The position numbers and the translations under genes are program-made. DNA of 61,871 bases, the filler included, from Hausera hauseri (lineage: Eukaryota), in assembly GCA_046269625.1 (NCBI GenBank). It is 11 parts of 11 records of this genome, joined end to end, with 100 filler letters (N's around TTAATTAATTAA, not from the genome) between each part and the next. Parts side by side here need not be neighbours in the genome. Positions count along the whole stretch, not along the records: positions 37,895 to 46,136 come from JBJURY010717657.1; positions 46,237 to 51,543 come from JBJURY010284503.1; 9 more parts are not named here. One strand, given 5' to 3'. Below the pieces are notes generated by a model. That model saw nothing but the letters and a program-made list of their open reading frames with translations. It was not told the origin of the DNA and searched no databases. Shown here one piece after another: positions 1-61,871 of this stretch (the stretch's first letter is position 1; the number at the start of each line of letters is the position of its first letter).

Positions 1-3000
1 CAATAATTTTCGGATGAGAACTTGGTTTCGGCGTGAGGTGGAAATTCGTTGCATTGATACGGTTTTTCCTGAATGGTTATTGACGAGAATCTATAAATAT
101 TACCCAAGGTAGTATTTGCATAAAGTTTAATTGGGGTTGTCGCGTTATTAGCTAATCTGATCGGCACCCGACCCGAAGCAACTCTTGTTAATTCGTTACT
201 GAACACGATATTCGGATTTCATGTCTCCTTTGGCTCGACATATACTGGTCATCATCTTGACGAATTTGTGCATAAAACAACGTGTCCTTGTTGGAATATT
301 TTCATCTACCTGAATTGACATTTTTCCTAGTTTCCTGTCCTTTATATTTTATACTTCTTTTACTGGTCCGAGCTCTATTAATTTCCCAACATGGAAATCT
401 AATGCTGCATTTGGTAGTTATCTCAATAAATCACATCCTAATACTACATCGTCAGTTAGTTATTCCATTATGGAGAATTCGTGATTAAACAGTTGTCCCA
501 TCATATGCATTTCGGGGTTCCATTTATATTTACGTCTCAATGACTGCTCAAAAACTCTAAAGAAGCCTCAGTATGTTGCTAATGTGGATACAAGTGTTTA
601 CGCAGATTTTAATTGTCTTTGATAAATGACATCTCATATCGTGCATCGATTAAGGCATAGATTTCCTAGTCTTCAAGTCGAACCTTAACGAAAGATCTTC
701 ACTCTATTATTGTTCCGTAATGATTTGATGCAACTTTGGGTTGTTTTACCGTCGATACTTTATATCCGTTAATTCTAATCTCAGTGGAAGTGGCTGGTTG
801 GTTGGTTATTTGTTTTAGTTCCTCGATTGCATATACATTACTATTTACGCAATCAATAATTTACGTTCCGTGGTCCTTTATTATCTGTTGTTGTTCCTGC
901 TTGTGCAATAAATTATGGTCCATGATTCTTGAAAGTTAACATTTCCTGGTTTCGCAGATTTTCGCAAGACTTGGGTATTCGTGAATATAATATTCTATGA
1001 TTATCAACCGGTTGGCATTTGTAAGGAACAGACATTTTTCCTGCCTCATGCATTTTTCGTAATACACCACAGTGTTTTGTTCCTTCGTAAGGGACCCCGA
1101 TTTTTAATGTTTTTCTATAAATTTCCATTTGATATGTACTCTTTGATTGTTTGTCACAATTTTTATATACAGGTGCTGTTGGATGTAATATAAGCAACGG
1201 CAGTTTTATGACTGAATATGCTTTATGTCTATTTAATTTGGAGACGGCGACACTTCCCTTAGGCTCATCATCAACTGAATCATTCCTGCGCATATATCTG
1301 TTAATGATTTTCCGTCCATAATTGAATGTCAATTTTCTTCGTCTCTTACGGTTATGGTACCCAACATGCCGTTCTACGTCGCTTTTCCATTTAATTTTTT
1401 CGTAGGCCTTTACAAACTTACCAAAAGTAGTTATAATCTCAGTTAAAATTTTGCGTGAAAATCCTGTCAGTGCTTGAATTACGGCCTTGATTAGATATAC
1501 TAAGAAGTAAATTGACAAAAGTCCCTAGGCTACCTCTCCGAAGATTACGAATGTTCCCCAGATTTTGTATAAGATTTCTGTAGTTACCCCTTCATAGTCA
1601 TTGGTACCACGTAACGATTCCCATATTGCTTGATAACAGGAGTCTCCTATAATTGCGTGTAGGTCGATTCAGTTCATTCGTGCGTTGACGTGGAAATGCA
1701 AAAAAATTATCTAAATGCTTCGAATTCTCTAAGTCTATATATACCTTTCGTCGGCGTATCTTGAAACTTGCAGTCGGTTATCCATTTTACCAAAGTGGTC
1801 CGTCAGCTTTCCTGGTGCAGTGGTTAATCCTCCATTTGGTAGGTCTATACACTCAGTTTCACTACGTCTGAATATAGATTTTTCCAGACTCGCATTGCAT
1901 TCCTTTAGTGTCGTTGGTTGTGTAGAATTTGCAAGTGGAACTATGGTAAGTGGCATTGCCAGGCTTGATGTATTCTGATACAGCACCGGAAGTTCTTGCA
2001 TGTATCTTTTTTCTTCTACGTTAATCGAAATATCCTTTTTCTCGCATTCACAAGTCATTAAGACTTCACCCGTGACTCTACCGAAAAATCCTTCTTTCAT
2101 TGGAATTGTAGGTGATACTAACTCCGGATTTGCGTATATTAGTGCCAATTTGGTTTTCATAAATTTCATGTCCAATTTACCATTGATCGTTATCATCTTG
2201 TGATATAACTCGGTTATTCCTCGGTTACTGACCTTTATAATAGAAATAGGCGCCCCGATTTTGCAGGTAATTTTCGATTCGTACATCTTGTGTTTCTATC
2301 TTAAATAATTTAACATATCTCATTCTCTGCTGCAAAGAAAGCTTCATAATTGGCGGCATGCATCAGCACATCGCATTTCGTACGACATCCTATATTCGAT
2401 TACTGTTGGTAGGGGCCAGTTTATTTCTCATGGTAATTTCCTTGCAGCACTTTGGACTAGACTAATGGCCTTGTCGAAATCATTTTCTCTCGCCGGGTTT
2501 GTTTTAATCGCTTTCTTAATTCTTCTGTGATATTTTCTACTATAATCTTATCCATTAGAGCTTCATCTGTTAAAGTGCTTTTCGATAATTTAAATCGGGC
2601 ATTTTTCATTTTTTGATGCACTAAATATAATTTTCGCCTTTTCCTCCACTACGTCGCCTCAGAATAATTTACAATACATATCAAATATTTCATTAACTCG
2701 GTTAATCCTTCGTTTCCTAAATTAAGGGTGGGTATGGACTTTTGTCTCAACTCTTTAATTAAATCTCCGTTATAGTCGGTTTCTTCTCTCACTTTCCTGG
2801 GCCTTCCAACCCGGCGTTTCGGTTTTGTCTTCATCGTCACATGAATTTTGAGTGGGACTAAATTTATGTCGTATTGTTTGTTGTCCGCATCTCTTTGTAA
2901 GTTTTCAAAATGTGGACTCCCAATATTCGTCCTTCACACTGTTCAGTTCTGGCCTTACGTGTGGCCTCTTATTTAGTCTCATCAATTGCGACTACGACCA

Positions 3001-3130
3001 CTATACGATTTGTTTTCCGCGGAATAATTTCGACATCGATCATTAGTTCCAATTCGTCTAGTATTGTACCTTTAAAGTAGAGTCGGTAATTTACTTCGTT
3101 ATCCGCATAATTATTTATTAAACAGTTTGC
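1..3130 (-). mobile_element. Decayed copy of env-before-pol Ty3/gypsy element (family A): UBL/AT-hook region, internally deleted glycoprotein, tail, protease
   Basis: Minus-strand translations match the 21918-29203 copy: RLYFKGTILDE (~3050-3090), KPKRRVGRPRK (2649-2840 ORF), KTKLALIYANPELVS..GRVTGEVL (1735-2286), HPTAPVY (913-1518), EIYALIDARYEMSFI protease remnant (~620-670). Confidence 0.85.
1735..2400 (-). pseudogene. Chuvirus-like glycoprotein fragment (C-terminal ectodomain)
   Basis: Collinear and highly similar to the 24713-25357 ORF; contains stops and frameshifts. Confidence 0.8.
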
Positions 3131-4041
3131 ATAATTCTGTCAAGCTCCTTAGTGCCTCTTTGAAGAAATTTTATAAATGATTAACTAAATGTTAGATGCA
3201 GTTTTGTATTTTATACATTCTGATCATTGCAGCCATAAGGTCAAAACAGACACAGAGTTGGTGTGTGTGTTATCATATGTTCTTTCTGTCTGAATAAACA
3301 AAAGTTGGTTACGTTCTACGTCTGACGTAAAAGGTAACACCTTCAGGGGTGTAACCAGGAAGAGAAATACATTATAAGGTCAATTCATCAATATAGAAGT
3401 TTAGAAGAAGTGTTTTGCTAAGTCGCTGTTTAGATCCAGCCTGGACATGCTGCTGTGCTTTGTTTGGGCTTTCCTGATACTAGCTCAAGGCCTTATGCTG
3501 AGGCCTGTGCTGAGAATAAAGTTTTTTCTAGAGAATAAATCCAGTGGATTCCTGCTTTATTCAGACATGACATTTTTGAACGACGCTTTTCTACATATTT
3601 ATCAACATAGCTAGGATTTTGACAAAATGTAGTCTGTCTTTGGTGAATTATTTTGAAAATATAGATGCTATGCTCATACCTTTTCCTGTTGTTGCAATAT
3701 GATCATTGTAGATTATCTCCACACTTGCTCTGCCGTCAGGCAAAAATAGGATCAAAGCTAATTTAGGCGAATGGTCGTGCGCACGCTGCCACCCTGCACT
3801 GCCATGTGGATGCAGTGTAAATGTTGTCATTGGTTATAATGTGTGTTTTTACTGCGGATGTCGTGCCGGAGTGCAGTGGACGCAGTGTAAAGTGGGGGTT
3901 ACATTTGTTACATAACACATTTAGGTTCGGTTTTAGGGGTTTATCGATAGAAGAATTAAGAAATTTATATAGCAGTTTCGATGTAAGTGAAGCTAATATT
4001 TTGGTCAGCTGTGCCTACCACATCATCTGCTAAATGCAACT

Positions 4042-4141
4042 NNNNNNNNNNNNNNNNNNNNNNNNNNNNNNNNNNNNNNNNNNNNTTAATTAATTAANNN
4101 NNNNNNNNNNNNNNNNNNNNNNNNNNNNNNNNNNNNNNNNN
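4042..4141. other. Artificial assembly linker N44-TTAATTAATTAA-N44. Also at 9376-9475, 13611-13710, 21818-21917, 29204-29303, 33329-33428, 37795-37894, 46137-46236, 51544-51643, 55989-56088
   Basis: Identical 100-nt spacer with a six-frame stop 12-mer inside the Ns. Confidence 0.98.
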
Positions 4142-5433
4142 CAATGTATAGTTATCCAGGACATATTCCGCGATGGAATTATTGCCACAGACGGCAGGCT
4201 GCAACCGGGTGATCAAATTACCAAGGGATATTATAAACAGGCTATGTTTATCCGGAGACATGATCTACCTTACTGCTCATTGGGATATCGTGGAAAAGAA
4301 ATGGCCACAAACACTCAAGGAAGATATATCGACTTTCGTTATGGAGAAACCGGGAAATAAAAAATAGGACTTAAACTGGCCGGTAAAAAGAACAAGCCAG
4401 GCATTTATATACAAGAAGTATTTCCAGAAACCCTTGACAGTCAAGATGGTCGTTTGAAAAAAGATGATCGCATTCTGAAAATCAACGAAACCGATTTGGT
4501 ATTCGGTAATCTAGAGGAGGCTCTGGAAATAATAAAGCAAGCCAAAGACAGGGTCACATTTGTGATCTGTAGAATCCTGCGCCCTCAGACTCCGGACATA
4601 ATTTGGGCTGCCTCATTTGATATTGATAATTCCACACCCATTGCTACTTCAATGTCATTTCCAGGATTCAAATCCACATCGACATTTGGTCATCATACCG
4701 ACACATCATCCTTTTCTTTCAATGCGAGTTGCTTATCAAAATCCGTTTACTGGGAAGAGGTGGTTATTGTAAAAAAGACCAAGAGAATCTCTAGGTATTT
4801 CAGTTGCCGGCGGAGTGAATTCCCAACGTGGCGATACGTCTGTATATATCACAAATATTGCACAAAACAGTTTGCTTAAAAAGATCAATGGAATTGACAA
4901 AGGAGATATTCTACTGGCTGTAAACGAGATCGAGTTGTTTGGCCTTAGTCATGAGGGCTGTTGAAGCGTTACGACAAGCCAGAGATAACTGCAACAAGGT
5001 TCCTCACGTTTCCACAACAATTACCAACGAAAATTTCATTCCTCCTTGGTTATATTGGATAAAAGTTCCTGGTTACTACCAGATACCGCGATTCATTATT
5101 TTGGCACGATATGCCTTGACTGGGTCTCTCGGATTTAGTATCATTGGTGTAAATGATCCCTTCAGCAGCAGTACAGCTCTCAGCGGTTCTGCCGATTTAT
5201 TTATTTAGACTGACGCTTTGAGTGATAAGAAGTATTTCCACAGACCCATTATGATAAAGTCTATCGTGTTCGGTTCACCAGCTTACCAAATGGCCGTCTA
5301 AAATGCGGTGACATCTTGATATCAATCAACGACGTCTTGACGAATGTGTCACATGCTGAAGCCGTCAATCTTTTCAAATTTCAGCCAGCTCCGTTAAATC
5401 TCAGTCGTCTCCTGGCCAGGAACAATTGTTTAG
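4142..5433 (+). pseudogene. LNX: LNX (Ligand of Numb X)-like multi-PDZ gene, 3' part, intronless and disrupted
   Basis: PDZ motifs across frames: DGRLQPGDQI, IGLKLAGKKNKPGIYIQEV..DGRLKKDDRILKIN, LGISVAGGVNSQRGD, PPWLYWIKVP..GSLGFSIIG, GRLKCGDILISIN. C-terminus SVVSWPGTIV* (TAG 5431-5433) resembles LNX1/2 ends. Several frameshifts and an in-frame stop at 5206-5208. Confidence 0.8.
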
Positions 5434-6139
5434 TGATGGATCTCATTTCTAGCAAACAGCGCAGATGACAACGAGTTTCATCAAGCATTTACATTGCTCG
5501 CCTTACAGTTTTGTTTCCGATGAAAGAAATCTATCTCTTTGCTACGCATTTCTCTTTTTTTGCAATGCTAGTCCAGCGGGCAAAGTTGTTGTTTTGTCTC
5601 TTACAAAAATTGACAATTGTTTTAATGTTGGAAAATATATACACAAATTATCGAGTTGAATTTAAAAAATTTTGAATCTTTATTGTTGGCCATTGTGAAA
5701 TTTGGTTTTCATCGTTTTTTGGGAATTTTCGCTTCAGTTTCAATTTTCAGTTTGAGCATCACGTGGTTTTACGTATTGCATTGAGTTGTTGCGAACCGGT
5801 TTACATAATCATGGAAATAGCGGAGAACTTACTCAGACATTCATTTCAGCTTGATTAGGAATTTTCTATGCTCAATCACGAAAACAAAAGGAGAACTCTG
5901 CATCAGGCGAACTTGTTTGAAACGGAATCGTGTATATCTGATTTGTCTTCTCTTACTGAGTGCAGAGAATGAGGCTTTAACGACACTCGTAACATTCACG
6001 AATGTGATATTAACATGTATGGTAAGCACTTCACGGCTAGAACAGATCATAAATCGTTATATATGAAGACCGCCGACAAGCCAATAACACCACAATTCCA
6101 GACATAGCTAGGAAACATAGCAGATTTTAATTTTAATTT

Positions 6140-7404
6140 AGAATATAGGAAGGGCGAACAACATGGAAATGCAGATGGATTGTCGCGGTTGTATGAGGAT
6201 GTGCTCAGTGTCAAACAGGACATGATGATCCGAAACTAAAAAGGCACACGTGATCAGGTCAACCTTACAATGGATAAAAGACGAACAGGAAAAATGTGCA
6301 GAAATATACGAAGTGAAATGTCTATTAGACGACATTCTCAATATAATTGACAAATTGGAAATGACAGACGGTCTCCTTGTATATAAAGATCTGAACCACA
6401 GACTACCAATTGTTCCAAAAAATATGCGGAAGGAGAAGACAAAACGATATATTCAATATCACTTCACATTTCCCGGTTTATCAAAAGAAGTAAAAGATGT
6501 CATTGGAAAATGTGAAGAATGTTTACGTCGGAAAATCCCAACAAAAAAGACAAAAGAAAAGTTCATTCTTATTAAGAGTGATAATTTTCTGGACCAATTG
6601 GTAATGAATTTTGCGTATATCGAGGATAAAAAAAGCATGTATGAGTATATGTTGGTTATTATTTATCAGTTTTCAGAGCTGGTGAGTTTAAGAGAAATAC
6701 GGTCCCAGAGGGAAGAAACAGTTATCGCATGCATGTTGGTGAAATGGATTTACAGATTTGGAAAACCGAAGTCAATCTTGACCGACAACTTTAAGTGTTT
6801 TTCGGGAAGCAAATTGGGAAAGGTTTTCAAAGAATATGGAATGAAACAAATATCCAGCAGTCCGTTTCAACACCCATCTAACAGGTTGGCAGAAACGGTC
6901 ACCCGAACAGTTCGGGACATGTTGGTAACAAGTACAGCAGGAACGCTTGGTAGAGCATGGTAAACATCACTACAGAAAATTGAATTTTCGATAATTGCTA
7001 TGGTACAAAGCACAACGGGACACTCACCATTTGAAAATGATTTTAAACGAGAAATCAATTTTCGCGCAGATGGATGAGTCACAAGATAAAATGATAATGG
7101 CAAACTGACACAAAGTATTACACGGCATTACAGAGGGAGCTAACTAAATGGAAAATTTCCAGAGAAGAGAGGGAAACGAAATTTTGAAATTGGACAGAAA
7201 GTGTTCGTGAAAGTAGATCCTCAGAAAAGAAAAGACGCTTCTCAGTTCGAAGGACCGTATGGAATAATTCGACAAATTTCGCCGCATCAGTGGGAGCTGA
7301 AATATATGGAAGATAGTAAAGTGATTCGAGGAAGAGTGGAATGGTTGAAAATGGTGAACAAGGATCATAAAGGAGAGGGGAAAGTAATGGAGCAGCAAAA
7401 ATAA
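6140..7404 (+). mobile_element. Decayed Ty3/gypsy pol 3' fragment (RNase H end, integrase, GPY/F motif) with polypurine tract-like GGAGAGGGG at ~7372
   Basis: EYRKGEQHGNADGLSR; C-x2-C (CEEC); WIYRFGKPKSILTDN; SSPFQHPSNRLAE; FEGPYGII. Confidence 0.85.
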
Positions 7405-8149
7405 GTAATAAGTAAAATTATTTATTTTCAATTTGCTTTTATATGGGATTTAAAATAAATATATTTAAAAAACTTTAATTCGAATTCAACTTGATTTGAA
7501 ATGTGCGGCAATAAGCTGAGCGATACTCCGGATTTCGATCCGTCGATTCTGACGAGCAAAACTGTCTTTGTTCCTAATGTCCAGTATTTAAAAGAAAGAT
7601 TGATCAAAGCATGAGCGCTGGCTCAGTTACTAATTTTAGATTATCAGAAAAATACAAAGATCAGAACAACAAAAAGCTAGACATTACACAACCATGGAAG
7701 GCGATTTTATAGTTTTACTTGAACCAGCTGTAAAAAGCAAGTCCCCAGAATTGGTTTGCAGTGGAAACACCACATAAAGTGAAAGAGTAACAGAGAATAA
7801 TATATATGTTTCGAAAAAATCGGCAAACGTGATGAAATTGTTGCAATAATGGCTAAGCGATGTAAAAAGGCTCTAAACGATAACCCAATTTTGAATACCC
7901 AACTAACAACCTCTGAAAATATGTTAATCGGTAGCTTCAAGACGACTGCTCCAGAAGAAACCCAAAGATTTTAGATTTATATATGGTACTTCTCTCTGTA
8001 ATTTCAACATAACCAATAGCTTAAGTAATCAGTGTGGTTGGAGGAGACAAAATAAAGATATACGATTTTACACATTTGTGCCTTATGCGGAGAATTTAAC
8101 CGTTTTCAGTAAAGGATCGTTTCGGGGAAACATTTTCTGTATTCGATAT

Positions 8150-9375
8150 TATAGTAGTGGCAAAAATTATTGGGACAAAATCATAAAACACTGCATTTTT
8201 GTATTATTAGATATATTCTCGCTGCCACATGTTTTAGAACTAATAGTTAAATTTTGTTTTAACAAGGCAATTATTTTAAATTCTAGGAATGAATAATAAT
8301 TAGTTTCTATTGTAATTTTCTGCGTGTTTACCGTGAGTTTTTATAATTTTGACGTTTGGAGTTTATTCTAATTTTATTATTAAATAGAATTATGCATCGT
8401 CGTAAGGAGATATCAGAGAAGGATAAATGACAAATTGAAGCTTTGTTTAATTTTGGATGGATGTAAGAGAGATAGCGGATCAGACTGGAGTTCCAAAAAG
8501 TTGTGTAGGAAGACTTGTAAAGCATTTCAAGCAAACTGGGACCATGCAAGTTGAAAAGAAGACTGGACGGAAAAGCTCGTTAACGCCTAGATTGAAAAGT
8601 AGACTCAGTGTATTGGTGAAATCCAACCCATCGATTAATTCAGCTCAGTTTTGTGATGAATTAGATAACGTTGGAATATCATGCAGAAGGAGAACGATAA
8701 TATACTGGTGCAGAAAGATAATAAGCATAGAAACCTTTGTTAACACCAAATGCTCGTCAGAAACGACTCCGCTGGACAGTGAATCAATGAATACATGCCC
8801 TATTTAGTGACGGTCGAGGGTTACGTTGATCAGCAAGTATAATTATAATGGTTTTGTAAGACACTGCAAATTGCCGATATAATTATGGTTACATAAGCCA
8901 TCAGTGAAATCTACACGAGACATAATTGTCTGGAGATCAATGTCGCCCATGGCAGAGGTTCCTTAGTTTTCATTGAAAAGGGGCAAGCAATGAACTCCGA
9001 GAAGTACATTGAGATGTTAAATGAACGTTTGGAGAGGACAATGGAAATTCACGGAACGAACATATTCCAGCAAGACTTAGCTCCTTGCCATTCTTCAAAA
9101 ATGGTGAAAACATGGTTCCGGACCCACAGTATTTGCACCCTTCCATGGCCGGGAAACTCTCCAGACCTATTCTCCATAGAGAATTTATGGACGATAATGA
9201 AAGTCAAGGTCACCCAACATCATCCACGAACTGATCAAGAACTCATCGATGCACTTAAAATGGTATGGACCCAAGAAATCTCGAGAGAAATGTGTGAAAA
9301 TTGATAAAATCAATGCCACGGAGAATAGGTAAGATGATCAACAATCATGGTTTCATAACTAAATACTGACATCAC
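8150..9375 (+). mobile_element. Tc1/mariner DNA transposon (DD34E-type), decayed. Transposase ~8392-9369; probable left TIR from ~8152 after TA; right end lost in gap
   Basis: HTH region REIADQTGVPKSCVGR..KKTGRK; IFQQDLAPCH; WPGNSPDLFSIENLW; SMPRRI..TKY*; TA-TAGTAGTGGCAAAAATTATTGGGACA resembles Tc1 TIRs. Confidence 0.9.
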
Positions 9376-9596
9376 NNNNNNNNNNNNNNNNNNNNNNNNN
9401 NNNNNNNNNNNNNNNNNNNTTAATTAATTAANNNNNNNNNNNNNNNNNNNNNNNNNNNNNNNNNNNNNNNNNNNNGTAATGTGGGATATAGGATAAAGCC
9501 AAGTAAAACTAAGTAACTACTATATAGGATAAGACCAACTAATTTCATAACACATTTATTTCGTAACAATATAACTTTGACATAACGCTAAACACT

Positions 9597-10306
9597 TTAG
9601 TGTATGTGTGATTGTATGCATGTTTGCACATGCTAAGATATGTCTGTGTGCATATTCATGTGTTTGTCTGTGTGTGTAAGTAAAGATGTGAGTAACTTGA
9701 GAAATGAATATTTAAAATATATGTCTGTGTGTCTGTATGCTTGTTTGTGCTTGTAAAATGTAATTAACATGAGAAAAGGTATATCTCAGATATATGTTCG
9801 TATGCTTGTGCATGTACTTTTCTGTGCATGCAAAATGTAAGTAACCTGAGAAAAGCTATATGCTTATACTTGTAAAGTGCAACCAACCTAAGAAAAGCTG
9901 TATCTCGGGTATATGTCTGTGTTTTCCTGTGTGCGTGCATGCAAAATGCGAGGAACTTTGGAAAACGTATAGCTCAGATATATGTTGTGTCTTTGTGTAT
10001 TTGTATGTCTGTGCATGTAAGTAATCTAGGAAAGGAATGGCTCAAATATGTGTCACGTGTGCATGTTTGTGTGTGGGTAAAATGCGAGCAACTAGAGAAA
10101 TGACTTATTAAGAAATATGGTGTGTGTATGTGCCTATGTGAGTAAAATGCAATTAACCTGAGAAAAGGTATATGCCAGATATATGCCTGTATGCTTGTGC
10201 TTGTAAAGTGCAACTAATCTTAGAAAAGGTATATCTCAGGTATATGTCTGTGTATTGCATGTGCATATCTGTGCTTGTAAAGTGTAAGTAACCTGAGAAA
10301 AGGTAT
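9597..10306. repeat. Degenerate minisatellite, ~55-65 bp units (core GTAAGTAACCTGAGAAAAGGTATATCTCAG plus TG-rich spacer)
   Basis: Core recurs roughly a dozen times with variation. Confidence 0.85.
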
Positions 10307-13176
10307 GCCATACCCACATATATGGGTTTATTAAATACCAAGGATGTTTTTAGCTTATGGATGCTGACCAAGTTCTCGGTATATATGGTGCTGCTGTGGA
10401 AGTAAGGCTTTGTAATAAGCTTCTTTGACCGCTTCCACTCAGAAACCAGCTCGATGTTGATCTTGTTGCGGATTTTCTCCATCATCTTGCCAAAAGCGCT
10501 GTTGTTGTAAAGCTTGAACTGATCCTTCTCAAAGTCGTTCTTGGCATTTGTCCGCAACTTGGTATTGAGATCTATGTAGGGCTGCAGCCACATGGACTGG
10601 CTGAACTGCAGGGCTCTATGGATTTTTGTGATGCGGAGTCCATGTCTAACTGCCTGCTGGAGATTGATGTAGTGAACTACGTACCTCTCCCTATTACCAA
10701 GATTGCAGAGCAGCTTTTTCTGCTTTCCATGGGGCGGAGGCCTGCTTTCCGGGAGGAAAGGCAACTGTTGATGCCTTGTGTGGATAGAAGCCGGATATTC
10801 CATATCTACCTCCAGTATGTATCTCGTATCTCCAGTGAGATCCAGGTCCAATATAGGGTGTTTTCAGGATTCTTGACCCATTTTGAGTTATCATACGGCA
10901 ATAGGTTGCTCATTGCCCATCCATACAAGTTGATGGCATCCAGGTATGATATATATGAGCATTCCTTAGATGGATCATACTAGACCATATACTTGTTGTT
11001 GGCCTCGTTATACCGATGAATGGCGTGGCATATTCCGCCTCTAATGCCTCTCTCGATCATAAGGATTATATCATAATCCTTAATGATCTGCAGCCTTATG
11101 CCGGTATATCTCAGCATATCTGCCCAACTCATCCCTGGAGCCGTAAAGAAATGGGCCGGATTCAATACATGACTCTTCACTGTAACATCCCTGAAGCTAT
11201 CAAAGACATCTGTTAGCAGCAGCACGTCCGTCTTTAGGTATATGTCGTTGTATTCCCCTATTGTCAAGCATTGGAATGCCTACCAGACGTTCTGAGCATG
11301 CTAGTAGTCAGCATCACTGATATCACAGTGCGATAGTTGGCTATAACAGCCATCCTTTGGTGGTAATGAGGTCTCATCCAGTGTTTCCCATGAGGTTATG
11401 TAGTTATAGGGAAACACTCCTTTCCTTTTAACCAGGTTAAATGCAGTGGGAAAGAATCGCTTCGTTTCCTTGAGTTCTTGTGCACGGAGGTTCTTCACTA
11501 AATTATCCAGTGAAGACGACATGAAACGGAAACTGTCTATGAAGCGAAGCCTGATCCTTCCAACATGCTTAGTGAACGTGATGTATTTTTCCTAACTACT
11601 GTGAATGACATCTATATTACAATCAATGTTGCCCAGTTCCCAAATAATGAAGTGGGAATAATAGCCACTGAGATTATGGAACTCTACAGGTGCATATGTA
11701 CATGTTTTGCAGCGAATATTGCAGTTATTGCATGCTGCGCCCGGATATGCACCTGTAAAATGGCAATGATCCCTGACTTTATGATTATCCTTGGTGAAGG
11801 GCTTGTTGCACAAGTAACATGTTGTTGCCTTGCGCCATTCATCTTCTTGCTGCCTCGACATGCTCATTGTATCTTTATGCTGCTGAAACATGTTTTCACG
11901 TCTATGAGCCATGTCTTCAAGTCGTTTCATGAAATGAGCTGCTGCACCGGGACCTCAGAATAGAAATGGTTCACTGTCCAGTCCTTTGGCATACATGCAA
12001 TACGATGAGAGTTCATGATATTGATATGCCGTTATGCTGCTATGTTGAAGACTGCGAGTGCAGCTGTAAATCGGACGGCGAATAGCTTCAAAGTCGCAAT
12101 AAATAACTATTGGGACCTTGATCTTCTTCTCGAACTCCATTCCGGAAACTGTATATAGGAGCTGCCCCGCATAAGAGAGTACTTTTGCACATACATAAGC
12201 AATCTCTTGATGATTGACACAGTCCATCCACTCTTCTTATTCTGGCTGTCATCGGCTTCACGGATCAGCTTCCCATGTTCCTCACTAAGCCATTCCACTA
12301 TATTTGTGTTTTCCAATATGGGTCTATTTCTGGTCTTGTAGGTCCTTTTGGAATCTTTGCTATCAACATTGACGTATGTGGCCTCCAGTCTCATATTGAC
12401 TTTAAGGGCTTTGAGTTCAATCATATTGTCCTGAACAATCCCCTCTGTTTCTTCCTTTGTGTACTCCAGGAATTCCTTGATGGTTGTTTTACCAGTTGAT
12501 TTAATGACATATTTGCGGTATTTCCCCTTTAATGCTGCAGCATCAACTGGCCGCTGCCTTTGGCTTTTTATTGCAGCCGCTACTTCTGATACGCCTAATG
12601 CGCGTTTTAGTTTTGCATATGGCTGTACTGCAGGCTGTGGTACAGAAGGCTTATGTTCATTAAAGGTGATCTTCTTTGACTTTGATGCGAAGTCAGTCAA
12701 ATGATGTTTGTGATCTTCATAAAACTGTATGTATTCTCCATCACATACAGCCTCACATCCTGGGCAGATATAATAAATGGTCCTATTGGATTTGTGACCA
12801 TAATAGCTCCTAATGGTATTGTGGCAATTCTGAGTGTTGTGTATTACACATGTGCAATACACATATGAACTGCATCTCTGATTTTCCTTTAAAGTCGTTA
12901 TTGGCATATTGGTACTGAATATTTGTTTTTTCGACTTGGTGAAGGAAATCAAGTTCTGTTTATGGGCATTGTAAAAGTCTTCATAATTGGATTGGCACAC
13001 TACCTCACATGTACGGCATATATAATACTGAATCCTGTTTTACATATGGCCAAAGTACTTCTTCATAACACTGTGGCAATTTTCAGGCTCATAGATTTGA
13101 GCCAACTATTCGCTGTAGAGTTTGGACATCTAAAAATCAATCAAATATTTGAGGAGCACAAATAAAAACTCACCAT
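10306..13176 (-). pseudogene. pPolB: Polinton/Maverick protein-primed family B DNA polymerase with endonuclease VII-like insert, disrupted and 3'-truncated
   Basis: IYCDFEA (exo I), KVRDHCHFTGAYPGAACNNCN, FHNLSGY, RKGVFPYNY, YLKTDVLLL, GIRGG, YLDAINLYGWAM, KLYNNSAFGK, KPIYVG. Confidence 0.92.
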
Positions 13177-13710
13177 TCGTTGAAGTGATTTTGGAAATAA
13201 TGAAAAATATTGCCACATCACCATGCACTGCCTCGCTTATTGATCGGTTTTAATGCATCAATTAAATTAAATGTATAGTGGCGCCAAATTTAAGGTTTTC
13301 GCCCATGGGAAATCGAAGGGAGTGATTAGATTCTTCGAATAATGCATGATTGACCGACTTTTCGAGTTCGAATAGCTAAGTATTCGACTTAGAAGCTCAA
13401 ATTCGAATATCTAACATCATATGCCGATTCAATATGCATGACTTCCTATCCCGACCTGCTTATAGATTTATCGATTTCCGATTCAATGGGCTTTAAATTC
13501 ACATTTTGCTTAATTCGAAATATTGATTTTGTATCTATATAGTATATTTTCATGGAATAACTTTTATGTATAAGGGGGTTTTCATATATGGGGAATCGAT
13601 TGCCTTTGTTNNNNNNNNNNNNNNNNNNNNNNNNNNNNNNNNNNNNNNNNNNNNTTAATTAATTAANNNNNNNNNNNNNNNNNNNNNNNNNNNNNNNNNN
13701 NNNNNNNNNN

Positions 13711-14000
13711 GAAGTTTGAACTTTAAGAACATTTTCATTACTTTTTTCGAGCTAATGTTCTTTTCATATTCAATTTATAGTGTTTCCTTGATGTTCTGAT
13801 GAAATACAAAATATCCATCGAATATATTCTGTGGTCAGTCATGTGCATAACCAAAATTTATACACGATGGAATATGCTATTGTGAATTAAACCACTATAT
13901 TTTAGATTGACAGAACATCAAGGAAACGTTACAAATCGAATATTAAAAAATATTAGCTCGAGATTAAGAACGAAAGTGTTATCGAAGTTCAAAATTTCTA
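13711..14000. mobile_element. Foldback/MITE-like inverted repeat element
   Basis: TTTCCTTGATGTTCTG (~13783) is the reverse complement of CAGAACATCAAGGAAA (~13911); imperfect arms extend ~90 bp. Confidence 0.6.
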
Positions 14001-14148
14001 AAAATTGTAGGGGATATTTGAACAAGTGCGAAATGCTGTTACATTTTGACTTGTATGATTATTATATTATATATTTATATTATATATATATATTTATTAT
14101 TACTACAATTTCTCATGTCCGTAACAGATTTTTTTTCTTTGTCAATAG

Positions 14149-14343
14149 ATCGAGAAAAATGCAACACCGAACTCCAGCGCCAAAGCGAATTATGGGAGAA
14201 GGCTGATGGTTGCATTATTCTTATTGGCGAACTGTTTTTGCATTCTAAACAATCCCGTATCCATGCTGATACATTAATACCGGCAATGATAAAGGCATGT
14301 ACTTATCGACATTACCCTCACCATGTGTGCCTACTTACAACAG
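14149..14343 (+). CDS. Internal exon of a host uncharacterized helical (HEAT/ARM-like) protein
   Basis: Polypyrimidine+AG acceptor and G|GT donor; open frame (D)REKC..ELWEKADGCIILIGEL..YRHYPHHVCLLTT; splice phase matches the 15562 exon. Confidence 0.65.
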
Positions 14344-14582
14344 GTACAATTTATGTTTAATGGTCTTCATATCGATTTTTTCGTATTATCGGCACTTGTG
14401 ACATAAGTAATTCCCCGAAATTTGTTACATTGTAAAATGTTGACAGATACAAATTTATAGTTTAGTCCAAAATACTTACAAAGAACAACACCTTAGTGCT
14501 AGTCAGACGTTTACAGATTCTACAAATGCAAAATTTTACGCTCATTAATAATATGAAAAATATTTTTTGCAATAAAATTTAC

Positions 14583-15066
14583 AAGAGAAGTATTCGAATA
14601 TTGGCCAATGGGGTTTTTATGAAAATATTCAGGTGTGTAGACAATGCAACTGACATTCTGTTAATTCACTTTCAAAAGCATGCTGCCTGTTTAAATTAAG
14701 GGAAAGACGAAGAGGAAAGTGTTGACGGAATCAGTGGTTTTCAAGTACTATATGAAAAGTATTTTACAAACACACACATTGAATATTTCATGGATATAAA
14801 AATTTATACATGGAAGAGAGGAATCGTCACTATCGAACTAGAATTTTAGAACATGGACAAAAGAGTAAATATGGACAATTGTGTGCATATATAATAAAAT
14901 CTATATGGAATTTATATTAGTCAAAATATTTAATGTTTATGATTGGCTAGGATTGAATATCCGTTACAAATTTGCAATTTCAATTTGCAGTCATTTTTGA
15001 TTTGTGATAAATAATCAACATGATTTTATAAAAATACATTGGCCACTATTCGAATACTTCCCTAGT
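14583..15066. mobile_element. MITE with terminal inverted repeats, inside the host intron
   Basis: GAAGTATTCGAATATTGGCCAATG (~14587) versus CATTGGCCACTATTCGAATACTTC (~15037-15060). Confidence 0.7.
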
Positions 15067-15561
15067 ATTGTAAATGTTACGTCATTTCGCACTTCTTCAA
15101 TTTTCCTTCTAACATGAGTTGTTTCGTCACAACTTTCGTTTCTTGAAGAATTTTTTCATGCGAAAAGACTCTGAACATCCAATTGATCGTCTTGCCTTGG
15201 ATGGGAATTCGACGTGGTTTATTCGACTTTTGCTCATTTTTAACGTATTCTGACCATTTTTGATCCAAAATTTGATGAATATTCGTAGCACGAGTTTCTT
15301 ATCCATTTGGAAAAAGGCAGAAAATCGTAGACAGGCGAAAATTGATTTAAACAAAACATCGTAACTTTTAAATCATATGACGTTGGAAATTGGTCGGGAT
15401 GTCAAATAAGGTTGTACGAATAAATGTCGCTGCTTCATCATTGGTTCCTTTCACTTGGATCACGGTGGCATTCTAATTTATAAAATGGATGGGGGTGTTT
15501 ACTGATTTGAGCTTTGACGAAAAAAAACGTCGAATCGGATTTGTAATACGATAATTCTCAG

Positions 15562-15800
15562 CTTGCTCCACAATACCGAAATTATTCGAAGGACTCGGAA
15601 AACAAATTTTCAAGAAGTACCTTAACGATATTTTAGTTGTATTGGATGATGCTCTCAAAAGTGATTGTACATTAGCGTCGCGATCAGCTGAGGAATCTCT
15701 ACGATTTATCATTTCGAAAATCGGTGCAAATATTACAAAGGGTCGAATTGAAATGTACTCAACTGATCTGCTTGATCGCACTCAGCATTTATTTCGATGA
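15562..15800 (+). CDS. Terminal exon of the same host gene
   Basis: ttctcag| acceptor; phase-1 join gives LLTT-A-CSTIPKLFEGLGKQIFKKYLNDILVVLDDALKSDCTLASRSAEESLRFIISKIGANITKGRIEMYSTDLLDRTQHLFR*. Confidence 0.65.
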
Positions 15801-16380
15801 TTCATTTGATTTGTAATTTATTCGATACTGAGTTTTTTATTGAGTGAATATATCGTCCAATTCTTCATCTGTTATTTCGTTTATATTATTTCGTTTCATA
15901 TTCGCACTTACATTCCGGACATTGTGTTACGTTAGAACATTTATGGCATACTGCCAGGTAACCACACATTAAAAATTTTCTTTACATTCAACACAAAAAA
16001 ACTTAGTTTATTACTTTGCTTTTTATTTTTTTAAGTTCTTTAATTCAACGCGTATTTTTTCAACAGTATTAAATTTATTTGTATCGTGCAGTAGCTGAAT
16101 GTATAAAATTTTACAAATAAAATTTAACATAAAGTCAAATATAATGTAAAATCAAATTTTACTTAAAATTAAATTTAAGTTAAAAGTCAAATTTAACATA
16201 AATAAAATTCTTCATAATATCAAATTTAAGAAAAATTTTTAAAAAAATTTAACATAACATCAAGTTTAACATAAAAAATATTAAATTTTTTCAAGGGGTC
16301 AAATTTTGTTTCAGGGGATCAAATTCTTTTCAGAGGGTCCCTCGTTGTTGTAGAAGAGAGTGAGGTCGTTTTTCTTTCTT

Positions 16381-16587
16381 GGGGTGGGAATAGTGAAACC
16401 CCTTCTAGATCAGGGTAGAAATGCTGCGCTCTGATTGGTTATTTTGCTTACCCCTGCCACCCACCTGCCACATTCTGATGGGACAATTCCTTCCCGCCGC
16501 ACACCTACTGCTTTCTAATTGGTTATTTTCCTTCCCGGAATGGATGGGGTATGAGGTCTTGACGCCATGCGCTACTATCCACCTACT
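16381..16587 (-). repeat. Orphan Polinton-like terminus (5'-AGTAGGTGG on minus strand)
   Basis: Ends CCACCTACT; shares an exact 22-mer GGGGTGGGAATAGTGAAACCCC with 53038-53059 at a similar distance from the end. Confidence 0.5.
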
Positions 16588-18842
16588 CTTCACAAATAAT
16601 GGATAATGCATCCATGAAATTCTGTAACAGACTATTAAATATTTCATCATTCGTTAGGATGTCAATGAGTGATTTCAAAATTTCCAGAAATTTATTGGAT
16701 GCGATTTGTAAAATAAAATACGGGAATAACAATGTGAAAATTTGAACATGTCCAAAATTTGAATGATATGACCAAACTTTTGTTAATACACAAAATTATG
16801 ATGTAACATTTAGAAGCCCATATTGCATAATCTTCACTTTATTTGCATAAAATATTTTTCATATTATTACTAAAGTCGAATAATGACACAAATAATCAAA
16901 GAGCAGTCAAAGGAACTTGTGTAAAATCCAAATCAAATGACAATTTTAAATACATCAACATGGATTTATTTATCACCGACAAAAACAGTTACAAAATGCA
17001 GTCATAAATAATCATGAAACACAAAATAAACGCCGCATCATAAATAAAACATTCCAACTCCAAAATGACATAAATAATACTTGTTTGTAGGTGCAAAAGA
17101 AACAAAAACATTCATTTTGAATCAATTCGAACGTCGTTTAATCGATCTCACCATTTTAATGTAGACAGCCTTGGAATAATTCTGTGGTAAGTTTTACTTC
17201 TCGGCAAAAACGTCCATTTCTCTTATGTCGATATTTGGTAATAAACTGGATGCTGGTATATGCAACAATAAATAAAGGAGACTTTGATATAATAACCGTA
17301 CTTTGTTTGCTTTAATGAATATACGAAAATTTTGGGATTTGACATTGCTTATGTAGGGTTATAACAGTTCCGTCTGACTAAGGAAATGGTACAAACATCG
17401 GTTGAATCTTCACGTATAAAGTCGCGTAATAATTTTTTAAATTAACCAAACAATTGATAATGTGAATGCACCATGAAAACTTTTATAATAAATCTCATGG
17501 ATAATTCTATTTTATAATCATCAAGTCAGGTTGAGGTCGGGATGGTAGAGACGCGATCTACTAACAACCATTTTTCTTTAACAACATAAGGTGGCTTCAT
17601 AATTTCTAAATAATGTGTTTCAGTTTCATTGGTCGTTACTTCCGATGGGGTTTGGAAATGAGGGATGTCGACAAAAAGTGATAGATGTTAATATACTTTC
17701 AGTATCACCTGACAGTTGCAATTTCCACAGACATAGATGTTCATATTTGCTACCAAAATTATCTGCACCGTGTTGACATTGAAAGGATGTATTGAAAACT
17801 AACAAGAACTGATAACTGATGTAAAGATTTATTGAAAAAGAGTAAGAAAATTCCTTAACTAACCCAAACGTCTGATACGAAATTACAAAAATTTGAATGA
17901 AATACTGGCGCATCTTTTTGAAGAATGCTGTTAAGTCAAACAAAGTTTTGTTTCTGTCTGTTGATGACATTAAATTTGTGTATTCCTCTACATTAATTCA
18001 TGCTGGAGTCCAATAATTAGACCAATGTGTGCATTGTGATATCAAACTCTGAAAATAAAATTCAAATGTTCATCCCATGTGTTAAATTCGTTGCAAATTA
18101 ATAACATACATTTTTCAAATGAATAACATACCAGAAAATCGTTTTTTTCTGTTAATTTTCCGCATGTACTAGTTATTTCTTTACGATTTTTTCGGATATT
18201 TATGAAGAAAATTCGATTTGGAATTATGCACTGCGGATTTAAGAAAATCAAACGAATGTAAGTAAATTTTTTTGGTAAAATGTCAATATTCCAATTATGG
18301 TTTTTTGAGTTTCTTTTTTAGTTGAATTCCTTTGTAAATGTTGGCAAAGTAGAATTAACGAAGTTAAATAAAATGGAAAATTGACTTTTTATGTTGTTTT
18401 TGTTTCGCTGAATCTTTTGGGGTAAAATGACATGAGTAAAATGAGTAAATATTTCCATACAACAGCTTTTAATGTAATTATTTTTCTGAAATTCTTTGTT
18501 GAATAAATTTTTCTATCATGTGGATAACTTTGGTCAATTTTAATGATAAATTTTGAAATTTTAGGTATGTTGCTAATTTGAAATGTATGTTAATTATTTT
18601 ACAAAAATTCGTGTTTGTTTGCGGCATTTGTATGTGTGTGTCTGCATGCAAATTAGTTAGTATTGTCATGAATGTGTGTTTCTATAATATTTCTATAATA
18701 TAATAATTTTTCCTCAATTTTTTTTACTAAAAATTTCTTTTCAGATTGCCAATGCTAACATCAAGGTATGTTAATTATTTACAAAGGGTGTACTCAAAGT
18801 TAGTGTTTTTGCGTAACAATTTTCGATATATAGTTTTACTTT

Positions 18843-19440
18843 AGTAGGTTGAAGTATCCTCTCTACCGCACTTTTCCGATTGTTCCGAAAACCACTTTTC
18901 CCCACGTGATTGGCTATAACGATTATTTCACTAAAATTTTCTCACTACCCTTACCTGGCCAAAAAGGAGGTCGAGCAATGGACTTTGGACCAAGTGCTAT
19001 CGATAGTGCGTGACGAGGTGAGCAAATCCTAGTATAGGTTATTATAAGCGCTAGAAGAGGAAGAAGCAAAAGAGTAAATGCGCCATGCATAACGCGAAAA
19101 ATGATGATAGCACTCAGAAAATGTGTACATGGAGTAAATCGATGTTGGTGATTCCAATGGACACGGTTGCAAAGTTATCCGACCGTGAGAACATGGGGAA
19201 ATCCGATTGGAAAATTTTATATTGGAAAAATATCCCCTTGCGCACCTATAATAACTTTTGCTCACCTCGTCACGCGCTATCGATATCACTTGGTCCAAAG
19301 TCCATTGCTCGACCTGTTTTTCGGCCAGGTGGGGGCTGTGAGACAATTTTAGTGAAATGATCGTTACTGCCAATAAGGTAGGGAAAAGTGGTTTTCGGAC
19401 CAATCAGAGAAGGGCGGTAGAGAGGACACTTCGACGTACT
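18843..19440. mobile_element. Non-autonomous mini-Polinton/MITE with ~190-bp TIRs and 6-bp TSD
   Basis: Left AGTAGGTTGAAGTATCCTCTCTACCGC; right end reverse-complements to AGTACGTCGAAGTGTCCTCTCTACCGC; flanks TACTTT/CACTTT; internal GAGAACATGGGGAAA shared with ~34805. Confidence 0.8.
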
Positions 19441-22400
19441 CACTTTAATTTCTCAGTATTACATTTGTTACTTAGAATACTGTTGGAAGAAAAACATCAA
19501 CATTCACATTTCTAGTACCAAAAATTACCGTAGCACATTTATTAAAAATATTAAATTAAAATTCGTATAGTTAGTGTTAAAAATTAAAATGCATAATTCT
19601 AAAAAATCATTTTGGGATTTTATAACAAATGGAGAAATGTACGAAATATAATGTTGATAAATAACATGAAAAGATTTAATTTGTTGTCAGAAAATGATTC
19701 ATTGAAATTTGTGCAAGCCCCAGAAATTATTGTCTGGATAGTAATAATTAATGCTTTGTGTTACTTACTTTGGCTGGAATCCGACTCAATTCTCATACAA
19801 AATACCATTAATTAATACCATTATATATGTAATCGTATCCTACTCCATTTGACTTCGATTATATCTCGGAAAGGCATTGACTACTGTCGATCTGATTGAT
19901 AGATTTCAATTTATAGAAAATTTGTAGAGAAAATATTACTTGTAAGATGAAAATGGTAAATTTAATGGGAAACTAAAAATTATGAAAATTTTAAATTTTT
20001 ATTCTGATTAATAAAACAAATGACAAATAAAATTCATCCGATAGTCAGAAACATCCACAAACCAACAAAATTCAGTCAGTCATATCCAGACGGACATCAT
20101 CCCAATTAGACATTTGAAAAGAAGTAAAATATGAAAGTATTATAAGTTTCATAACGAAATAAAATATATTTTACAAATTAAAATATTTTTTAGCAAAATG
20201 AACAATTTTTTCCAATCGTCTTCGTAAAAAATATCGAAAATTTTTCGAATGTAATTGATCGTCAAGACGTGGAAAATTTTCATATTCCATCCTATAATAC
20301 TCTCGCAGCTCTTTTAGGAATTTCATACTCAAACGAAGCCATGAATTACATTTAGAAAACTGGTCCAACGATTTGCATCTGTCGACACTTGAATATGACT
20401 TACTCAGCCGAGAAATGTAGTGCCACAGATAAGTCTCAATGCGCAAATTGAAATATTCGCATGTGAGTGAGCTGATAATAACGAAAAAGTCAGTATGGCA
20501 TAATGAATATATTTTTGAATTTAAAAAGTCCACAAGATTTGTGATTTCTGATGTATGTTTATTGGAAGTTGAATCATCACCGGTATGAACTGCAAAAAGT
20601 ATTTCTGACGTTCGAATTAATTTACATTCCTTGTCGGACCAGGACGTTTATGAAATGAACTTTAAACAGGCTATTTTGAAATCCCTTGATGTTGCATTTG
20701 ATAAAAGAATTTTTACCAAAGAATATCCTTTACCGTTGACATTAATTTCACATAACAATGCATTAGATAAGGTTGGTTGTAAATGAGGATTACAAATTAC
20801 AATCAATATGATTTTGAAATTGTCTTAATTCGTACAATATGGGCATAACATTAAACACACAAAAGTTAATCGGTTGGCCATTATTGAAATTTGAAGAGGA
20901 ATTTCATATACGAACATTTATTATAAACTAATATGTACATCGTCTTTGGGGCAGCAAATCAAATTTAAATAACATGATATTAAACGTTCTAAAAATCGAC
21001 CAAATCAATTAAAAACGAAGGAATCTTATTATGTAATCTAACTTTCTAACTCTTACCGTCTATTTTTTCTTCCCGTGGTTCAACTTGTTGTTCAATATGT
21101 CTATTCATCTATAGCGAATAAATTGGTTCGGTAGTACTAACAATGGGCCGTCTTTAAATTTTATTAAGATTTCTGTTGACTATTAAGGAATACCAATGCT
21201 TACCAATTAAAGAGTCAACAGTCTGATCCTTAGGCAAGTTTACTCGTAAGAATTCTCAGCAGCAATATTGTGATCAAAATTTTGCTTTTTGAGTTTTTTG
21301 AGTGTTTCTTCCTAAGATTAATTTATATACTAGTTTCGTACTCGGTAATTTATTTATGCCCGTCAATTTTATTTATTCTAATGGTTTGATTTCTATATCG
21401 TTGTAGTTTTATTTATTTGCATCTGTCAATTTTATTTATTCGTAAAACCATGTTTCTTCGCCATCGCTTTTGATTTTTGCAATCGACTGGGAATAATTTA
21501 CTTATTCTATGTCAAAATGATTAATGGAACTTCATGTTCTTCTTGGGTAGTCAAATTTTAAAATTTCTTTCAATTGACATTTTGATTAACGAGGTTTCAT
21601 TGACTTGGGTAGGTACAGGATTACATTTTGGATAACCGTTTTCTTTAATTTAGTATATCTAATGTATGGGAATAATTTTATATTTTCTGGGTAACTATTT
21701 TTCTTTAAAATCTTCTATTATTAGTGTGAGGATATAATGGAGAACGGAAATTCTAAATTTAAATTAGAAACATTTTTAAATTTTAAAAAAATTTAATTTA
21801 AAAGTGTAATATTAAAANNNNNNNNNNNNNNNNNNNNNNNNNNNNNNNNNNNNNNNNNNNNTTAATTAATTAANNNNNNNNNNNNNNNNNNNNNNNNNNN
21901 NNNNNNNNNNNNNNNNNCGGTGAAATTCTTACACCAGCCATAAAGATGGATGGACGGAAGGGATCATAGACATCATACTGAACTAATTAAAATAAAGAAT
22001 GACCACCACCTTAGCTTCGAAGAGATCAAGTTTGTAAAAAAATTATTAGACGCGATAGACCCGGATTCAAAGAGTATTAACGAGATGTACGAATTAGCAC
22101 TATTGATAGCAGAAATGGCAGAAATTAGTGACGAGAAGCTAAGGCAACTGTTACAGCAGATACAGCAAGTCGAAGAAACTTGCATTAAGACGAAACAGAG
22201 AGCGATAAGATTAGACGAACTAGCTAGAGAACTCGAAGTGTATAAAAACAAATACGCCCTTACAGAAGCCGAAAAAGCTGACGAGTCACAATTTATTCAA
22301 GATGGCAAAGAGATGTCACGTCTGAACTAACGAAATATCAAGAAAAAGGATTAATTTCACCCGAGGAATTATGTTCATTGTTAACACTGATCCACCAAAC

Positions 22401-23775
22401 GTCCGCTAATGGACGATGTTTTCGAACGACGAAAATGGTCCAAATGCAACAGAAACTACAATAACTCAGAGAAATTACATGGCCCGCAGGTGTAGATAGG
22501 CCAGCAGATACACTGTCAAGGACTTACCAACTGCCGGATAATGAAAATAAACCCGATTGGGAAGCCTATTTAGATGCAATGATAACAGAGAATCCGAAAA
22601 CCCCAATACATTTAGACGAAATTGAGATATATTTTCCAGACCAAAGGTTTGATGTAGGGATGATTTTGGACTCAGCAGAAACCGAGAAAGATTTAACTCA
22701 GCTGATCAAGGTAAATCTCACTGAAATTCAATTAAGACGGTTAGTCCCCACTCTAACTAAATTAGCTAGCGAAGGTACGATCTTCAATACAGTACGTAAG
22801 CTTTTACTCAAAGAATATGCCAAAATCCTAACAAAAAAGTATAAGAGGCGATTCTAGTAAAAATAACATCAGACTGGATGGACGAAAAGGAACAAGAGTA
22901 AAGGATGTATTACTGTGGATAAAGAATAACGGATACGCCCATGAGCTGAGCTACAGACTTTATTTCGGAGGAAGAATACTAGATGAGACAGAATTATTGA
23001 TAGAGGTTGGAATTATCCCAGTAGAATTAAACCGATTAGTGGTAACTACCGCTATCGAGGAAACAAAGGAAAAGGCTATAAGAAAGGTTAGAGCGGAACA
23101 ACCAGTAGGACGAATAATATGATTCCGAGATGCAGCAGTATATTTCGAGTACCTGCAGAGAGATGAAGATAATGAGCAATACGATAAAAATTTAGTACCG
23201 ATCGACGGCAGTGTACCTGCTATAACAAAACAAAAGCGTCCTGTCGGCAGACCACGGAAAATGCGGGAGGAGATCGACTATAATGGAGACTTAATCAGAG
23301 AATTGAGGCACATGTTCATACCGACCTTTAATGCGGATAATAAGGAGCTGAACGAACATAAGAAAAATTTGCTACGAATAGTAAACCACTCTAACCTCGG
23401 TGGTAATATATTAGACGAGAAGAAGGCCATAGCGAACGCCGCAAAGGCCATGAAGAACCTTCGGTGTAAATGAACCAAAAGTACTTTAAGCGCTGAAACG
23501 ATAATCGAGAAATTTATGGTAGAAAATACCATAGAGGAACTGAGAAAAGTGTTGCTATATCTGGCCATCAAAACCAATCCTAATCGAGAAAATGAATTTA
23601 ACAAGGCTAGTAACTTGGCAAGGAAGGCCGCCAGGAAGCTACCCCGAGAAGTGAACTGGTCTACGTTATTCGAAAAAGAGGAAGAACATCAAAGTGGATT
23701 CTTCTTCGATAACAATAGATTCGGAGATCTGCTACGAAATGTAACTGGAAATTGCAGAGGAAATGAATCGAATTG

Positions 23776-25600
23776 GCTAATTAATTTTTTGACCATGATG
23801 ATGTCAATAAGGCAAATAGACGCAGTCACGGTATATGATTGTGACAAATTTAGACTTGGCCAAAAATATTTGTTAATGGACTTGAAAATGTGCTAAGATG
23901 CGAGGCCTCACAGATTAGAAACAAAAGAGAAAAATTATATATTATATCAACAACGTGAACTAGTTACGCTGGATGGAGTAGAATGTATGTTACGGCGATC
24001 TCGCAGTATCTTCCATTGTGGACTGGTACATGGACACTCGTCAGTAATCAAGCCAACAACACCACTAATTCCGATAAATTTAGAACGTCAGCATTGTAAG
24101 CAAGCTAGAGAAACGGGGGGAACAAAATGGGACGGTATGGAACTGGAAATGCAACGAGGGAAAATAATCAGAGTGTACAAAGTAGCTGCAGGAATTTTGG
24201 ACATGCACACCGGACATTGTTATGGTGCGGAATAGGATACCGGAAAGGGATTAGAGTCAAACGTCGTGGTAGTGGATTTTTACGAAACCGAAATGCGTAT
24301 TCAGAAAGTGATGCTTCATAGTATTACTAAATTTTACACCGAGAACCACAAGTGCCATATTCAGGATGGCACATGTCCGTTTCGAAGTTCCGTAGTAATT
24401 TGGGAACCCCCAGCCAAGACCGATTGAAACTTTATCAGAATTAAAGAACTTAAATTCAACGAAACTACAGGAAAACGATACATAAGTAGCACAGAAACTA
24501 ACTCTAAAACAAGAGAAGATGTAGCTGAACAGTCTACACTTACTATATTAATTTCTGATACTCATGGATTAAAATTTGTAATTAGAGCTATGCTCACCAG
24601 ATGCGACCTCATAATGTATGACACCAACTATGAAGCATTTTTCGTAGCCGAGACAGAAATAAACACCAGAACGTTCAAACTCTAGACTCAGGACATCCGG
24701 ATTGAAGATTATTTGAAGAACAGAGACGACTATTTCTACTATAAAGGACAAGCTGAAATAGCCGAGTTGTATCACAAGATGATAACAAATGACTGTAAAT
24801 TAGATCTGGAAATCATGAGAACTAAGCTGGCCCTGATATACGCAAACCCCGAGTTGGCATCACTAGAAATTCCAATGAAGGAAAGTGTTTTTGGACGAGT
24901 AACCGGAGAGGACTTATTGACCTATGAATGTGAAAAGAAAGACGTACCGATTAATGTGGAGGAGAAGAAGTGTATACAAGAACTCCCAGTGATATATCAG
25001 GACCTACCAAGATTAGTCACACCAATTACCACAGTGTTGTTGGCGAACGCCACTCAACCGACAATTTTGAGAGACTGCAAAACTAGCTTAGGAGAACCAA
25101 TGTTCCGACGTAGCAAAACCGACTGGGTAAGTCTACCGAACGGCGGCATTATCGTACCACTTACCAAGCTGACAGGAACGAACCTAATAAAAAGACTAAC
25201 CGATGACAAATTTCAGGATACAGCCGCAAAAAGTACTTACCGACCAAAGGAAGTGGAGGAGTTTAGACAATTTCTCGCTTTTCGCCGCCAACGTACACAC
25301 GAGTTTAATAGAGCGATGAATACAATACTAGAGGATTCACGTTACCAAGCGAAATAGGAGTCATTACTTGGTGTTAGCTATTATAAGAAGGTAACTACAG
25401 AAATATTATACAAAATTTGGGGAAGATTTCTGATATTCGGACAAGCCGAGTCAGGATTTCTAGAAATATACTTCTTAATTCAACTAGTAAAAGCTATAAT
25501 TCAAGCAATGATAAATGGATATGAGATATTTACTTTGACAGGATTCTCGTGTAAAATTTTAACAGCTATTATTACACCTTTCGCTAAATTCTTAAAGGCT
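23776..25600 (+). pseudogene. env: Chuvirus-like (class III) envelope glycoprotein
   Basis: Signal-like WLINFLTMMMSIRQIDA then VTVYDC..KYLLMDLKMC; C..HCG..GHSS; CKQA; GRVTGE..C..C.QELPV; C-terminal WGRFLIFGQAESGFLEIYFLIQLVKAII..NGY..GFSCKIL, matching the recalled chuvirus G pattern. Confidence 0.8.
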
Positions 25601-26289
25601 TATGAAGAAAGTAAATAGAAAACAAATATGGAGCAACATGTGGGCTACCATAATCGGAAACGCAAAAGACACATTCGATTATAGACAGAAATTCATAGCC
25701 AGTAAGACACTTAGAAATAATTCCGATGATGACGAGCCTAAAGGAGGAGACATCATCACCAGGCCGAGTAGGAACAAAAACTACTCTGTTATGAAACTAC
25801 CATTACCAATATTACCACCAACGGCACCTATATACGAAGATTTCCAGAAGCAATTTATGAGCTCGTGCCAGACAGACATCTATCGGAAGCCGTTTAGTTT
25901 AGAAGATCCTTACGAAGGAACAAAACGCTATGGGATATTGCACAAGATCCACGAAACAGAGAAGACCTCGGCTCCACGCCATCAATCAGCAATCGACTAC
26001 CACGGCATATTTTACTCACCTAGAATACCTAAGCCAAACGAAACGCAATCGATATTTACTCGAAGCTGTGAGACTCAAAATCTCCGAAACCAAGATGTTT
26101 AGTCGCCGGTTAGGAACCCAAGAGTAGAAAACACAAATGGTACGAATAACGAATTATACCCAATCGGAGAGTTAAAACAGTTAGCCGAGCAGCCAGTTGG
26201 AACCACTGAAGTTATCATCAACGGCTGCAGTGTCTACAATACGACAGCCCAAATTAACACCACGTTATTACGGTACAGTAATCGATGGT

Positions 26290-29203
26290 GGGCCCTTCGC
26301 AAAAATTCAACTGAAAGATTGGGAAGTTTACGCGTTAATAGATACAGGATCTGAAATATCACTGATAAAATATGATTCGATCCCGCAGTTCCTACGGAAA
26401 CAATTGTATCCACCTCCCACGACAGACCCAGGAAGCATTAGAGCTTTCGGACAGTCGTCGAAAAGTAAATTCCGTTGGGAACCACAAATTCACATAATGG
26501 GACAATCTTTTCGTCATGAATTCTCAGTAATGGAGCAATTAACAGATGATGTAGTGTTAGGATGTGACTTACTGAGACAATTACCCAATATAGCAATCAA
26601 TTTCAATGCATGCAAGCTGATAGAACTTGGCCCAATATTAGGAGTCAAAACCACCAAAGATAGAAAATTCGGAGAAGTGTGGATTCCAGTGGATGAAACC
26701 ATACCACCCAGAACAGAAATTCTAATATATGCTCAGATACGTCAGGATGACGATCAGCCAATATATTTCGAACCAAAGAATCAATCGATCCAAACCTTGT
26801 GCTCAGCAATGTTTTGACAAGAGTATCAACAGGCCTCGTGCAAATCAAAATAGCAAATAACGCACCAATCCAGATCAAACTCTATGCCAATACCATATTG
26901 GGACATACGTATAGAGTACCATCAATTACTATCGGAGAGAAACTAACGTTGAGACTAAATTTTCGCCAGAATCCTATTGGCGATTTTACGAATTACATTG
27001 TCGTTATATTTCGATTATCGCGAAAGATGAAGAAAATATTGGTCGAGCCAAAACCTTAAGACTCACAATCCCACTTAAGAAAAAGCCTGGATCCAACGAC
27101 GAAATAGACTTAGAAGATCAAAAGATGCCGAAATGGTACCCCTCCACACTCGTTAAGATCAGAGATAACCAAAGAGGTTGAAAGAATGTTAAAGACCGAC
27201 ATCATAAGACCAAGCTATAGATCTTGGTATTCTCCTATACTTATGGTCAAGTAAAAAGGTACCAATAAACACCGATTCTGTACTGACTACAAAGCCTTGA
27301 ACACACTTATGATGAAAAACTCCTTCCCATTACCATCGGTAAAGGAAGCTTTGGATAGACTTTTGGGAGCTAAATGGTTCACCGCACTCGATTTACAATC
27401 CGGATATTGGCAAGTAGAGATAGAGGAGGAAGATCGGTACAAAACAGCATTTAAGACACACGACGGTATATACGAATTTAATGTAATGCCTTTTGGAATC
27501 ACTACCGGACCAGTCATCTTTACCCGTATGATGAACAAAATGCTAATGGGACTGGAGCACGCATTTGTCTATTTGGACGACGTTATGATTGCGTCAAAAA
27601 CGGAAGAAGATCATTTAAAAGACATTGAAGGTACACTTATGAGACCAGAACAGGCTGGACTGAAACTGAATCCCAAGAAGTGCAAATGGGCTCAAAATGC
27701 TGTGTCGTACCTTGGACATATAGTAGAAGGCGGATCGAAGCCGGATAAGTCATTATTAAGTAAGATATCGGATTGTATGGGACCTCAGAATCAAAAGGAA
27801 TTAAGACACTGGTTAGGTCTGCGTGGATATTATGCAACCTACGTACCGAATAACGCAAAGATAAACACACCTTTGTATCGGTTACTTAAAAAAGGGATCA
27901 AATGGAAATGGACCGATGTCGAACAAAAGGCTTTTTATGAAATGAAGAAAATTCTAACTAGTAAACCTGTTTTAAGATATCCTGACTTCAACTTACCGTT
28001 CATAATCAAAACAGACGCCAGTAAGGAAGGTATTGGATATGAATTGGCTCAGAAACGAGAGGACGAGGAGTTAGAACACCCAATCGCATATGGAGGGCGT
28101 TCTCTAAAGAAAGATAAGAAGAACTATTCAGTAACAGAGTTGGAAACGTAGGCAGTAAAAGAAGCACTGCGACATTTTAACGTATATGTCTATGGACAAA
28201 AGATTATAATCGTCACTGATCATAAAGCAGTTACGAATTTGAAAGATAGAGCAAATAATCCAACGTGTAGACTAAACAGATGAATAGAGGAAATTTCACG
28301 TTGTAATATTGAATTCCAATACAAGCCCGGAAATAAACATGTCGATGCCGACGCATTATCGAGACTTAAAACCAAAACAAGCGCAGTTACAGTAATGAGG
28401 AAAGCACACCTTGAAGATTTAGTACAAAGACAACGGATTCTCACACTAGATAAGGCATTAAGGATTGCTGTCGAACAGAAAAAAGACAAGGTTATACAAC
28501 AGATTATCGAGTACGTTGATACCAACGTAACACCAAAGGATCATCAGATACTAAAACACCTACAACGATATGGTCACAAATACTGCGTCGCTGGAGATTT
28601 GAACCACGAGAATGTGTTATACTACGAACGAAAAGGATGAAAATTAGTTGTCATACCAAAAGGATTGCGTTTAGAAGTATTAATGGCCAAACACGATTCG
28701 TATTTGGCCAGACACATGTCATGGAAAAAGACCCTAGTAAGAATCTTGAATAAATATTATTGGCCAAGTATTTACATTGATGTGAGAAATTTGGTGAATG
28801 CTTGCGAAGTATGCGCAAACAAACAAAGAAAAATGAAAAACTACATCGCCGAACTTAAGCCTATCGACGTGCCCGATAGACCAATGCAAGCAATGTCTAT
28901 GGATATTGTAGGACTATTGCCTACGACCCACAAAAATAACAAATACATTTTGACCTGTGTGGACCAATTGACTCATTTCGTGGAGCTTATAGCGTTACTA
29001 GACCAAAAGGCCGAGACCTTGGCAGAAGCTGTGGTCCGGAAAATCATTTGCAGATACGGGACACCCGAACAAATCTTGACAGACCAAGGAAGAAACTTCA
29101 CGAGCAAATTGTTCGACAAAATTACCAAAATTTTCGAGATTGAACGATTAACTACCACAGCTTACCATCCCCAATGTAATAGAATGGTCGAACGAATGAA
29201 CGC
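26290..29203 (+). pseudogene. pol: Ty3/gypsy pol: protease, spacer, RT, RNase H, integrase
   Basis: ALIDTGSEIS; FTALDLQSGYWQV; MPFG; VYLDDV; TDASKEGIG; H..H..YYWP..CEVC; MDIVG; ILTDQGRNF; TTAYHPQCN. Confidence 0.95.
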
Positions 29204-29303
29204 NNNNNNNNNNNNNNNNNNNNNNNNNNNNNNNNNNNNNNNNNNNNTTAATTAATTAANNNNNNNNNNNNNNNNNNNNNNNNNNNNNNNNNNNNNNNNN
29301 NNN

Positions 29304-32284
29304 AAAATCGCTTCTACTGCGACAAGGCAATACACCAATCTGGAAAATCGTATTAAAATTGAAGTCGAAAAACGGTCGCAGATATATAGTCTAAGGAATA
29401 GGATGATGCATCCAGCTGACAATGAAACACAGAAAATAATTATAGCTTGTATCCTCGAATTCGATGAATATAAAGACAAGTTTGACTATGCCTGCCGGAT
29501 CATCGATGTTATTAGAGGTCCGGATGATGAGCTAGAAGACTCCCGTAAAATGTTAAATAATGGGATCTTAGCGAAGCCAGAAATCGCTAATCAATTAAAT
29601 GAGTGGTCCAAACTAATAAAGAGGTTGAGTAAATTAGTGGCAAATAGAACGGAAGAGTTTCTGGAGAGTGAACCTACAGTAAAGAAGCAGTTGGAAGAAG
29701 GCGCCCGAAATTTAGATACAATGAGAGAAGAAATCGATATTCGAACCCAATTCGAGTCACTGCGTCAGTTGGACTTTATTGAGAGGAAACAAGAAATGAT
29801 GACACTAGATGACATATATAAAATGATAGAAGAAACAAACTTTGCACAAAAACGAAATCGGATTCGTGACCTCTATCCAAGATTAAGAAAAGTCCGCTTA
29901 GAAGGAATTCAGAATTTGACCACTGGAGAGCCTATAGAAGAAATATCGGTCCGTGATCTTAAGACTGTAGACGTTTGTCCAAATTACCAGTCGACCCTTG
30001 AAGAGGTAGTGACATTCTTACATCAATCACAGGAAAGGATGGCTGGAACTGATCAAAGGCATCATACCGAACTAACTAAAATAAGGAATGACCAACATCT
30101 TAACTTCGAAGAGGCCAAGTTTGTTAAAAGATTTCTTGACGAAATAGACTTAGATTCAAAAATTATCAATGAGATGTATGACTTAATACTACTGATGGTG
30201 GAAATGGCAGAAGTCAGCGATGAGAAATTAAGACAGCTGTTGCCACAGATACGACAAGTTGAAGAAACTTGCATTAAAACCAAACAGAGCGATGAGATTG
30301 GACGAACTAGCCAAAGAGCTTGAATCGTATAAAGTTAAGTATGCTCTTACAGAAGCAGAGAAGGTTGACAAGTCGCAATTCGTGCAAAGATGGAAAAGAG
30401 ACATAGCTTCCCAGTTAACAAATTATCAGGAAAAAGGGTTTATATTTGCAGAAGAATTACGCCAGCTGCTAACCGTATTACTCCGAACTTCCGGAAATGG
30501 ACGTTGTTTCCGAACCACACAAATGGTTATAATGCAACAAAAACTACGAGAACTAAGAGAATTAGTAAAGGAAGCAAACTTAGCCCAGCCGTTAGGAACT
30601 CCGGAGGCCGACTTCGGATTCCTCGAAGATGAGAACGAATGGGAAGCGCATCTGAATGCAATAATCGCCGAAAGCCCGAAAAGTCCCGTACACTTGAACG
30701 AAACAGAGACGAGTCCATCAGATCAGAAATTCCATGTAGAAATGCTTCTAGACCCGGCACAAACTGAAAAGGATATATTTAGGTTAATCAATGTAGACCT
30801 TACTGAAAATCAATTAAGACGGTTGTTCCCCACTCTAACCAAATTGGCCAGCGAAGGTACCGTCTACAGTGCTATGCCAAAACTTTTAATCAAGGAATAT
30901 GCGGAATTTTTGAGGACCAGGCCCGAAGAGGCAATTAAAGTAAAAAAAACGGCTGACTGGATGGAGGAAAAAGAACAGGAGTTCACCACGCGCTCCCTTG
31001 TAAAGGATGTACTACTATGGATAAAGAACAATGGTTACACCCATGAGCTAAACTATAGACTCTATTTTAGAGGAAGAATACTAGACGAATCGGAGTTATT
31101 GATAGAAGTTGGAATTATTCCCGATGAGATAAACCGGTTAATGGTAACTACAGCTATCGACGAAACGAAGGAGGAGGCTATAAGGAAAGCTAAAGCAGAA
31201 CAACAGGTAGGACAAAGACTAGGAGTCCGAGATGTAGTAATATACTTCGAGTACCTGCAGACAGACGAGGATAATGAGCAATATGATAAAAACTTGGTAC
31301 CTTTAAACGGCAGCGTACCCGTTGCAACGAAACCAAAGCGTACTGTGGGTAGACCACGGAAGATACGAGAGGAAAACGACTACAATGGAGACCTAATTAA
31401 GGAATTGAGACAAATGTCCATACAGACCTTTAGTGCGGATAATGAGGAACTGAACGAATTGATGAAGGATTTGATACGAATAGTAAACCACTATAGTCTC
31501 AGCGGTGATATATTGATGAGAAAGAGAAAGCCATAGCGAACGCCGCAAAGGCTATGAAAGGTCTTCGGTGCAAATTATCCAGAAATACTTTAAGTGATGA
31601 AGTATTGATTGAGAAAATTATTATAGAAAATACTATAGTGAAATTGAGAAAAGTGTTACTCTATCTGCCCATTAAAACAAACCCAAATCGGGAGAACGAA
31701 TTCAGTAAGGCCACTAGTTTGGCAAGAAGGGCTGCCAGAAAGTTGCCTCGAGAGGTGAACTGGTCTAAACTATTCGAAAAAGAAGAAGAACCTCAGAATG
31801 GATTCTTCTTCGATAACAATAGATTCGAAGACTTGCTACGGAATGTAACTGGAAATCGTAGAGGAAATGAGTCGAACGGGTTAATTAATTTTTTGACCCT
31901 GATAATGCTAGTAAAGCAAATGGGAGCAGTTACAGTATATGATTGTGACAAATTTAGACTTGGTCAAAAATACTCATTAATGGACTTAGAAATGTGAAGA
32001 CGAGAGACCACACAAATTAGAAACAAAAGAGAAACATTACGTGCTATATCAACAACGCGAACTAATTACATTGGATGGGGTAGAATGTATGTTGAGACGA
32101 TCTTGCAACATCTTCCACTGTGGATTGGTACACGGACATTCATCGATAATTAAGCCTACAACGCCCCCGATTCCGATAAATTTAGAACATCAGCATTGTA
32201 AGCAAGCGAGAGAGATGGGAAGAGTAAAATGGGACGGCATGGAACTGAAAATGCAGCAAGAAAAAATACTCAGAGTCTACAAAA
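29304..32284 (+). mobile_element. Third family-A copy: long N-terminal polyprotein region (helical, UBL, AT-hook) and the first ~130 aa of glycoprotein
   Basis: ORFs 29403-30323, 30259-31536, 31554-31997 and 32041- are joined by frameshifts and align with 21918-24180. Confidence 0.85.
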
Positions 32285-32954
32285 ATATCAGCTGCAATAC
32301 GACTTGTACAACACGTATCCCGGAGAACGAAGCATCTATCTGAAAGGATATTGTCCAAAAATCGGAATATGGAAGTTTCCGCCTCCAACCACGACGACGA
32401 GACCGTCCACTGCTCCGAGCACAACTTTCGCTACTACAATTGCCACCTGGGATGGACTAACCGAAGAAAAACGAGCTAGTATACCTATCAGGATTTTAAC
32501 AAAAAGTGATAGACTTCTATTCTACACTGAAGAAACGTTAAATTATGACGTTAAAATTGAATGTCGTACCCTGTATACCAATCAGATCGTGATCTTAAGG
32601 AAGAATAATCCGGAAGCAGAATGTTAATCATCACGACTGCAGCACGAATGTATAATCAGAATCGCTGCAAAGGGTAAGAACCCTAAAACTTATGCAGTGC
32701 GCACTCTGAATAACAAAATGGAAGTAATGCGGTATAAAGGTCTTAGTACCCAGAGCGTGTTCACCACGAATAGTTCCATCAAAGAAAACAATTTACCGAT
32801 AATAGCTATATTTAGTTTGTCAATTTTCGTTCTTGTAATATTAATAGCGACGATTTTTCTAGTTTCCAAAATTTGTAATAAGCGCGATAAAAATCAAAAG
32901 GGAGATAAACGGGTAAAAGGGTATCGAGACGGACCTTATGATAGCATAACCTAA
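32284..32954 (+). pseudogene. Type I membrane protein remnant (Thr/Pro-rich stalk, TM, basic tail), unknown function
   Basis: PPPTTTTRPSTAPSTT; one in-frame stop at 32625-32627; TM LPIIAIFSLSIFVLVILIATIFLV followed by SKICNKRDK. Confidence 0.55.
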
Positions 32955-33059
32955 CAACTACAGATCGAGTTATGCTATCATCAGACACAGAAAATGTTTT
33001 GTTTTAAAACGATGATCTGTCTTAGGATTAACCTTTATTTTTATTTCAGCAGAGTAAGT

Positions 33060-33328
33060 ATGTCCGAGAAGGCGAAGCACTCATCAGTTAGTCACAGTTT
33101 TGATATCGAAAATTTTTTGCAGCAACACGACACTGACCTAAAACCGTTATCCAAAAACCTATATCGACAAATTGGAGAAAACTTGAAAAGCCAGAACTAC
33201 CTAGAGTTCGACCCAGAAAGTAAAATACCAAAGGGACTAAAATTGGGTTTAGGACAGAATAGATTGATCCGATTATATGCTATGCGAAGTCCAAGGGATG
33301 CACGGGCATACCTACTAAGAGATCCGAT
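33060..33328 (+). CDS. Accessory ORF X (N-terminal part, cut by gap), homologous to the 43355-44983 ORF
   Basis: Motif PE..I..GLK-x5-NRL-x-R-x5-SP shared with the 43742 ORF; splice-acceptor-like TTTTATTTCAG just upstream of the ATG. Confidence 0.55.
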
Positions 33329-33841
33329 NNNNNNNNNNNNNNNNNNNNNNNNNNNNNNNNNNNNNNNNNNNNTTAATTAATTAANNNNNNNNNNNNNNNN
33401 NNNNNNNNNNNNNNNNNNNNNNNNNNNNTAGATATAGTGACATGGAAAATGAAATCTCAAAGAAATTTATGTTTATTGATGTCTAAAAGGCATAGAATTA
33501 GTATTAAAGACAAATATACGGATTTTCGCGTCAAATAAGTTTAATAAAATTGCACAAGAATTACTATAAAATTACTTATAAATAAATTTAAAAAAGAACA
33601 TAATGGACTCATATTTAGATCAAATTTGTTCTGTAAATCAATGATAGTTGATATCATTTATGGTTTATCAGTAGAGGAAAAATGGGCTATATGGGGCTAT
33701 CCTACCCTACTCTTCAAGGTCACATGAGGTTAAGGTCACATAAAGTCAAAGTCATTCGAGGTCAAGGTCATATTTTTATATTAACAAAAAGGTTATAAAC
33801 AAATTGTGAAAATAAAAACATTAAAATAAACACAGTGAAAG

Positions 33842-35010
33842 AGTAGGTAGAAGTGTCAGCTCCTAACCACCTCTCAAAACAATGTCAGATCGGTCTGCCA
33901 ACCAGTTTTCTCTATCTATCTCGCAATTCTGAGCATTTCATGTTTTGTGCTCGGAAACCTCTCCGGGGAAAGAAGAAGTTTTAACAATAAACTTTGGACC
34001 GAGACCAATCTGTCGAACCGGATAAGGAGAACAAAAGTCAACAGCGGCGCCAAGTTGAAAAATATAACCCGGTGGTACAGGAGGTGGAAAAAGAAAAACC
34101 GGTAATGTGCAACTGGCAACGCAACACATGTAGTTGGTATACGGATATTTTGTACAAAGGTAAAATTGATATTGGCAAGTCGAATGGGCACGGTTTCGTC
34201 GTAGTCCGACCAACGGAACAGGGGGAAAACCGGTTGGAAAATTTTCCGTCGGGTAAAATGTCCCCTGTTCAAGTCTACCGGTGACGGAAATGAGTCCGGT
34301 ACATTGCCCATAAGTTGGGGCAAATTTCATATTATATCTGCTTCACCATGAGACCAATAAATTCGGATGAAAAATGCAACGGAATGAACGAACGAAAAAA
34401 CGCAGTTAAAGTCTAAATAAAATTATGAAGTAGGTGAAAGTGTCCTCTCCACCCCAAATCCCAAAAAGTGCTCAGATAAACGTGGGACCAAGTTTTCCCC
34501 ACCTATCTCGCAATTCTGAGCATTTCATATCTCGTCATCGGAATACCTCCCGCCTGGTCGGAAGCACATATCATATGTGGCAAATTTCACGGATTGAAAT
34601 CGCTAGAGCTCGATCAGGCGAGAAAACTTTTATAGTGAGGCGAAACTCAAAAATTTTACTGGATGTCGCTAAAAGCAAAAGAAGCTAAACAGGAAATGTT
34701 TGTTGACAAACAAGACACGAGTTACGAATTGAGCAATGTTTGATGAAAATGTCAAATCTATGTCGGGGAATCGAATGTGCACAATTTCAACGTTGTCTGA
34801 CCATGAGAACATGGGGAAAAATTTATAGGAAAATTTCAGTCTCTAAAAATTTCCAATTGTCCAAATCTCATAGTTGTGGAAATGGGTTGAGCACGTAGCC
34901 CATCAGTATTTGAACATTTTATATTATAGCCGTCTCGCGAACGGACCAATGGATAGAGGTGAAAAATGCAACCGAACAAATGAACGGACAAAAAAACGCA
35001 TTGTTAAAAA
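33842..35010 (+). repeat. Two tandem ~587-bp diverged copies of a Polinton terminal repeat (starting at 33842 and 34429)
   Basis: Both begin AGTAGGT..AAGTGTC and share CTATCTCGCAATTCTGAGCATTTCAT and GAAAAATGCAAC at equivalent offsets; adjacent to Polinton genes. Confidence 0.75.
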
Positions 35011-35222
35011 GGCAAAATCATTATCATTGTAAAGACGTCCGTTTTGTAAAAAGTCGTGTGAATTTTATTTTGTACGACGACAAGAACGATGAGCTCATAA
35101 TTGAGTACTACTGTTCACAAGGAGAATGCTTGTGATAAAAGTTACATATTATTTCTCATGATTTGTTCGCTCTTTGGTACACAAAACAACAGCAATAAAA
35201 TAATACATATATTTCACAAAAG

Positions 35223-35603
35223 TCATTGTAATCTAAGCCACAATAAGCAATAATGAACACACAGTATAGTTATTGGATGTTGATAATGAAATCGATTATA
35301 TTCAACATGGTATAATGATTGCAGATCAGTTTGAGAAACAAATGATGACGGATAGTAAAATCCGAGCGTATTGAATACTCTGACGACGTTGGTCGGGTAG
35401 ACGTACACATAAATCCAATGTTCGCCCGGCAACGATGAAGTTTGTGTATTGAAAATAAAGCCGCCAGTTTGTCTTAAATCACGTGGCATACAGTCCAGTG
35501 GAAACACGTCACGAAATTTAACGCCCAAGAGCAGTTTTCTGTAATGACTGAGCTCAGTGGAGCTAAATGTAAAATGTGATTGAAGCATAATTGTAGTAAT
35601 CAA
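35223..35603 (-). pseudogene. Polinton adenain-like cysteine maturation protease
   Basis: IFNTQTSSLPGEHW..FNTLG..Q....LCVHYC. Confidence 0.88.
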
Positions 35604-35653
35604 AATAAATTACTTCATAGTACTACGAAATGTTAAGATACAGCGGATTTTAT

Positions 35654-36889
35654 TTATACAATAGCGGTTCCGTTTTTTGCTATTTCAATCTCGGCATCAA
35701 ATACACCGTAAATGTACATAACGGTAGATTGCTCCAACGCCTTAACAAAGTGAACTTCCTATCGTGAGGTAGTTCCCTGCTAATGTAGTTGAGTCTTTTC
35801 AACGTCATAATCTGGAACCAGAACAAAAGTAAAGAATGGATAGGTGGACTTGAATAAATTCATCAATACGCCATTGTTGACATTTTTGTTCAGCTAACCC
35901 ATGTTGTGCACGATGGATTGAATATATGTGCAAATAATCATTAGACTCAAAGTCTTGTTTGTACGTCTCACCGAAATCCGCATTCCGACCCAAACTGATG
36001 TTATTCACATTGCTATGGGAAAACGTTTCCGAATTGGCGGTATAATTACCCGTTTGTTAAACAGTCGTTTGAAATGTAACGAGCACAGATTTCGGCGATC
36101 GCATGTCGCCAAACAGTGCGTCTTTGTAAAAGGTTGTCGAACCTCTGGGTATGGTGTAAAAGACAAGTTCTGTGCGTTGTATCAGTTAGCAGGCATTTTG
36201 CGTTTCCAAGCTGAATCGATGTCCCAATAGCACAGATGGTTCTAAATTTACACGACGTACATATAATCGTATCTCGGTAATTTTCAGTATGGGTTTGAGA
36301 TTTGCAACTGTGGTTTTCAAACAAAAGACATTGTCGCTGCGTTTGAGCCGAATCATAGCTTTAACACCGGGAAGTAGGTATTTTACCTGATCAAAAAAGT
36401 CAAAATACAGCGGTCCACACACTGTAAGTGCTTTTGATTCTGCCACCCATGTCTGACGGTTTGCCGCTTGGCATTGTATCAGATGGTTTTCGTCAAATGA
36501 GTCGTTTTCGTATCAGTGATGTAATTCAAAGCCGTTTCAATGAGTGCTTTGATACTGTATAAACTGGTGTTGCTTTCGATTTTGACGCTGTTCAGAGTCA
36601 TTGAAGCTTTCTGGAACAGTGTGAGGAAAAAGTAATTGGCCGGTGTGACAGTGTCTGTTGCAGCGAGAACCGTTGATGCATCGTTTTTAACAATAACTTT
36701 TACATAGAGTAGCGTATCGTTCAAATCCAGGTATTCATTGTCCGATGCCTTTATGTTGAATTGAATGTCAATGTTATCGTCCGTTGAAACCGAATCAACG
36801 GGGTAGATTTATTCAAGTGCCGCATTGTCAATAACAACTTTTGGTGCGCCTTTGTCAAATATACACAATTCAGATTTTGCAGATGACAT
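35654..36889 (-). pseudogene. Polinton major capsid protein (double jelly-roll), frameshifted
   Basis: KSELCIF..YPV..EYLDLNDTLLYVK; DFFDQVKYLLPGV..IRLKR; LYVRRV. Confidence 0.88.
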
Positions 36890-36959
36890 TTGTCTGTCTG
36901 TCTGTGTGTCAATCAATCAATCGACAATCGTACGACGACGTTTGTTTATAGCTGATGAA

Positions 36960-37275
36960 CTCGATGATTCTCTATGGCGTTTATTCATCAAGCCACTGCC
37001 AGCAAATTGTTTTTGACTGATTCAACGATTCCCGGTGCAGCACTTTTTATTTCAGACAAGGCGTGTTCCTCCAGTGATGGTAAAATCAATTTGTTTTCAT
37101 ATAGTACGTCCTGTGCGGGTTTCTCTTCCACGGCACCGATACATTTCAACGCCGGAAATGCTAAACGTGCCAAGGTACGCAACCATCCAGAGCCATAGTG
37201 TTTACCAACGAGATACAGCAGTTTCCCGCCTTTCTGGGGTTTATTGTAAATGGAAACGATTTTAGAATCAATCAT
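36960..37275 (-). pseudogene. Polinton small core-like protein
   Basis: QKGG..YGSGWLRTLARLAFP amphipathic motif; lies between penton and MCP. Confidence 0.6.
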
Positions 37276-37794
37276 GTTGTTGTTGTTGGATTCGACGGAA
37301 ATGAAAAATTAGACTGGTTGTGGTACCGTACGGAAATTTTATAAGGTAGCTCGCGTCATATCGGATATTCACTTCAACATTGTTTATAGATGTAAATGCC
37401 ACAGGTATGTACATTAAATTATCGAGCTTGACAGTGACATTGTCACCGGCAATATACTTACCGCTTTCCGGATAAATTGCATGGAGTAGAGGTACACGTA
37501 CGCCACCGACAAAAATCGGTTTGGTGACGTTCACTTAAATGTACATTTGACTTAGTCCCGTTTTCATTTTGGGTTTGAGTGTTGCGACATGTACCGCCGC
37601 CGTTTTCGTATTCGTCAATACCTCAAACCGCTGCTTTTCAAACCCAATACCATGGCCAAAGCTTTGTCAATCCAATGTCAACAATATCCTTAGACAGTTT
37701 AAATTTAATGTTTCCATTTGCATCTGACTCGAAAACTTTAAATATCGCCTTGTACTTTTGATTTGAAGAAAAGTGTTGACAGAGATGTGCTACA
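37268..37794 (-). pseudogene. Polinton minor capsid (penton) protein, C-terminal part
   Basis: VGGVRVPLL..YIPV...INNVEVNIR......F..G.T.LIFHFRR, typical of penton C-termini. Confidence 0.75.
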
Positions 37795-37894
37795 NNNNNN
37801 NNNNNNNNNNNNNNNNNNNNNNNNNNNNNNNNNNNNNNTTAATTAATTAANNNNNNNNNNNNNNNNNNNNNNNNNNNNNNNNNNNNNNNNNNNN

Positions 37895-38048
37895 GTGTAC
37901 ACGGACGTCCAATCTCACTACCGAGATTTAAGGGGAATTTTTTTACTAGAAAATCCATAAGAAAAAATATCAAGAGCTTCCACCAGGATTTGAACCCTAC
38001 ACCTCAAGCACTAAAGGTTGATGTTATCTCGAGACTACCAAGCCCCCC
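37895..38048 (-). mobile_element. tRNA-derived SINE, 5' part (same family as 56940-57320)
   Basis: Aligns with 57166-57320; B-box GGTTCAAATCC. Confidence 0.8.
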
Positions 38049-38554
38049 TTGATTTATTTTTCCATTGCAACATGCTGAGATGGCCCAGCAACATTTATTA
38101 ACTCAGCTGTTTCAAATTAGCTATATATATGTGAACCAGTAACTCTGTAATGACATAAACACTTGATCTGAAGAATGTCATCGTTGTGGGGATACAGGGG
38201 CTCACATTTTAACAATAACATGAGGCATTTAGTTCTCCTTGAATTAATTTGCATATTTCTCATATTCATGGGAAATTTATTCTCAGGGAATACGTATATC
38301 CATAACAAACAAGCATAAGACAAGAAATAACATTTAATACAAGTTCTTGATACCCCACTGCAAAAACTGAATCATTGGAAACGAGGAGCAAAGATTACAC
38401 AGCAATCAGTGCCCTAATTATTATTTTTGTAAGCGAACAATTGTATCTTATTTATGGTCATTTTTTGAGAACTTATGATTTAAACAGGATATTTACTTAT
38501 TTTGTATTTTTAGCACGCCACACACTCTTTAACCCATACCTGCACATCGAAACA

Positions 38555-41500
38555 CATTGACGGCCTAATTACTTGTCGGTGGAGTAAACGAAAAGTGGCT
38601 TTAGCTTCAGGGTGGTGTAGCGAATGTACACTGTTGAATGCTTATCTTTGCAAGGGTGGTGAGAAAATTATTGCGGAATGACCTGGTTTGAAAGTGTCCA
38701 AAGCCACACCGTCAACAATTGTGCAAGACTTGAAAGAATTAAGCATGTTCTGAGGTGGCTGGTTTCGTTGAAGTTGTACTTGAGTAAATATTGGTGAAAA
38801 ATTAATCGAACTGACTGATCTAGGTAAAAAATCGGCAACCAAATTATTAACCCCGTTAATATGTTTTATGTCGAAGTTAAATGTCGATAAGTATGATATC
38901 TGTCGTTCTTGGCGTGTGGAAGAATGTTTCGGGCTTGTGATCGGTCTTTATAGTAAAATGGCGAGCGACAAGTAGGAGGGAGAAATGCTTTAAGGCGAGA
39001 ACGATGGTCAATAATTCTCGATCGAACGTTGAGTATCTAGTTTCAGGGGATGTTAACTTACGAGAGAAAAATTCTAGCGGTTGATTTCCTCCTTTGTGGA
39101 TTTGGTGGAGTACAGCACCTACTGCAGTGGTTGAAGCGTCTGTAGTAAGGATTAGTTCCGCATCATGCTTGAGGAAGGCGAGAATGTCGACGGTATTAAT
39201 TCCTTTGCGTAGCTTATCAAACTTATCAACCAATTCAGGTGTCCACTGGATTGGCTGATGTTTTTTGCAACCGCTTAAGTGTGCGAATGGTGCTGTCAAT
39301 TCACAGCAATATGGTACATATTTATGCACAAAGTGTAGTGTACCGAAGAAGCTGCAAATTTCGGTGGTCGTACGTGGTAAGTGGATATTTGTAAGTGCTT
39401 CAACTCGGTCTGGTTGAGGAGAGTGGCCGTCTGGTGAGATAACGTGGCCTAAAAAGTTGATGGGCTTTTTGAAGAAATGGCATCTGTTTAAATTGACTTG
39501 GAGATTATGGTGGTTAAGGCGTTGGAATATTGCGCGAAGGTGTTCCTCGTGTTGTTTGGCCGAAGACGAAACAATTAGAATATCATCAATGTAAGGGTGG
39601 CAAACGGAAAATCTGAGAGAATTGAGTCAATATGTCGCTGAAAACTCTGCAGCATTTCGCAAACCGAATGGCATAAACAGGTACTCATAGAGGCCAAAAG
39701 GAGTGGTGACAGCAGTTTTTTCTATGTCTTCGGGTGCCACCGGTATTTGATGGTATGTTTTGGCCAAATCGATGGTCGAATAAATTGCGGTTGGATTAAG
39801 GCGATGCAAGATATCCTTGATGAGTGGTAAAGGGTACGCATCCATAATAGTAAATTGTTTAACTGTCGGTAATCACCGCATGGTCTAAAAGTTCCGTCCT
39901 TTTTTGTACGATGTGTAGAGGTGACGACCAAGGAGATTTGGAACGACGTACAATGCCGGAGCGTTCTAGTTCAAGAAATTCGGCTTCTACGGCCTGTCTA
40001 CAGCGAGGTGACAGTGGTCATACCTTTTGGCGTATTGGTCGTTGATGCTGTGTAATTGTGATGTACAGTGCTGTTTGCAGGAGTAAACGTACGATCTTTT
40101 TTGAGTACTCGTGGACATGATATGTTGACGAATTGTTGTAAAGTTGTAGGCAACTGTGAGAGATTCGGTGATGATGGTGAAACGGCTTGAGTAGTAGCGG
40201 ATGCCATTTGTGAATTGTTTGATGATGTGCAGTCAAGTTGTATTTGGTGTAAAATGGTCGATTTGGAAATGGTGTTGGATGAAGTGATTTCGTCAAGTGA
40301 ATTAACGTTGGTAACAGTACCACAATTGGCGACATCGAACCTCAACTGGATTTTAATATTATTATTTAAAAATTTACGGAGTGAAATATTACGAAAATTC
40401 AAAGTAGTTTTTGGTTTTCTCAAAATTGATAGCGGCGTCTCGATCTACTGCGCGGTAGTCGAAATGCTATTGACATGCTCAGTAACGTTGCCAGTGATGC
40501 CGCTCCTCAGACATCGTTGACTGCAGTCAACCAATAAATTATAATGTGATAGAAAATCGGACCCTAGAATTGCCGTCTAGACGTTAGCAACTGTAAACAT
40601 CCTATGGAAAGGTGAAGGGAATTTTGGTATGATGAAAGATAATTTAGCCGTACCAGAAATGCGCAGCGGTTGACTTGAAGCGGTGTATAAGGGAATTTTG
40701 TACAGGAAAAGATAGTGGTAATAGGAAAGTCGCTGCACGTGTATCAATGAGGAAATCAACAAATTGCGTTGTAGGAGCGGTGATTGCAGCCTTTAGAGTA
40801 AAGACAGCAAAGGAGGCGTGTCGGCATTCAAAAAGTGAAGTAATGCCTTTGCTAGAGTTTGCCGTGACTTCTGACGGCAAATTTAGTTTTTTTGAAATAG
40901 TGAACTAGGACGACTATTAGAAAAGGTGGTTCGTCCGTCCTTCGTATCGGGTTTGAAAGTGCAGCCTGGAATGCATTTACCGGCTTGATTTTCAAACTTT
41001 GCGTGGTAAATGCAAAAAACGGTACTTGAAGAAAAACTTTTGTTGTAAAATTTGCACCCTAGGCAGAATTTCTTGGCATTCTTATTGAATCTGCTGCGAT
41101 AATAGCAGATTGACGACCGCGTAGGCGATGGTGACCGGTTTCTAGATGCAGAATGGGCGCGGTCAGCAACAAAATTCCTTCGTCGGGACAGGGAAAGCTC
41201 GTTCGATTTGTTGTTTATATTGTTAATGGTTGCGTGTAGTGCGGTATTTTCAGCACGTAGATGATTAAGTTGTTGTTCTATTGATATTTTATTGGATTGA
41301 ATATCGTTAGGGCAACTGCCGCCAAAACGACTGGTGGGGAATCTAAGTGTAGAACATCGTGTGTCTTATCGGCTAATTCGGCCAATTTACAATAGCCGTG
41401 GAGTCCTCCACCACGGTAAGAAGGGCCCGGATTTGGATGGATAATGCGTTAAGAAAGTAATGACGCAGTAGTTCAGGATTGTGTTCTTTAGTGATGCCGA

Positions 41501-41700
41501 GTGTGCAGATGTGCCAAAGACGTTGCTGTTTCTGTTCAAAAGCATCAAAATGAACAAAAGGCATAATAATTCTTTAACAAAAGTTTATATTTTAAATTTC
41601 AATAAAATTTATATTTACAATATTGCGTGGCAATTCTCATATTCAAAAAATTCAATAAATTTGGGCATTACGGCATTTTTCACTTGGCATGTATTCGTGG
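38555..41700 (-). mobile_element. Conventional Ty3/gypsy element (gag-PR-RT-RH-start of IN), decayed
   Basis: Gag C-terminal CIYHAKF..AGKCIPGC knuckle and RS-rich tract; FLIDTRA protease; CGDYRQLN; MPFGLRNAA; YIDDILI; TDASTTAVGAVL; HSLHHPEAKAT integrase start. Confidence 0.9.
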
Positions 41701-42886
41701 ATTTTCGCAGCGATACCCAATCTTGATTAACCTGGTATTGGTGACGATGCGAGCAACCTTAGTGCATTTCTGAAACTGTCTTGAAGCAACTGCCTTCGCG
41801 ATGGCACTTTACCAATGCATAATTAATACAAACAGCGAACACGACGACATCCTCAACATCTCGGGTTGCAAGTGAATGATGTTAATCGAAGATATTAATA
41901 AATTTGCTCTCTATTGAAGTCATGTAATAAGCATTATCCGTAATAAGACCAACTAAGCTATTTTTCTTCACATGAATTGTTTATATTGAACATAATGCTT
42001 CTTGGACAGTTATCTCAACATTACGATCCATTCACTGTGCCTTTGTTGTGGCGAAATCTTTTTTATCAGCATTTTGAATTAAGTTTCCGAAATGTGGATT
42101 CGTGGAGCAAAACTTACTCTGTAGAAAATTTCCAATTCCCTTGTAAGCAACTTCATAAACGTTCGTAAGTGATATTCTGGCACTCTAAAATAACCTAGCC
42201 ATTCTTTTCACCTTATTAGACATTACAGTCGGAAAGACTCATATTCGACCTTACTTTTGCTCCTTCTCTATAGCCGCTGAATAGATTACACAAAAATCAC
42301 AACTTGATTATAGTATTCGCAACGAATTTTATCGGAATGGATGACAATTATTTTCGATGAAATTCGTGAAGTCTTAAACAAAATAAAACTATGATGTTGG
42401 GTTAATAAGTAAGAAATAAACACCAAATTCTCAATTTCATACAACTATTGATGCATCTTAAAATTCCGAAAGAACCAGCATAGTCAGTAATTCGCGGAAG
42501 AAACTATAACTCATGAATATGGTTAGTAGTTTTGAACCATAGCTTTGTACGAAGTGCACTTGTTCATTGGCTGGGTTATTGTGGTCCGGATTCGGCGGTT
42601 GCGGCTAAACGTATCTGTATTCTGTCACGATGGTATAAGACTACAAAAGTGCATCAATTTGTCGGCAATTGTGAAACAAATAAGAACAAATGAAAAAACA
42701 ATAACGGTGTATTTACAAAATCCTATTGGGCACAACAGTTCCGTATTCTACTTTTTCTAATAGAATCCCAAAATGCAGGTGTCACTTTCAAGGTCATAAT
42801 TTGTCTAACAAGGAACATTACTCCTAATTTTGATGAAATTCTGCATTGGAAGGTAATTTTAAAAATGGTCACAAAAACGAAGTATC

Positions 42887-43144
42887 ATGAGTAAAACTTT
42901 ATTATTCTCAACCAATTTAATCTGCTTAATAAAAACAAATAAGTATATCAAATGGCTGGAGTCAGCAAAAGCAAAAAATGTATGCGCACAACCAAAAAGA
43001 ATTACATTTGTCTCTGCCAAACGCTTTAACCCTTTGAAATTTATAATCATAATCATCTTTCTCCTTACATTATTTATCATGAGCCAAGAGACAACAAATA
43101 AGAAATTTTTGAATTCTATAGTCCAAGGACAGATCAACATGTAG
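42887..43144 (+). pseudogene. Small TM-containing ORF upstream of the exonuclease-like ORF
   Basis: Hydrophobic FIIIIIFLLTLFIM segment; position parallels 32697-32954. Confidence 0.3.
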
Positions 43145-43354
43145 AATGGATGGTTGCCGTTAAAAAGGTTAAAAATTAAAAATACACACTATAAATATCC
43201 GAAAACACACATACAAAAGACAAAATTCACATCAACATATACACCAATAGCAATGATTTTATTAAAACCAATACAGAACCACGGGGTAACCACCTACCCT
43301 AAAAACAGTTCAATAAATACGATTTTACACAATAATTTTCTTTTTCTCAGTAAA

Positions 43355-44983
43355 ATGATGAAACTTCTGAAAGAACCTGATACAGAACCGATTAAAGAAT
43401 ATGACGATATAAGTGTCGACCTGGATAAAGAAAGTTCAGATTCAGATGGTTCTACAAATACCGTGGTTCCCAACCCTAAACGAAGGGTTGTATCACCCCA
43501 ACATGAGTTTAAAAGGAACATTATGACTACAAACCATCCCGAACAGATTTTACCACCCTTCACTTTCAAGAACCCGTTACACATTAATCTATCAAGAGGA
43601 ATTTTATAAACAGAAAGCATCAAAACAGGTCAATTTAAACCGCACCACGGATTAACTACTAAAATAAGACTAAAATCATTAACGTTTGATGACCTCACAC
43701 AGCAAGAAAAATCAAGACTCCAAGATCAATTAGTTGAAAATTTGAATGAAATGGAACATGAAAGAATTATTAACAGATCATGGGATGAACTATGCAAAAA
43801 ATTCATAAAAATTTATGAAGTAGGACGCAGCTTATTTCCTTCTAAGTTTCACAATCGAATTCTGGAGTTAGCAGAACATTCAACTGATTTAATCTATCCA
43901 GAATGTTGGTACATCGATAATGGTCTCAAAACTATGACCATAAACAATCGTTTATATCGAATTTTGACTATATCCAGTCCATTATATAATATCAGTCTCA
44001 ATGCAATGCTTCATTTACATTCACCTTTCGAAAAGGTCATGTTACACTTAGCACGAGGAAAAATCCAGTTCCGTACTGAGATAGATGTGTACGAAGCTTC
44101 AAATCTTCGAAGTACACTAATAAATGCTAAAACATCCATGAGAACTAAATCAGCAGCATTTGCTGCTCAAATCTATTTTAAAATACTTCAACAACCAGTA
44201 ATACTCGATTTTGAAATATGCCAATATATGGATGAACAATTGGGCTTAAAACCTCCAATATTTTATCAAATACCAAAAGGGTTAAATCTGAATAATTATA
44301 GGCTAACAACAGCCTTTAATTATCGATACTTATCAGTTTCGTTGGCATATGTTTCCAACGGCGATATTATACCAATCGAGGTAATAATATCCGATCACAA
44401 CAAACTCCAGGTATATCAGACCTACATCAATCCTCGCAAAAGAATTGCTAATACAAACGGACATCACCACGGTTTATCAATGGAAATCATACAACAAGCC
44501 CAAGACAAAGAAGAGGTACGAACAGAGACAATTAAATATCTATACGGTTACACGATAATAAGTGCTAACACCAGCACAATACTGAAGGCATTACGTATAC
44601 CCCTAAATTTCGCCTATGGAATATTCGATATCCTCATAGCAGAAAATACAAAAAAACGTTTTAACGAAATGGGACTAAAAGTTAATCTAACCCAACTTCC
44701 TAAGGTCTACAACTTGCAGTACGAATTCCCGAAGTCAGCAGAACCCATTATGCAGGCTATAATGGAGATTCGTGGTTACTTTTCTAATAATTGTACTAAT
44801 GAACAATGGGAATGGGAGTGGACTCCACCAGATAACAATTTAATTAATGACGACAGATTTATGCAAATACCGGTAAAGTATCATTTGGATTATCAATACG
44901 AAAGAATACGATCAATTCACGAACTACAACCAATAGCAACCGAATCAGCTATTCAAGAATTGAAAAATAACACACTTTGCTAA
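43355..44983 (+). CDS. Intronless ORF (one premature stop at 43607) with a C-terminal inactive DEDDh/REX4-like exonuclease domain
   Basis: YLSVSLAYV..EVIISD....VYQTYINP......HHGLS.E.IQQA...EEVR..IKYLYGYTIISAN...LKAL follows the REX4/DnaQ pattern, but the DxE and GHxxxxD positions lack acidic residues. Confidence 0.6.
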
Positions 44984-46801
44984 AAAAGCAAAAAGTGAAC
45001 AAATGATTCAAACAAGGGAACTTTCAGTACTAATCTAAGGACAAACACATCAAATAATCAATGTTCGGTTTATACAAAAAGCAACAGTGACTATAAATCA
45101 ACGCAATCAAATCCAACCTAACTGCAGGTTTGGATGAATAATCGGAATAATATACAGACATTCCGTGCATAATACATTGCACCTAGTAATTGTTGGTGCC
45201 CATCTTGAGACCATCAACAGTCTCGATCATAAACCGGTATTGGTAAATCAACCAATACAGATGCAATTAGACCAAGTACCTATCCGTAAACCCAGGAGTG
45301 AGAAAGCAATTAATCTTCGAGGAACTACCAAGGAAAAATTGAAAATGCTCCTGTATCAATGAGGCCATCAGTTCACTTTAGAAAATTTATTCCAAATGAA
45401 ACAGAAAACAGACGATATGACGGTAAAAACGTTGACATCATGCGTTTCAAAAGTTGATCATTTTCTTTTTGTTTCATAAGGTAACTGAGGATGCCAATGT
45501 GCTTAGTGAGATGAATTTCCTTAATCTCGATACAAAAATATAAAGCTTCCTAACGTAACCAAGCTACCTGAAATGCTGGATTTCGATATGTAGAGATCGT
45601 TAGAAATCTATCGCGTCATCAATTGTCTATTAGATTCGATCTGTGCCTTAATTTCATTGTCATCAACAGTCACTGGTATTTCTGAATTTTGCATATCTTT
45701 CACATCAAAATCTCCAGACCGCAATTTCGCAACCAATTATGATACTGTCAAAATTTTAAAGAATTATCTCCATATACATCAAATAATTTTTGTGAGCTTG
45801 CATAACCGTTAGATTTGAAGGAACAAAGTTTGAGACGCGAATAAGTAACAATCTGTTCTTGATTGAAATATTCGATATGCACAATAACTTCATTATAAAA
45901 AATCTCGCATTACTCTAAATTTTATATTGTGATATGAATTTAATGAACATCACTGGTACCTGCTATATTCAATTTGTAAGGTATTACCCTCACAAAATAT
46001 GACATATGGGCATTTAGACTATTCAACTTATAAATTATAATCGCTTCTTTCCCAAGCTCACCACTTCATTAAACCGCATCTTTTAAAGCCGTCAGTGAAA
46101 TTACTTAATGTTCCTAACATATATTTATTCATGCATNNNNNNNNNNNNNNNNNNNNNNNNNNNNNNNNNNNNNNNNNNNNTTAATTAATTAANNNNNNNN
46201 NNNNNNNNNNNNNNNNNNNNNNNNNNNNNNNNNNNNTTCAGACGGAAGCCAAGAGAAGAGGTAGGCCGAGAGGAACGAAAATAAGCGACATACGCAATAG
46301 GAAAGATAGAAATGAAGAACTAGTAAGACGTTTATTACTAACAGGAACAAATGACTCCCCTGAAGCACTGGACATAGATCCTTTACTAAGAACATCATTT
46401 GCTTTATTCGACACGCAAGTTATAATCCCAGATGAAGTATTCACTACGTTAGGTAGTAGTATGCTGCGAATAAGTAGACAATTCTACGAGAATCTACATG
46501 AAGAAAGGATAAAGGAGATACACGACTTGGATATTCTGAAAAAGATGTTGGCTACAGGAATTACACAAGAAAAAGCTCAAACGGCTATATCTTATCTGCT
46601 ATATAAGATAATAGAAATTAAACATCAGACTCAAAATCTAGAGGAGATTGACCGAAATATAAAGACAGCCGTGATGATTTTAAAAGATACTCTGGGAAAT
46701 TGGGCTCAATGTAGAAGTGGCTGACTGAACAGCTTGACGACTAATGTGATGATAGACCAGTTGGGACACAATCAACTACTTCTAGATCAGGTATAACAGG
46801 C

Positions 46802-48660
46802 ATGTTGATAATGGCGATTATAAAAATTCTATTGATAACATCATTGCTAATGCCGAAATCCGTAGGTATAGTGGCGTACGATTGTTCTAAGCCTACTGAA
46901 GGACAAAAGTATTCTCTAGTTGACTTAGAAAAATTCCCAGAAGCCGATCCAGAACAGTTAACAACTACCAGTGGCCTTACATATTAGGTGCACCAATAGT
47001 GAATTCATAAAAACAAAGATTAGGGAATGTTACGTGAAAAGATCGTTCTTTTTGTTTAATTGTGCCTTCTATTGGGGAAACTCGGCCATAATTGAGCCTA
47101 CAACACCTTTTGAGCCAATAATAATATCACGAGCAGAATGTTAGGATGCTTTTAAGATTGGCATTATAACTATACAAAATTCACACATTCCAGCAGTAAG
47201 GAACAGAATAAAATATACAAGGATTTTTAGGGTAGGAAGGATAGATAAAACAATGGAAGGCATTTGTAAAGGAGTAGATTATGATGTCGGAGGCACCATC
47301 GCACCTAGAACAGTAGCCATAGAAAATTATCAGGTACAACTGAAAGAATATGAAGGATTATTTGATTCGCAAACGAAGTTAATGACGACGATGAGTGACT
47401 ATGAATACAATAATGGTGAATGTGATAAAGGAGAGTCTAAAATTACATGGGAGACTCTAGCAAGTAAATGCCAATTAACACTGTTAAAGAACGGGAAGTT
47501 TAACAAGACAGTAGGAAAGACAGCGGAGAAAGAGACGGCGACATATAAAGAAGGAACAAAGGAAGTTAAGATGACAGAGGTAGCTACAATTGTATACTCA
47601 GAAAATCCAGAAGAAATGATGACATTTAAAGTTGTGGGAGTAGTAAATAAGTGTGGCGAAGAAATATCCAAAACCAATTATAAAGGTATTTTATTATCGA
47701 GAAAAGAAGTACCCGGAGCGAAAACTAAAATAGATAAGAAAGATATTAAGTGGACCACATACTTTGATTATAAGATCGATTTTCTAATTAATTAGGTAAG
47801 GAAAGAAATTAGGGGTTGATATCGGGAGATAATAATGAACGATTGTAAGCTGAACTACGAAATAATGCGTAATAAAATGGCACTGGTAATAACAAATCCA
47901 GATATGGTATCACCAGTACTACCCTTCGTCGACGGAGTTATTGGAAGAGTGCGGGGTGAGGTGCTGATAACAATAGAATGTATGAAAGTGGAAGTATCAG
48001 TTAGACCCACGGAAGAATGTACAACGGAACTACCTGTCGTTTATCACTCAGAGGCCCGATATGTTACGCCAGTGACTAGGATATTGTTAGATATTAATGT
48101 AAAGCCTACTTCACTATACAATTGTACTTTTAATATGTCACCAATGTTAAGATCGACAACGATAAATGGATAAGAATGCCGAAAAGAAAACCGGTTCCAA
48201 ACCGGAGACATTAAGTTTGATTAACTTACAAAGGAATCAGAAGTTCGAACCATTAACAGGAATATCGCAGGGAGGAATTTATATCCAACAAAATTTAGAA
48301 GACTATCGACGGATATTGTTGTTCCCACAACAAAGACAACGAATAATAACCGAATTAACACGGAGAGTAATGTGGGATGACGAAGGATCACCACAATGGG
48401 AAAACCTTATGGGTAAAGACAATTTAAAGAAGGTAACGAGAAACGTAATGGAAAAGATGTGGGGAAAGTTCATATATTTTGGTCAAGCCGCTTCCGGCTT
48501 TCTAGCTATTTATTTTATAATTAGCGCCCTTCAAACAGTATTTACGGCACAAGGTAAAGCATGTGGGATACATGCCGCAGTAGGATGCTCATGGAAGATT
48601 TTAATAGCGGTAGTACCGGCAGTAGCGAGTTGCTTCTTAGCGAACCATGACGCACGATGG
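46802..48660 (+). pseudogene. env: Chuvirus-like envelope glycoprotein (family B)
   Basis: MLIMAIIKILLITSLLMPKSVG|IVAYDCSKPTEGQKYSLVDL; GRVRGEVL..C..CTTELPV; GGIY; MWGKFIYFGQAASGFLAIYFII..GCSWKIL. Confidence 0.85.
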
Positions 48661-48999
48661 AAAAGGAAGATATTACAAAAGAAAGACATAAAGGAATCTC
48701 CGTATAGTATACCTGATAACGATGATGCTGAATATACTCAGATGAAAGCAAAGAAACGAGTACCCATTATCAAACAACTAGTACTTAAGACGCGGAAGCC
48801 TGAGTATAGACAGAAGCTAATAACCAACCTGCCTCGTTTGGATCCTGTAGATGAACATCATGGACAAATGTATAATGAACACCGTTAATAAATCCTTCAG
48901 CTCCACGATATGTAGTACATGCAGGATTATATCCTACTCAACAAGTTCAGCAGATGAAACAAAGTCTTGATGAACGTGAATTCACATAACTATTAACGA

Positions 49000-51543
49000 T
49001 AAAAACGAACGGCAACCCCTATATGACCTGAAATAGAAATAGAAGTGAATAGATACCACATGATGGCTCTGTTAGATACTGGATCAACAACGACAATAAT
49101 GGGAAGAAGCCAATTGCCAAAAGAATTAAAAAGGAAGTTGCGAAGGCCAACTACTACACTAGTGAACGTAGGAGCATTCGGTACCGAAGAAAAAATCAAA
49201 ATGGTCCTGGATGCCAAAATTAAGATTGGTTAACAAACTTTGAACCATACCATAAGAATAGCCGATAATCTGACTAACGAAATTTTAATGGAATGTGATA
49301 TATTAAATCAATTGGAAAACGCGTATATAGATGTGAGAACATGTCAACTTAAGACGTTCGGTGAAGATCGTAACGAAGGAATTGTCTCACTAACTAAAGA
49401 CATTACGATCCCACCACGATATGAGATAATAGTCCCGGGAAAAATAGAAAGTCGAACGTTACCGGAGATTATTTATTTTGAACCACTTCCACAAGTTATG
49501 GAAAAATATGAAGTCCTAATCGCCCCTCACGTAGATAAAGTTAGAGATAGAAAAGTTCATTTACGCATTTTTAATACGACAAACAAAGAAAAACGATTAC
49601 GAAAAGATACTAGATTGGGAAAAGTAACAAGAACTGAAGAAACAACCAAAGAAGAAACCTGCTCAGTAATATCAGACGTAGATAAAATAGAAAAGATGAT
49701 GACAAAAAAGTTGAAAAAGAAACCAGACGAAGACAAAGAAAATAAAACCTCGAATATTGACTGGAACGAAAGGTTGCAAAAATGTGAAATTCTAAGTAAG
49801 GAAGAAAAGAAAATGTTAGTTAAGTTATTAGAAAAGAATGCCAGTCGATTTGCACAAACCGACTATGACCTCGGTACCATGAAAGTAATACAGCATGTCA
49901 TTAAGTTGAAGGACGGACAGGACAAGCCAATTAAGAAGAGACCGTATCGACTGGCATATGATAAGAAACAGGAAGCTCGTAAAATAATAAAGGAAATGAG
50001 AGAAAATAAGATAATTCGACCAAGTTGCTCTCCATGGACAGCGCCGGTAGTAATGGTTAAAAAGAAAGATGGAAGTATGAGATTCTGCATAGACTATAGA
50101 GCTTTGAATGAAATAACGGAGACGGACACATATCCATTACCAAGAATTGACGAGATACTAGATAAATTACATGGATCAACCATATTCACAACTATCGATC
50201 TACAAAAGGGTTATTGGCAAGTGGAGGTAAAAGAAGAAGATAAACCCAAGACAGCCTTCTCAATCGGAGAAGGGCTATGGGAGTTTAATAGGATGCCCTT
50301 TGGATTAAAGAATGGATCACCAACGTTTCAGAGAGAAACCGAACTCCTACTGTTAAATGCTCCACACGCCATGGTTTATATAGACGACGTAATAATAGCT
50401 TCGCCAAATTTTTAGCAGCATCTAAAGAATTTGCAGGATCTCTTTGATAGATGCAAGATAATGGGTTTAAAGATAAACCCAAAGAAATGTTCATTTGCAC
50501 AAACAGAGGTAAATTTCCTCGGACATAAAGTAGACAGGCATGGTGTAAAATCTCAGGATAAACTCTTAGGAAAAATAAGAGATTTTCCTAAGCCAGGTAC
50601 CGTTAGAAAACTACGTCAGTTTCTAGGTTTAGCAAACTATTATCGAAGATTCATAAAGGATTTTAGTAAAATTGCGAAACCTCTGTATGAGTTATTACGT
50701 GAAGATTTAGATAAAGTCATCTGGACCAACAAATGCCAAAAAGCTTTCGAATATTTAAAAGATAGATTATTAACGGCTCCTATATTAATCTACCTAGACA
50801 TGGCCGAACCATTTATTTTGGCAACAGACGCAAGTGATTACGGAATAGGAGCAGTATTATCACAGAAGGGTGAAGATGGAAAAGAATATCCTGTGGCCTA
50901 TGATTCACAAATAGTTAATAAGCATCAAAAGAAATACGCGGTAATAGAAAAAGAGTTATTAGCGGTGATATTTGCTCTAGAAGTATTCTCACCATATATT
51001 AGTGAAAATAAACAGCTTATGATTTATACAGATCATAGACCACTCCAATGGCTAAAACAACATGAAAACCCAAATAGCAGGCTACTACGATGGGCTCTCA
51101 AGTTACAACCATATACATTGAATTTTCAGTATAAGTCTGGCACGCGAAATGCTAATGCCGATTACCTATCGAGACTACCTGACAAAACAGAAACGAAGGC
51201 AGTAGTTGCAGCCGTATGGAGTATGGATGGATCAGTTGAAAAAATTAAGATGAATCAAGATGAAGATATCAAAATAAGAGCCATTAGGAAATATATAAAA
51301 GATAAAATTATATCAGTGGACAGAAAATTAACCCGTCACCTGGCTCGATTCAGTGAAGCGTACGAGGAAAAGGAAGGATTTCTATATTTCATTAGTCAAA
51401 ACGGACCAGCATTAGTAATTTCTAAGAAAAATAGAACAGTTTTGCTAACCCAATACCACGATGGATTGCTTGGGGGACACCAATCAGCCAATAAGACACT
51501 AAAATTAAAACGGAAATATTTCTGGCCAACGATGACGAAAGAC
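49000..51543 (+). pseudogene. pol: Ty3/gypsy pol (family B)
   Basis: LDTGS; SPWTAPVVMVKKKDGSMRFCIDYRALN; MPFGLKN; YIDD; TDAS; TDHRPL; YHDGLLGGHQ..KYFWPTM. Confidence 0.95.
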
Positions 51544-51649
51544 NNNNNNNNNNNNNNNNNNNNNNNNNNNNNNNNNNNNNNNNNNNNTTAATTAATTAAN
51601 NNNNNNNNNNNNNNNNNNNNNNNNNNNNNNNNNNNNNNNNNNNAAAAAA

Positions 51650-52135
51650 ATTGTCGAAAAGAAACTGTAAAAAGTGCAAAATTGACACATTTTTTCTGCT
51701 GTAGCACAACAAGGCAAAGTACCATGAAGATGACTCATACACCGTTCGACGCAGAATTAAATTCCGAACAAGGTAGAACTTTCAAAAAAATTTTAGCTAC
51801 TAAGGAAAAATTTTTATCAAAAAGAAACTGTAGAAAAGTGCAAAATTGACACATTTTTGTGCTATAGCACAAGAGGCAAAAGTCATATGAAGTTGCTTTA
51901 TATACCATTTGACGCAGAATTAAATTCTGAACACGATAGCACTTTCAAAAAAATTTTTGCTACTAAGAAAAAAAATTTCTCGCGAATAACTAAAAATTTT
52001 GCACATTTTTGTGCTATAGCACAATAGCGAAAAGTCACATGAAGTTGACTATTACACCATTCGACGCAGAATAAAATTTTGCACAAGATACAACTTTCAA
52101 AAAAATTTTAGCTACTAAGGAAAAAAACTCGCGTA
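51650..52135. repeat. Tandem repeat, 3 units of ~150-165 bp
   Basis: Recurrent GACGCAGAAT(T)AAATT and ACTTTCAAAAAAATTTT.GCTACTAAG. Confidence 0.85.
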
Positions 52136-52753
52136 GAACTAAATAATACTGCGTGTGACATATTTAACATAAAGTCAGCTACTTACATTTTGTAAGGACA
52201 TTGACAGCCGTATTATGATTGGCTGTGGTTTATATATTAAGTGACAGAATTGTTACTTCAGTCAGTTCACCAGCAAAGCTGGTTAGCTCCTCGGATAAAA
52301 ACAGTTTTGTCAATTTGACTGTGTTTTGTTGACCTAATGTATATATAATATTTGACCATTTGTGTTTGCTTAATGTTTTGTTCACCTAATATTTTGGCTA
52401 ATTGTGTTTTGTCGATCTATTAAATATCCACCTAATATTTGGCTAAATATTTGGAATTTATGAGTGAAAAGTCATTTCACATAGTGCACTCACGTTTAGT
52501 GCAGTGACTAGTGGACACTGTCTGCTATGTCTCCAACCCATCTATCGTTTTAACTGAAGATGGGGTACTATGTATGTTGACGAAGTAGCTCATTAAATTC
52601 TGTCTATTTTTTAACCAACATTGAAACAAATGCAACATACAAAAGCAATATATCAAAAGCAAGGGTGGACAATAATATACAAAAGCAATGAGTGGACAAC
52701 AAAATTTAAACAAAAGCAATTTACCAAAATTTGAAGTTTTTCATGTCTTTTTA

Positions 52754-52960
52754 TTAATAGTAAATATGTACACTTTCAGTTATAGCGCATTTACACTCTG
52801 GACAATACTTTGAACATATCTGACATACAACCGGATGGCCGCACATTAGGAATACCGTATCTACCTTCATTACATAGCAAACATATGAACTTTGACTTCT
52901 CTTTTGTATGTTCCTCAATTGTACACACAACTCTGCCACAGTATTAAAATATTCTACAGC
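52754..52960 (-). CDS. Terminal exon encoding an IAP-type C-terminal RING finger (first Cys degenerate)
   Basis: ttttcag acceptor; VCYVMKVDTVFLMCGHPVVCQICSKYCPECKCAI....IYY*. Confidence 0.65.
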   Translation of the reverse strand, partial: AVEYFNTVAELCVQLRNIQKRSQSSYVCYVMKVDTVFLMCGHPVVCQICSKYCPECKCAITESVHIYY

Positions 52961-53037
52961 TGAAAAAGCATTTAAATGAAAATATATCTGGTTAAGATAT
53001 TTTCATTAGTGACACAACGGTATTTATAGAAACAAAA

Positions 53038-53239
53038 GGGGTGGGAATAGTGAAACCCCGTCTGCCCCAGAAATTCCTTTGTTCAAAATTTTTTCCTTAC
53101 CCCCGATGACGTGCCCTCGTCTCATTTTTTCCTTACCCCGATGACGTGTTCTCCTCTCATTTTTTCCTTCCCCCGATGACGTGTTCTCTTTCCTTCCTTC
53201 CCGGGGTGTGTTGGGACCATGCACTCCTTTCTACCTACT
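53038..53239 (-). repeat. Orphan Polinton-like terminus with three ~36-bp internal repeats containing TGACGT
   Basis: Ends CTACCTACT (AGTAGGTAG on minus, as at 33842); CCCCGATGACGTG x3. Confidence 0.55.
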
Positions 53240-54325
53240 ATGAGACTATTTCGAAATTTTTCCGTATGTTCAAAAGCACATGGAACATGTTCATCGCAAA
53301 AAACACATTGTTGGAAGACTCATTTGCCAATCTAGTCATATCAGAATAAATGTACAAATCAAACAACCATATAAAGAGCATAATATATTCAATAGACACG
53401 TTGCATCTGCTATTAAAATATATTTGCAATGTATCGGATAAATGAGTCTGACGAACACACAATCCAACCAATTGGGGAAGAAAAAAATCAACAGCCAAAT
53501 TATCATGAGAACTTATTAATTAAAAACAATCGGACGACATAACCATTGCACCTTGATAAATATTGGATAGGTAAATCCATATCAAAAATAGATGACTCAA
53601 ATATACGAAGACCTTTGTGTTTTTCGGCGCTTTTATTGTGATGACTTTCGTATTGAACTTTATTGGTCTAGGTACAAAATGTAATGGCCTAAAATACTGT
53701 AAGAGTGAATAGTTTCTTGTAAAGCAGTTTGAAATAACAACAAAATGGTTCAGTATTTTTTTAACAAAACTTGTTTATTTTTATTTTCAAAACAAATTAC
53801 AAATCTTGCAGCATAAATCATACAATATAAGTCCGTGAATCCGGCATGGACTAATATCGTGGACGTTGATCTGATAAATAAAAAAAATATAACAATGGTT
53901 AGGGTCAGAGATTCTGCGTTTCGTACAATTTCACCAATAAGAGAAACAAGAACCCGTTTGGAAATGCAGATTATAAAGCATAACGCAATGCAGACCAAAT
54001 TACATTAAAAATGAGTATAAATTAGATTGTCTTAAATCAGGCTCTGGTCATTTTGATAACGGAATATTTACAAAATACACACATACACATAGAGAAAAGG
54101 TATGTACAACAATCAAATATTTGTCGTAATAATGATAAATCTAGTCAGTGTTAGGCGGGATGTATAATGAATAGTGTCACGGCTGGAACTCCTCATCGTT
54201 ACGTACTGTATTCTGTTGTTTACGTCGGTCATCAATTGTGCTAAAATCGATTCAAGTGATTGGACTGTTGTTTCATTGAAACGTATTTTACGGTCTGTTC
54301 TGTTTTCAGATGAAATTTAGGTTGA

Positions 54326-55700
54326 TTAGACGTGCATGTTTTTTGGAGTTATTTGAGAATTTTGATTCGTGGGGTTTTCAGACCTCCTTGGCGACATTTG
54401 AGTGTGTTCGACATTCGTTGTAAACTGAGATGACGATTGAAATTCTCTGTAGCGTCGTCGATGAACACGGTATCTGTCAAATATAACAACACATATGATG
54501 ATGATGACAATCAGCGGTCCAATGGCTTCACTGACTTTCAACGGTCGATAACGATCACAGAAGGGACCGTCGTAGTCTCTGATGCATTTGCAATGTGGAA
54601 TACATCCATCCCCGGTTCATGAGTCAAAATGCACGTGCCATATTTGCAGTCCATTTCCTTGGGCACTGACTCATTTCAATGATAAAAATAACTCTGGTGA
54701 AGACATTTCGTTCTTTTTCTTTATAATCTGGTTAAATGGCAAATAAATGAATCTGATTGAAATAGAATTTATAAATAAATCTACTAATGAGATGCAAATC
54801 GTCGCTGACAATGTTTCATTTTATATCGTACAAGGTCGTTTCTTTATTTATATCTTCCATATTCGCGGCTTGAACTCTTACAAAGAAGAATCGGAAGATC
54901 GGGCCCGACTATGGATCCGACGCGACGGCAACGGACGCCCGGCCGTGCCCGACCATATGGGCCAAAGGGCACTGGGCGCTGTGGGCACCACATCTCGCCT
55001 CCGTGGCAAAGTGAAAAGTATGATGATCAAAACAGACGGAAAGAAAAATTCGCTAAACGAAAAGTGTCTGTGTCAGTTGGTTTTAGTGTGAACAAGACGT
55101 TGTGTTCCTTCTGCTGATTTTTCCCTGCTATACTTGCTGAATGTGACTCTGCGTGTTTTGTTTTTATGCTGTGTGGTTGTTTGCAGAGGTTGAAGTTGGT
55201 GAAAAAATTGTTGGATTTTGTTGTTAGTGTTGTGTCGTGCAAAGATGAGTCAGAATAAGGAGAGGAAGAAGGTGAAGGAGGAAGAGTGATTGTCGAAGAC
55301 GGATGTTTAAAGGTATTCAGGAGAGTGTTAGAAGACGAAGGAACGATAAAAGATGTAGTGGCGGATGAAGAAAGAGAGATGAATTATGGAGTAGATGTTG
55401 GAATTTTATAAGGCGAACGAGTGGAAGTGGAAGATGAAACAGAGGTAGTGGTAGAGAGAGGAAAAGAGATGGGAATAAAAGTAGAGAGAAAAGGAAGTTG
55501 CAAAGCGGAAATAAAAGGGGTAAAATACGATGTGTAAGGAGAAAGGAAGAAAGAAAGCTCCGAAGATGAGGAACGTGTGAAAGGAAAGATAGAGAGAGAA
55601 AGAAAAAACGACGAAGAGGAACAAAACGGACGAGAGGGAGGAGATGGAGAAAGCGAAAGCAAGTAGTTGGAAGGTGGTATGCAGGAGGCTGGAATGATGA
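54326..55700 (-). pseudogene. Mucin-like S/T/P stalk + EGF-like domain + TM membrane protein, frameshifted
   Basis: Reconstructed across two frameshifts: CPKEMDCKYGTCILTHEPG..PHCKCIRDYDGPFCD, then AIGPLIVIIIICVVIF and RYRVHRRRYR; S/T/P-rich minus-strand frames at 55200-55660. Confidence 0.55.
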
Positions 55701-56088
55701 AAGGGGTGGATGGAGAGATTGGTAAAGTCGAAGTGTGTTTGATGGAGAAAGTGTTGTAAGAGGAGTTTAGTTGTCTTAAGTTTCATGCAGGACTTGCATA
55801 TGATCCACCACATAAAAGCAATAAAACAAAAAAATTGAAGATAACTAGAAAACACGTCGTACTGTTCACAACGTTTATTTTTACCAAAATTATTGTTCGA
55901 CGAATCGACCGAGTTGTAAGACTCGTCCGTCGAAGAGAGGACCGGATCGTTCCTCTTGGTACTGCTTGGTCGATTCGGAGCTTCGTCCNNNNNNNNNNNN
56001 NNNNNNNNNNNNNNNNNNNNNNNNNNNNNNNNTTAATTAATTAANNNNNNNNNNNNNNNNNNNNNNNNNNNNNNNNNNNNNNNNNNNN

Positions 56089-56625
56089 CATGTCAAGAAT
56101 ATCACAACAGTTTTCAACAAGCCAAAGCAAAATTTCAAACAGCTAAATTGCAAGCTACAAGAAAGGCTAGGCAATTAAAAAACAGAATCTCTAAACCTGG
56201 AAAGAGATGGAAGAAAACTGTGGAAGTTAGTCAAACAATTAAACGATGAGGGCACTGCAAGAGGAACTGAAATCACATTACAGCAGAACAATACCATTCT
56301 TATTGGTAAGCAAGCAGCAAATGACCTTGCTCACATGTTTGAACAGGACTGCAAAATCACTATGACGCTACAGAAACAAAATGAAGCTCGACGTAGTAAC
56401 CAGCAAGAAAGCTTTAATCATACTACATATAAAATTATGAACTTGCCTAGCACACGAAGTGAACTAGATTTGGCCATCTCAAAACTAAAACCTAGAAAGG
56501 CCCCAGGAGTAGATCGAGTGATCAATGAAATGATTACAAATCTAGGAGCAGCGACAATAGAAAAATTACTATTTATCTTTATCAACAGCAGGACAATAGG
56601 AAATGTACTACAGATTTGTCTCACT
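56089..56625 (+). mobile_element. Non-LTR (LINE) ORF2 fragment upstream of the RT core
   Basis: ELDLAISKLKPRKAPGVDRVINEMITNLG....KLLFIFIN. Confidence 0.85.
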
Positions 56626-56939
56626 GCATTTCAGTCTATATAACTCGATTATCTCAAAGCAAAAACTGAGTTGCGTGTCTTTAATTATTTTTTTGAGTGC
56701 CTGACTTCAAACATCCTCTAATTTGTCCAAATTGTGAGTGTGTACATGGAAATATAAATGATCGTCTGTTTGACTGCCCAGCACTTGTTGACATCAGAAT
56801 TAATCTTCTTCTGAAACCAAACAGATAGAAAACATTATACGGGACAAAGAAACAGATGGGAAATGCTTACAGTTGTTATTATTTAGCATGGAACGACGCG
56901 GGAAGCCCTCGAGTAGCTGTAGACAATAACAACTGAACT

Positions 56940-57320
56940 TTTTTAGTTTAGTCGAAGGGTCAACATTTTCGCACACGGATATGTATCCATAAGTTCTCCG
57001 TTCTCCTCTATTCTGGAGGATCTCAGCTCAGTTCGCTTACTCAGCTGCACCAGCTAGGACCCTGTAGTTTGGGTAGATTTTTCATAGAATTTTTCCCGGA
57101 CAGCGTCCGTTAGGCCTACTCTTTTTCGATTTTCAACTGCCAAGGGACTTTTAACGTGGACGACAATGTATACGGACGTCCGATCTCACTACCCAGAGAT
57201 CAGGGGAATTTTTTACTAGAAGATCCAGGAGAAAAAATCCCAAGTGCCTCCACCGGGATTCGAACCCCGTACCTCTAGCTCTCAAGGAGTATGTCTTACC
57301 TGGAGACCACTGAGCCCCCC
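56940..57320 (-). mobile_element. Full-length tRNA-derived SINE with 12-bp TSD
   Basis: Head GGGGGGCTCAGTGGTCTCCAGGT..GGTTCGAATCC (A/B boxes); A-rich tail; AACAACTGAACT at 56928-56939 and 57321-57332. Confidence 0.92.
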
Positions 57321-58470
57321 AACAACTGAACTGCTATTGGGCATTCATTTTAGTTTTTTGTAGCAATGCTTTCAGTGCTTGGTCGTTGTCTGAGAATGAA
57401 AAGATTCTCTGGCGAACCCAATCATGTGCCTGTGTCAGGGAAAAGTTTGGAAACTAACTTCGCTTTCATCTATGCATCTTTAGATGTGAATATGTTCCGT
57501 ATATAATAGACGTCACTCTTCATTCCATTGTCTCAGATCATCTCTCTATCTATTGCTTTACAATTCTTATAAATAAACAAAAATCTGTTGACCTGGCCAA
57601 TCAAACAAAGTATAGTAACAAACCCACGAATGATAGATCAGCATTATGTATACCTACGCCCAGATATGGATGAAGCCAATATTGGCGGAAGAAGCATCTG
57701 TTAAAAAAATATGTTATCTCATGTATGATAATGTTACATATATATTTTTTAACTATTGTAAAAATAGTTATGATATAACCTGATGTTATGAACACAGGAA
57801 AATATGTTTGTCTAATATAATCCACAGATTGTCATAGAAAATATCGCTCACACAATTTGTTTTGACCTTTTAAATGTTTTTAAGCTTGAAGCACAACCAC
57901 AGCTAAGCCAATCAAAGATATGATAGTTAAATATTGAGAGAAAACTAAAACAAATTATGGAATTAACATACGGACCGACTACGACATATCTGCTGCAAAG
58001 ATAATGATGGTCGTTGAAAAGAAATTCCAGCCAGATAAAAGTAGCACTTGTTTGTTTTAATTTATCGGGAATTTCTCAGAAATAGAAGAAGAATAAAATT
58101 TATCTGGAACTTTACCACATTTTTGCAGTCGGATACAACTGTGTTATTATTCTGAAATAGAAAGAACACATGATTGGCTTTAGTAAAAACAAAATGTTTA
58201 TCCTTTTAGTCTTATAGTGTCCATTTTCTTGTTTCATATAGTTTATTACAAACATCAACACCATTTTTTATAATTTTAATAATTGCCTCACTTTTTAATT
58301 TAGCCGTGTCCGTTGAATATATTTAGAATTAATACATTTTAAAATAGCACAAATTCATGAAATGAAAAGTACCGATGGCTCGAAGTTAAACAAACACGTA
58401 TAAATGTGTGAACAGAGCACTCAGCTGACTGAAAGATGTAGACATATTGTGGGTTCAATGATTCCTCTTT

Positions 58471-58770
58471 GGGGCCGCGATGTTGTAGTGTTTAGTGTGC
58501 TCGTCTGCCGATGGTATGGTCGTGGGTTCAATCCCAGCTGCGGGCACTTGAATTTTTTTTATCAAAACGACTCCAGGCGCCTAGCCAGCCTCAAAAATTG
58601 GTATCGGAGAAATTCTCTCGGAAGGTAAAGACGGCCTGGCGTTATGCTGACAACATAACTCAATCATGTGCTGGTGGCAAGAAAAAAATCTGGACACTAG
58701 CTACACAATTTACTAAAGGCCTGCCTTGAGGCGTGCAATGTAAATTACTTGTACTTATTTGTATGTACAT
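58471..58770 (+). mobile_element. tRNA-derived SINE with Nin-like central domain
   Basis: B-box GGGTTCAATCCC; CAGCCTCAAAAATTGGTATCGG..GGTAAAGACGGCCTGGCGTTATGCTGAC resembles the recalled Nin domain. Confidence 0.65.
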
Positions 58771-59639
58771 TTTTATTGTGTTATTAACTGACTTTTATTT
58801 TGGACGCCATATATGAGGTTTTAATATATTATTATCTGTCTTTGAAGTGACTGATTGCATTTTATTTCTTTACATTGTTATCTTTTTTGTCAAAACAAGA
58901 TTACAACCAAAAAGAATTATGCATTTAAAACACAGAATATAACAAAACCATTGGTTTAAATGTGACAGTCGCATTGTCAAATTTATGAAAAAAAATAAGT
59001 CACGAAGAAATAAAGATGATTTTTTACAAATTGGACTCATCACTTACTCCTCCTACCCTAACCACAATTTTCCAATCTTGTTAGGTTCCATTCAATAGTT
59101 TATTGTTACAAAATTTCAAATGTTGCAATTTAATTGGGTGTACCTGTCTTTCAATAAAGGATCGTCTTCGATAAGCTTCTAGAATATTTGACGTGGGAGG
59201 TGTTAGTTCAATATGGTTACCTCAATGTGGCTACCCCTATGACGTCACAAGATTACCATATTGAAAGTTAGTATTAATACCCTCTCATTTGTTTCCAGTT
59301 GTCCAAAGTTTCAGGTTAAATAGTACGTCTTGTAGTGGAATTTTCATTTGTTCTTGAGGCATTGAGAGGTCCGTAGCTTGTTTTTGTGTAATTGGACAGA
59401 ATCGGAATACAGATACTTTGTTCGTGTTTTCATCGATTCTGGAAACGAGCTCAAGTCTTCATCAACAGTTTCTCAGATTACAGTAAGTATGATAAACTTT
59501 GAAAATGTTAATAGCATGTTAAACATGTTGTAAACTAATAATAATTCTACTTTCAAGTTAACTACTAGTTTGTATTAAAGAAGAGGTATTCAAACTGCTC
59601 ATATTTTGAAAGATAATACTAGCTGTGAATGATTTCACT

Positions 59640-59850
59640 CGTTTGTGACGATGCCAATATTGTGGGTTCGACTCCCAGCAGTTTCATTATTTGTTTTAAA
59701 AAAATGGCACCGCTACCCAGTCAGCTTTACAAAAATGGAATACGGATAAATTCTCTGCAAAAATTAAGTCCATATGACTTTATATTGACAATGTAACTAA
59801 AATATGTTTCGTAGATCAAGGGCAAAATACGGACACTAACTTTACCCACT
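59640..59850 (+). mobile_element. Older degenerate copy of the 58471 SINE family
   Basis: GGGTTCGACTCCCAGC; CAGCTTTACAAAAATGGAATACGGATAAATTCTCT; GGACACTA. Confidence 0.5.
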
Positions 59851-61871
59851 CCATATTCGATTTACGTTGTGAATGATTATTTTTATGAAGAAGTCACAAT
59901 TTGCTGTAAAGCGAAAGTAGAAAATTTAAGAATATTCTTTACTCAGTATCTTCGGTTGGTTATTTAATTATTTTAACTGTGTCAATTAATGTTGGTACTG
60001 GAGACTTTAAATGGCAATCTAATGAAACTATTTCACGGAGCAGTACTTGAAAACTTATGTTTAAAATTTATTACTATCTGAATAATCATTTCACTTCAGA
60101 CTCTATTCAACTCTACAATAATTTTGAGTTACAAGGGGAACGTTCTGAATAGGGAACTTTTGTTTTTCGCAGTCGCATCATCGACTGCCTCTGTTTATTA
60201 CCATTCTCAGACCACAGAAAATATTGAGCGGATAATACAGGAATATAAATTTTGTAAAAAAGGAAAGAACAATGAAACTAAAATAGCCCATACACACATA
60301 ACTAATATCTATGTTATAGCTTACGAGGAATATTTGTACATGATTCCTTTAAGTAACAACCTCGCTATGCGAAGCTTGTCTTAGGCTTTGAACAAATGGA
60401 AAACTGTTCATTAAGTACTTTCTTTACCAAAGGGCCCAATTCGCTTAATCCTAAGGGGAGTAGGCCTGTTCAAACTGCTAGAGAACGTTGTCCAATAATT
60501 TTATGCATCGAAGCACTACTGGCTTCGTGCAGTCAAAAAGCGGGCGCAGCGAAATACGATGATTTTCAACAACAACAGCAATTATAATTTTACAGAAAAA
60601 ATTAATTGTCTGAAGTCCAAGATTAACATAACAAGTACATTTCACTGATAACTCATAGCGCTAGTAAACATTCTAACGTCGAAAAGAAGTCGGTTTCAAG
60701 ACGCCCTTGCAAATAATCGAAGAACTATTAACAATGATCAAATGAAGTGTTAATTCAAATGATCAAAAGTAAAAGTTAATAATGATCAAAAGTAATTAAC
60801 ATATAATGTCCGCATTGTGGCAATGTTCAAAATTAACAACAATGATTAAAAATGAATGAGAGAAACAAATCAAACAGTATGCTATAACACAACAGCTTGC
60901 AAGCTGGACCACATGTTTCACATAAGCCAAAGCTTTACTGCATCTTAACTGGTCTTTGAAATCAAAGAAGCTATTCTTTTTAAAAATCATTCCAAGTTTT
61001 AAAAAAATAATGGTAGGCATTCAAAATACAGATAGAAAAGATGCAGGGATAAACCCAAAAAATGAGGTATGAAACAAATTTACAAAACTTTGGGTTATAA
61101 TTTGAAGGTTAGCGGCTCACCTAACATTCTGTGGCTGCAGGTGAGAACAGTTACCTCCTTACCTCAGCTTAAACTGCATTTATCAGACAAAGTGAGTCTG
61201 ATTCACCTCAGTGACTCTGCAGTTACAGGTTTACTGGTTCTGTTAATCTTAAATAGCATGAGGAAATTAAAAATGCAAATGAGAATAAAATATAAACGAT
61301 AAATTAATTGAAGTAAAATATTGTACAAACTCGTCTATAAATAAAAAGGAAAGATATACATAAAATAAGATAGAATAAACACAAGTATAATCACAAATGT
61401 TTAGTTCATTAAGTTATTTGTCCAAGTCCACATCTTCAGGATCGCTATCTGTTATTGTTGCTCAGTCGTCGGTAGGTCTGATTATCGTCATTTTCTTGGT
61501 ATCTCCACTGGTTTCTCAATTAATAGTTCTGTCTGTTGAAATTGATGGTCGTAGACTGGCTTTTAGTCTGTCCAGTATGGTTGTTTGGGAGTTTAATTCT
61601 GTTCTCGAGCATTCTTTTCTGTCTGGTATCAATATCTCTTTAATTTTTCCAAAGGTGTTTTCATATTCATCTTCCATCATCCAATTGTATATAGAATTTT
61701 CAGTGTTCTCTAGGATTGTTGCTTTAATAGACATCCATACTGCTTTATCTCGTCTTCTTAATAATAAAGCTAATAGAATATACGCCCTACTTTTAATGTG
61801 AATATCCACAATTGTTTGGCTAGAGCTAAGCATTAAGCAACGTTTTTCCACCTTTGATTCATAATTCACTT

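Follow-up and report, generated by a model that had tools for sequence, protein, structure and literature searches.

The contig at positions 21918-29203 (S5) very probably holds a decayed Ty3/gypsy element of the Burro type, whose relatives encode Gag, a gB-type glycoprotein (G) and Pol in a single frame, as a chain predicted to thread through the ER membrane with Pol on the cytosolic tail of G. The contig belongs to a window of 61,871 nucleotides from Hausera hauseri (GCA_046269625.1), in which 11 separate contigs are joined by artificial N spacers and related copies are labelled S1 (contig 1-3130), S6 (copy at 29304) and S9 (copy at 46237).

Gene order of the S5 element

S5 is a whole contig between N spacers that begins within ORF1 and stops within integrase, and no Gag, LTR or PBS was found on it. 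All its features lie on the plus strand. The ORF1 spacer (21918..22830), helical or coiled, gave only weak helical Pfam matches and has its upstream continuation in the sister copy at 29304-30290. A single frame (22832-25615), interrupted by 7 in-frame stops, then spans the upstream region, a hydrophobic signal segment starting at 23777, the VYDC motif (23831) and the TM region, in agreement with the initial annotation, which had a signal peptide and VYDC glycoprotein read in frame from the upstream ORF. The Pfam matches follow in the order PF24664, RVP, RVT_1, RT_RNaseH, Integrase_H2C2 and rve, and the order G, TM, tail and PR-RT-RH-IN of the initial annotation is confirmed. The tail of about 230 codons (25590..26290) contains a PTAP motif at 25818; its frame changes twice, at ~25670 and ~26230, and stops stand at 25616 and 26100. 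It is followed by an aspartic protease (26290..26590; RVP, E 2.7e-7), reverse transcriptase and RNase H (27147..28370; RVT_1, E 3e-35, and RT_RNaseH_2, E 7e-25) and an integrase with H2C2 and core domains (28641..29203; E 1e-16 and 6e-16), cut by the contig end. The PR-RT-RH-IN order, the gypsy-type RNase H and the H2C2 integrase recognised by Pfam are those of the Metaviridae (Ty3/gypsy).

Fold and membrane region of the glycoprotein

The internal signal peptide was predicted from hydropathy at 23777..23827, and relatives keep a hydrophobic segment ahead of [AVG][YF]DC. It precedes a glycoprotein with a C-terminal membrane region (23828..25590), assigned from PF24664, a structural model and Foldseek. 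PF24664 matches residues 317-922 of the 22832-25615 frame, about 600 residues, with an E value of 7.5e-49. An AlphaFold2 model calculated from a 106-row alignment reached a mean pLDDT of 88 and displays the long central helix typical of class III fusogens. All 36 Foldseek matches listed for this model are herpesvirus gB (best E 1e-13), with TM-scores of ~0.37 indicating that the domain arrangement differs from that of herpes gB. The G profile compared with the PDB likewise gave herpes gB in 36 of 36 matches (best E 0.002). As modelled, the G of S5 is a class III (gB-like) fusogen, an outcome on which the initial annotation had staked its reading of this region. Its gB-type ectodomain stands between signal peptide and TM, upstream of a gypsy pol, the arrangement of gB-type errantiviruses. 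Two hydrophobic stretches close the C-terminal end of G in hydropathy plots; the second is short, includes Lys, Trp, Pro and often Cys, and is on that account tentatively taken to be non-spanning.

Decay of S5 and other copies in the window

S5 has 15 in-frame stops, and its frame changes seven times, at ~22300, ~22830, ~25670 (between TM and tail), ~26230, ~26800, ~26940 and ~27140. Nine of the stops could be aligned with S1 or S6, in which eight correspond to sense codons, one to a gap and none to a shared stop. S1 reads through the site of the ~25670 shift without a stop or a change of frame, so that the evidence for this shift being private to S5 rests on one window copy; conversely, the shift that S1 carries within its own tail is not present in S5. 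In run X1, which may come from the source organism, every one of the 30 bins of S5 is covered by a total of 20,643 contigs whose identity varies; this indicates that the family has many diverged copies. As summed depth, which is not a copy number, 10,124 of 10,228 X1 depth lacked the stop at 25616 and 242 of 259 that at 26100, while the indel at ~26228 was seen in only 3 X1 contigs (35.5 of 115.9 depth). No indel was listed at ~25670 in the X1 reads, where contigs end loosely. S5 is a dead copy whose breaks result from decay, those tested being private to it. Decay rather than recoding had already been suggested for the ~26230 shift, and this explanation holds: the tested breaks are not shared by other copies, and relatives are unbroken. 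No intact copy of the S5 subfamily was seen.

The second copy, S1 (62..3115, minus strand, ~65% at the nucleotide level), is without the signal peptide and the N-terminal third of G. Its TM and proximal tail lie in one stop-free frame (913-1524), and its distal tail and protease were confirmed to have a common frame, as initially reported. The third copy, S6 (29304..32283, plus strand, 76% at the nucleotide level), comprises the ORF1 spacer, a ubiquitin-like domain, the signal peptide and the start of G, followed by an internal deletion. S9 (46237..51543, plus strand) represents a distant sister family with a Bcl-2-like domain, signal peptide, G, TM, tail, PR, RT, RH and the start of IN. It is ~31% identical to S5 in G with an identical domain order, and carries two mutually cancelling frame shifts, its TM, protease and RT sharing one frame. 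Its PR-RT linker of ~100 aa resembles a dUTPase-like region, and no Pfam match was obtained at E<=1 for 49381-49680. PT/SAP motifs occur in the tail of each of the three window copies that extend across it. The initial annotation did not mention the ~25670 frame change, the further shifts and stops, the truncation of S1 at the N-terminal side of G, the shift within the S1 tail, or the S9 family.

Intact relatives and the single reading frame

Scanning 1.84 billion representatives with HMMER returned 532 matches, the best of which were long proteins. Among 19 matches hand-picked by rank or length, 10 carry G on one chain with protease and/or RT. Another search, aimed at long homologues, retained 11 from 2,823 candidates: every one joins PF24664 to protease and/or RT, 7 include RT and IN, and 3 have zinc knuckles. 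P0156 (3,700 aa) runs from a capsid-like Gag with two knuckles through G to integrase, and Gag is also in frame with G in P0016, P0008, P0010 and P0017. CCHC knuckles number two in P0155 and P0156 and three in P0006; the corresponding region is absent from the window contigs. Ankyrin occurs in P0152 and P0155, MATH and BIR domains were not seen in the elements studied here, and the PT/SAP motif was found in the tail of one scanned relative only (P0008). These relatives are gene-caller products, and L001 is the one examined as DNA: at its locus 3,426 consecutive codons are open in a single frame that encodes G (470-1109), three protease domains, RT, RNase H and integrase. No long repeat was found at this locus, from which both element ends are missing. 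Nineteen relatives read from G into the tail unbroken, 18 of these having been measured on to the protease motif. We conclude from these predicted chains that intact relatives encode Gag, gB-type G and Pol in a single frame. The proposal of an Env-Pol polyprotein therefore stands as regards env preceding pol within one polyprotein (L001 and the long homologues), and has to be amended at its beginning: since the ORF of several relatives starts with Gag (P0156, P0016, P0008, P0010), the product is Gag-Env-Pol and not Env-Pol.

In a quick, midpoint-rooted tree, both window G proteins nest within 18 polyprotein-borne G and away from 20 stand-alone G (SH-aLRT 99). The RT tree, built with the relatives found here only, with the window copy on long branches and with a single outgroup, groups the window copy with the same relatives and has a similar branching. 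These trees bear on the idea that the chuvirus-like glycoprotein gene is a nested viral fossil inside an ordinary gypsy element. PF24664 is indeed a family of mononegavirus/chuvirus type, and chuvirus-type glycoprotein fossils often lie near gypsy fragments according to the available part of PMC10084718. The idea is nevertheless hardly credible: two window families, ~31% identical in G, have a common order, G nests with polyprotein-borne G in a branching order that resembles that of RT, and G is in frame in intact relatives. A nested viral insertion was ruled out on the continuous frame of L001 together with the G and RT trees.

A different objection accepts the gene order and holds that in the S5 subfamily Pol is synthesised separately from Env, through programmed frameshifting or readthrough within the tail, or else on a spliced Gag-Pol message that lacks env. 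Synthesis of the products at 1:1:1 is unusual for retroelements, all three window copies spanning the tail change frame within it, and splicing is invisible in DNA, all of which speak for this scheme. Against it, the position of the shift differs from copy to copy and is net zero in S9, the stops in the tail are not common to the copies, and the 19 relatives proceed unbroken from G into the tail, 18 of them measured to the protease motif. We consider it improbable, and retain a single Gag-G-Pol chain as the preferred reading.

Domains upstream of G

In S5, a profile of repeats from 12 relatives detected a ubiquitin-like domain at 22862..23047 (plus strand, E 0.005), and the same relatives' repeat profile matched 30919-31149 of S6 with an E value of 1.4e-4; Pfam ubiquitin matches in relatives were weak (E 0.018-0.031). 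A ubiquitin/SUMO-like domain upstream of env, as in Burro/GYPSM1, thus appears to be present with modest support. It is followed by an AT-hook-like motif, GRPRK (23234..23266, plus strand; Pfam AT_hook, E 0.14), which recurs in several relatives. The next domain of S5 (23285..23686, plus strand) is helical and is placed by position only where a Bcl-2-like domain sits in relatives. No homology to that domain was detectable in S5: 45 of 497 shuffles scored as high, and hhalign P values ranged from 0.014 to 0.18.

The Bcl-2-like domain lies between Gag and G in S9 and several relatives. That of S9 (46407-46721, plus strand) matched the profile of relatives with an E value of 6e-15, and Pfam recognised the domain in three relatives (E 0.001-0.2). 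Compared with the PDB, the profile matched three designed helical proteins first; nearly all natural matches that came next were Bcl-xL/Bcl-2, over the BH2 region only. The S9 model is all-helical (pLDDT 74), and 46 of the 46 Foldseek matches listed belong to the Bcl-2 family (best E 0.066, TM ~0.5).

A putative membrane protein behind integrase

A second membrane protein, consisting of a Thr/Pro-rich stretch, an FN3-like unit and a TM, was located on S6 (32280..32936, plus strand); its normal place is after integrase. Residues encoded at 32487-32720 match a profile built from the post-integrase units of relatives (E 6.7e-4), and the TM has a hydropathy of 3.06. In P0003, P0004, P0015, P0152, P0156, P0157, P0160 and L001, integrase is followed by a second signal peptide and one more domain, with a clear TM after the domain in most carriers; neither was seen in P0158. 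For the L001 post-integrase homologue, Atlas gave a weak pointer to fibronectin type III. These data weakly suggest that the post-integrase protein is an FN3-like membrane protein, of which no description was found in the partial literature searched.

Predicted threading of the polyprotein

The mechanism that we propose follows from signal-peptide logic. Gag and the spacer, with its ubiquitin-like, AT-hook and Bcl-2-like parts, would stay cytosolic. The internal signal peptide would direct G into the ER, where G would face the lumen, and signal peptidase would separate Gag and spacer from G. If the membrane region of G makes one net crossing, PR-RT-RH-IN would be produced as a cytosolic extension of the G tail and released by their own protease. 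The second signal peptide behind integrase would then insert the FN3-like protein as a type I membrane protein. Extra hydrophobic segments in relatives (L001, P0152) occur as signal/anchor pairs, a pairing that fits the need of a membrane-threading chain. Unless splicing changes the ratio, Gag, Env and Pol would be produced at 1:1:1, and Pol would reach particles via the membrane-bound precursor, a route that splicing could bypass. Carriage of Pol on Env, the packaging route proposed in the initial annotation, is a fair prediction from the predicted topology.

Taken to its end, this scheme would describe enveloped Metaviridae resembling flaviviruses or alphaviruses, with one threaded polyprotein giving rise to two surface proteins, the gB-type fusogen and, from behind integrase, an FN3-type protein for attachment, with Pol borne on the fusogen tail and not on Gag, and a Bcl-2-like domain keeping the producing cell alive; we put this forward tentatively. 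Varying the last step only, the envelope could act just within the host cell or between neighbours, by cell fusion or vesicle transfer, without a true infectious virus. No infectious particle is reported for such elements in the literature searched, which was available in part. The preservation of the fusogen across deep divergence fits budding instead, as do the PT/SAP motifs of the three window tails and the second surface protein, although of the relatives scanned only P0008 has such a motif in its tail, and this restricted role, though possible, seems to us on the unlikely side. If the threaded, budding form is true, it would be a retroelement without the usual Gag/Gag-Pol ratio, with Pol tethered to the envelope and a second surface protein, and would reveal an alternative assembly route for enveloped reverse-transcribing particles. 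L001, P0156, P0003 and P0160, all intact relatives, broaden the material for the study of that assembly.

Comparison with known elements

Burro/GYPSM1 are giant gypsy-like elements of planarians (Arkhipova & Yushenova 2019, PMC6431247). According to the part of this paper available, their single ORF encodes Gag with 2-3 CCHC knuckles, Ubi/SUMO-like and BCL2-like domains, env between gag and pol, and PR-RT-RH-IN, the env giving matches to mononegavirus fusion proteins. Ankyrin in some elements, accessory ORFs, thousands of copies and decay in some species are also described there, together with a dUTPase-like domain between PR and RT, MATH, BIR and a size of >30 kb. [quoted passage not shown] They differ in that MATH and BIR were not seen here and the Bcl-2-like domain went undetected in S5, whereas the post-integrase membrane protein and the repeated proteases are not mentioned for Burro in the available part of PMC6431247. 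The element works like Burro in the core features that could be tested, the likeness to Burro1 being drawn from the published description.

Nematode endogenous retroviruses are metaviruses with env before pol (Sacco et al. 2022, as cited in the available part of PMC13524379). They share this order with S5 and differ in their nematode hosts, and in the rows available their env looks by eye unlike the G of S5. A continuous gag-env-pro-pol ORF has reportedly been found in these nematode retroviruses. Anakin is a BEL/Pao element with a chuvirus glycoprotein (PMC7642597; PMC10084718, PMC12440569, each available in part). Its G is of the same family, but its pol is of BEL/Pao type, in contrast to the gypsy-type RNase H and H2C2 integrase of S5, in which BEL-type Pfam domains gave no match.

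The 'ancient errantiviruses' of GAG-ENV-POL HSV/gB type come from Platyhelminthes, Bryozoa and Nematoda (Chary & Hayashi, eLife 2026, PMC13524379, available in part); they have a Ty3/gypsy pol, with a gB-type env located after gag and before pol. Judged by eye, the N-terminal half of G is far closer to the six Schmidtea 'C1a' rows than to the nematode rows shown in the supplement of PMC13524379. The words 'polyprotein', 'fused' and 'frameshift' are absent from its main text, where the single-ORF topology is not discussed. The layout and the lineage type, initially thought to be possibly undescribed, are thus already published (Burro, PMC6431247; gB-type errantiviruses, PMC13524379), and S5 is a dead member of a published kind. 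An in-frame env ahead of pol was already published in 2019; the contribution of S5 is one divergent family of a type already known.

Late-domain-like motif and 3′ reading frames of the element

The tail separating the transmembrane segment of the fusion glycoprotein G from the protease is spanned by three copies in the window, each of which carried a PTAP/PSAP late-domain-like motif there (at 25818, at about 1180 on the minus strand and at about 48900). Among the relatives scanned, the tail of just one, the protein P0008, contained this motif. Downstream of the second membrane protein, the region 33030-33328 displayed closely spaced acceptor- and donor-like signals and a further frame that stayed open up to the contig end. 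Donor-like sites were likewise present past the polyprotein stop of L001, the DNA locus of a relative, and 3′ ORFs may be spliced. In L001 the polyprotein is followed by an ORF for a DEDDh/RNase_T exonuclease (PF00929, E 1.4e-5). A long plus-strand frame of the window, interrupted by one stop (43145-44980), was similar to this ORF in its C-terminal part (E 6e-10) and may represent an accessory gene belonging to elements of this type.

Composition of the window

The window (1-61871) is built from 11 unrelated contigs with the spacer N44-TTAATTAATTAA-N44 at each join, and element copies lying side by side in it are not physically adjacent. A broken reading frame with multiple PDZ domains (E 6e-11) was seen at 4142-5450, a separate gypsy integrase at 6229-6960 and, at about 8560-9300, a putative Tc1-like transposase remnant, judged by its motifs. 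The DNA polymerase B2 fragment on the minus strand at 10153-10860 (PF03175, E 5e-10) would be Polinton-like, judging from its family. Another gypsy element, decayed and devoid of env (38886-41365, minus strand), was used as the outgroup. Repeats included a 197-nt inverted repeat (18843-19440) and a short interspersed repeat, tRNA-like in appearance, at 37896-38048 and 57167-57320 (79% identity).

Repeated domains in related polyproteins

The complete element polyprotein P0003 (HBK71150.1) is catalogued as a protein of a Flavobacteriaceae MAG and likely originates from animal DNA within a bacterial bin. The L001 polyprotein contains the signal peptide-FN3-like-transmembrane cassette twice (4751-5330 and 9044-10282), one lying between protease domains and the other past the integrase. 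Aspartic protease domains were present in multiple copies in the relatives P0152, P0006, P0004 and P0002, the highest number being reached in P0152 (4,844 aa), which harbours seven protease motifs after G together with ankyrin and C2H2 domains.

Follow-up and report, generated by a model that had tools for sequence, protein, structure and literature searches.

Late motifs of the ALIX and TSG101 types appear to be a family trait of the tail of a chuvirus-like class III glycoprotein (Env), and as a case of sequence selection this trait is well supported. In the genome of Hausera hauseri, this glycoprotein is encoded by decayed Ty3/gypsy retrotransposons, and the tail that carries the motifs lies directly ahead of the protease. 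The reading that we favour, with a probability of roughly 0.6, is that the tail would bring ALIX, joined in some lineages by TSG101, to the place where capsids acquire their envelope, the motifs having been inherited with the glycoprotein.

A decayed Gag-Env-Pol element with a gB-fold glycoprotein

The window, i.e. the whole stretch of 61,871 nucleotides that was analysed, consists of 11 short contigs chained with N44-TTAATTAATTAA-N44 spacers, and the locus with the two motifs lies on the contig at 21918-29203. An Env profile search of the window yielded four Env-bearing pieces: copy A on this contig, its sister copy A' on the minus strand (about 64% DNA identity in self-comparison), a truncated piece at 31884-32241 and the distant family B. 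Copies A, A' and family B are on different contigs, and A and A' are both decayed. The contig at 21918-29203 corresponds to a decayed retroelement in which an upstream region is followed by a PF24664 glycoprotein, a protease, a reverse transcriptase, an RNase H and an integrase (Pfam).

A hydrophobic helix (23774..23824, + strand; helix 10-21 of the structure model) precedes the Env ectodomain and is probably an internal signal peptide; intact relatives present a corresponding hydrophobic peak ahead of Env. The ectodomain itself (23825..25411, + strand; PF24664, E 7e-50) is a chuvirus-like class III fusogen with the herpes gB fold. Although the Env frame (23741-25663) has 6 in-frame stops in 641 codons, the model obtained with stops read as X reaches a mean pLDDT of 83 and matches the structures of HSV gB (E 3.7e-14) and of the chuvirus glycoprotein G (E 2e-37), and the Env profile matched herpes gB alone in the PDB. 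In family A, the class III gB-like ectodomain sits between the probable signal and the transmembrane helix. The membrane region (25412..25594, + strand), delimited from 122 aligned relatives, is composed of a membrane-proximal helix, one transmembrane helix (about 25436-25492) and amphipathic helices. It is followed by the cytosolic tail and linker to the protease (25595..26225, + strand, with a stop at 26100-26102), as delimited by codon-position bias and the alignment of A and A'. Pol (26226..29203, + strand) includes a protease (DTG, 26341-26349), a reverse transcriptase (YLDD, 27570-27581), an RNase H and an integrase, and ends at the contig edge.

The order of the Pol domains (RVP, RVT_1, RT_RNaseH, Integrase_H2C2 and rve in Pfam) is the one found in Ty3/gypsy elements. 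Env precedes Pol in families A and B, and also in 13 relatives having Env and protease within one protein (among the best 150 of 541 relatives plus P0002). Self-comparison of the window detected no terminal repeat, the element being cut by the contig ends, and tblastn with the Gag parts of 7 relatives detected no capsid gene for either family A or family B in the window; relatives do carry Gag and zinc knuckles. The host element is a decayed Ty3/gypsy element of the already known Gag-Env-Pol order, with a gB-fold Env.

The coding region upstream of Env is broken (21918..23770, + strand) and starts where the contig begins. No capsid or zinc knuckle was recognised in it, tblastn gave no match to the Gag parts of the same 7 relatives, the portion at 22898-23740 corresponds to no Pfam family and an Atlas search with the upstream region gave no usable match. 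Family A has a possible ubiquitin-like segment ahead of Env (22898-23060 and 30925-31230, + strand), followed by an AT-hook-like GRPRK (23246-23260) that is also present in family B. For the ubiquitin-like guess, 30925-31230 gave only weak ISG15 matches (E 0.7-1.2), below ClpX noise, and no Pfam family. Just ahead of the Env signal, a helical domain (46239-46760, + strand) looks Bcl-2-like, with matching segments at 23330-23740 and 31509-31859 and in the relatives P0003, P0015 and P0018; the features looked for were a helical bundle round a central hairpin and a BH2-like W-x3-GGW. The low-confidence model of this domain (pLDDT 55.5, from 6 rows) finds Bcl-2 family members at all structural ranks from 1 to 16 (best Z 9.9, rmsd 2.8 over 113 residues), with a best Foldseek E of 0.047, and Bcl-xL profile matches are weak. 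If real, the Bcl-2-like domain modelled from 46239-46760 would be unusual on a retroelement.

Downstream features were also noted. In the copy on the contig at 29304-33328, Env breaks off and the next ORF (32283-32945, + strand), which has a stretch rich in Thr and a transmembrane helix at its C-terminus, is probably the membrane gene found after the integrase in relatives. The intact polyproteins P0002, P0004, P0005 and P0016 run beyond the integrase into a second signal and membrane protein, which in P0002 has an immunoglobulin domain, and two or three protease domains are present in P0004, P0007, P0008, P0010 and P0011. Elsewhere in the window are a PDZ-domain gene piece with no introns visible (4142-4880, + strand), two more gypsy Pol fragments on contigs without Env (6015-7053, + strand; 38819-40050, - strand), a decayed sequence recognised by eye that we take to be a Tc1/mariner-like transposase (8400-9300, + strand) and a stretch of about 610 codons (43145-44983, + strand) that is interrupted by one stop and matches no Pfam family. 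The segment at 10156-10863 (- strand; PF03175, E 6e-10), part of a protein-primed type B DNA polymerase, and the Cys/His-rich ORF next to it (12110-13039, - strand) are likely a Polinton-like or virus remnant.

The topology of the tail was deduced from the 122 relatives that extend to the membrane region (from the best 150 of 541 plus P0002). Alignment columns 563-580 are almost charge-free and are followed by Lys/Arg at 581 and 584; past column 584 come helices in which every third or fourth residue is charged or polar, and the tail is without a hydrophobic peak. The intact polyproteins present the order signal, transmembrane helix, Pol, signal, transmembrane helix. A single membrane pass leaves both tail and Pol in the cytosol, and the Env tail is therefore predicted by computation to be cytosolic. 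The initial annotation had named a lumenal tail as a finding that would speak against its reading; such a tail would take two membrane passes, and we rejected it because of the periodic charges past the first helix and because Pol needs the cytosol, the one uncharged span placing the tail on the cytosolic side. Family B and P0011, which have a second moderate hydrophobic peak after the transmembrane helix, are exceptions that keep this topology from being beyond doubt.

Late motifs in the window and across glycoprotein tails

The tail of copy A contains PTAP (25818..25829, + strand), a TSG101-UEV-type late motif by consensus, and LYPIGELKQL (26154..26183, + strand), an ALIX-type motif of the long form located about 61 codons ahead of the catalytic Asp of the protease. 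The long-form pattern LYPx3Lx2L and the regular expressions for the motifs were taken as general background. As the initial annotation had stated, PTAP and ELYPIGELKQL (26151-26183) share one frame past the single stop, the sister copy keeps PTAP at 1171-1182 (- strand), and family B has PSAP (48894-48905) followed by LYPTQQV (48927-48947). Its view that late motifs lie in the glycoprotein tail holds, for a tail that is predicted to be cytosolic and with both motif types kept far above chance across the family, but it did not mention the frame offsets. In copy A, the frame of PTAP and LYP differs both from that of the Env transmembrane helix (change near 25660) and from that of the protease (change near 26225), and in family B the PSAP/LYP frame is also offset from the frames on either side.

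The corresponding part of A' (807..1524, - strand) comprises the Env membrane segment, PTAP and VYAIEELKQI (807-836), and runs uninterrupted from the membrane segment to PTAP in one open frame (916-1524). That of family B (48166..49083, + strand) comprises the Env membrane segment, the tail, PSAP, LYPTQQV, which ends in V instead of L, and the protease DTG (49075-49083). VYAIEELKQI is the counterpart of LYPIGELKQL with alanine replacing proline, and since A and A' are both decayed, this may be either decay or a genuine difference. The PTAP block (118 codons) has no stop in A or A', and mismatches between the two, counted by codon position in the PTAP frame, number 68 at third positions vs 32 and 31 at the others. 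In intact relatives such as P0002 (2,974 aa), Gag, Env and Pol make up one single protein. The open frame of A', the third-position bias and these single-polyprotein relatives together assign the motif segment to Env, and the codon pattern indicates that the tail frame of copy A has been under coding constraint. In the active element, copy A would presumably have been expressed as a single ORF.

Considered alone, the window offers modest evidence for late motifs. Its six frames contain 5 P[TS]AP sites vs 0.70 expected, and 3 of the 5 are in Env tails, one in each of the three tails of the window (A, A' and family B); LYPx3L, with 2 sites seen vs 2.65 expected, is not above chance. When the 185-residue tail was shuffled 20,000 times, PTAP appeared in 0.55% and LYPx3Lx2L in 0.1% of the shuffles, for patterns that had been picked after the sequence was seen. 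The tail blocks of A and A' are 49% identical and share 5 identical runs of at least 4 residues, PTAP being one among them. The two P[TS]AP matches outside Env, at 54974-54985 (- strand; in a short frame, after a hydrophobic run and RRR) and 53058-53069 (+ strand), are probably due to chance.

A word-based homologue search produced 1 match with the window Env as query and 1 with the alignment as query, and a HMMER scan of representatives provided a first set of 151 proteins (the best 150 of 541 relatives plus P0002). The membrane region is reached by 122 of these, and 118 have tails of at least 20 residues (P0006, P0015, P0080 and P0088 were dropped). The motif hydrophobic-Y-P-x-hydrophobic is present in 44 of these 118 tails, vs 1.07 in shuffled tails (maximum 6) and 2 in an ectodomain control of equal length, and P[TS]AP in 17, vs 0.86 shuffled and 0 in the control; the shuffles preserve composition, not local proline clustering. 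The tails are mutually unalignable (0 of 6,903 pairs by BLAST), and among 41 representatives of less than 35% identity, the Y motif persists in 18 (0.44 shuffled) and P[TS]AP in 4 (0.30 shuffled, maximum 3). This looks like the pattern of a selected linear motif within a fast-changing tail.

Proline is needed in this first set (best 150 of 541 plus P0002): YPx-hydrophobic has 57 sites vs 5.5 shuffled, whereas Y-nonP-x-hydrophobic has 51 vs 44.8. Of the 81 YP sites, 61 have L, I, M or V at position -1, and 55 have L, I, V or M at +3. The long form LYPx3Lx2L is rare, with 2 sites in the 118 tails. We dropped PPxY as a tail motif (9 vs 3.2 in the first set, with 4 in the ectodomain control, and 4 vs 2.8 in the second set described below). 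Dileucine signals, at 6 vs 8.3, show no enrichment in the first set. After two proteins had been reclassed as protease-fused and two run-on tails trimmed to 60 residues, the 13 protease-fused tails of the first set contained YP in 11 cases, the full Y motif in 6 and P[TS]AP in 1. The 104 tails without a protease in the predicted protein, some of which are fragments, contain hydrophobic-YPx-hydrophobic in 38 and P[TS]AP in 15 cases; 68 have a motif and 36 have none.

A second set of 118 proteins (117 new ones from the best 120 of 138, plus P0153) has 112 members that extend to the membrane end and 110 tails of at least 20 residues, which are not independent because many are about 40% identical. 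P[TS]AP is found in them 26 times vs 0.95 and YPx-hydrophobic 37 times vs 4.5. The named members among the best 120 are mainly hymenopteran genome proteins and one virus protein, the glycoprotein of Hubei chuvirus-like virus 3, whose tail has PSAP and then YPDL. Many insect-genome tails of this set that are without YP end in Tyr plus an amphipathic Leu pattern, Y-x-x-L-x-x-x-L, which may be a sorting signal or, by analogy with the non-proline ALIX-binding forms of some SIV Gags mentioned in the available parts of PMC8402826, such a form. In a FastTree phylogeny of the C-terminal half of Env, copy A is on a long branch in a 16-row group (support 97) that includes every one of the 14 fused rows. 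The motifs are scattered across the entire tree, which is midpoint-rooted and from which we claim no direction of transfer. The conservation across copies that the initial annotation had proposed to examine is thus far above chance at the family level but fails for LYP between the window copies, its proline being absent from A'.

Origin, proposed role and alternative readings

The initial annotation viewed the motifs as budding signals normally carried by Gag that sit here on the Env tail. Such a transfer is not borne out, since the motifs are present in tails without a protease and in a named chuvirus glycoprotein and therefore appear to belong to the glycoprotein. They adjoin the protease because of gene order, and the likeness to HIV-1, in which p6 lies before PR, would be a coincidence of this order; the p6 sequence is translated in the Gag frame, unconnected to PR. 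We rejected this parallel as a cause, the motif existing without a protease and the distance from YP to the catalytic Asp varying from 29 to 91 residues in fused relatives (61 in copy A). The pre-Env regions of 13 relatives (6,716 aa, from the best 150 of 541 plus P0002; five resemble whole Gags and one has immunoglobulin domains) contain 0 P[TS]AP, 0 PPxY and 3 YPx-hydrophobic sites, two of them within an apparent capsid domain. The Gag side is not bare of motifs, because LYPRL (29871-29885) is present in the ORF upstream in another copy of family A.

The active element would produce a single polyprotein, to be threaded at the ER, with the internal signal directing the ectodomain into the lumen, the one transmembrane helix stopping transfer, and tail and Pol remaining in the cytosol. 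The protease would then release Pol, so that the motifs end up close to the newly formed tail end, as in stand-alone relatives. Env trimers would bring ALIX via the Y-P motif, the putative conserved core, and in some lineages also TSG101 via P[TS]AP, gained and lost over time, to the membrane where capsids get wrapped, either the cell surface or endosomes. The polyprotein processing, the binding partners and the role in release are what we infer in this scheme. More tentatively, and with odds somewhat against it, tail late domains might drive ESCRT-dependent budding in the whole family of chuvirus-like class III fusogens (chuviruses, invertebrate gypsy and BEL/Pao elements), taking over from the late domain of a matrix or Gag protein; the tail of Gag-Env-Pol elements might tether Pol at the budding site until the protease cuts, and a single gene capture would bring both entry and exit.

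A rather unlikely alternative is that the motifs bind ESCRT and sort Env into multivesicular bodies, for turnover, surface control or exosome-like export, instead of acting in particle scission. The same family-wide conservation would fit, the motifs are on a membrane cargo and not on a capsid or matrix protein, and an endosome/exosome route is cited for the transfer of ZAM particles in the available parts of a review (PMC3383448). The co-occurrence of P[TS]AP and YP in 14 of the 118 tails and the absence of P[TS]AP from the scanned Gag regions (both from the best 150 of 541 plus P0002) argue against it, so that a budding role is favoured, not proven.

The signal Yxx-hydrophobic directs endocytosis and sorting through clathrin adaptors, and Y-P-x-hydrophobic could be one of its forms, PTAP being incidental; we consider this improbable. 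YPxL does match the pattern, the second set (best 120 of 138 plus P0153) has an excess of non-proline forms (58 vs 31.9), and gypsy Gag and EIAV motifs have been tied to clathrin-dependent sorting in the available parts of PMC3383448. The first set (best 150 of 541 plus P0002) is, by contrast, enriched for the proline form alone, with the hydrophobic residue at -1 in three quarters of its YP sites (61/81), the YPIG and YPTQ of the window do not match Yxx-hydrophobic, and the enrichment of P[TS]AP would be left unexplained.

Retroviral proteases cut at aromatic|Pro sites, and LY|P might accordingly be a cleavage site that releases PR. YP does lie 29-32 residues ahead of the catalytic Asp, near the start of the protease, in 3 of 11 fused relatives, but in the first set (best 150 of 541 plus P0002) hydrophobic-YP is present in 53 of the 104 tails with no protease behind and [FW]-P-x-hydrophobic shows no enrichment (1 site vs 3.1), which, with the variable distance to Asp given above, makes a cleavage site very improbable. 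Chance matches in the proline-rich, decayed linker of copy A, in line with the level of LYPx3L across the window, the missing proline of A' and a PTAP that is unremarkable between A and A', are hardly credible given P[TS]AP in all three Env tails, the coding constraint in the tail frame and a 20- to 40-fold enrichment across the family (best 150 of 541 plus P0002; best 120 of 138 plus P0153), where this explanation is largely refuted.

Comparison with known systems

The Gag-Env-Pol order with a gB-type Env has been described in nematodes, bryozoans and flatworms (Chary and Hayashi 2026, PMC13524379, in its available parts, which cite Sacco et al. 2022 for GAG-ENV-POL gB-type elements). Like copy A, these errantiviruses have Env ahead of Pol, a gB-type ectodomain and the order PR-RT-RH-IN; the copies studied here are broken, with LTRs and capsid gene not seen, and are likened to them by gene order and Env fold. 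The main text of PMC13524379, in the parts available, has no mention of late domain, ESCRT, budding, cytoplasmic, polyprotein or Bcl-2. The glycoprotein of chuviruses (Jingchuvirales) and the Env of the BEL/Pao element Anakin (PF24664) belong to the same fusogen family and present the same membrane region. They stand alone or come after Pol, whereas the tail of copy A, at about 200 residues, is the longer one and continues into the protease.

Our search of the literature, mostly without subscription papers, found no report of late motifs in the tails of this glycoprotein family, and none is present in the available parts of PMC13524379, PMC6394706, PMC3383448, PMC7642597, PMC12992720, PMC10084718 and PMC7828637. 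Within these parts, such motifs are noted in other louse-virus proteins and not in G (PMC6394706), the use of ESCRT by errantiviruses is stated to be not known (PMC3383448), and the hallmark chuvirus proteins listed are the glycoprotein, nucleoprotein and polymerase only (PMC10084718).

P[TS]AP is bound by the UEV domain of TSG101 and YPXnL by the V domain of ALIX, as in HIV-1 p6 and with YPDL in EIAV p9 (PMC8402826, available parts), and the window motifs conform to this consensus. The motif types and their order are the same here as in HIV-1 Gag p6 (PTAP and YPXnL) and EIAV p9; the late domains of these viruses are carried by the capsid polyprotein, not by a fusogen, and homology is not implied. 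In Toxoplasma, the vacuole-membrane protein GRA14 recruits ESCRT through P[S/T]AP and YPXL in its cytosolic C-terminus (PMC10159163, available parts). GRA14 is a precedent for both motifs on the cytosolic tail of a membrane protein; unlike Env, it acts in nutrient uptake, is unrelated in sequence and is no fusogen. Foamy viruses have their PSAP located in Gag. Their Env itself promotes particle release, capsid-less particles included; this Env is a class I retroviral protein whose effect on release is controlled by ubiquitination of the leader peptide (PMC7828637, available parts).

For the exit of Env-bearing retrotransposons and chuviruses, the tail motifs offer a short and specific candidate answer, and late motifs on the fusogen would explain how the capture of a glycoprotein, in several gene orders, makes a retrotransposon virus-like. 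The element type has already been described; the family-wide presence of late motifs on a class III fusogen tail would be a new placing of a known mechanism.

Follow-up and report, generated by a model that had tools for sequence, protein, structure and literature searches.

How a viral-type fusion glycoprotein came to lie ahead of the polymerase genes of a retroelement is the question raised by the contig at positions 46237-51543 of the window analysed here, i.e. a stretch of 61,871 nucleotides joined from 11 records of the Hausera hauseri genome assembly GCA_046269625.1. A sequence-only reading had proposed that two strongly diverged families, called A and B, keep an identical order of AT-hook, signal peptide, glycoprotein (G), membrane anchor, tail and Pol, and that this architecture is likely ancient and kept by selection. 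We consider it very probable that the contig holds a broken copy of a Ty3/Gypsy element of the Burro-like GAG-ENV-POL type, whose Env likely goes back to a single capture from a negative-strand RNA virus lineage and whose working members likely make one polyprotein threaded through the ER.

The contig, which is bounded by N44-TTAATTAATTAA-N44 linkers, ends inside the coding region at both sides. Since the family B stretch is the whole contig between linkers, the 5' Gag part, the integrase core and the LTRs lie outside of it, and we infer their presence in family B. The decayed Ty3/Gypsy copy has the order GRPR motif, helical domain, signal peptide, Monjiviricetes-type (gB-like) glycoprotein, hydrophobic anchor, tail, protease (PR), reverse transcriptase (RT), RNase H and integrase start (Table 1). 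Its PR-RT-RNase H-integrase order and its gypsy-type RT, in which a clade-typical segment lacks two residues relative to most other gypsy RTs, identify it as Ty3/Gypsy (Metaviridae), and Env stands upstream of Pol. The copy is dead, being broken by 8 stops (five segments counted) and several frame changes; anchor, tail and Pol have a common frame. PF24664 (Monjiviricetes_fusion) matched four successive and colinear pieces (profile positions 4-46, 134-312, 330-421 and 452-625; E 0.005, 0.007, 8e-19 and 6e-27), and the single E value in Table 1 was obtained for the main frame, its stops being replaced by X. Together with the signal peptide, which has an equal position in related polyproteins, the conserved cysteine columns of the ectodomain and the membrane anchor, these matches point to an Env of the gB/chuvirus type. 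A three-row profile of the segment between PR and RT gave no dUTPase match in the PDB. At 85% likeness, two public runs cover 30 of 30 bins (20,848 and 2,514 contigs), and only 1% and 5% of the contigs continue into unlike DNA, a pattern consistent with a repeat family bearing both G and Pol.

Table 1. Features of the family B copy and of the family A copies in the window.
Feature	Positions	Strand	Evidence or remark
B: AT-hook-like motif KRRGRPRG	46251-46274	+	direct reading; GRP[RK] slot; DNA binding putative
B: Bcl-2-like helical domain (likely)	46281-46748	+	homology, Pfam of relatives, PDB profile, Foldseek; in-frame stop 46722-46724 within BH2-like motif
B: internal signal peptide (predicted)	46802-46867	+	hydropathy 2.65 over 15 aa at 46805; PF24664 match begins; frame differs from preceding domain
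B: Monjiviricetes-type (chuvirus-like, gB-type class III) fusion glycoprotein ectodomain (predicted)	46868-48486	+	PF24664 E 1e-33; stops and frame changes
B: two hydrophobic segments (membrane anchor region)	48487-48642	+	hydropathy 1.76 at 48487, 1.91 at 48586; within PF24664 match
B: basic tail past anchor, then ~140 nt with stops	48643-48888	+	direct reading; Pol frame
B: retroviral-type aspartic protease (LLDTGS)	49030-49320	+	Pfam Asp_protease_2 and RVP, E ~5e-5
B: conserved PR-RT segment, slot of Burro's dUTPase-like domain	49378-49635	+	aligns with L001 (29%) and L002 (23%)
B: Ty3/Gypsy reverse transcriptase (YIDD)	50056-50532	+	RVT_1 E 2e-21; RT tree
B: RNase H	50797-51114	+	RT_RNaseH E 5e-37
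B: integrase zinc-binding domain, cut at contig end	51421-51543	+	Integrase_H2C2 E 2e-9
A1: Ubl-like segment, GRPR motif, helical domain, signal, G, anchor, tail, PR, RT, RH, IN	21918-29203	+
A2: long upstream ORF1, motif, helical domain, signal, first part of G	29304-32290	+	76% DNA identity to A1
A3: motif, partial helical domain, internal deletion, 3' part of G, anchor, tail, PR region	73-3088	-	64-67% DNA identity to A1

In copy A1, motif, helical domain, signal, G and anchor all lie in one frame, with stops, and from the motif onward the family order is common to A and B. The peptides quoted in the sequence-only reading were recovered, i.e. IVAYDCSKPTEGQKYSLVDL from 46868 and GRVRGEVL near 47943 in family B, and in two copies of family A VTVYDCDKFRLGQKYSLMDL (29304-33328) and GRVTGEDL (21918-29203). 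The strong divergence also holds: identity between B and A1 amounts to 31% in G (380 aa), 33% in the PR region and 39% from RT to integrase (548 aa), and blastn found two short DNA matches only. The asserted identity of domain order has to be narrowed in one respect, as the domain of approximately 160 aa between motif and signal has no significant sequence similarity between A and B; the shared order is therefore demonstrated for motif, signal, G, anchor, tail and Pol, with that domain excepted.

Word-indexed homolog searches with G of family B gave nothing at E 0.001, and a full HMMER search with G of A1 gave 531 matches. Among the 16 best of these, ten proteins are longer than 1000 aa, and a protease follows G in nine of them, recognised by Pfam in eight and, in P0130, by a motif at the truncated end; P0135, the remaining protein, stops at the anchor. 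Upstream Gag marks were seen in P0132 (Retrotrans_gag) and in P0128 and P0138 (CCHC knuckle). P0138 is the closest G relative of family B, with which it groups at 100/98, and has a weak ubiquitin match (E 0.03). The Ubl-like segment of family A shows a weak likeness to that of P0138 (z 3.2-3.4, 5 of 500 shuffles) and no Pfam match, and the ORF1 pieces of family A in the window gave no Gag Pfam match.

In a working element, the cytosol would retain Gag together with the ubiquitin-like segment, the AT-hook-like motif and the Bcl-2-like domain. The internal signal peptide would direct G into the ER lumen and be cleaved off immediately ahead of the xAYDC start. Translocation would halt at one of the two hydrophobic segments, which would bring the chain back into the cytosol, where the protease would release RT, RNase H and integrase. 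The remaining signal would act as a tail anchor for the Bcl-2-like domain, whose likely effect would be to dampen apoptosis in the producing cell, and G would enable particles to fuse with neighbouring or germline cells. That the same element makes G from a spliced or internally started message of its own, and not from a membrane-threaded polyprotein, appears rather unlikely to us in view of seven relatives with G, anchor, PR and RT in one unbroken ORF (P0050, P0125, P0126, P0136, P0137, P0273 and P0278) and of Burro, which is described as in-frame (PMC6431247). Nevertheless, the signal peptide of the B copy begins with its own Met codons, and the Pol ORF is apart from G in P0030/P0127 and P0037/P0128, each paired only by equal lengths of contigs. 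Moreover, a Gag:Env:Pol ratio of 1:1:1 is unusual for retroelements, which also counts for a separate message, and both modes can coexist.

In the RT tree, 17 of the 35 rows form a starred clade, which contains A, B and all nine elements with G before PR (97/97). The G rows of 16 polyproteins form one side of a branch against the stand-alone G proteins (100/100), and P0151, a BEL-type protein with DUF5641 and then G, groups with the latter outside the polyprotein G group. With these two groups, and with public single-ORF polyproteins built alike, the order shared by A and B is inherited and not due to chance, as had been claimed. The use of A and B as two independent witnesses has to be given up, since they are likely sister lineages judging from their positions in both trees (RT 85/83; G 88/62 with P0138), and as likely sisters they would record one capture and not two independent ones. 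The congruence of G and RT trees, suggested earlier as a check, was found in part: the identities correlate over 8 elements (Spearman 0.75, Mantel 5/5000), but the trees match incompletely. In trees of 8 rows, P0050 was in conflict between G and RT (AU 0.006 and 0.017, with the groups named post hoc and the trees known); with more rows this conflict vanished, but A and B still branch at greater depth for RT than for G. This difference in depth, the helical slot that cannot be aligned between A and B, and the non-monophyly of GAG-ENV-POL elements in the POL tree of Chary and Hayashi (PMC13524379) would suit an independent capture of similar glycoproteins or a swap of G by recombination, the common order being convergence; we regard this as improbable, as A and B have the same short RT signature within one clade, their G proteins nest in one retroelement group apart from stand-alone G, and GRP[RK] stands 193 and 203 codons ahead of the G start.

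From the RT side, seven clade members were seen among the 120 matches listed in a protein search, and the context ahead of PR could be assigned for four of them: one with fused G, two paired with a G ORF only by equal lengths of contigs, and one with another membrane module before PR. P0035, within the RT clade, carries a different signal/ectodomain/anchor module directly ahead of PR. A metagenome scan (80 loci kept of 526) gave only L001 and L002 as clade members, both without upstream DNA, and is uninformative regarding G-Pol adjacency; L062, the sole G-like metagenome match, does not belong to the clade, and its G precedes a Gag-like ORF.

The proposed maintenance by selection is supported by dN/dS, which was estimated within family A only, since silent sites are near or at saturation already there. 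Between real family A copies it is 0.11-0.27 where estimable, with wrong-frame controls at approximately 1; for signal and 5' G of A1 versus A2 it is 0.12 (95% interval 0.06-0.22). Hence, G and the cargo slot are under purifying selection in family A. The architecture is likely old, as had been proposed, with age meant in relative terms only. That G and Pol are adjacent through a chance nested insertion of a viral EVE or through chimeric assembly is largely refuted and hardly credible, since the same order occurs within single contigs (A1, A3, B) and in unbroken public ORFs, and G of family A is under purifying selection, even if the window consists of short contigs joined by linkers, the joint is spanned by none of the public-run contigs listed and depth is lowest there.

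The helical domain directly before Env in family B is likely Bcl-2-like, with moderate scores, a call based on Pfam, a PDB profile search and Foldseek. The domain is homologous to those of P0138, P0124 and P0127 (z 53, 9.9 and 6.5). Four of the five aligned members matched Pfam Bcl-2 (E up to 1, best 2.3e-5); the copy in the window gave no such match, and a profile of the domain matches the BH2 region of Bcl-xL. With the AF2 model (pLDDT 66), all Foldseek matches listed belong to the Bcl-2 family, the best being BOK (E 0.008, probability 1.0, TM approximately 0.5), and none reached E 0.001. In the slot of family A, sequence, hhalign (probability 0.3%) and fold comparisons gave no recognisable Bcl-2 signal, and the model (pLDDT 46) had meaningless fold matches.

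The GRP[RK] motif occurs exactly four times in the six frames of the window, always in this slot (A1, A2, A3 and B), and lies 97-224 aa ahead of the G start in 5 of the 16 related proteins (expected 0.04). We did not find an AT-hook-like motif described for such elements in the literature, where Grohme 2018 and Sacco 2022 with supplements may mention it; the review that covers Burro does not name an AT-hook (PMC6431247). We tentatively speculate that the Gag-Env slot is an exchangeable cargo cassette, in which the fixed AT-hook-like motif would tether the Gag-derived product to AT-rich chromatin or RNA, and the Bcl-2-like domain, anchored by the Env signal peptide, would have been kept in B, lost from certain relatives and, in A, either exchanged for another domain or altered past recognition. 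If true, a retroelement couples genome targeting and apoptosis control to envelope biogenesis.

Two deeply split families (approximately 30% G identity) from one genome are added here to the Burro-like group, set beside the catalogued elements by description. Furthermore, direct numbers are now available for points that were mostly asserted, namely one RT clade, one G clade and, in family A, purifying selection. The results support the view that such elements are endogenous viruses with a long-useful envelope, and the Bcl-2-like and AT-hook-like cargo offers testable handles on possible host-cell manipulation.

Among known systems, the nematode NERVs are reportedly restricted to nematodes and are not known to carry Bcl-2 cargo. 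They reportedly have a flipped Env-Pol order, with an RNA virus glycoprotein captured by a metavirus (Sacco et al. 2022, as cited in PMC13524379). Anakin comprises mosquito BEL/Pao elements with a chuvirus glycoprotein (Dezordi 2020; Dezordi 2023, PMC10084718); as in family B, a PF24664 glycoprotein was acquired by an LTR retroelement, but B is Gypsy. Troyka (PMC12440569) was set aside, as its description gives no sign of an Env-before-Pol order. Closer are the GAG-ENV-POL 'ancient errantiviruses' with HSV/gB-type ENV reported from Platyhelminthes, Bryozoa and Nematoda (Chary and Hayashi, eLife, PMC13524379), which resemble our elements in the Ty3/gypsy Pol, the chuvirus/gB-type Env before Pol and the broad co-divergence of Env with Pol. 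Unlike the B copy they are intact, and the main text of that study contains no Bcl, ubiquitin or AT-hook.

Planarian Burro, described with Gag-Ubl-BCL2-Env-PR-RT in one ORF (Arkhipova and Yushenova 2019, PMC6431247), belongs with GYPSM1 to giant gypsy-like elements (Grohme 2018 and Jurka 2007, via PMC6431247) and exceeds 30 kb, with an ORF1 of approximately 4,900 aa including MATH, BIR and ankyrin. No MATH, BIR or ankyrin was seen in the 5.3 kb of family B, which, unlike Burro, looks compact between Env and RT, with one PR. According to the same review (PMC6431247), Burro has an Env that matches mononegaviral fusion proteins and lies between Gag and Pol in the same frame; features in common with family B are Env ahead of Pol, a BCL2-like domain (likely so in B) immediately ahead of Env, a segment between PR and RT (dUTPase-like in Burro), a high copy number and the occurrence of decayed copies; its Ubi/SUMO-like domain ahead of BCL2 has a weak counterpart in P0138 and family A. 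Family B is hence Burro-like but not Burro, likened by the description of Burro and not by its sequence. The novelty implied by the sequence-only reading is forestalled by Burro and the GAG-ENV-POL elements in print, and the B copy is a decayed example of this already described architecture, real and likely old.

The stretch assigned to family B is a single contig in its entirety (5,307 bases). The window consists of 11 short contigs with identical N44-TTAATTAATTAA-N44 linkers between them, hence adjacency across a linker need not reflect genomic adjacency. The parts of family B were read on the plus strand by three-frame translation and Pfam searches (see the table); the copy contains 8 stops, counted over five segments, and several frame changes. 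From the motif onward, the three copies of family A (A1, 21918-29203; A2, 29304-32290; A3, 73-3088, minus strand) have the same order of parts. A1 and B show almost no similarity at the DNA level; between their proteins, identity is 31% for the glycoprotein G (380 residues), 33% for the protease region and 39% for Pol (548 residues). Translation, Pfam and these identities of 31-39% confirm the initial claim that a diverged family B keeps the order of family A, from the motif onward.

Features of family B and further features of the window
Feature	Position	Strand	Basis or remark
KRRGRPRG motif	46251	+	three-frame translation
Helical region, 160 residues	after KRRGRPRG motif	+	family B
Hydrophobic signal	46802-46867	+	family B
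PF24664 Monjiviricetes_fusion, four colinear pieces	after signal	+	Pfam
Two hydrophobic segments	after G of family B	+	hydropathy
Basic tail, then protease, RT, RNase H, integrase start	after hydrophobic segments	+	translation and Pfam
Open 457-aa frame	43610-44983	+	no Pfam match
Small type-I-membrane-like ORF	32202-32951	+	Thr-rich stalk, hydrophobic anchor
PDZ-domain fragment	4361-4876	+	best PDB matches InaD-like, DLG4, LNX2; apparently without introns, decayed
Gypsy integrase fragment	6229-6960		downstream of PDZ fragment
Tc1/mariner transposase fragments	8451-9301	+	HTH and DDE_3
Protein-primed PolB fragment	9476-13610	-	DNA_pol_B_2, E 6e-10
Maverick/Polinton-like capsid and protease fragments	about 35200-37550	-	by eye; two pieces scanned without Pfam match
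Unrelated gypsy element (RT, RNase H, Gag-like ORF)	38880-41365	-	outside the A/B clade
Inverted repeat, 197 nt	18843-19440		86%
Dispersed repeat, 66 nt	19136, 34163, 34754
Tandem repeat, ~155 bp	51679-52127		three copies

Across the six frames of the window, the motif GRP[RK] was found four times in total, once per copy (A1, A2, A3 and B) and always in the same slot. Among 16 relatives it lies 97-224 residues ahead of the G start in five, which represent four distinct 90% clusters, compared to 0.04 expected. It is a real feature of these elements, but not a universal one.

The sequence-only reading proposed an old architecture kept by selection. The RT tree has 35 rows, drawn from the clade candidates and from a thinned selection of further gypsy RTs. 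In it, a clade of 17 rows (97/97) contains A, B and all nine elements in which G was shown before the protease, with A and B paired (85/83). The G tree (29 rows) places 16 polyprotein rows on one side (100/100), opposite ten G proteins that stand alone or are of BEL type, and B is paired with the public protein P0138 (100/98). Across the eight elements for which both domains are present, identity in G correlates with identity in RT (Spearman 0.75; Mantel 5 of 5000). Within this eight-row set the placement of P0050 conflicted between the trees (AU 0.006 and 0.017, for groups named after the fact), a conflict that faded once rows were added. The two trees do not match fully: A and B, which are decayed copies with long branches, still sit deeper in the RT tree than in the G tree.

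Pairwise Nei-Gojobori dN/dS values were calculated between real family A copies, leaving aside codons that fall on stops or gaps; of family B, the window contains a single copy. They amount to 0.11 and 0.22 for ORF1, 0.18 for the ubiquitin-like segment, 0.14 for the motif plus helical domain and 0.12 (0.06-0.22) for the signal plus 5' G, compared to 0.97, 1.40 and 1.09 in wrong-frame controls; for the 3' G of A1 and A3, pN is 0.17 with silent sites saturated. Together with the RT clade and the polyprotein side of the G tree, these values support the view that the G-before-Pol order was inherited from old and stood under selection. The short contigs of two public runs (20,848 and 2,514, with a likeness of at least 85%) leave none of the 30 bins uncovered, a depth that is not copy number but would fit a large repeat family bearing both G and Pol; no piece spanning the G-Pol joint was found among the public-run pieces listed.

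A full HMMER search with the G of A1 returned 531 proteins at E 0.001, with long polyproteins as top matches. Pfam showed G, protease and RT in a single unbroken frame in P0050, P0125, P0126, P0136, P0137, P0273 and P0278, and G followed by protease in P0124, P0128, P0129, P0131 and P0132; P0128, P0132 and P0138 also bear Gag marks further upstream. Since the G-bearing rows were recruited by a G search, their share of the RT clade is inflated. An independent RT search (120 proteins listed) gave seven clade members in which, as in A and B, the segment ahead of YxDD is two residues shorter; this segment is also short in P0042, which falls outside the clade. A fused G is present in one of these seven, two are paired with a G ORF solely through equal-sized contigs, and three were assigned to no class. 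The metagenome scan gave two clade loci only (L001 and L002), neither with upstream DNA. Among the seven clade members found from the RT side, P0035 carries another membrane module.

This P0035 module, which takes the place of G immediately ahead of the protease, consists of signal, ectodomain and anchor and resembles by eye the protein's own post-integrase module, possibly pointing to an envelope replacement. Several tandem aspartic-protease domains lie between G and RT in P0273, P0128, P0124 and P0126; the 4,844-aa ORF of P0273 has such domains also after the integrase, as well as ankyrin repeats and C2H2 fingers. P0125, a complete G-PR-RT-IN polyprotein, is filed as a hypothetical protein of a Flavobacteriaceae MAG and likely represents animal DNA binned with a bacterium. 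In A2, G breaks off near 32290, and the small membrane-like ORF follows. Clade relatives P0030, P0031, P0035, P0037, P0038 and P0125 carry a type-I-membrane-like module after the integrase, hence A2 may be internally deleted; sequence similarity between this ORF and the relatives' modules was sought and not found. The 457-aa frame, on the contig preceding family B across a linker, resembles an accessory ORF downstream of Pol in L002 (E 3e-6) and L001. A three-row profile built with it finds ISG20L2/ISG20 DEDDh exonucleases (E 5e-12), although by eye the catalytic motifs of the frame appear eroded. The frame probably represents an accessory gene, exonuclease-like, from the 3' end of an element that belongs to the group of family B.

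The helical region of B, in the cargo slot between motif and signal, shows homology with the corresponding slot in P0138, P0124 and P0127 (0 of 500 shuffles each). Pfam Bcl-2 is matched by four of the five aligned members (best 2.3e-5), and the window's own B copy has no such match. A search with the slot profile found the Bcl-xL BH2 region (E 0.01-0.07), ranked behind two unrelated repeat matches. An AlphaFold2 model of the domain (pLDDT 66, pTM 0.62) retrieved only Bcl-2-family entries among the Foldseek matches listed, with BOK as best (E 0.008). These three lines, each of moderate strength, agree and suggest a Bcl-2-like domain, a likeness absent from the sequence-only reading. The cargo slot of family A is also helical, but neither its sequence nor its profile nor a low-confidence model pointed to Bcl-2.

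Judged from this anatomy and from what is generally known about signal peptides and class III fusogens, a single polyprotein would leave Gag and cargo in the cytosol, the internal signal would move G into the ER lumen, and the chain would re-enter the cytosol at the anchor. For Pol to be cytosolic, just one hydrophobic segment of the two can span the membrane. The signal remnant would serve the Bcl-2-like domain in the manner of a tail anchor.

In the literature searched, Grohme 2018 and Sacco 2022 excepted, no description of an AT-hook motif was found for such elements. Chary and Hayashi (PMC13524379) report GAG-ENV-POL elements with gB-type Env from Nematoda, Bryozoa and Platyhelminthes, in which Env broadly tracks Pol, and the ENV-GAG-POL order from mites; outside the clade, locus L062 (54-9237) has a G-like ORF ahead of a Gag-like ORF and Pol. 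The Burro elements of planarians encode Gag, Ubi/SUMO-like, BCL2, Env, PR, dUTPase-like, RT, RNase H and integrase in one ORF, and their Env matches mononegaviral fusion proteins (Arkhipova and Yushenova 2019, PMC6431247). Family B is a decayed, compact Burro-like element of an already known kind, and its novelty is low.
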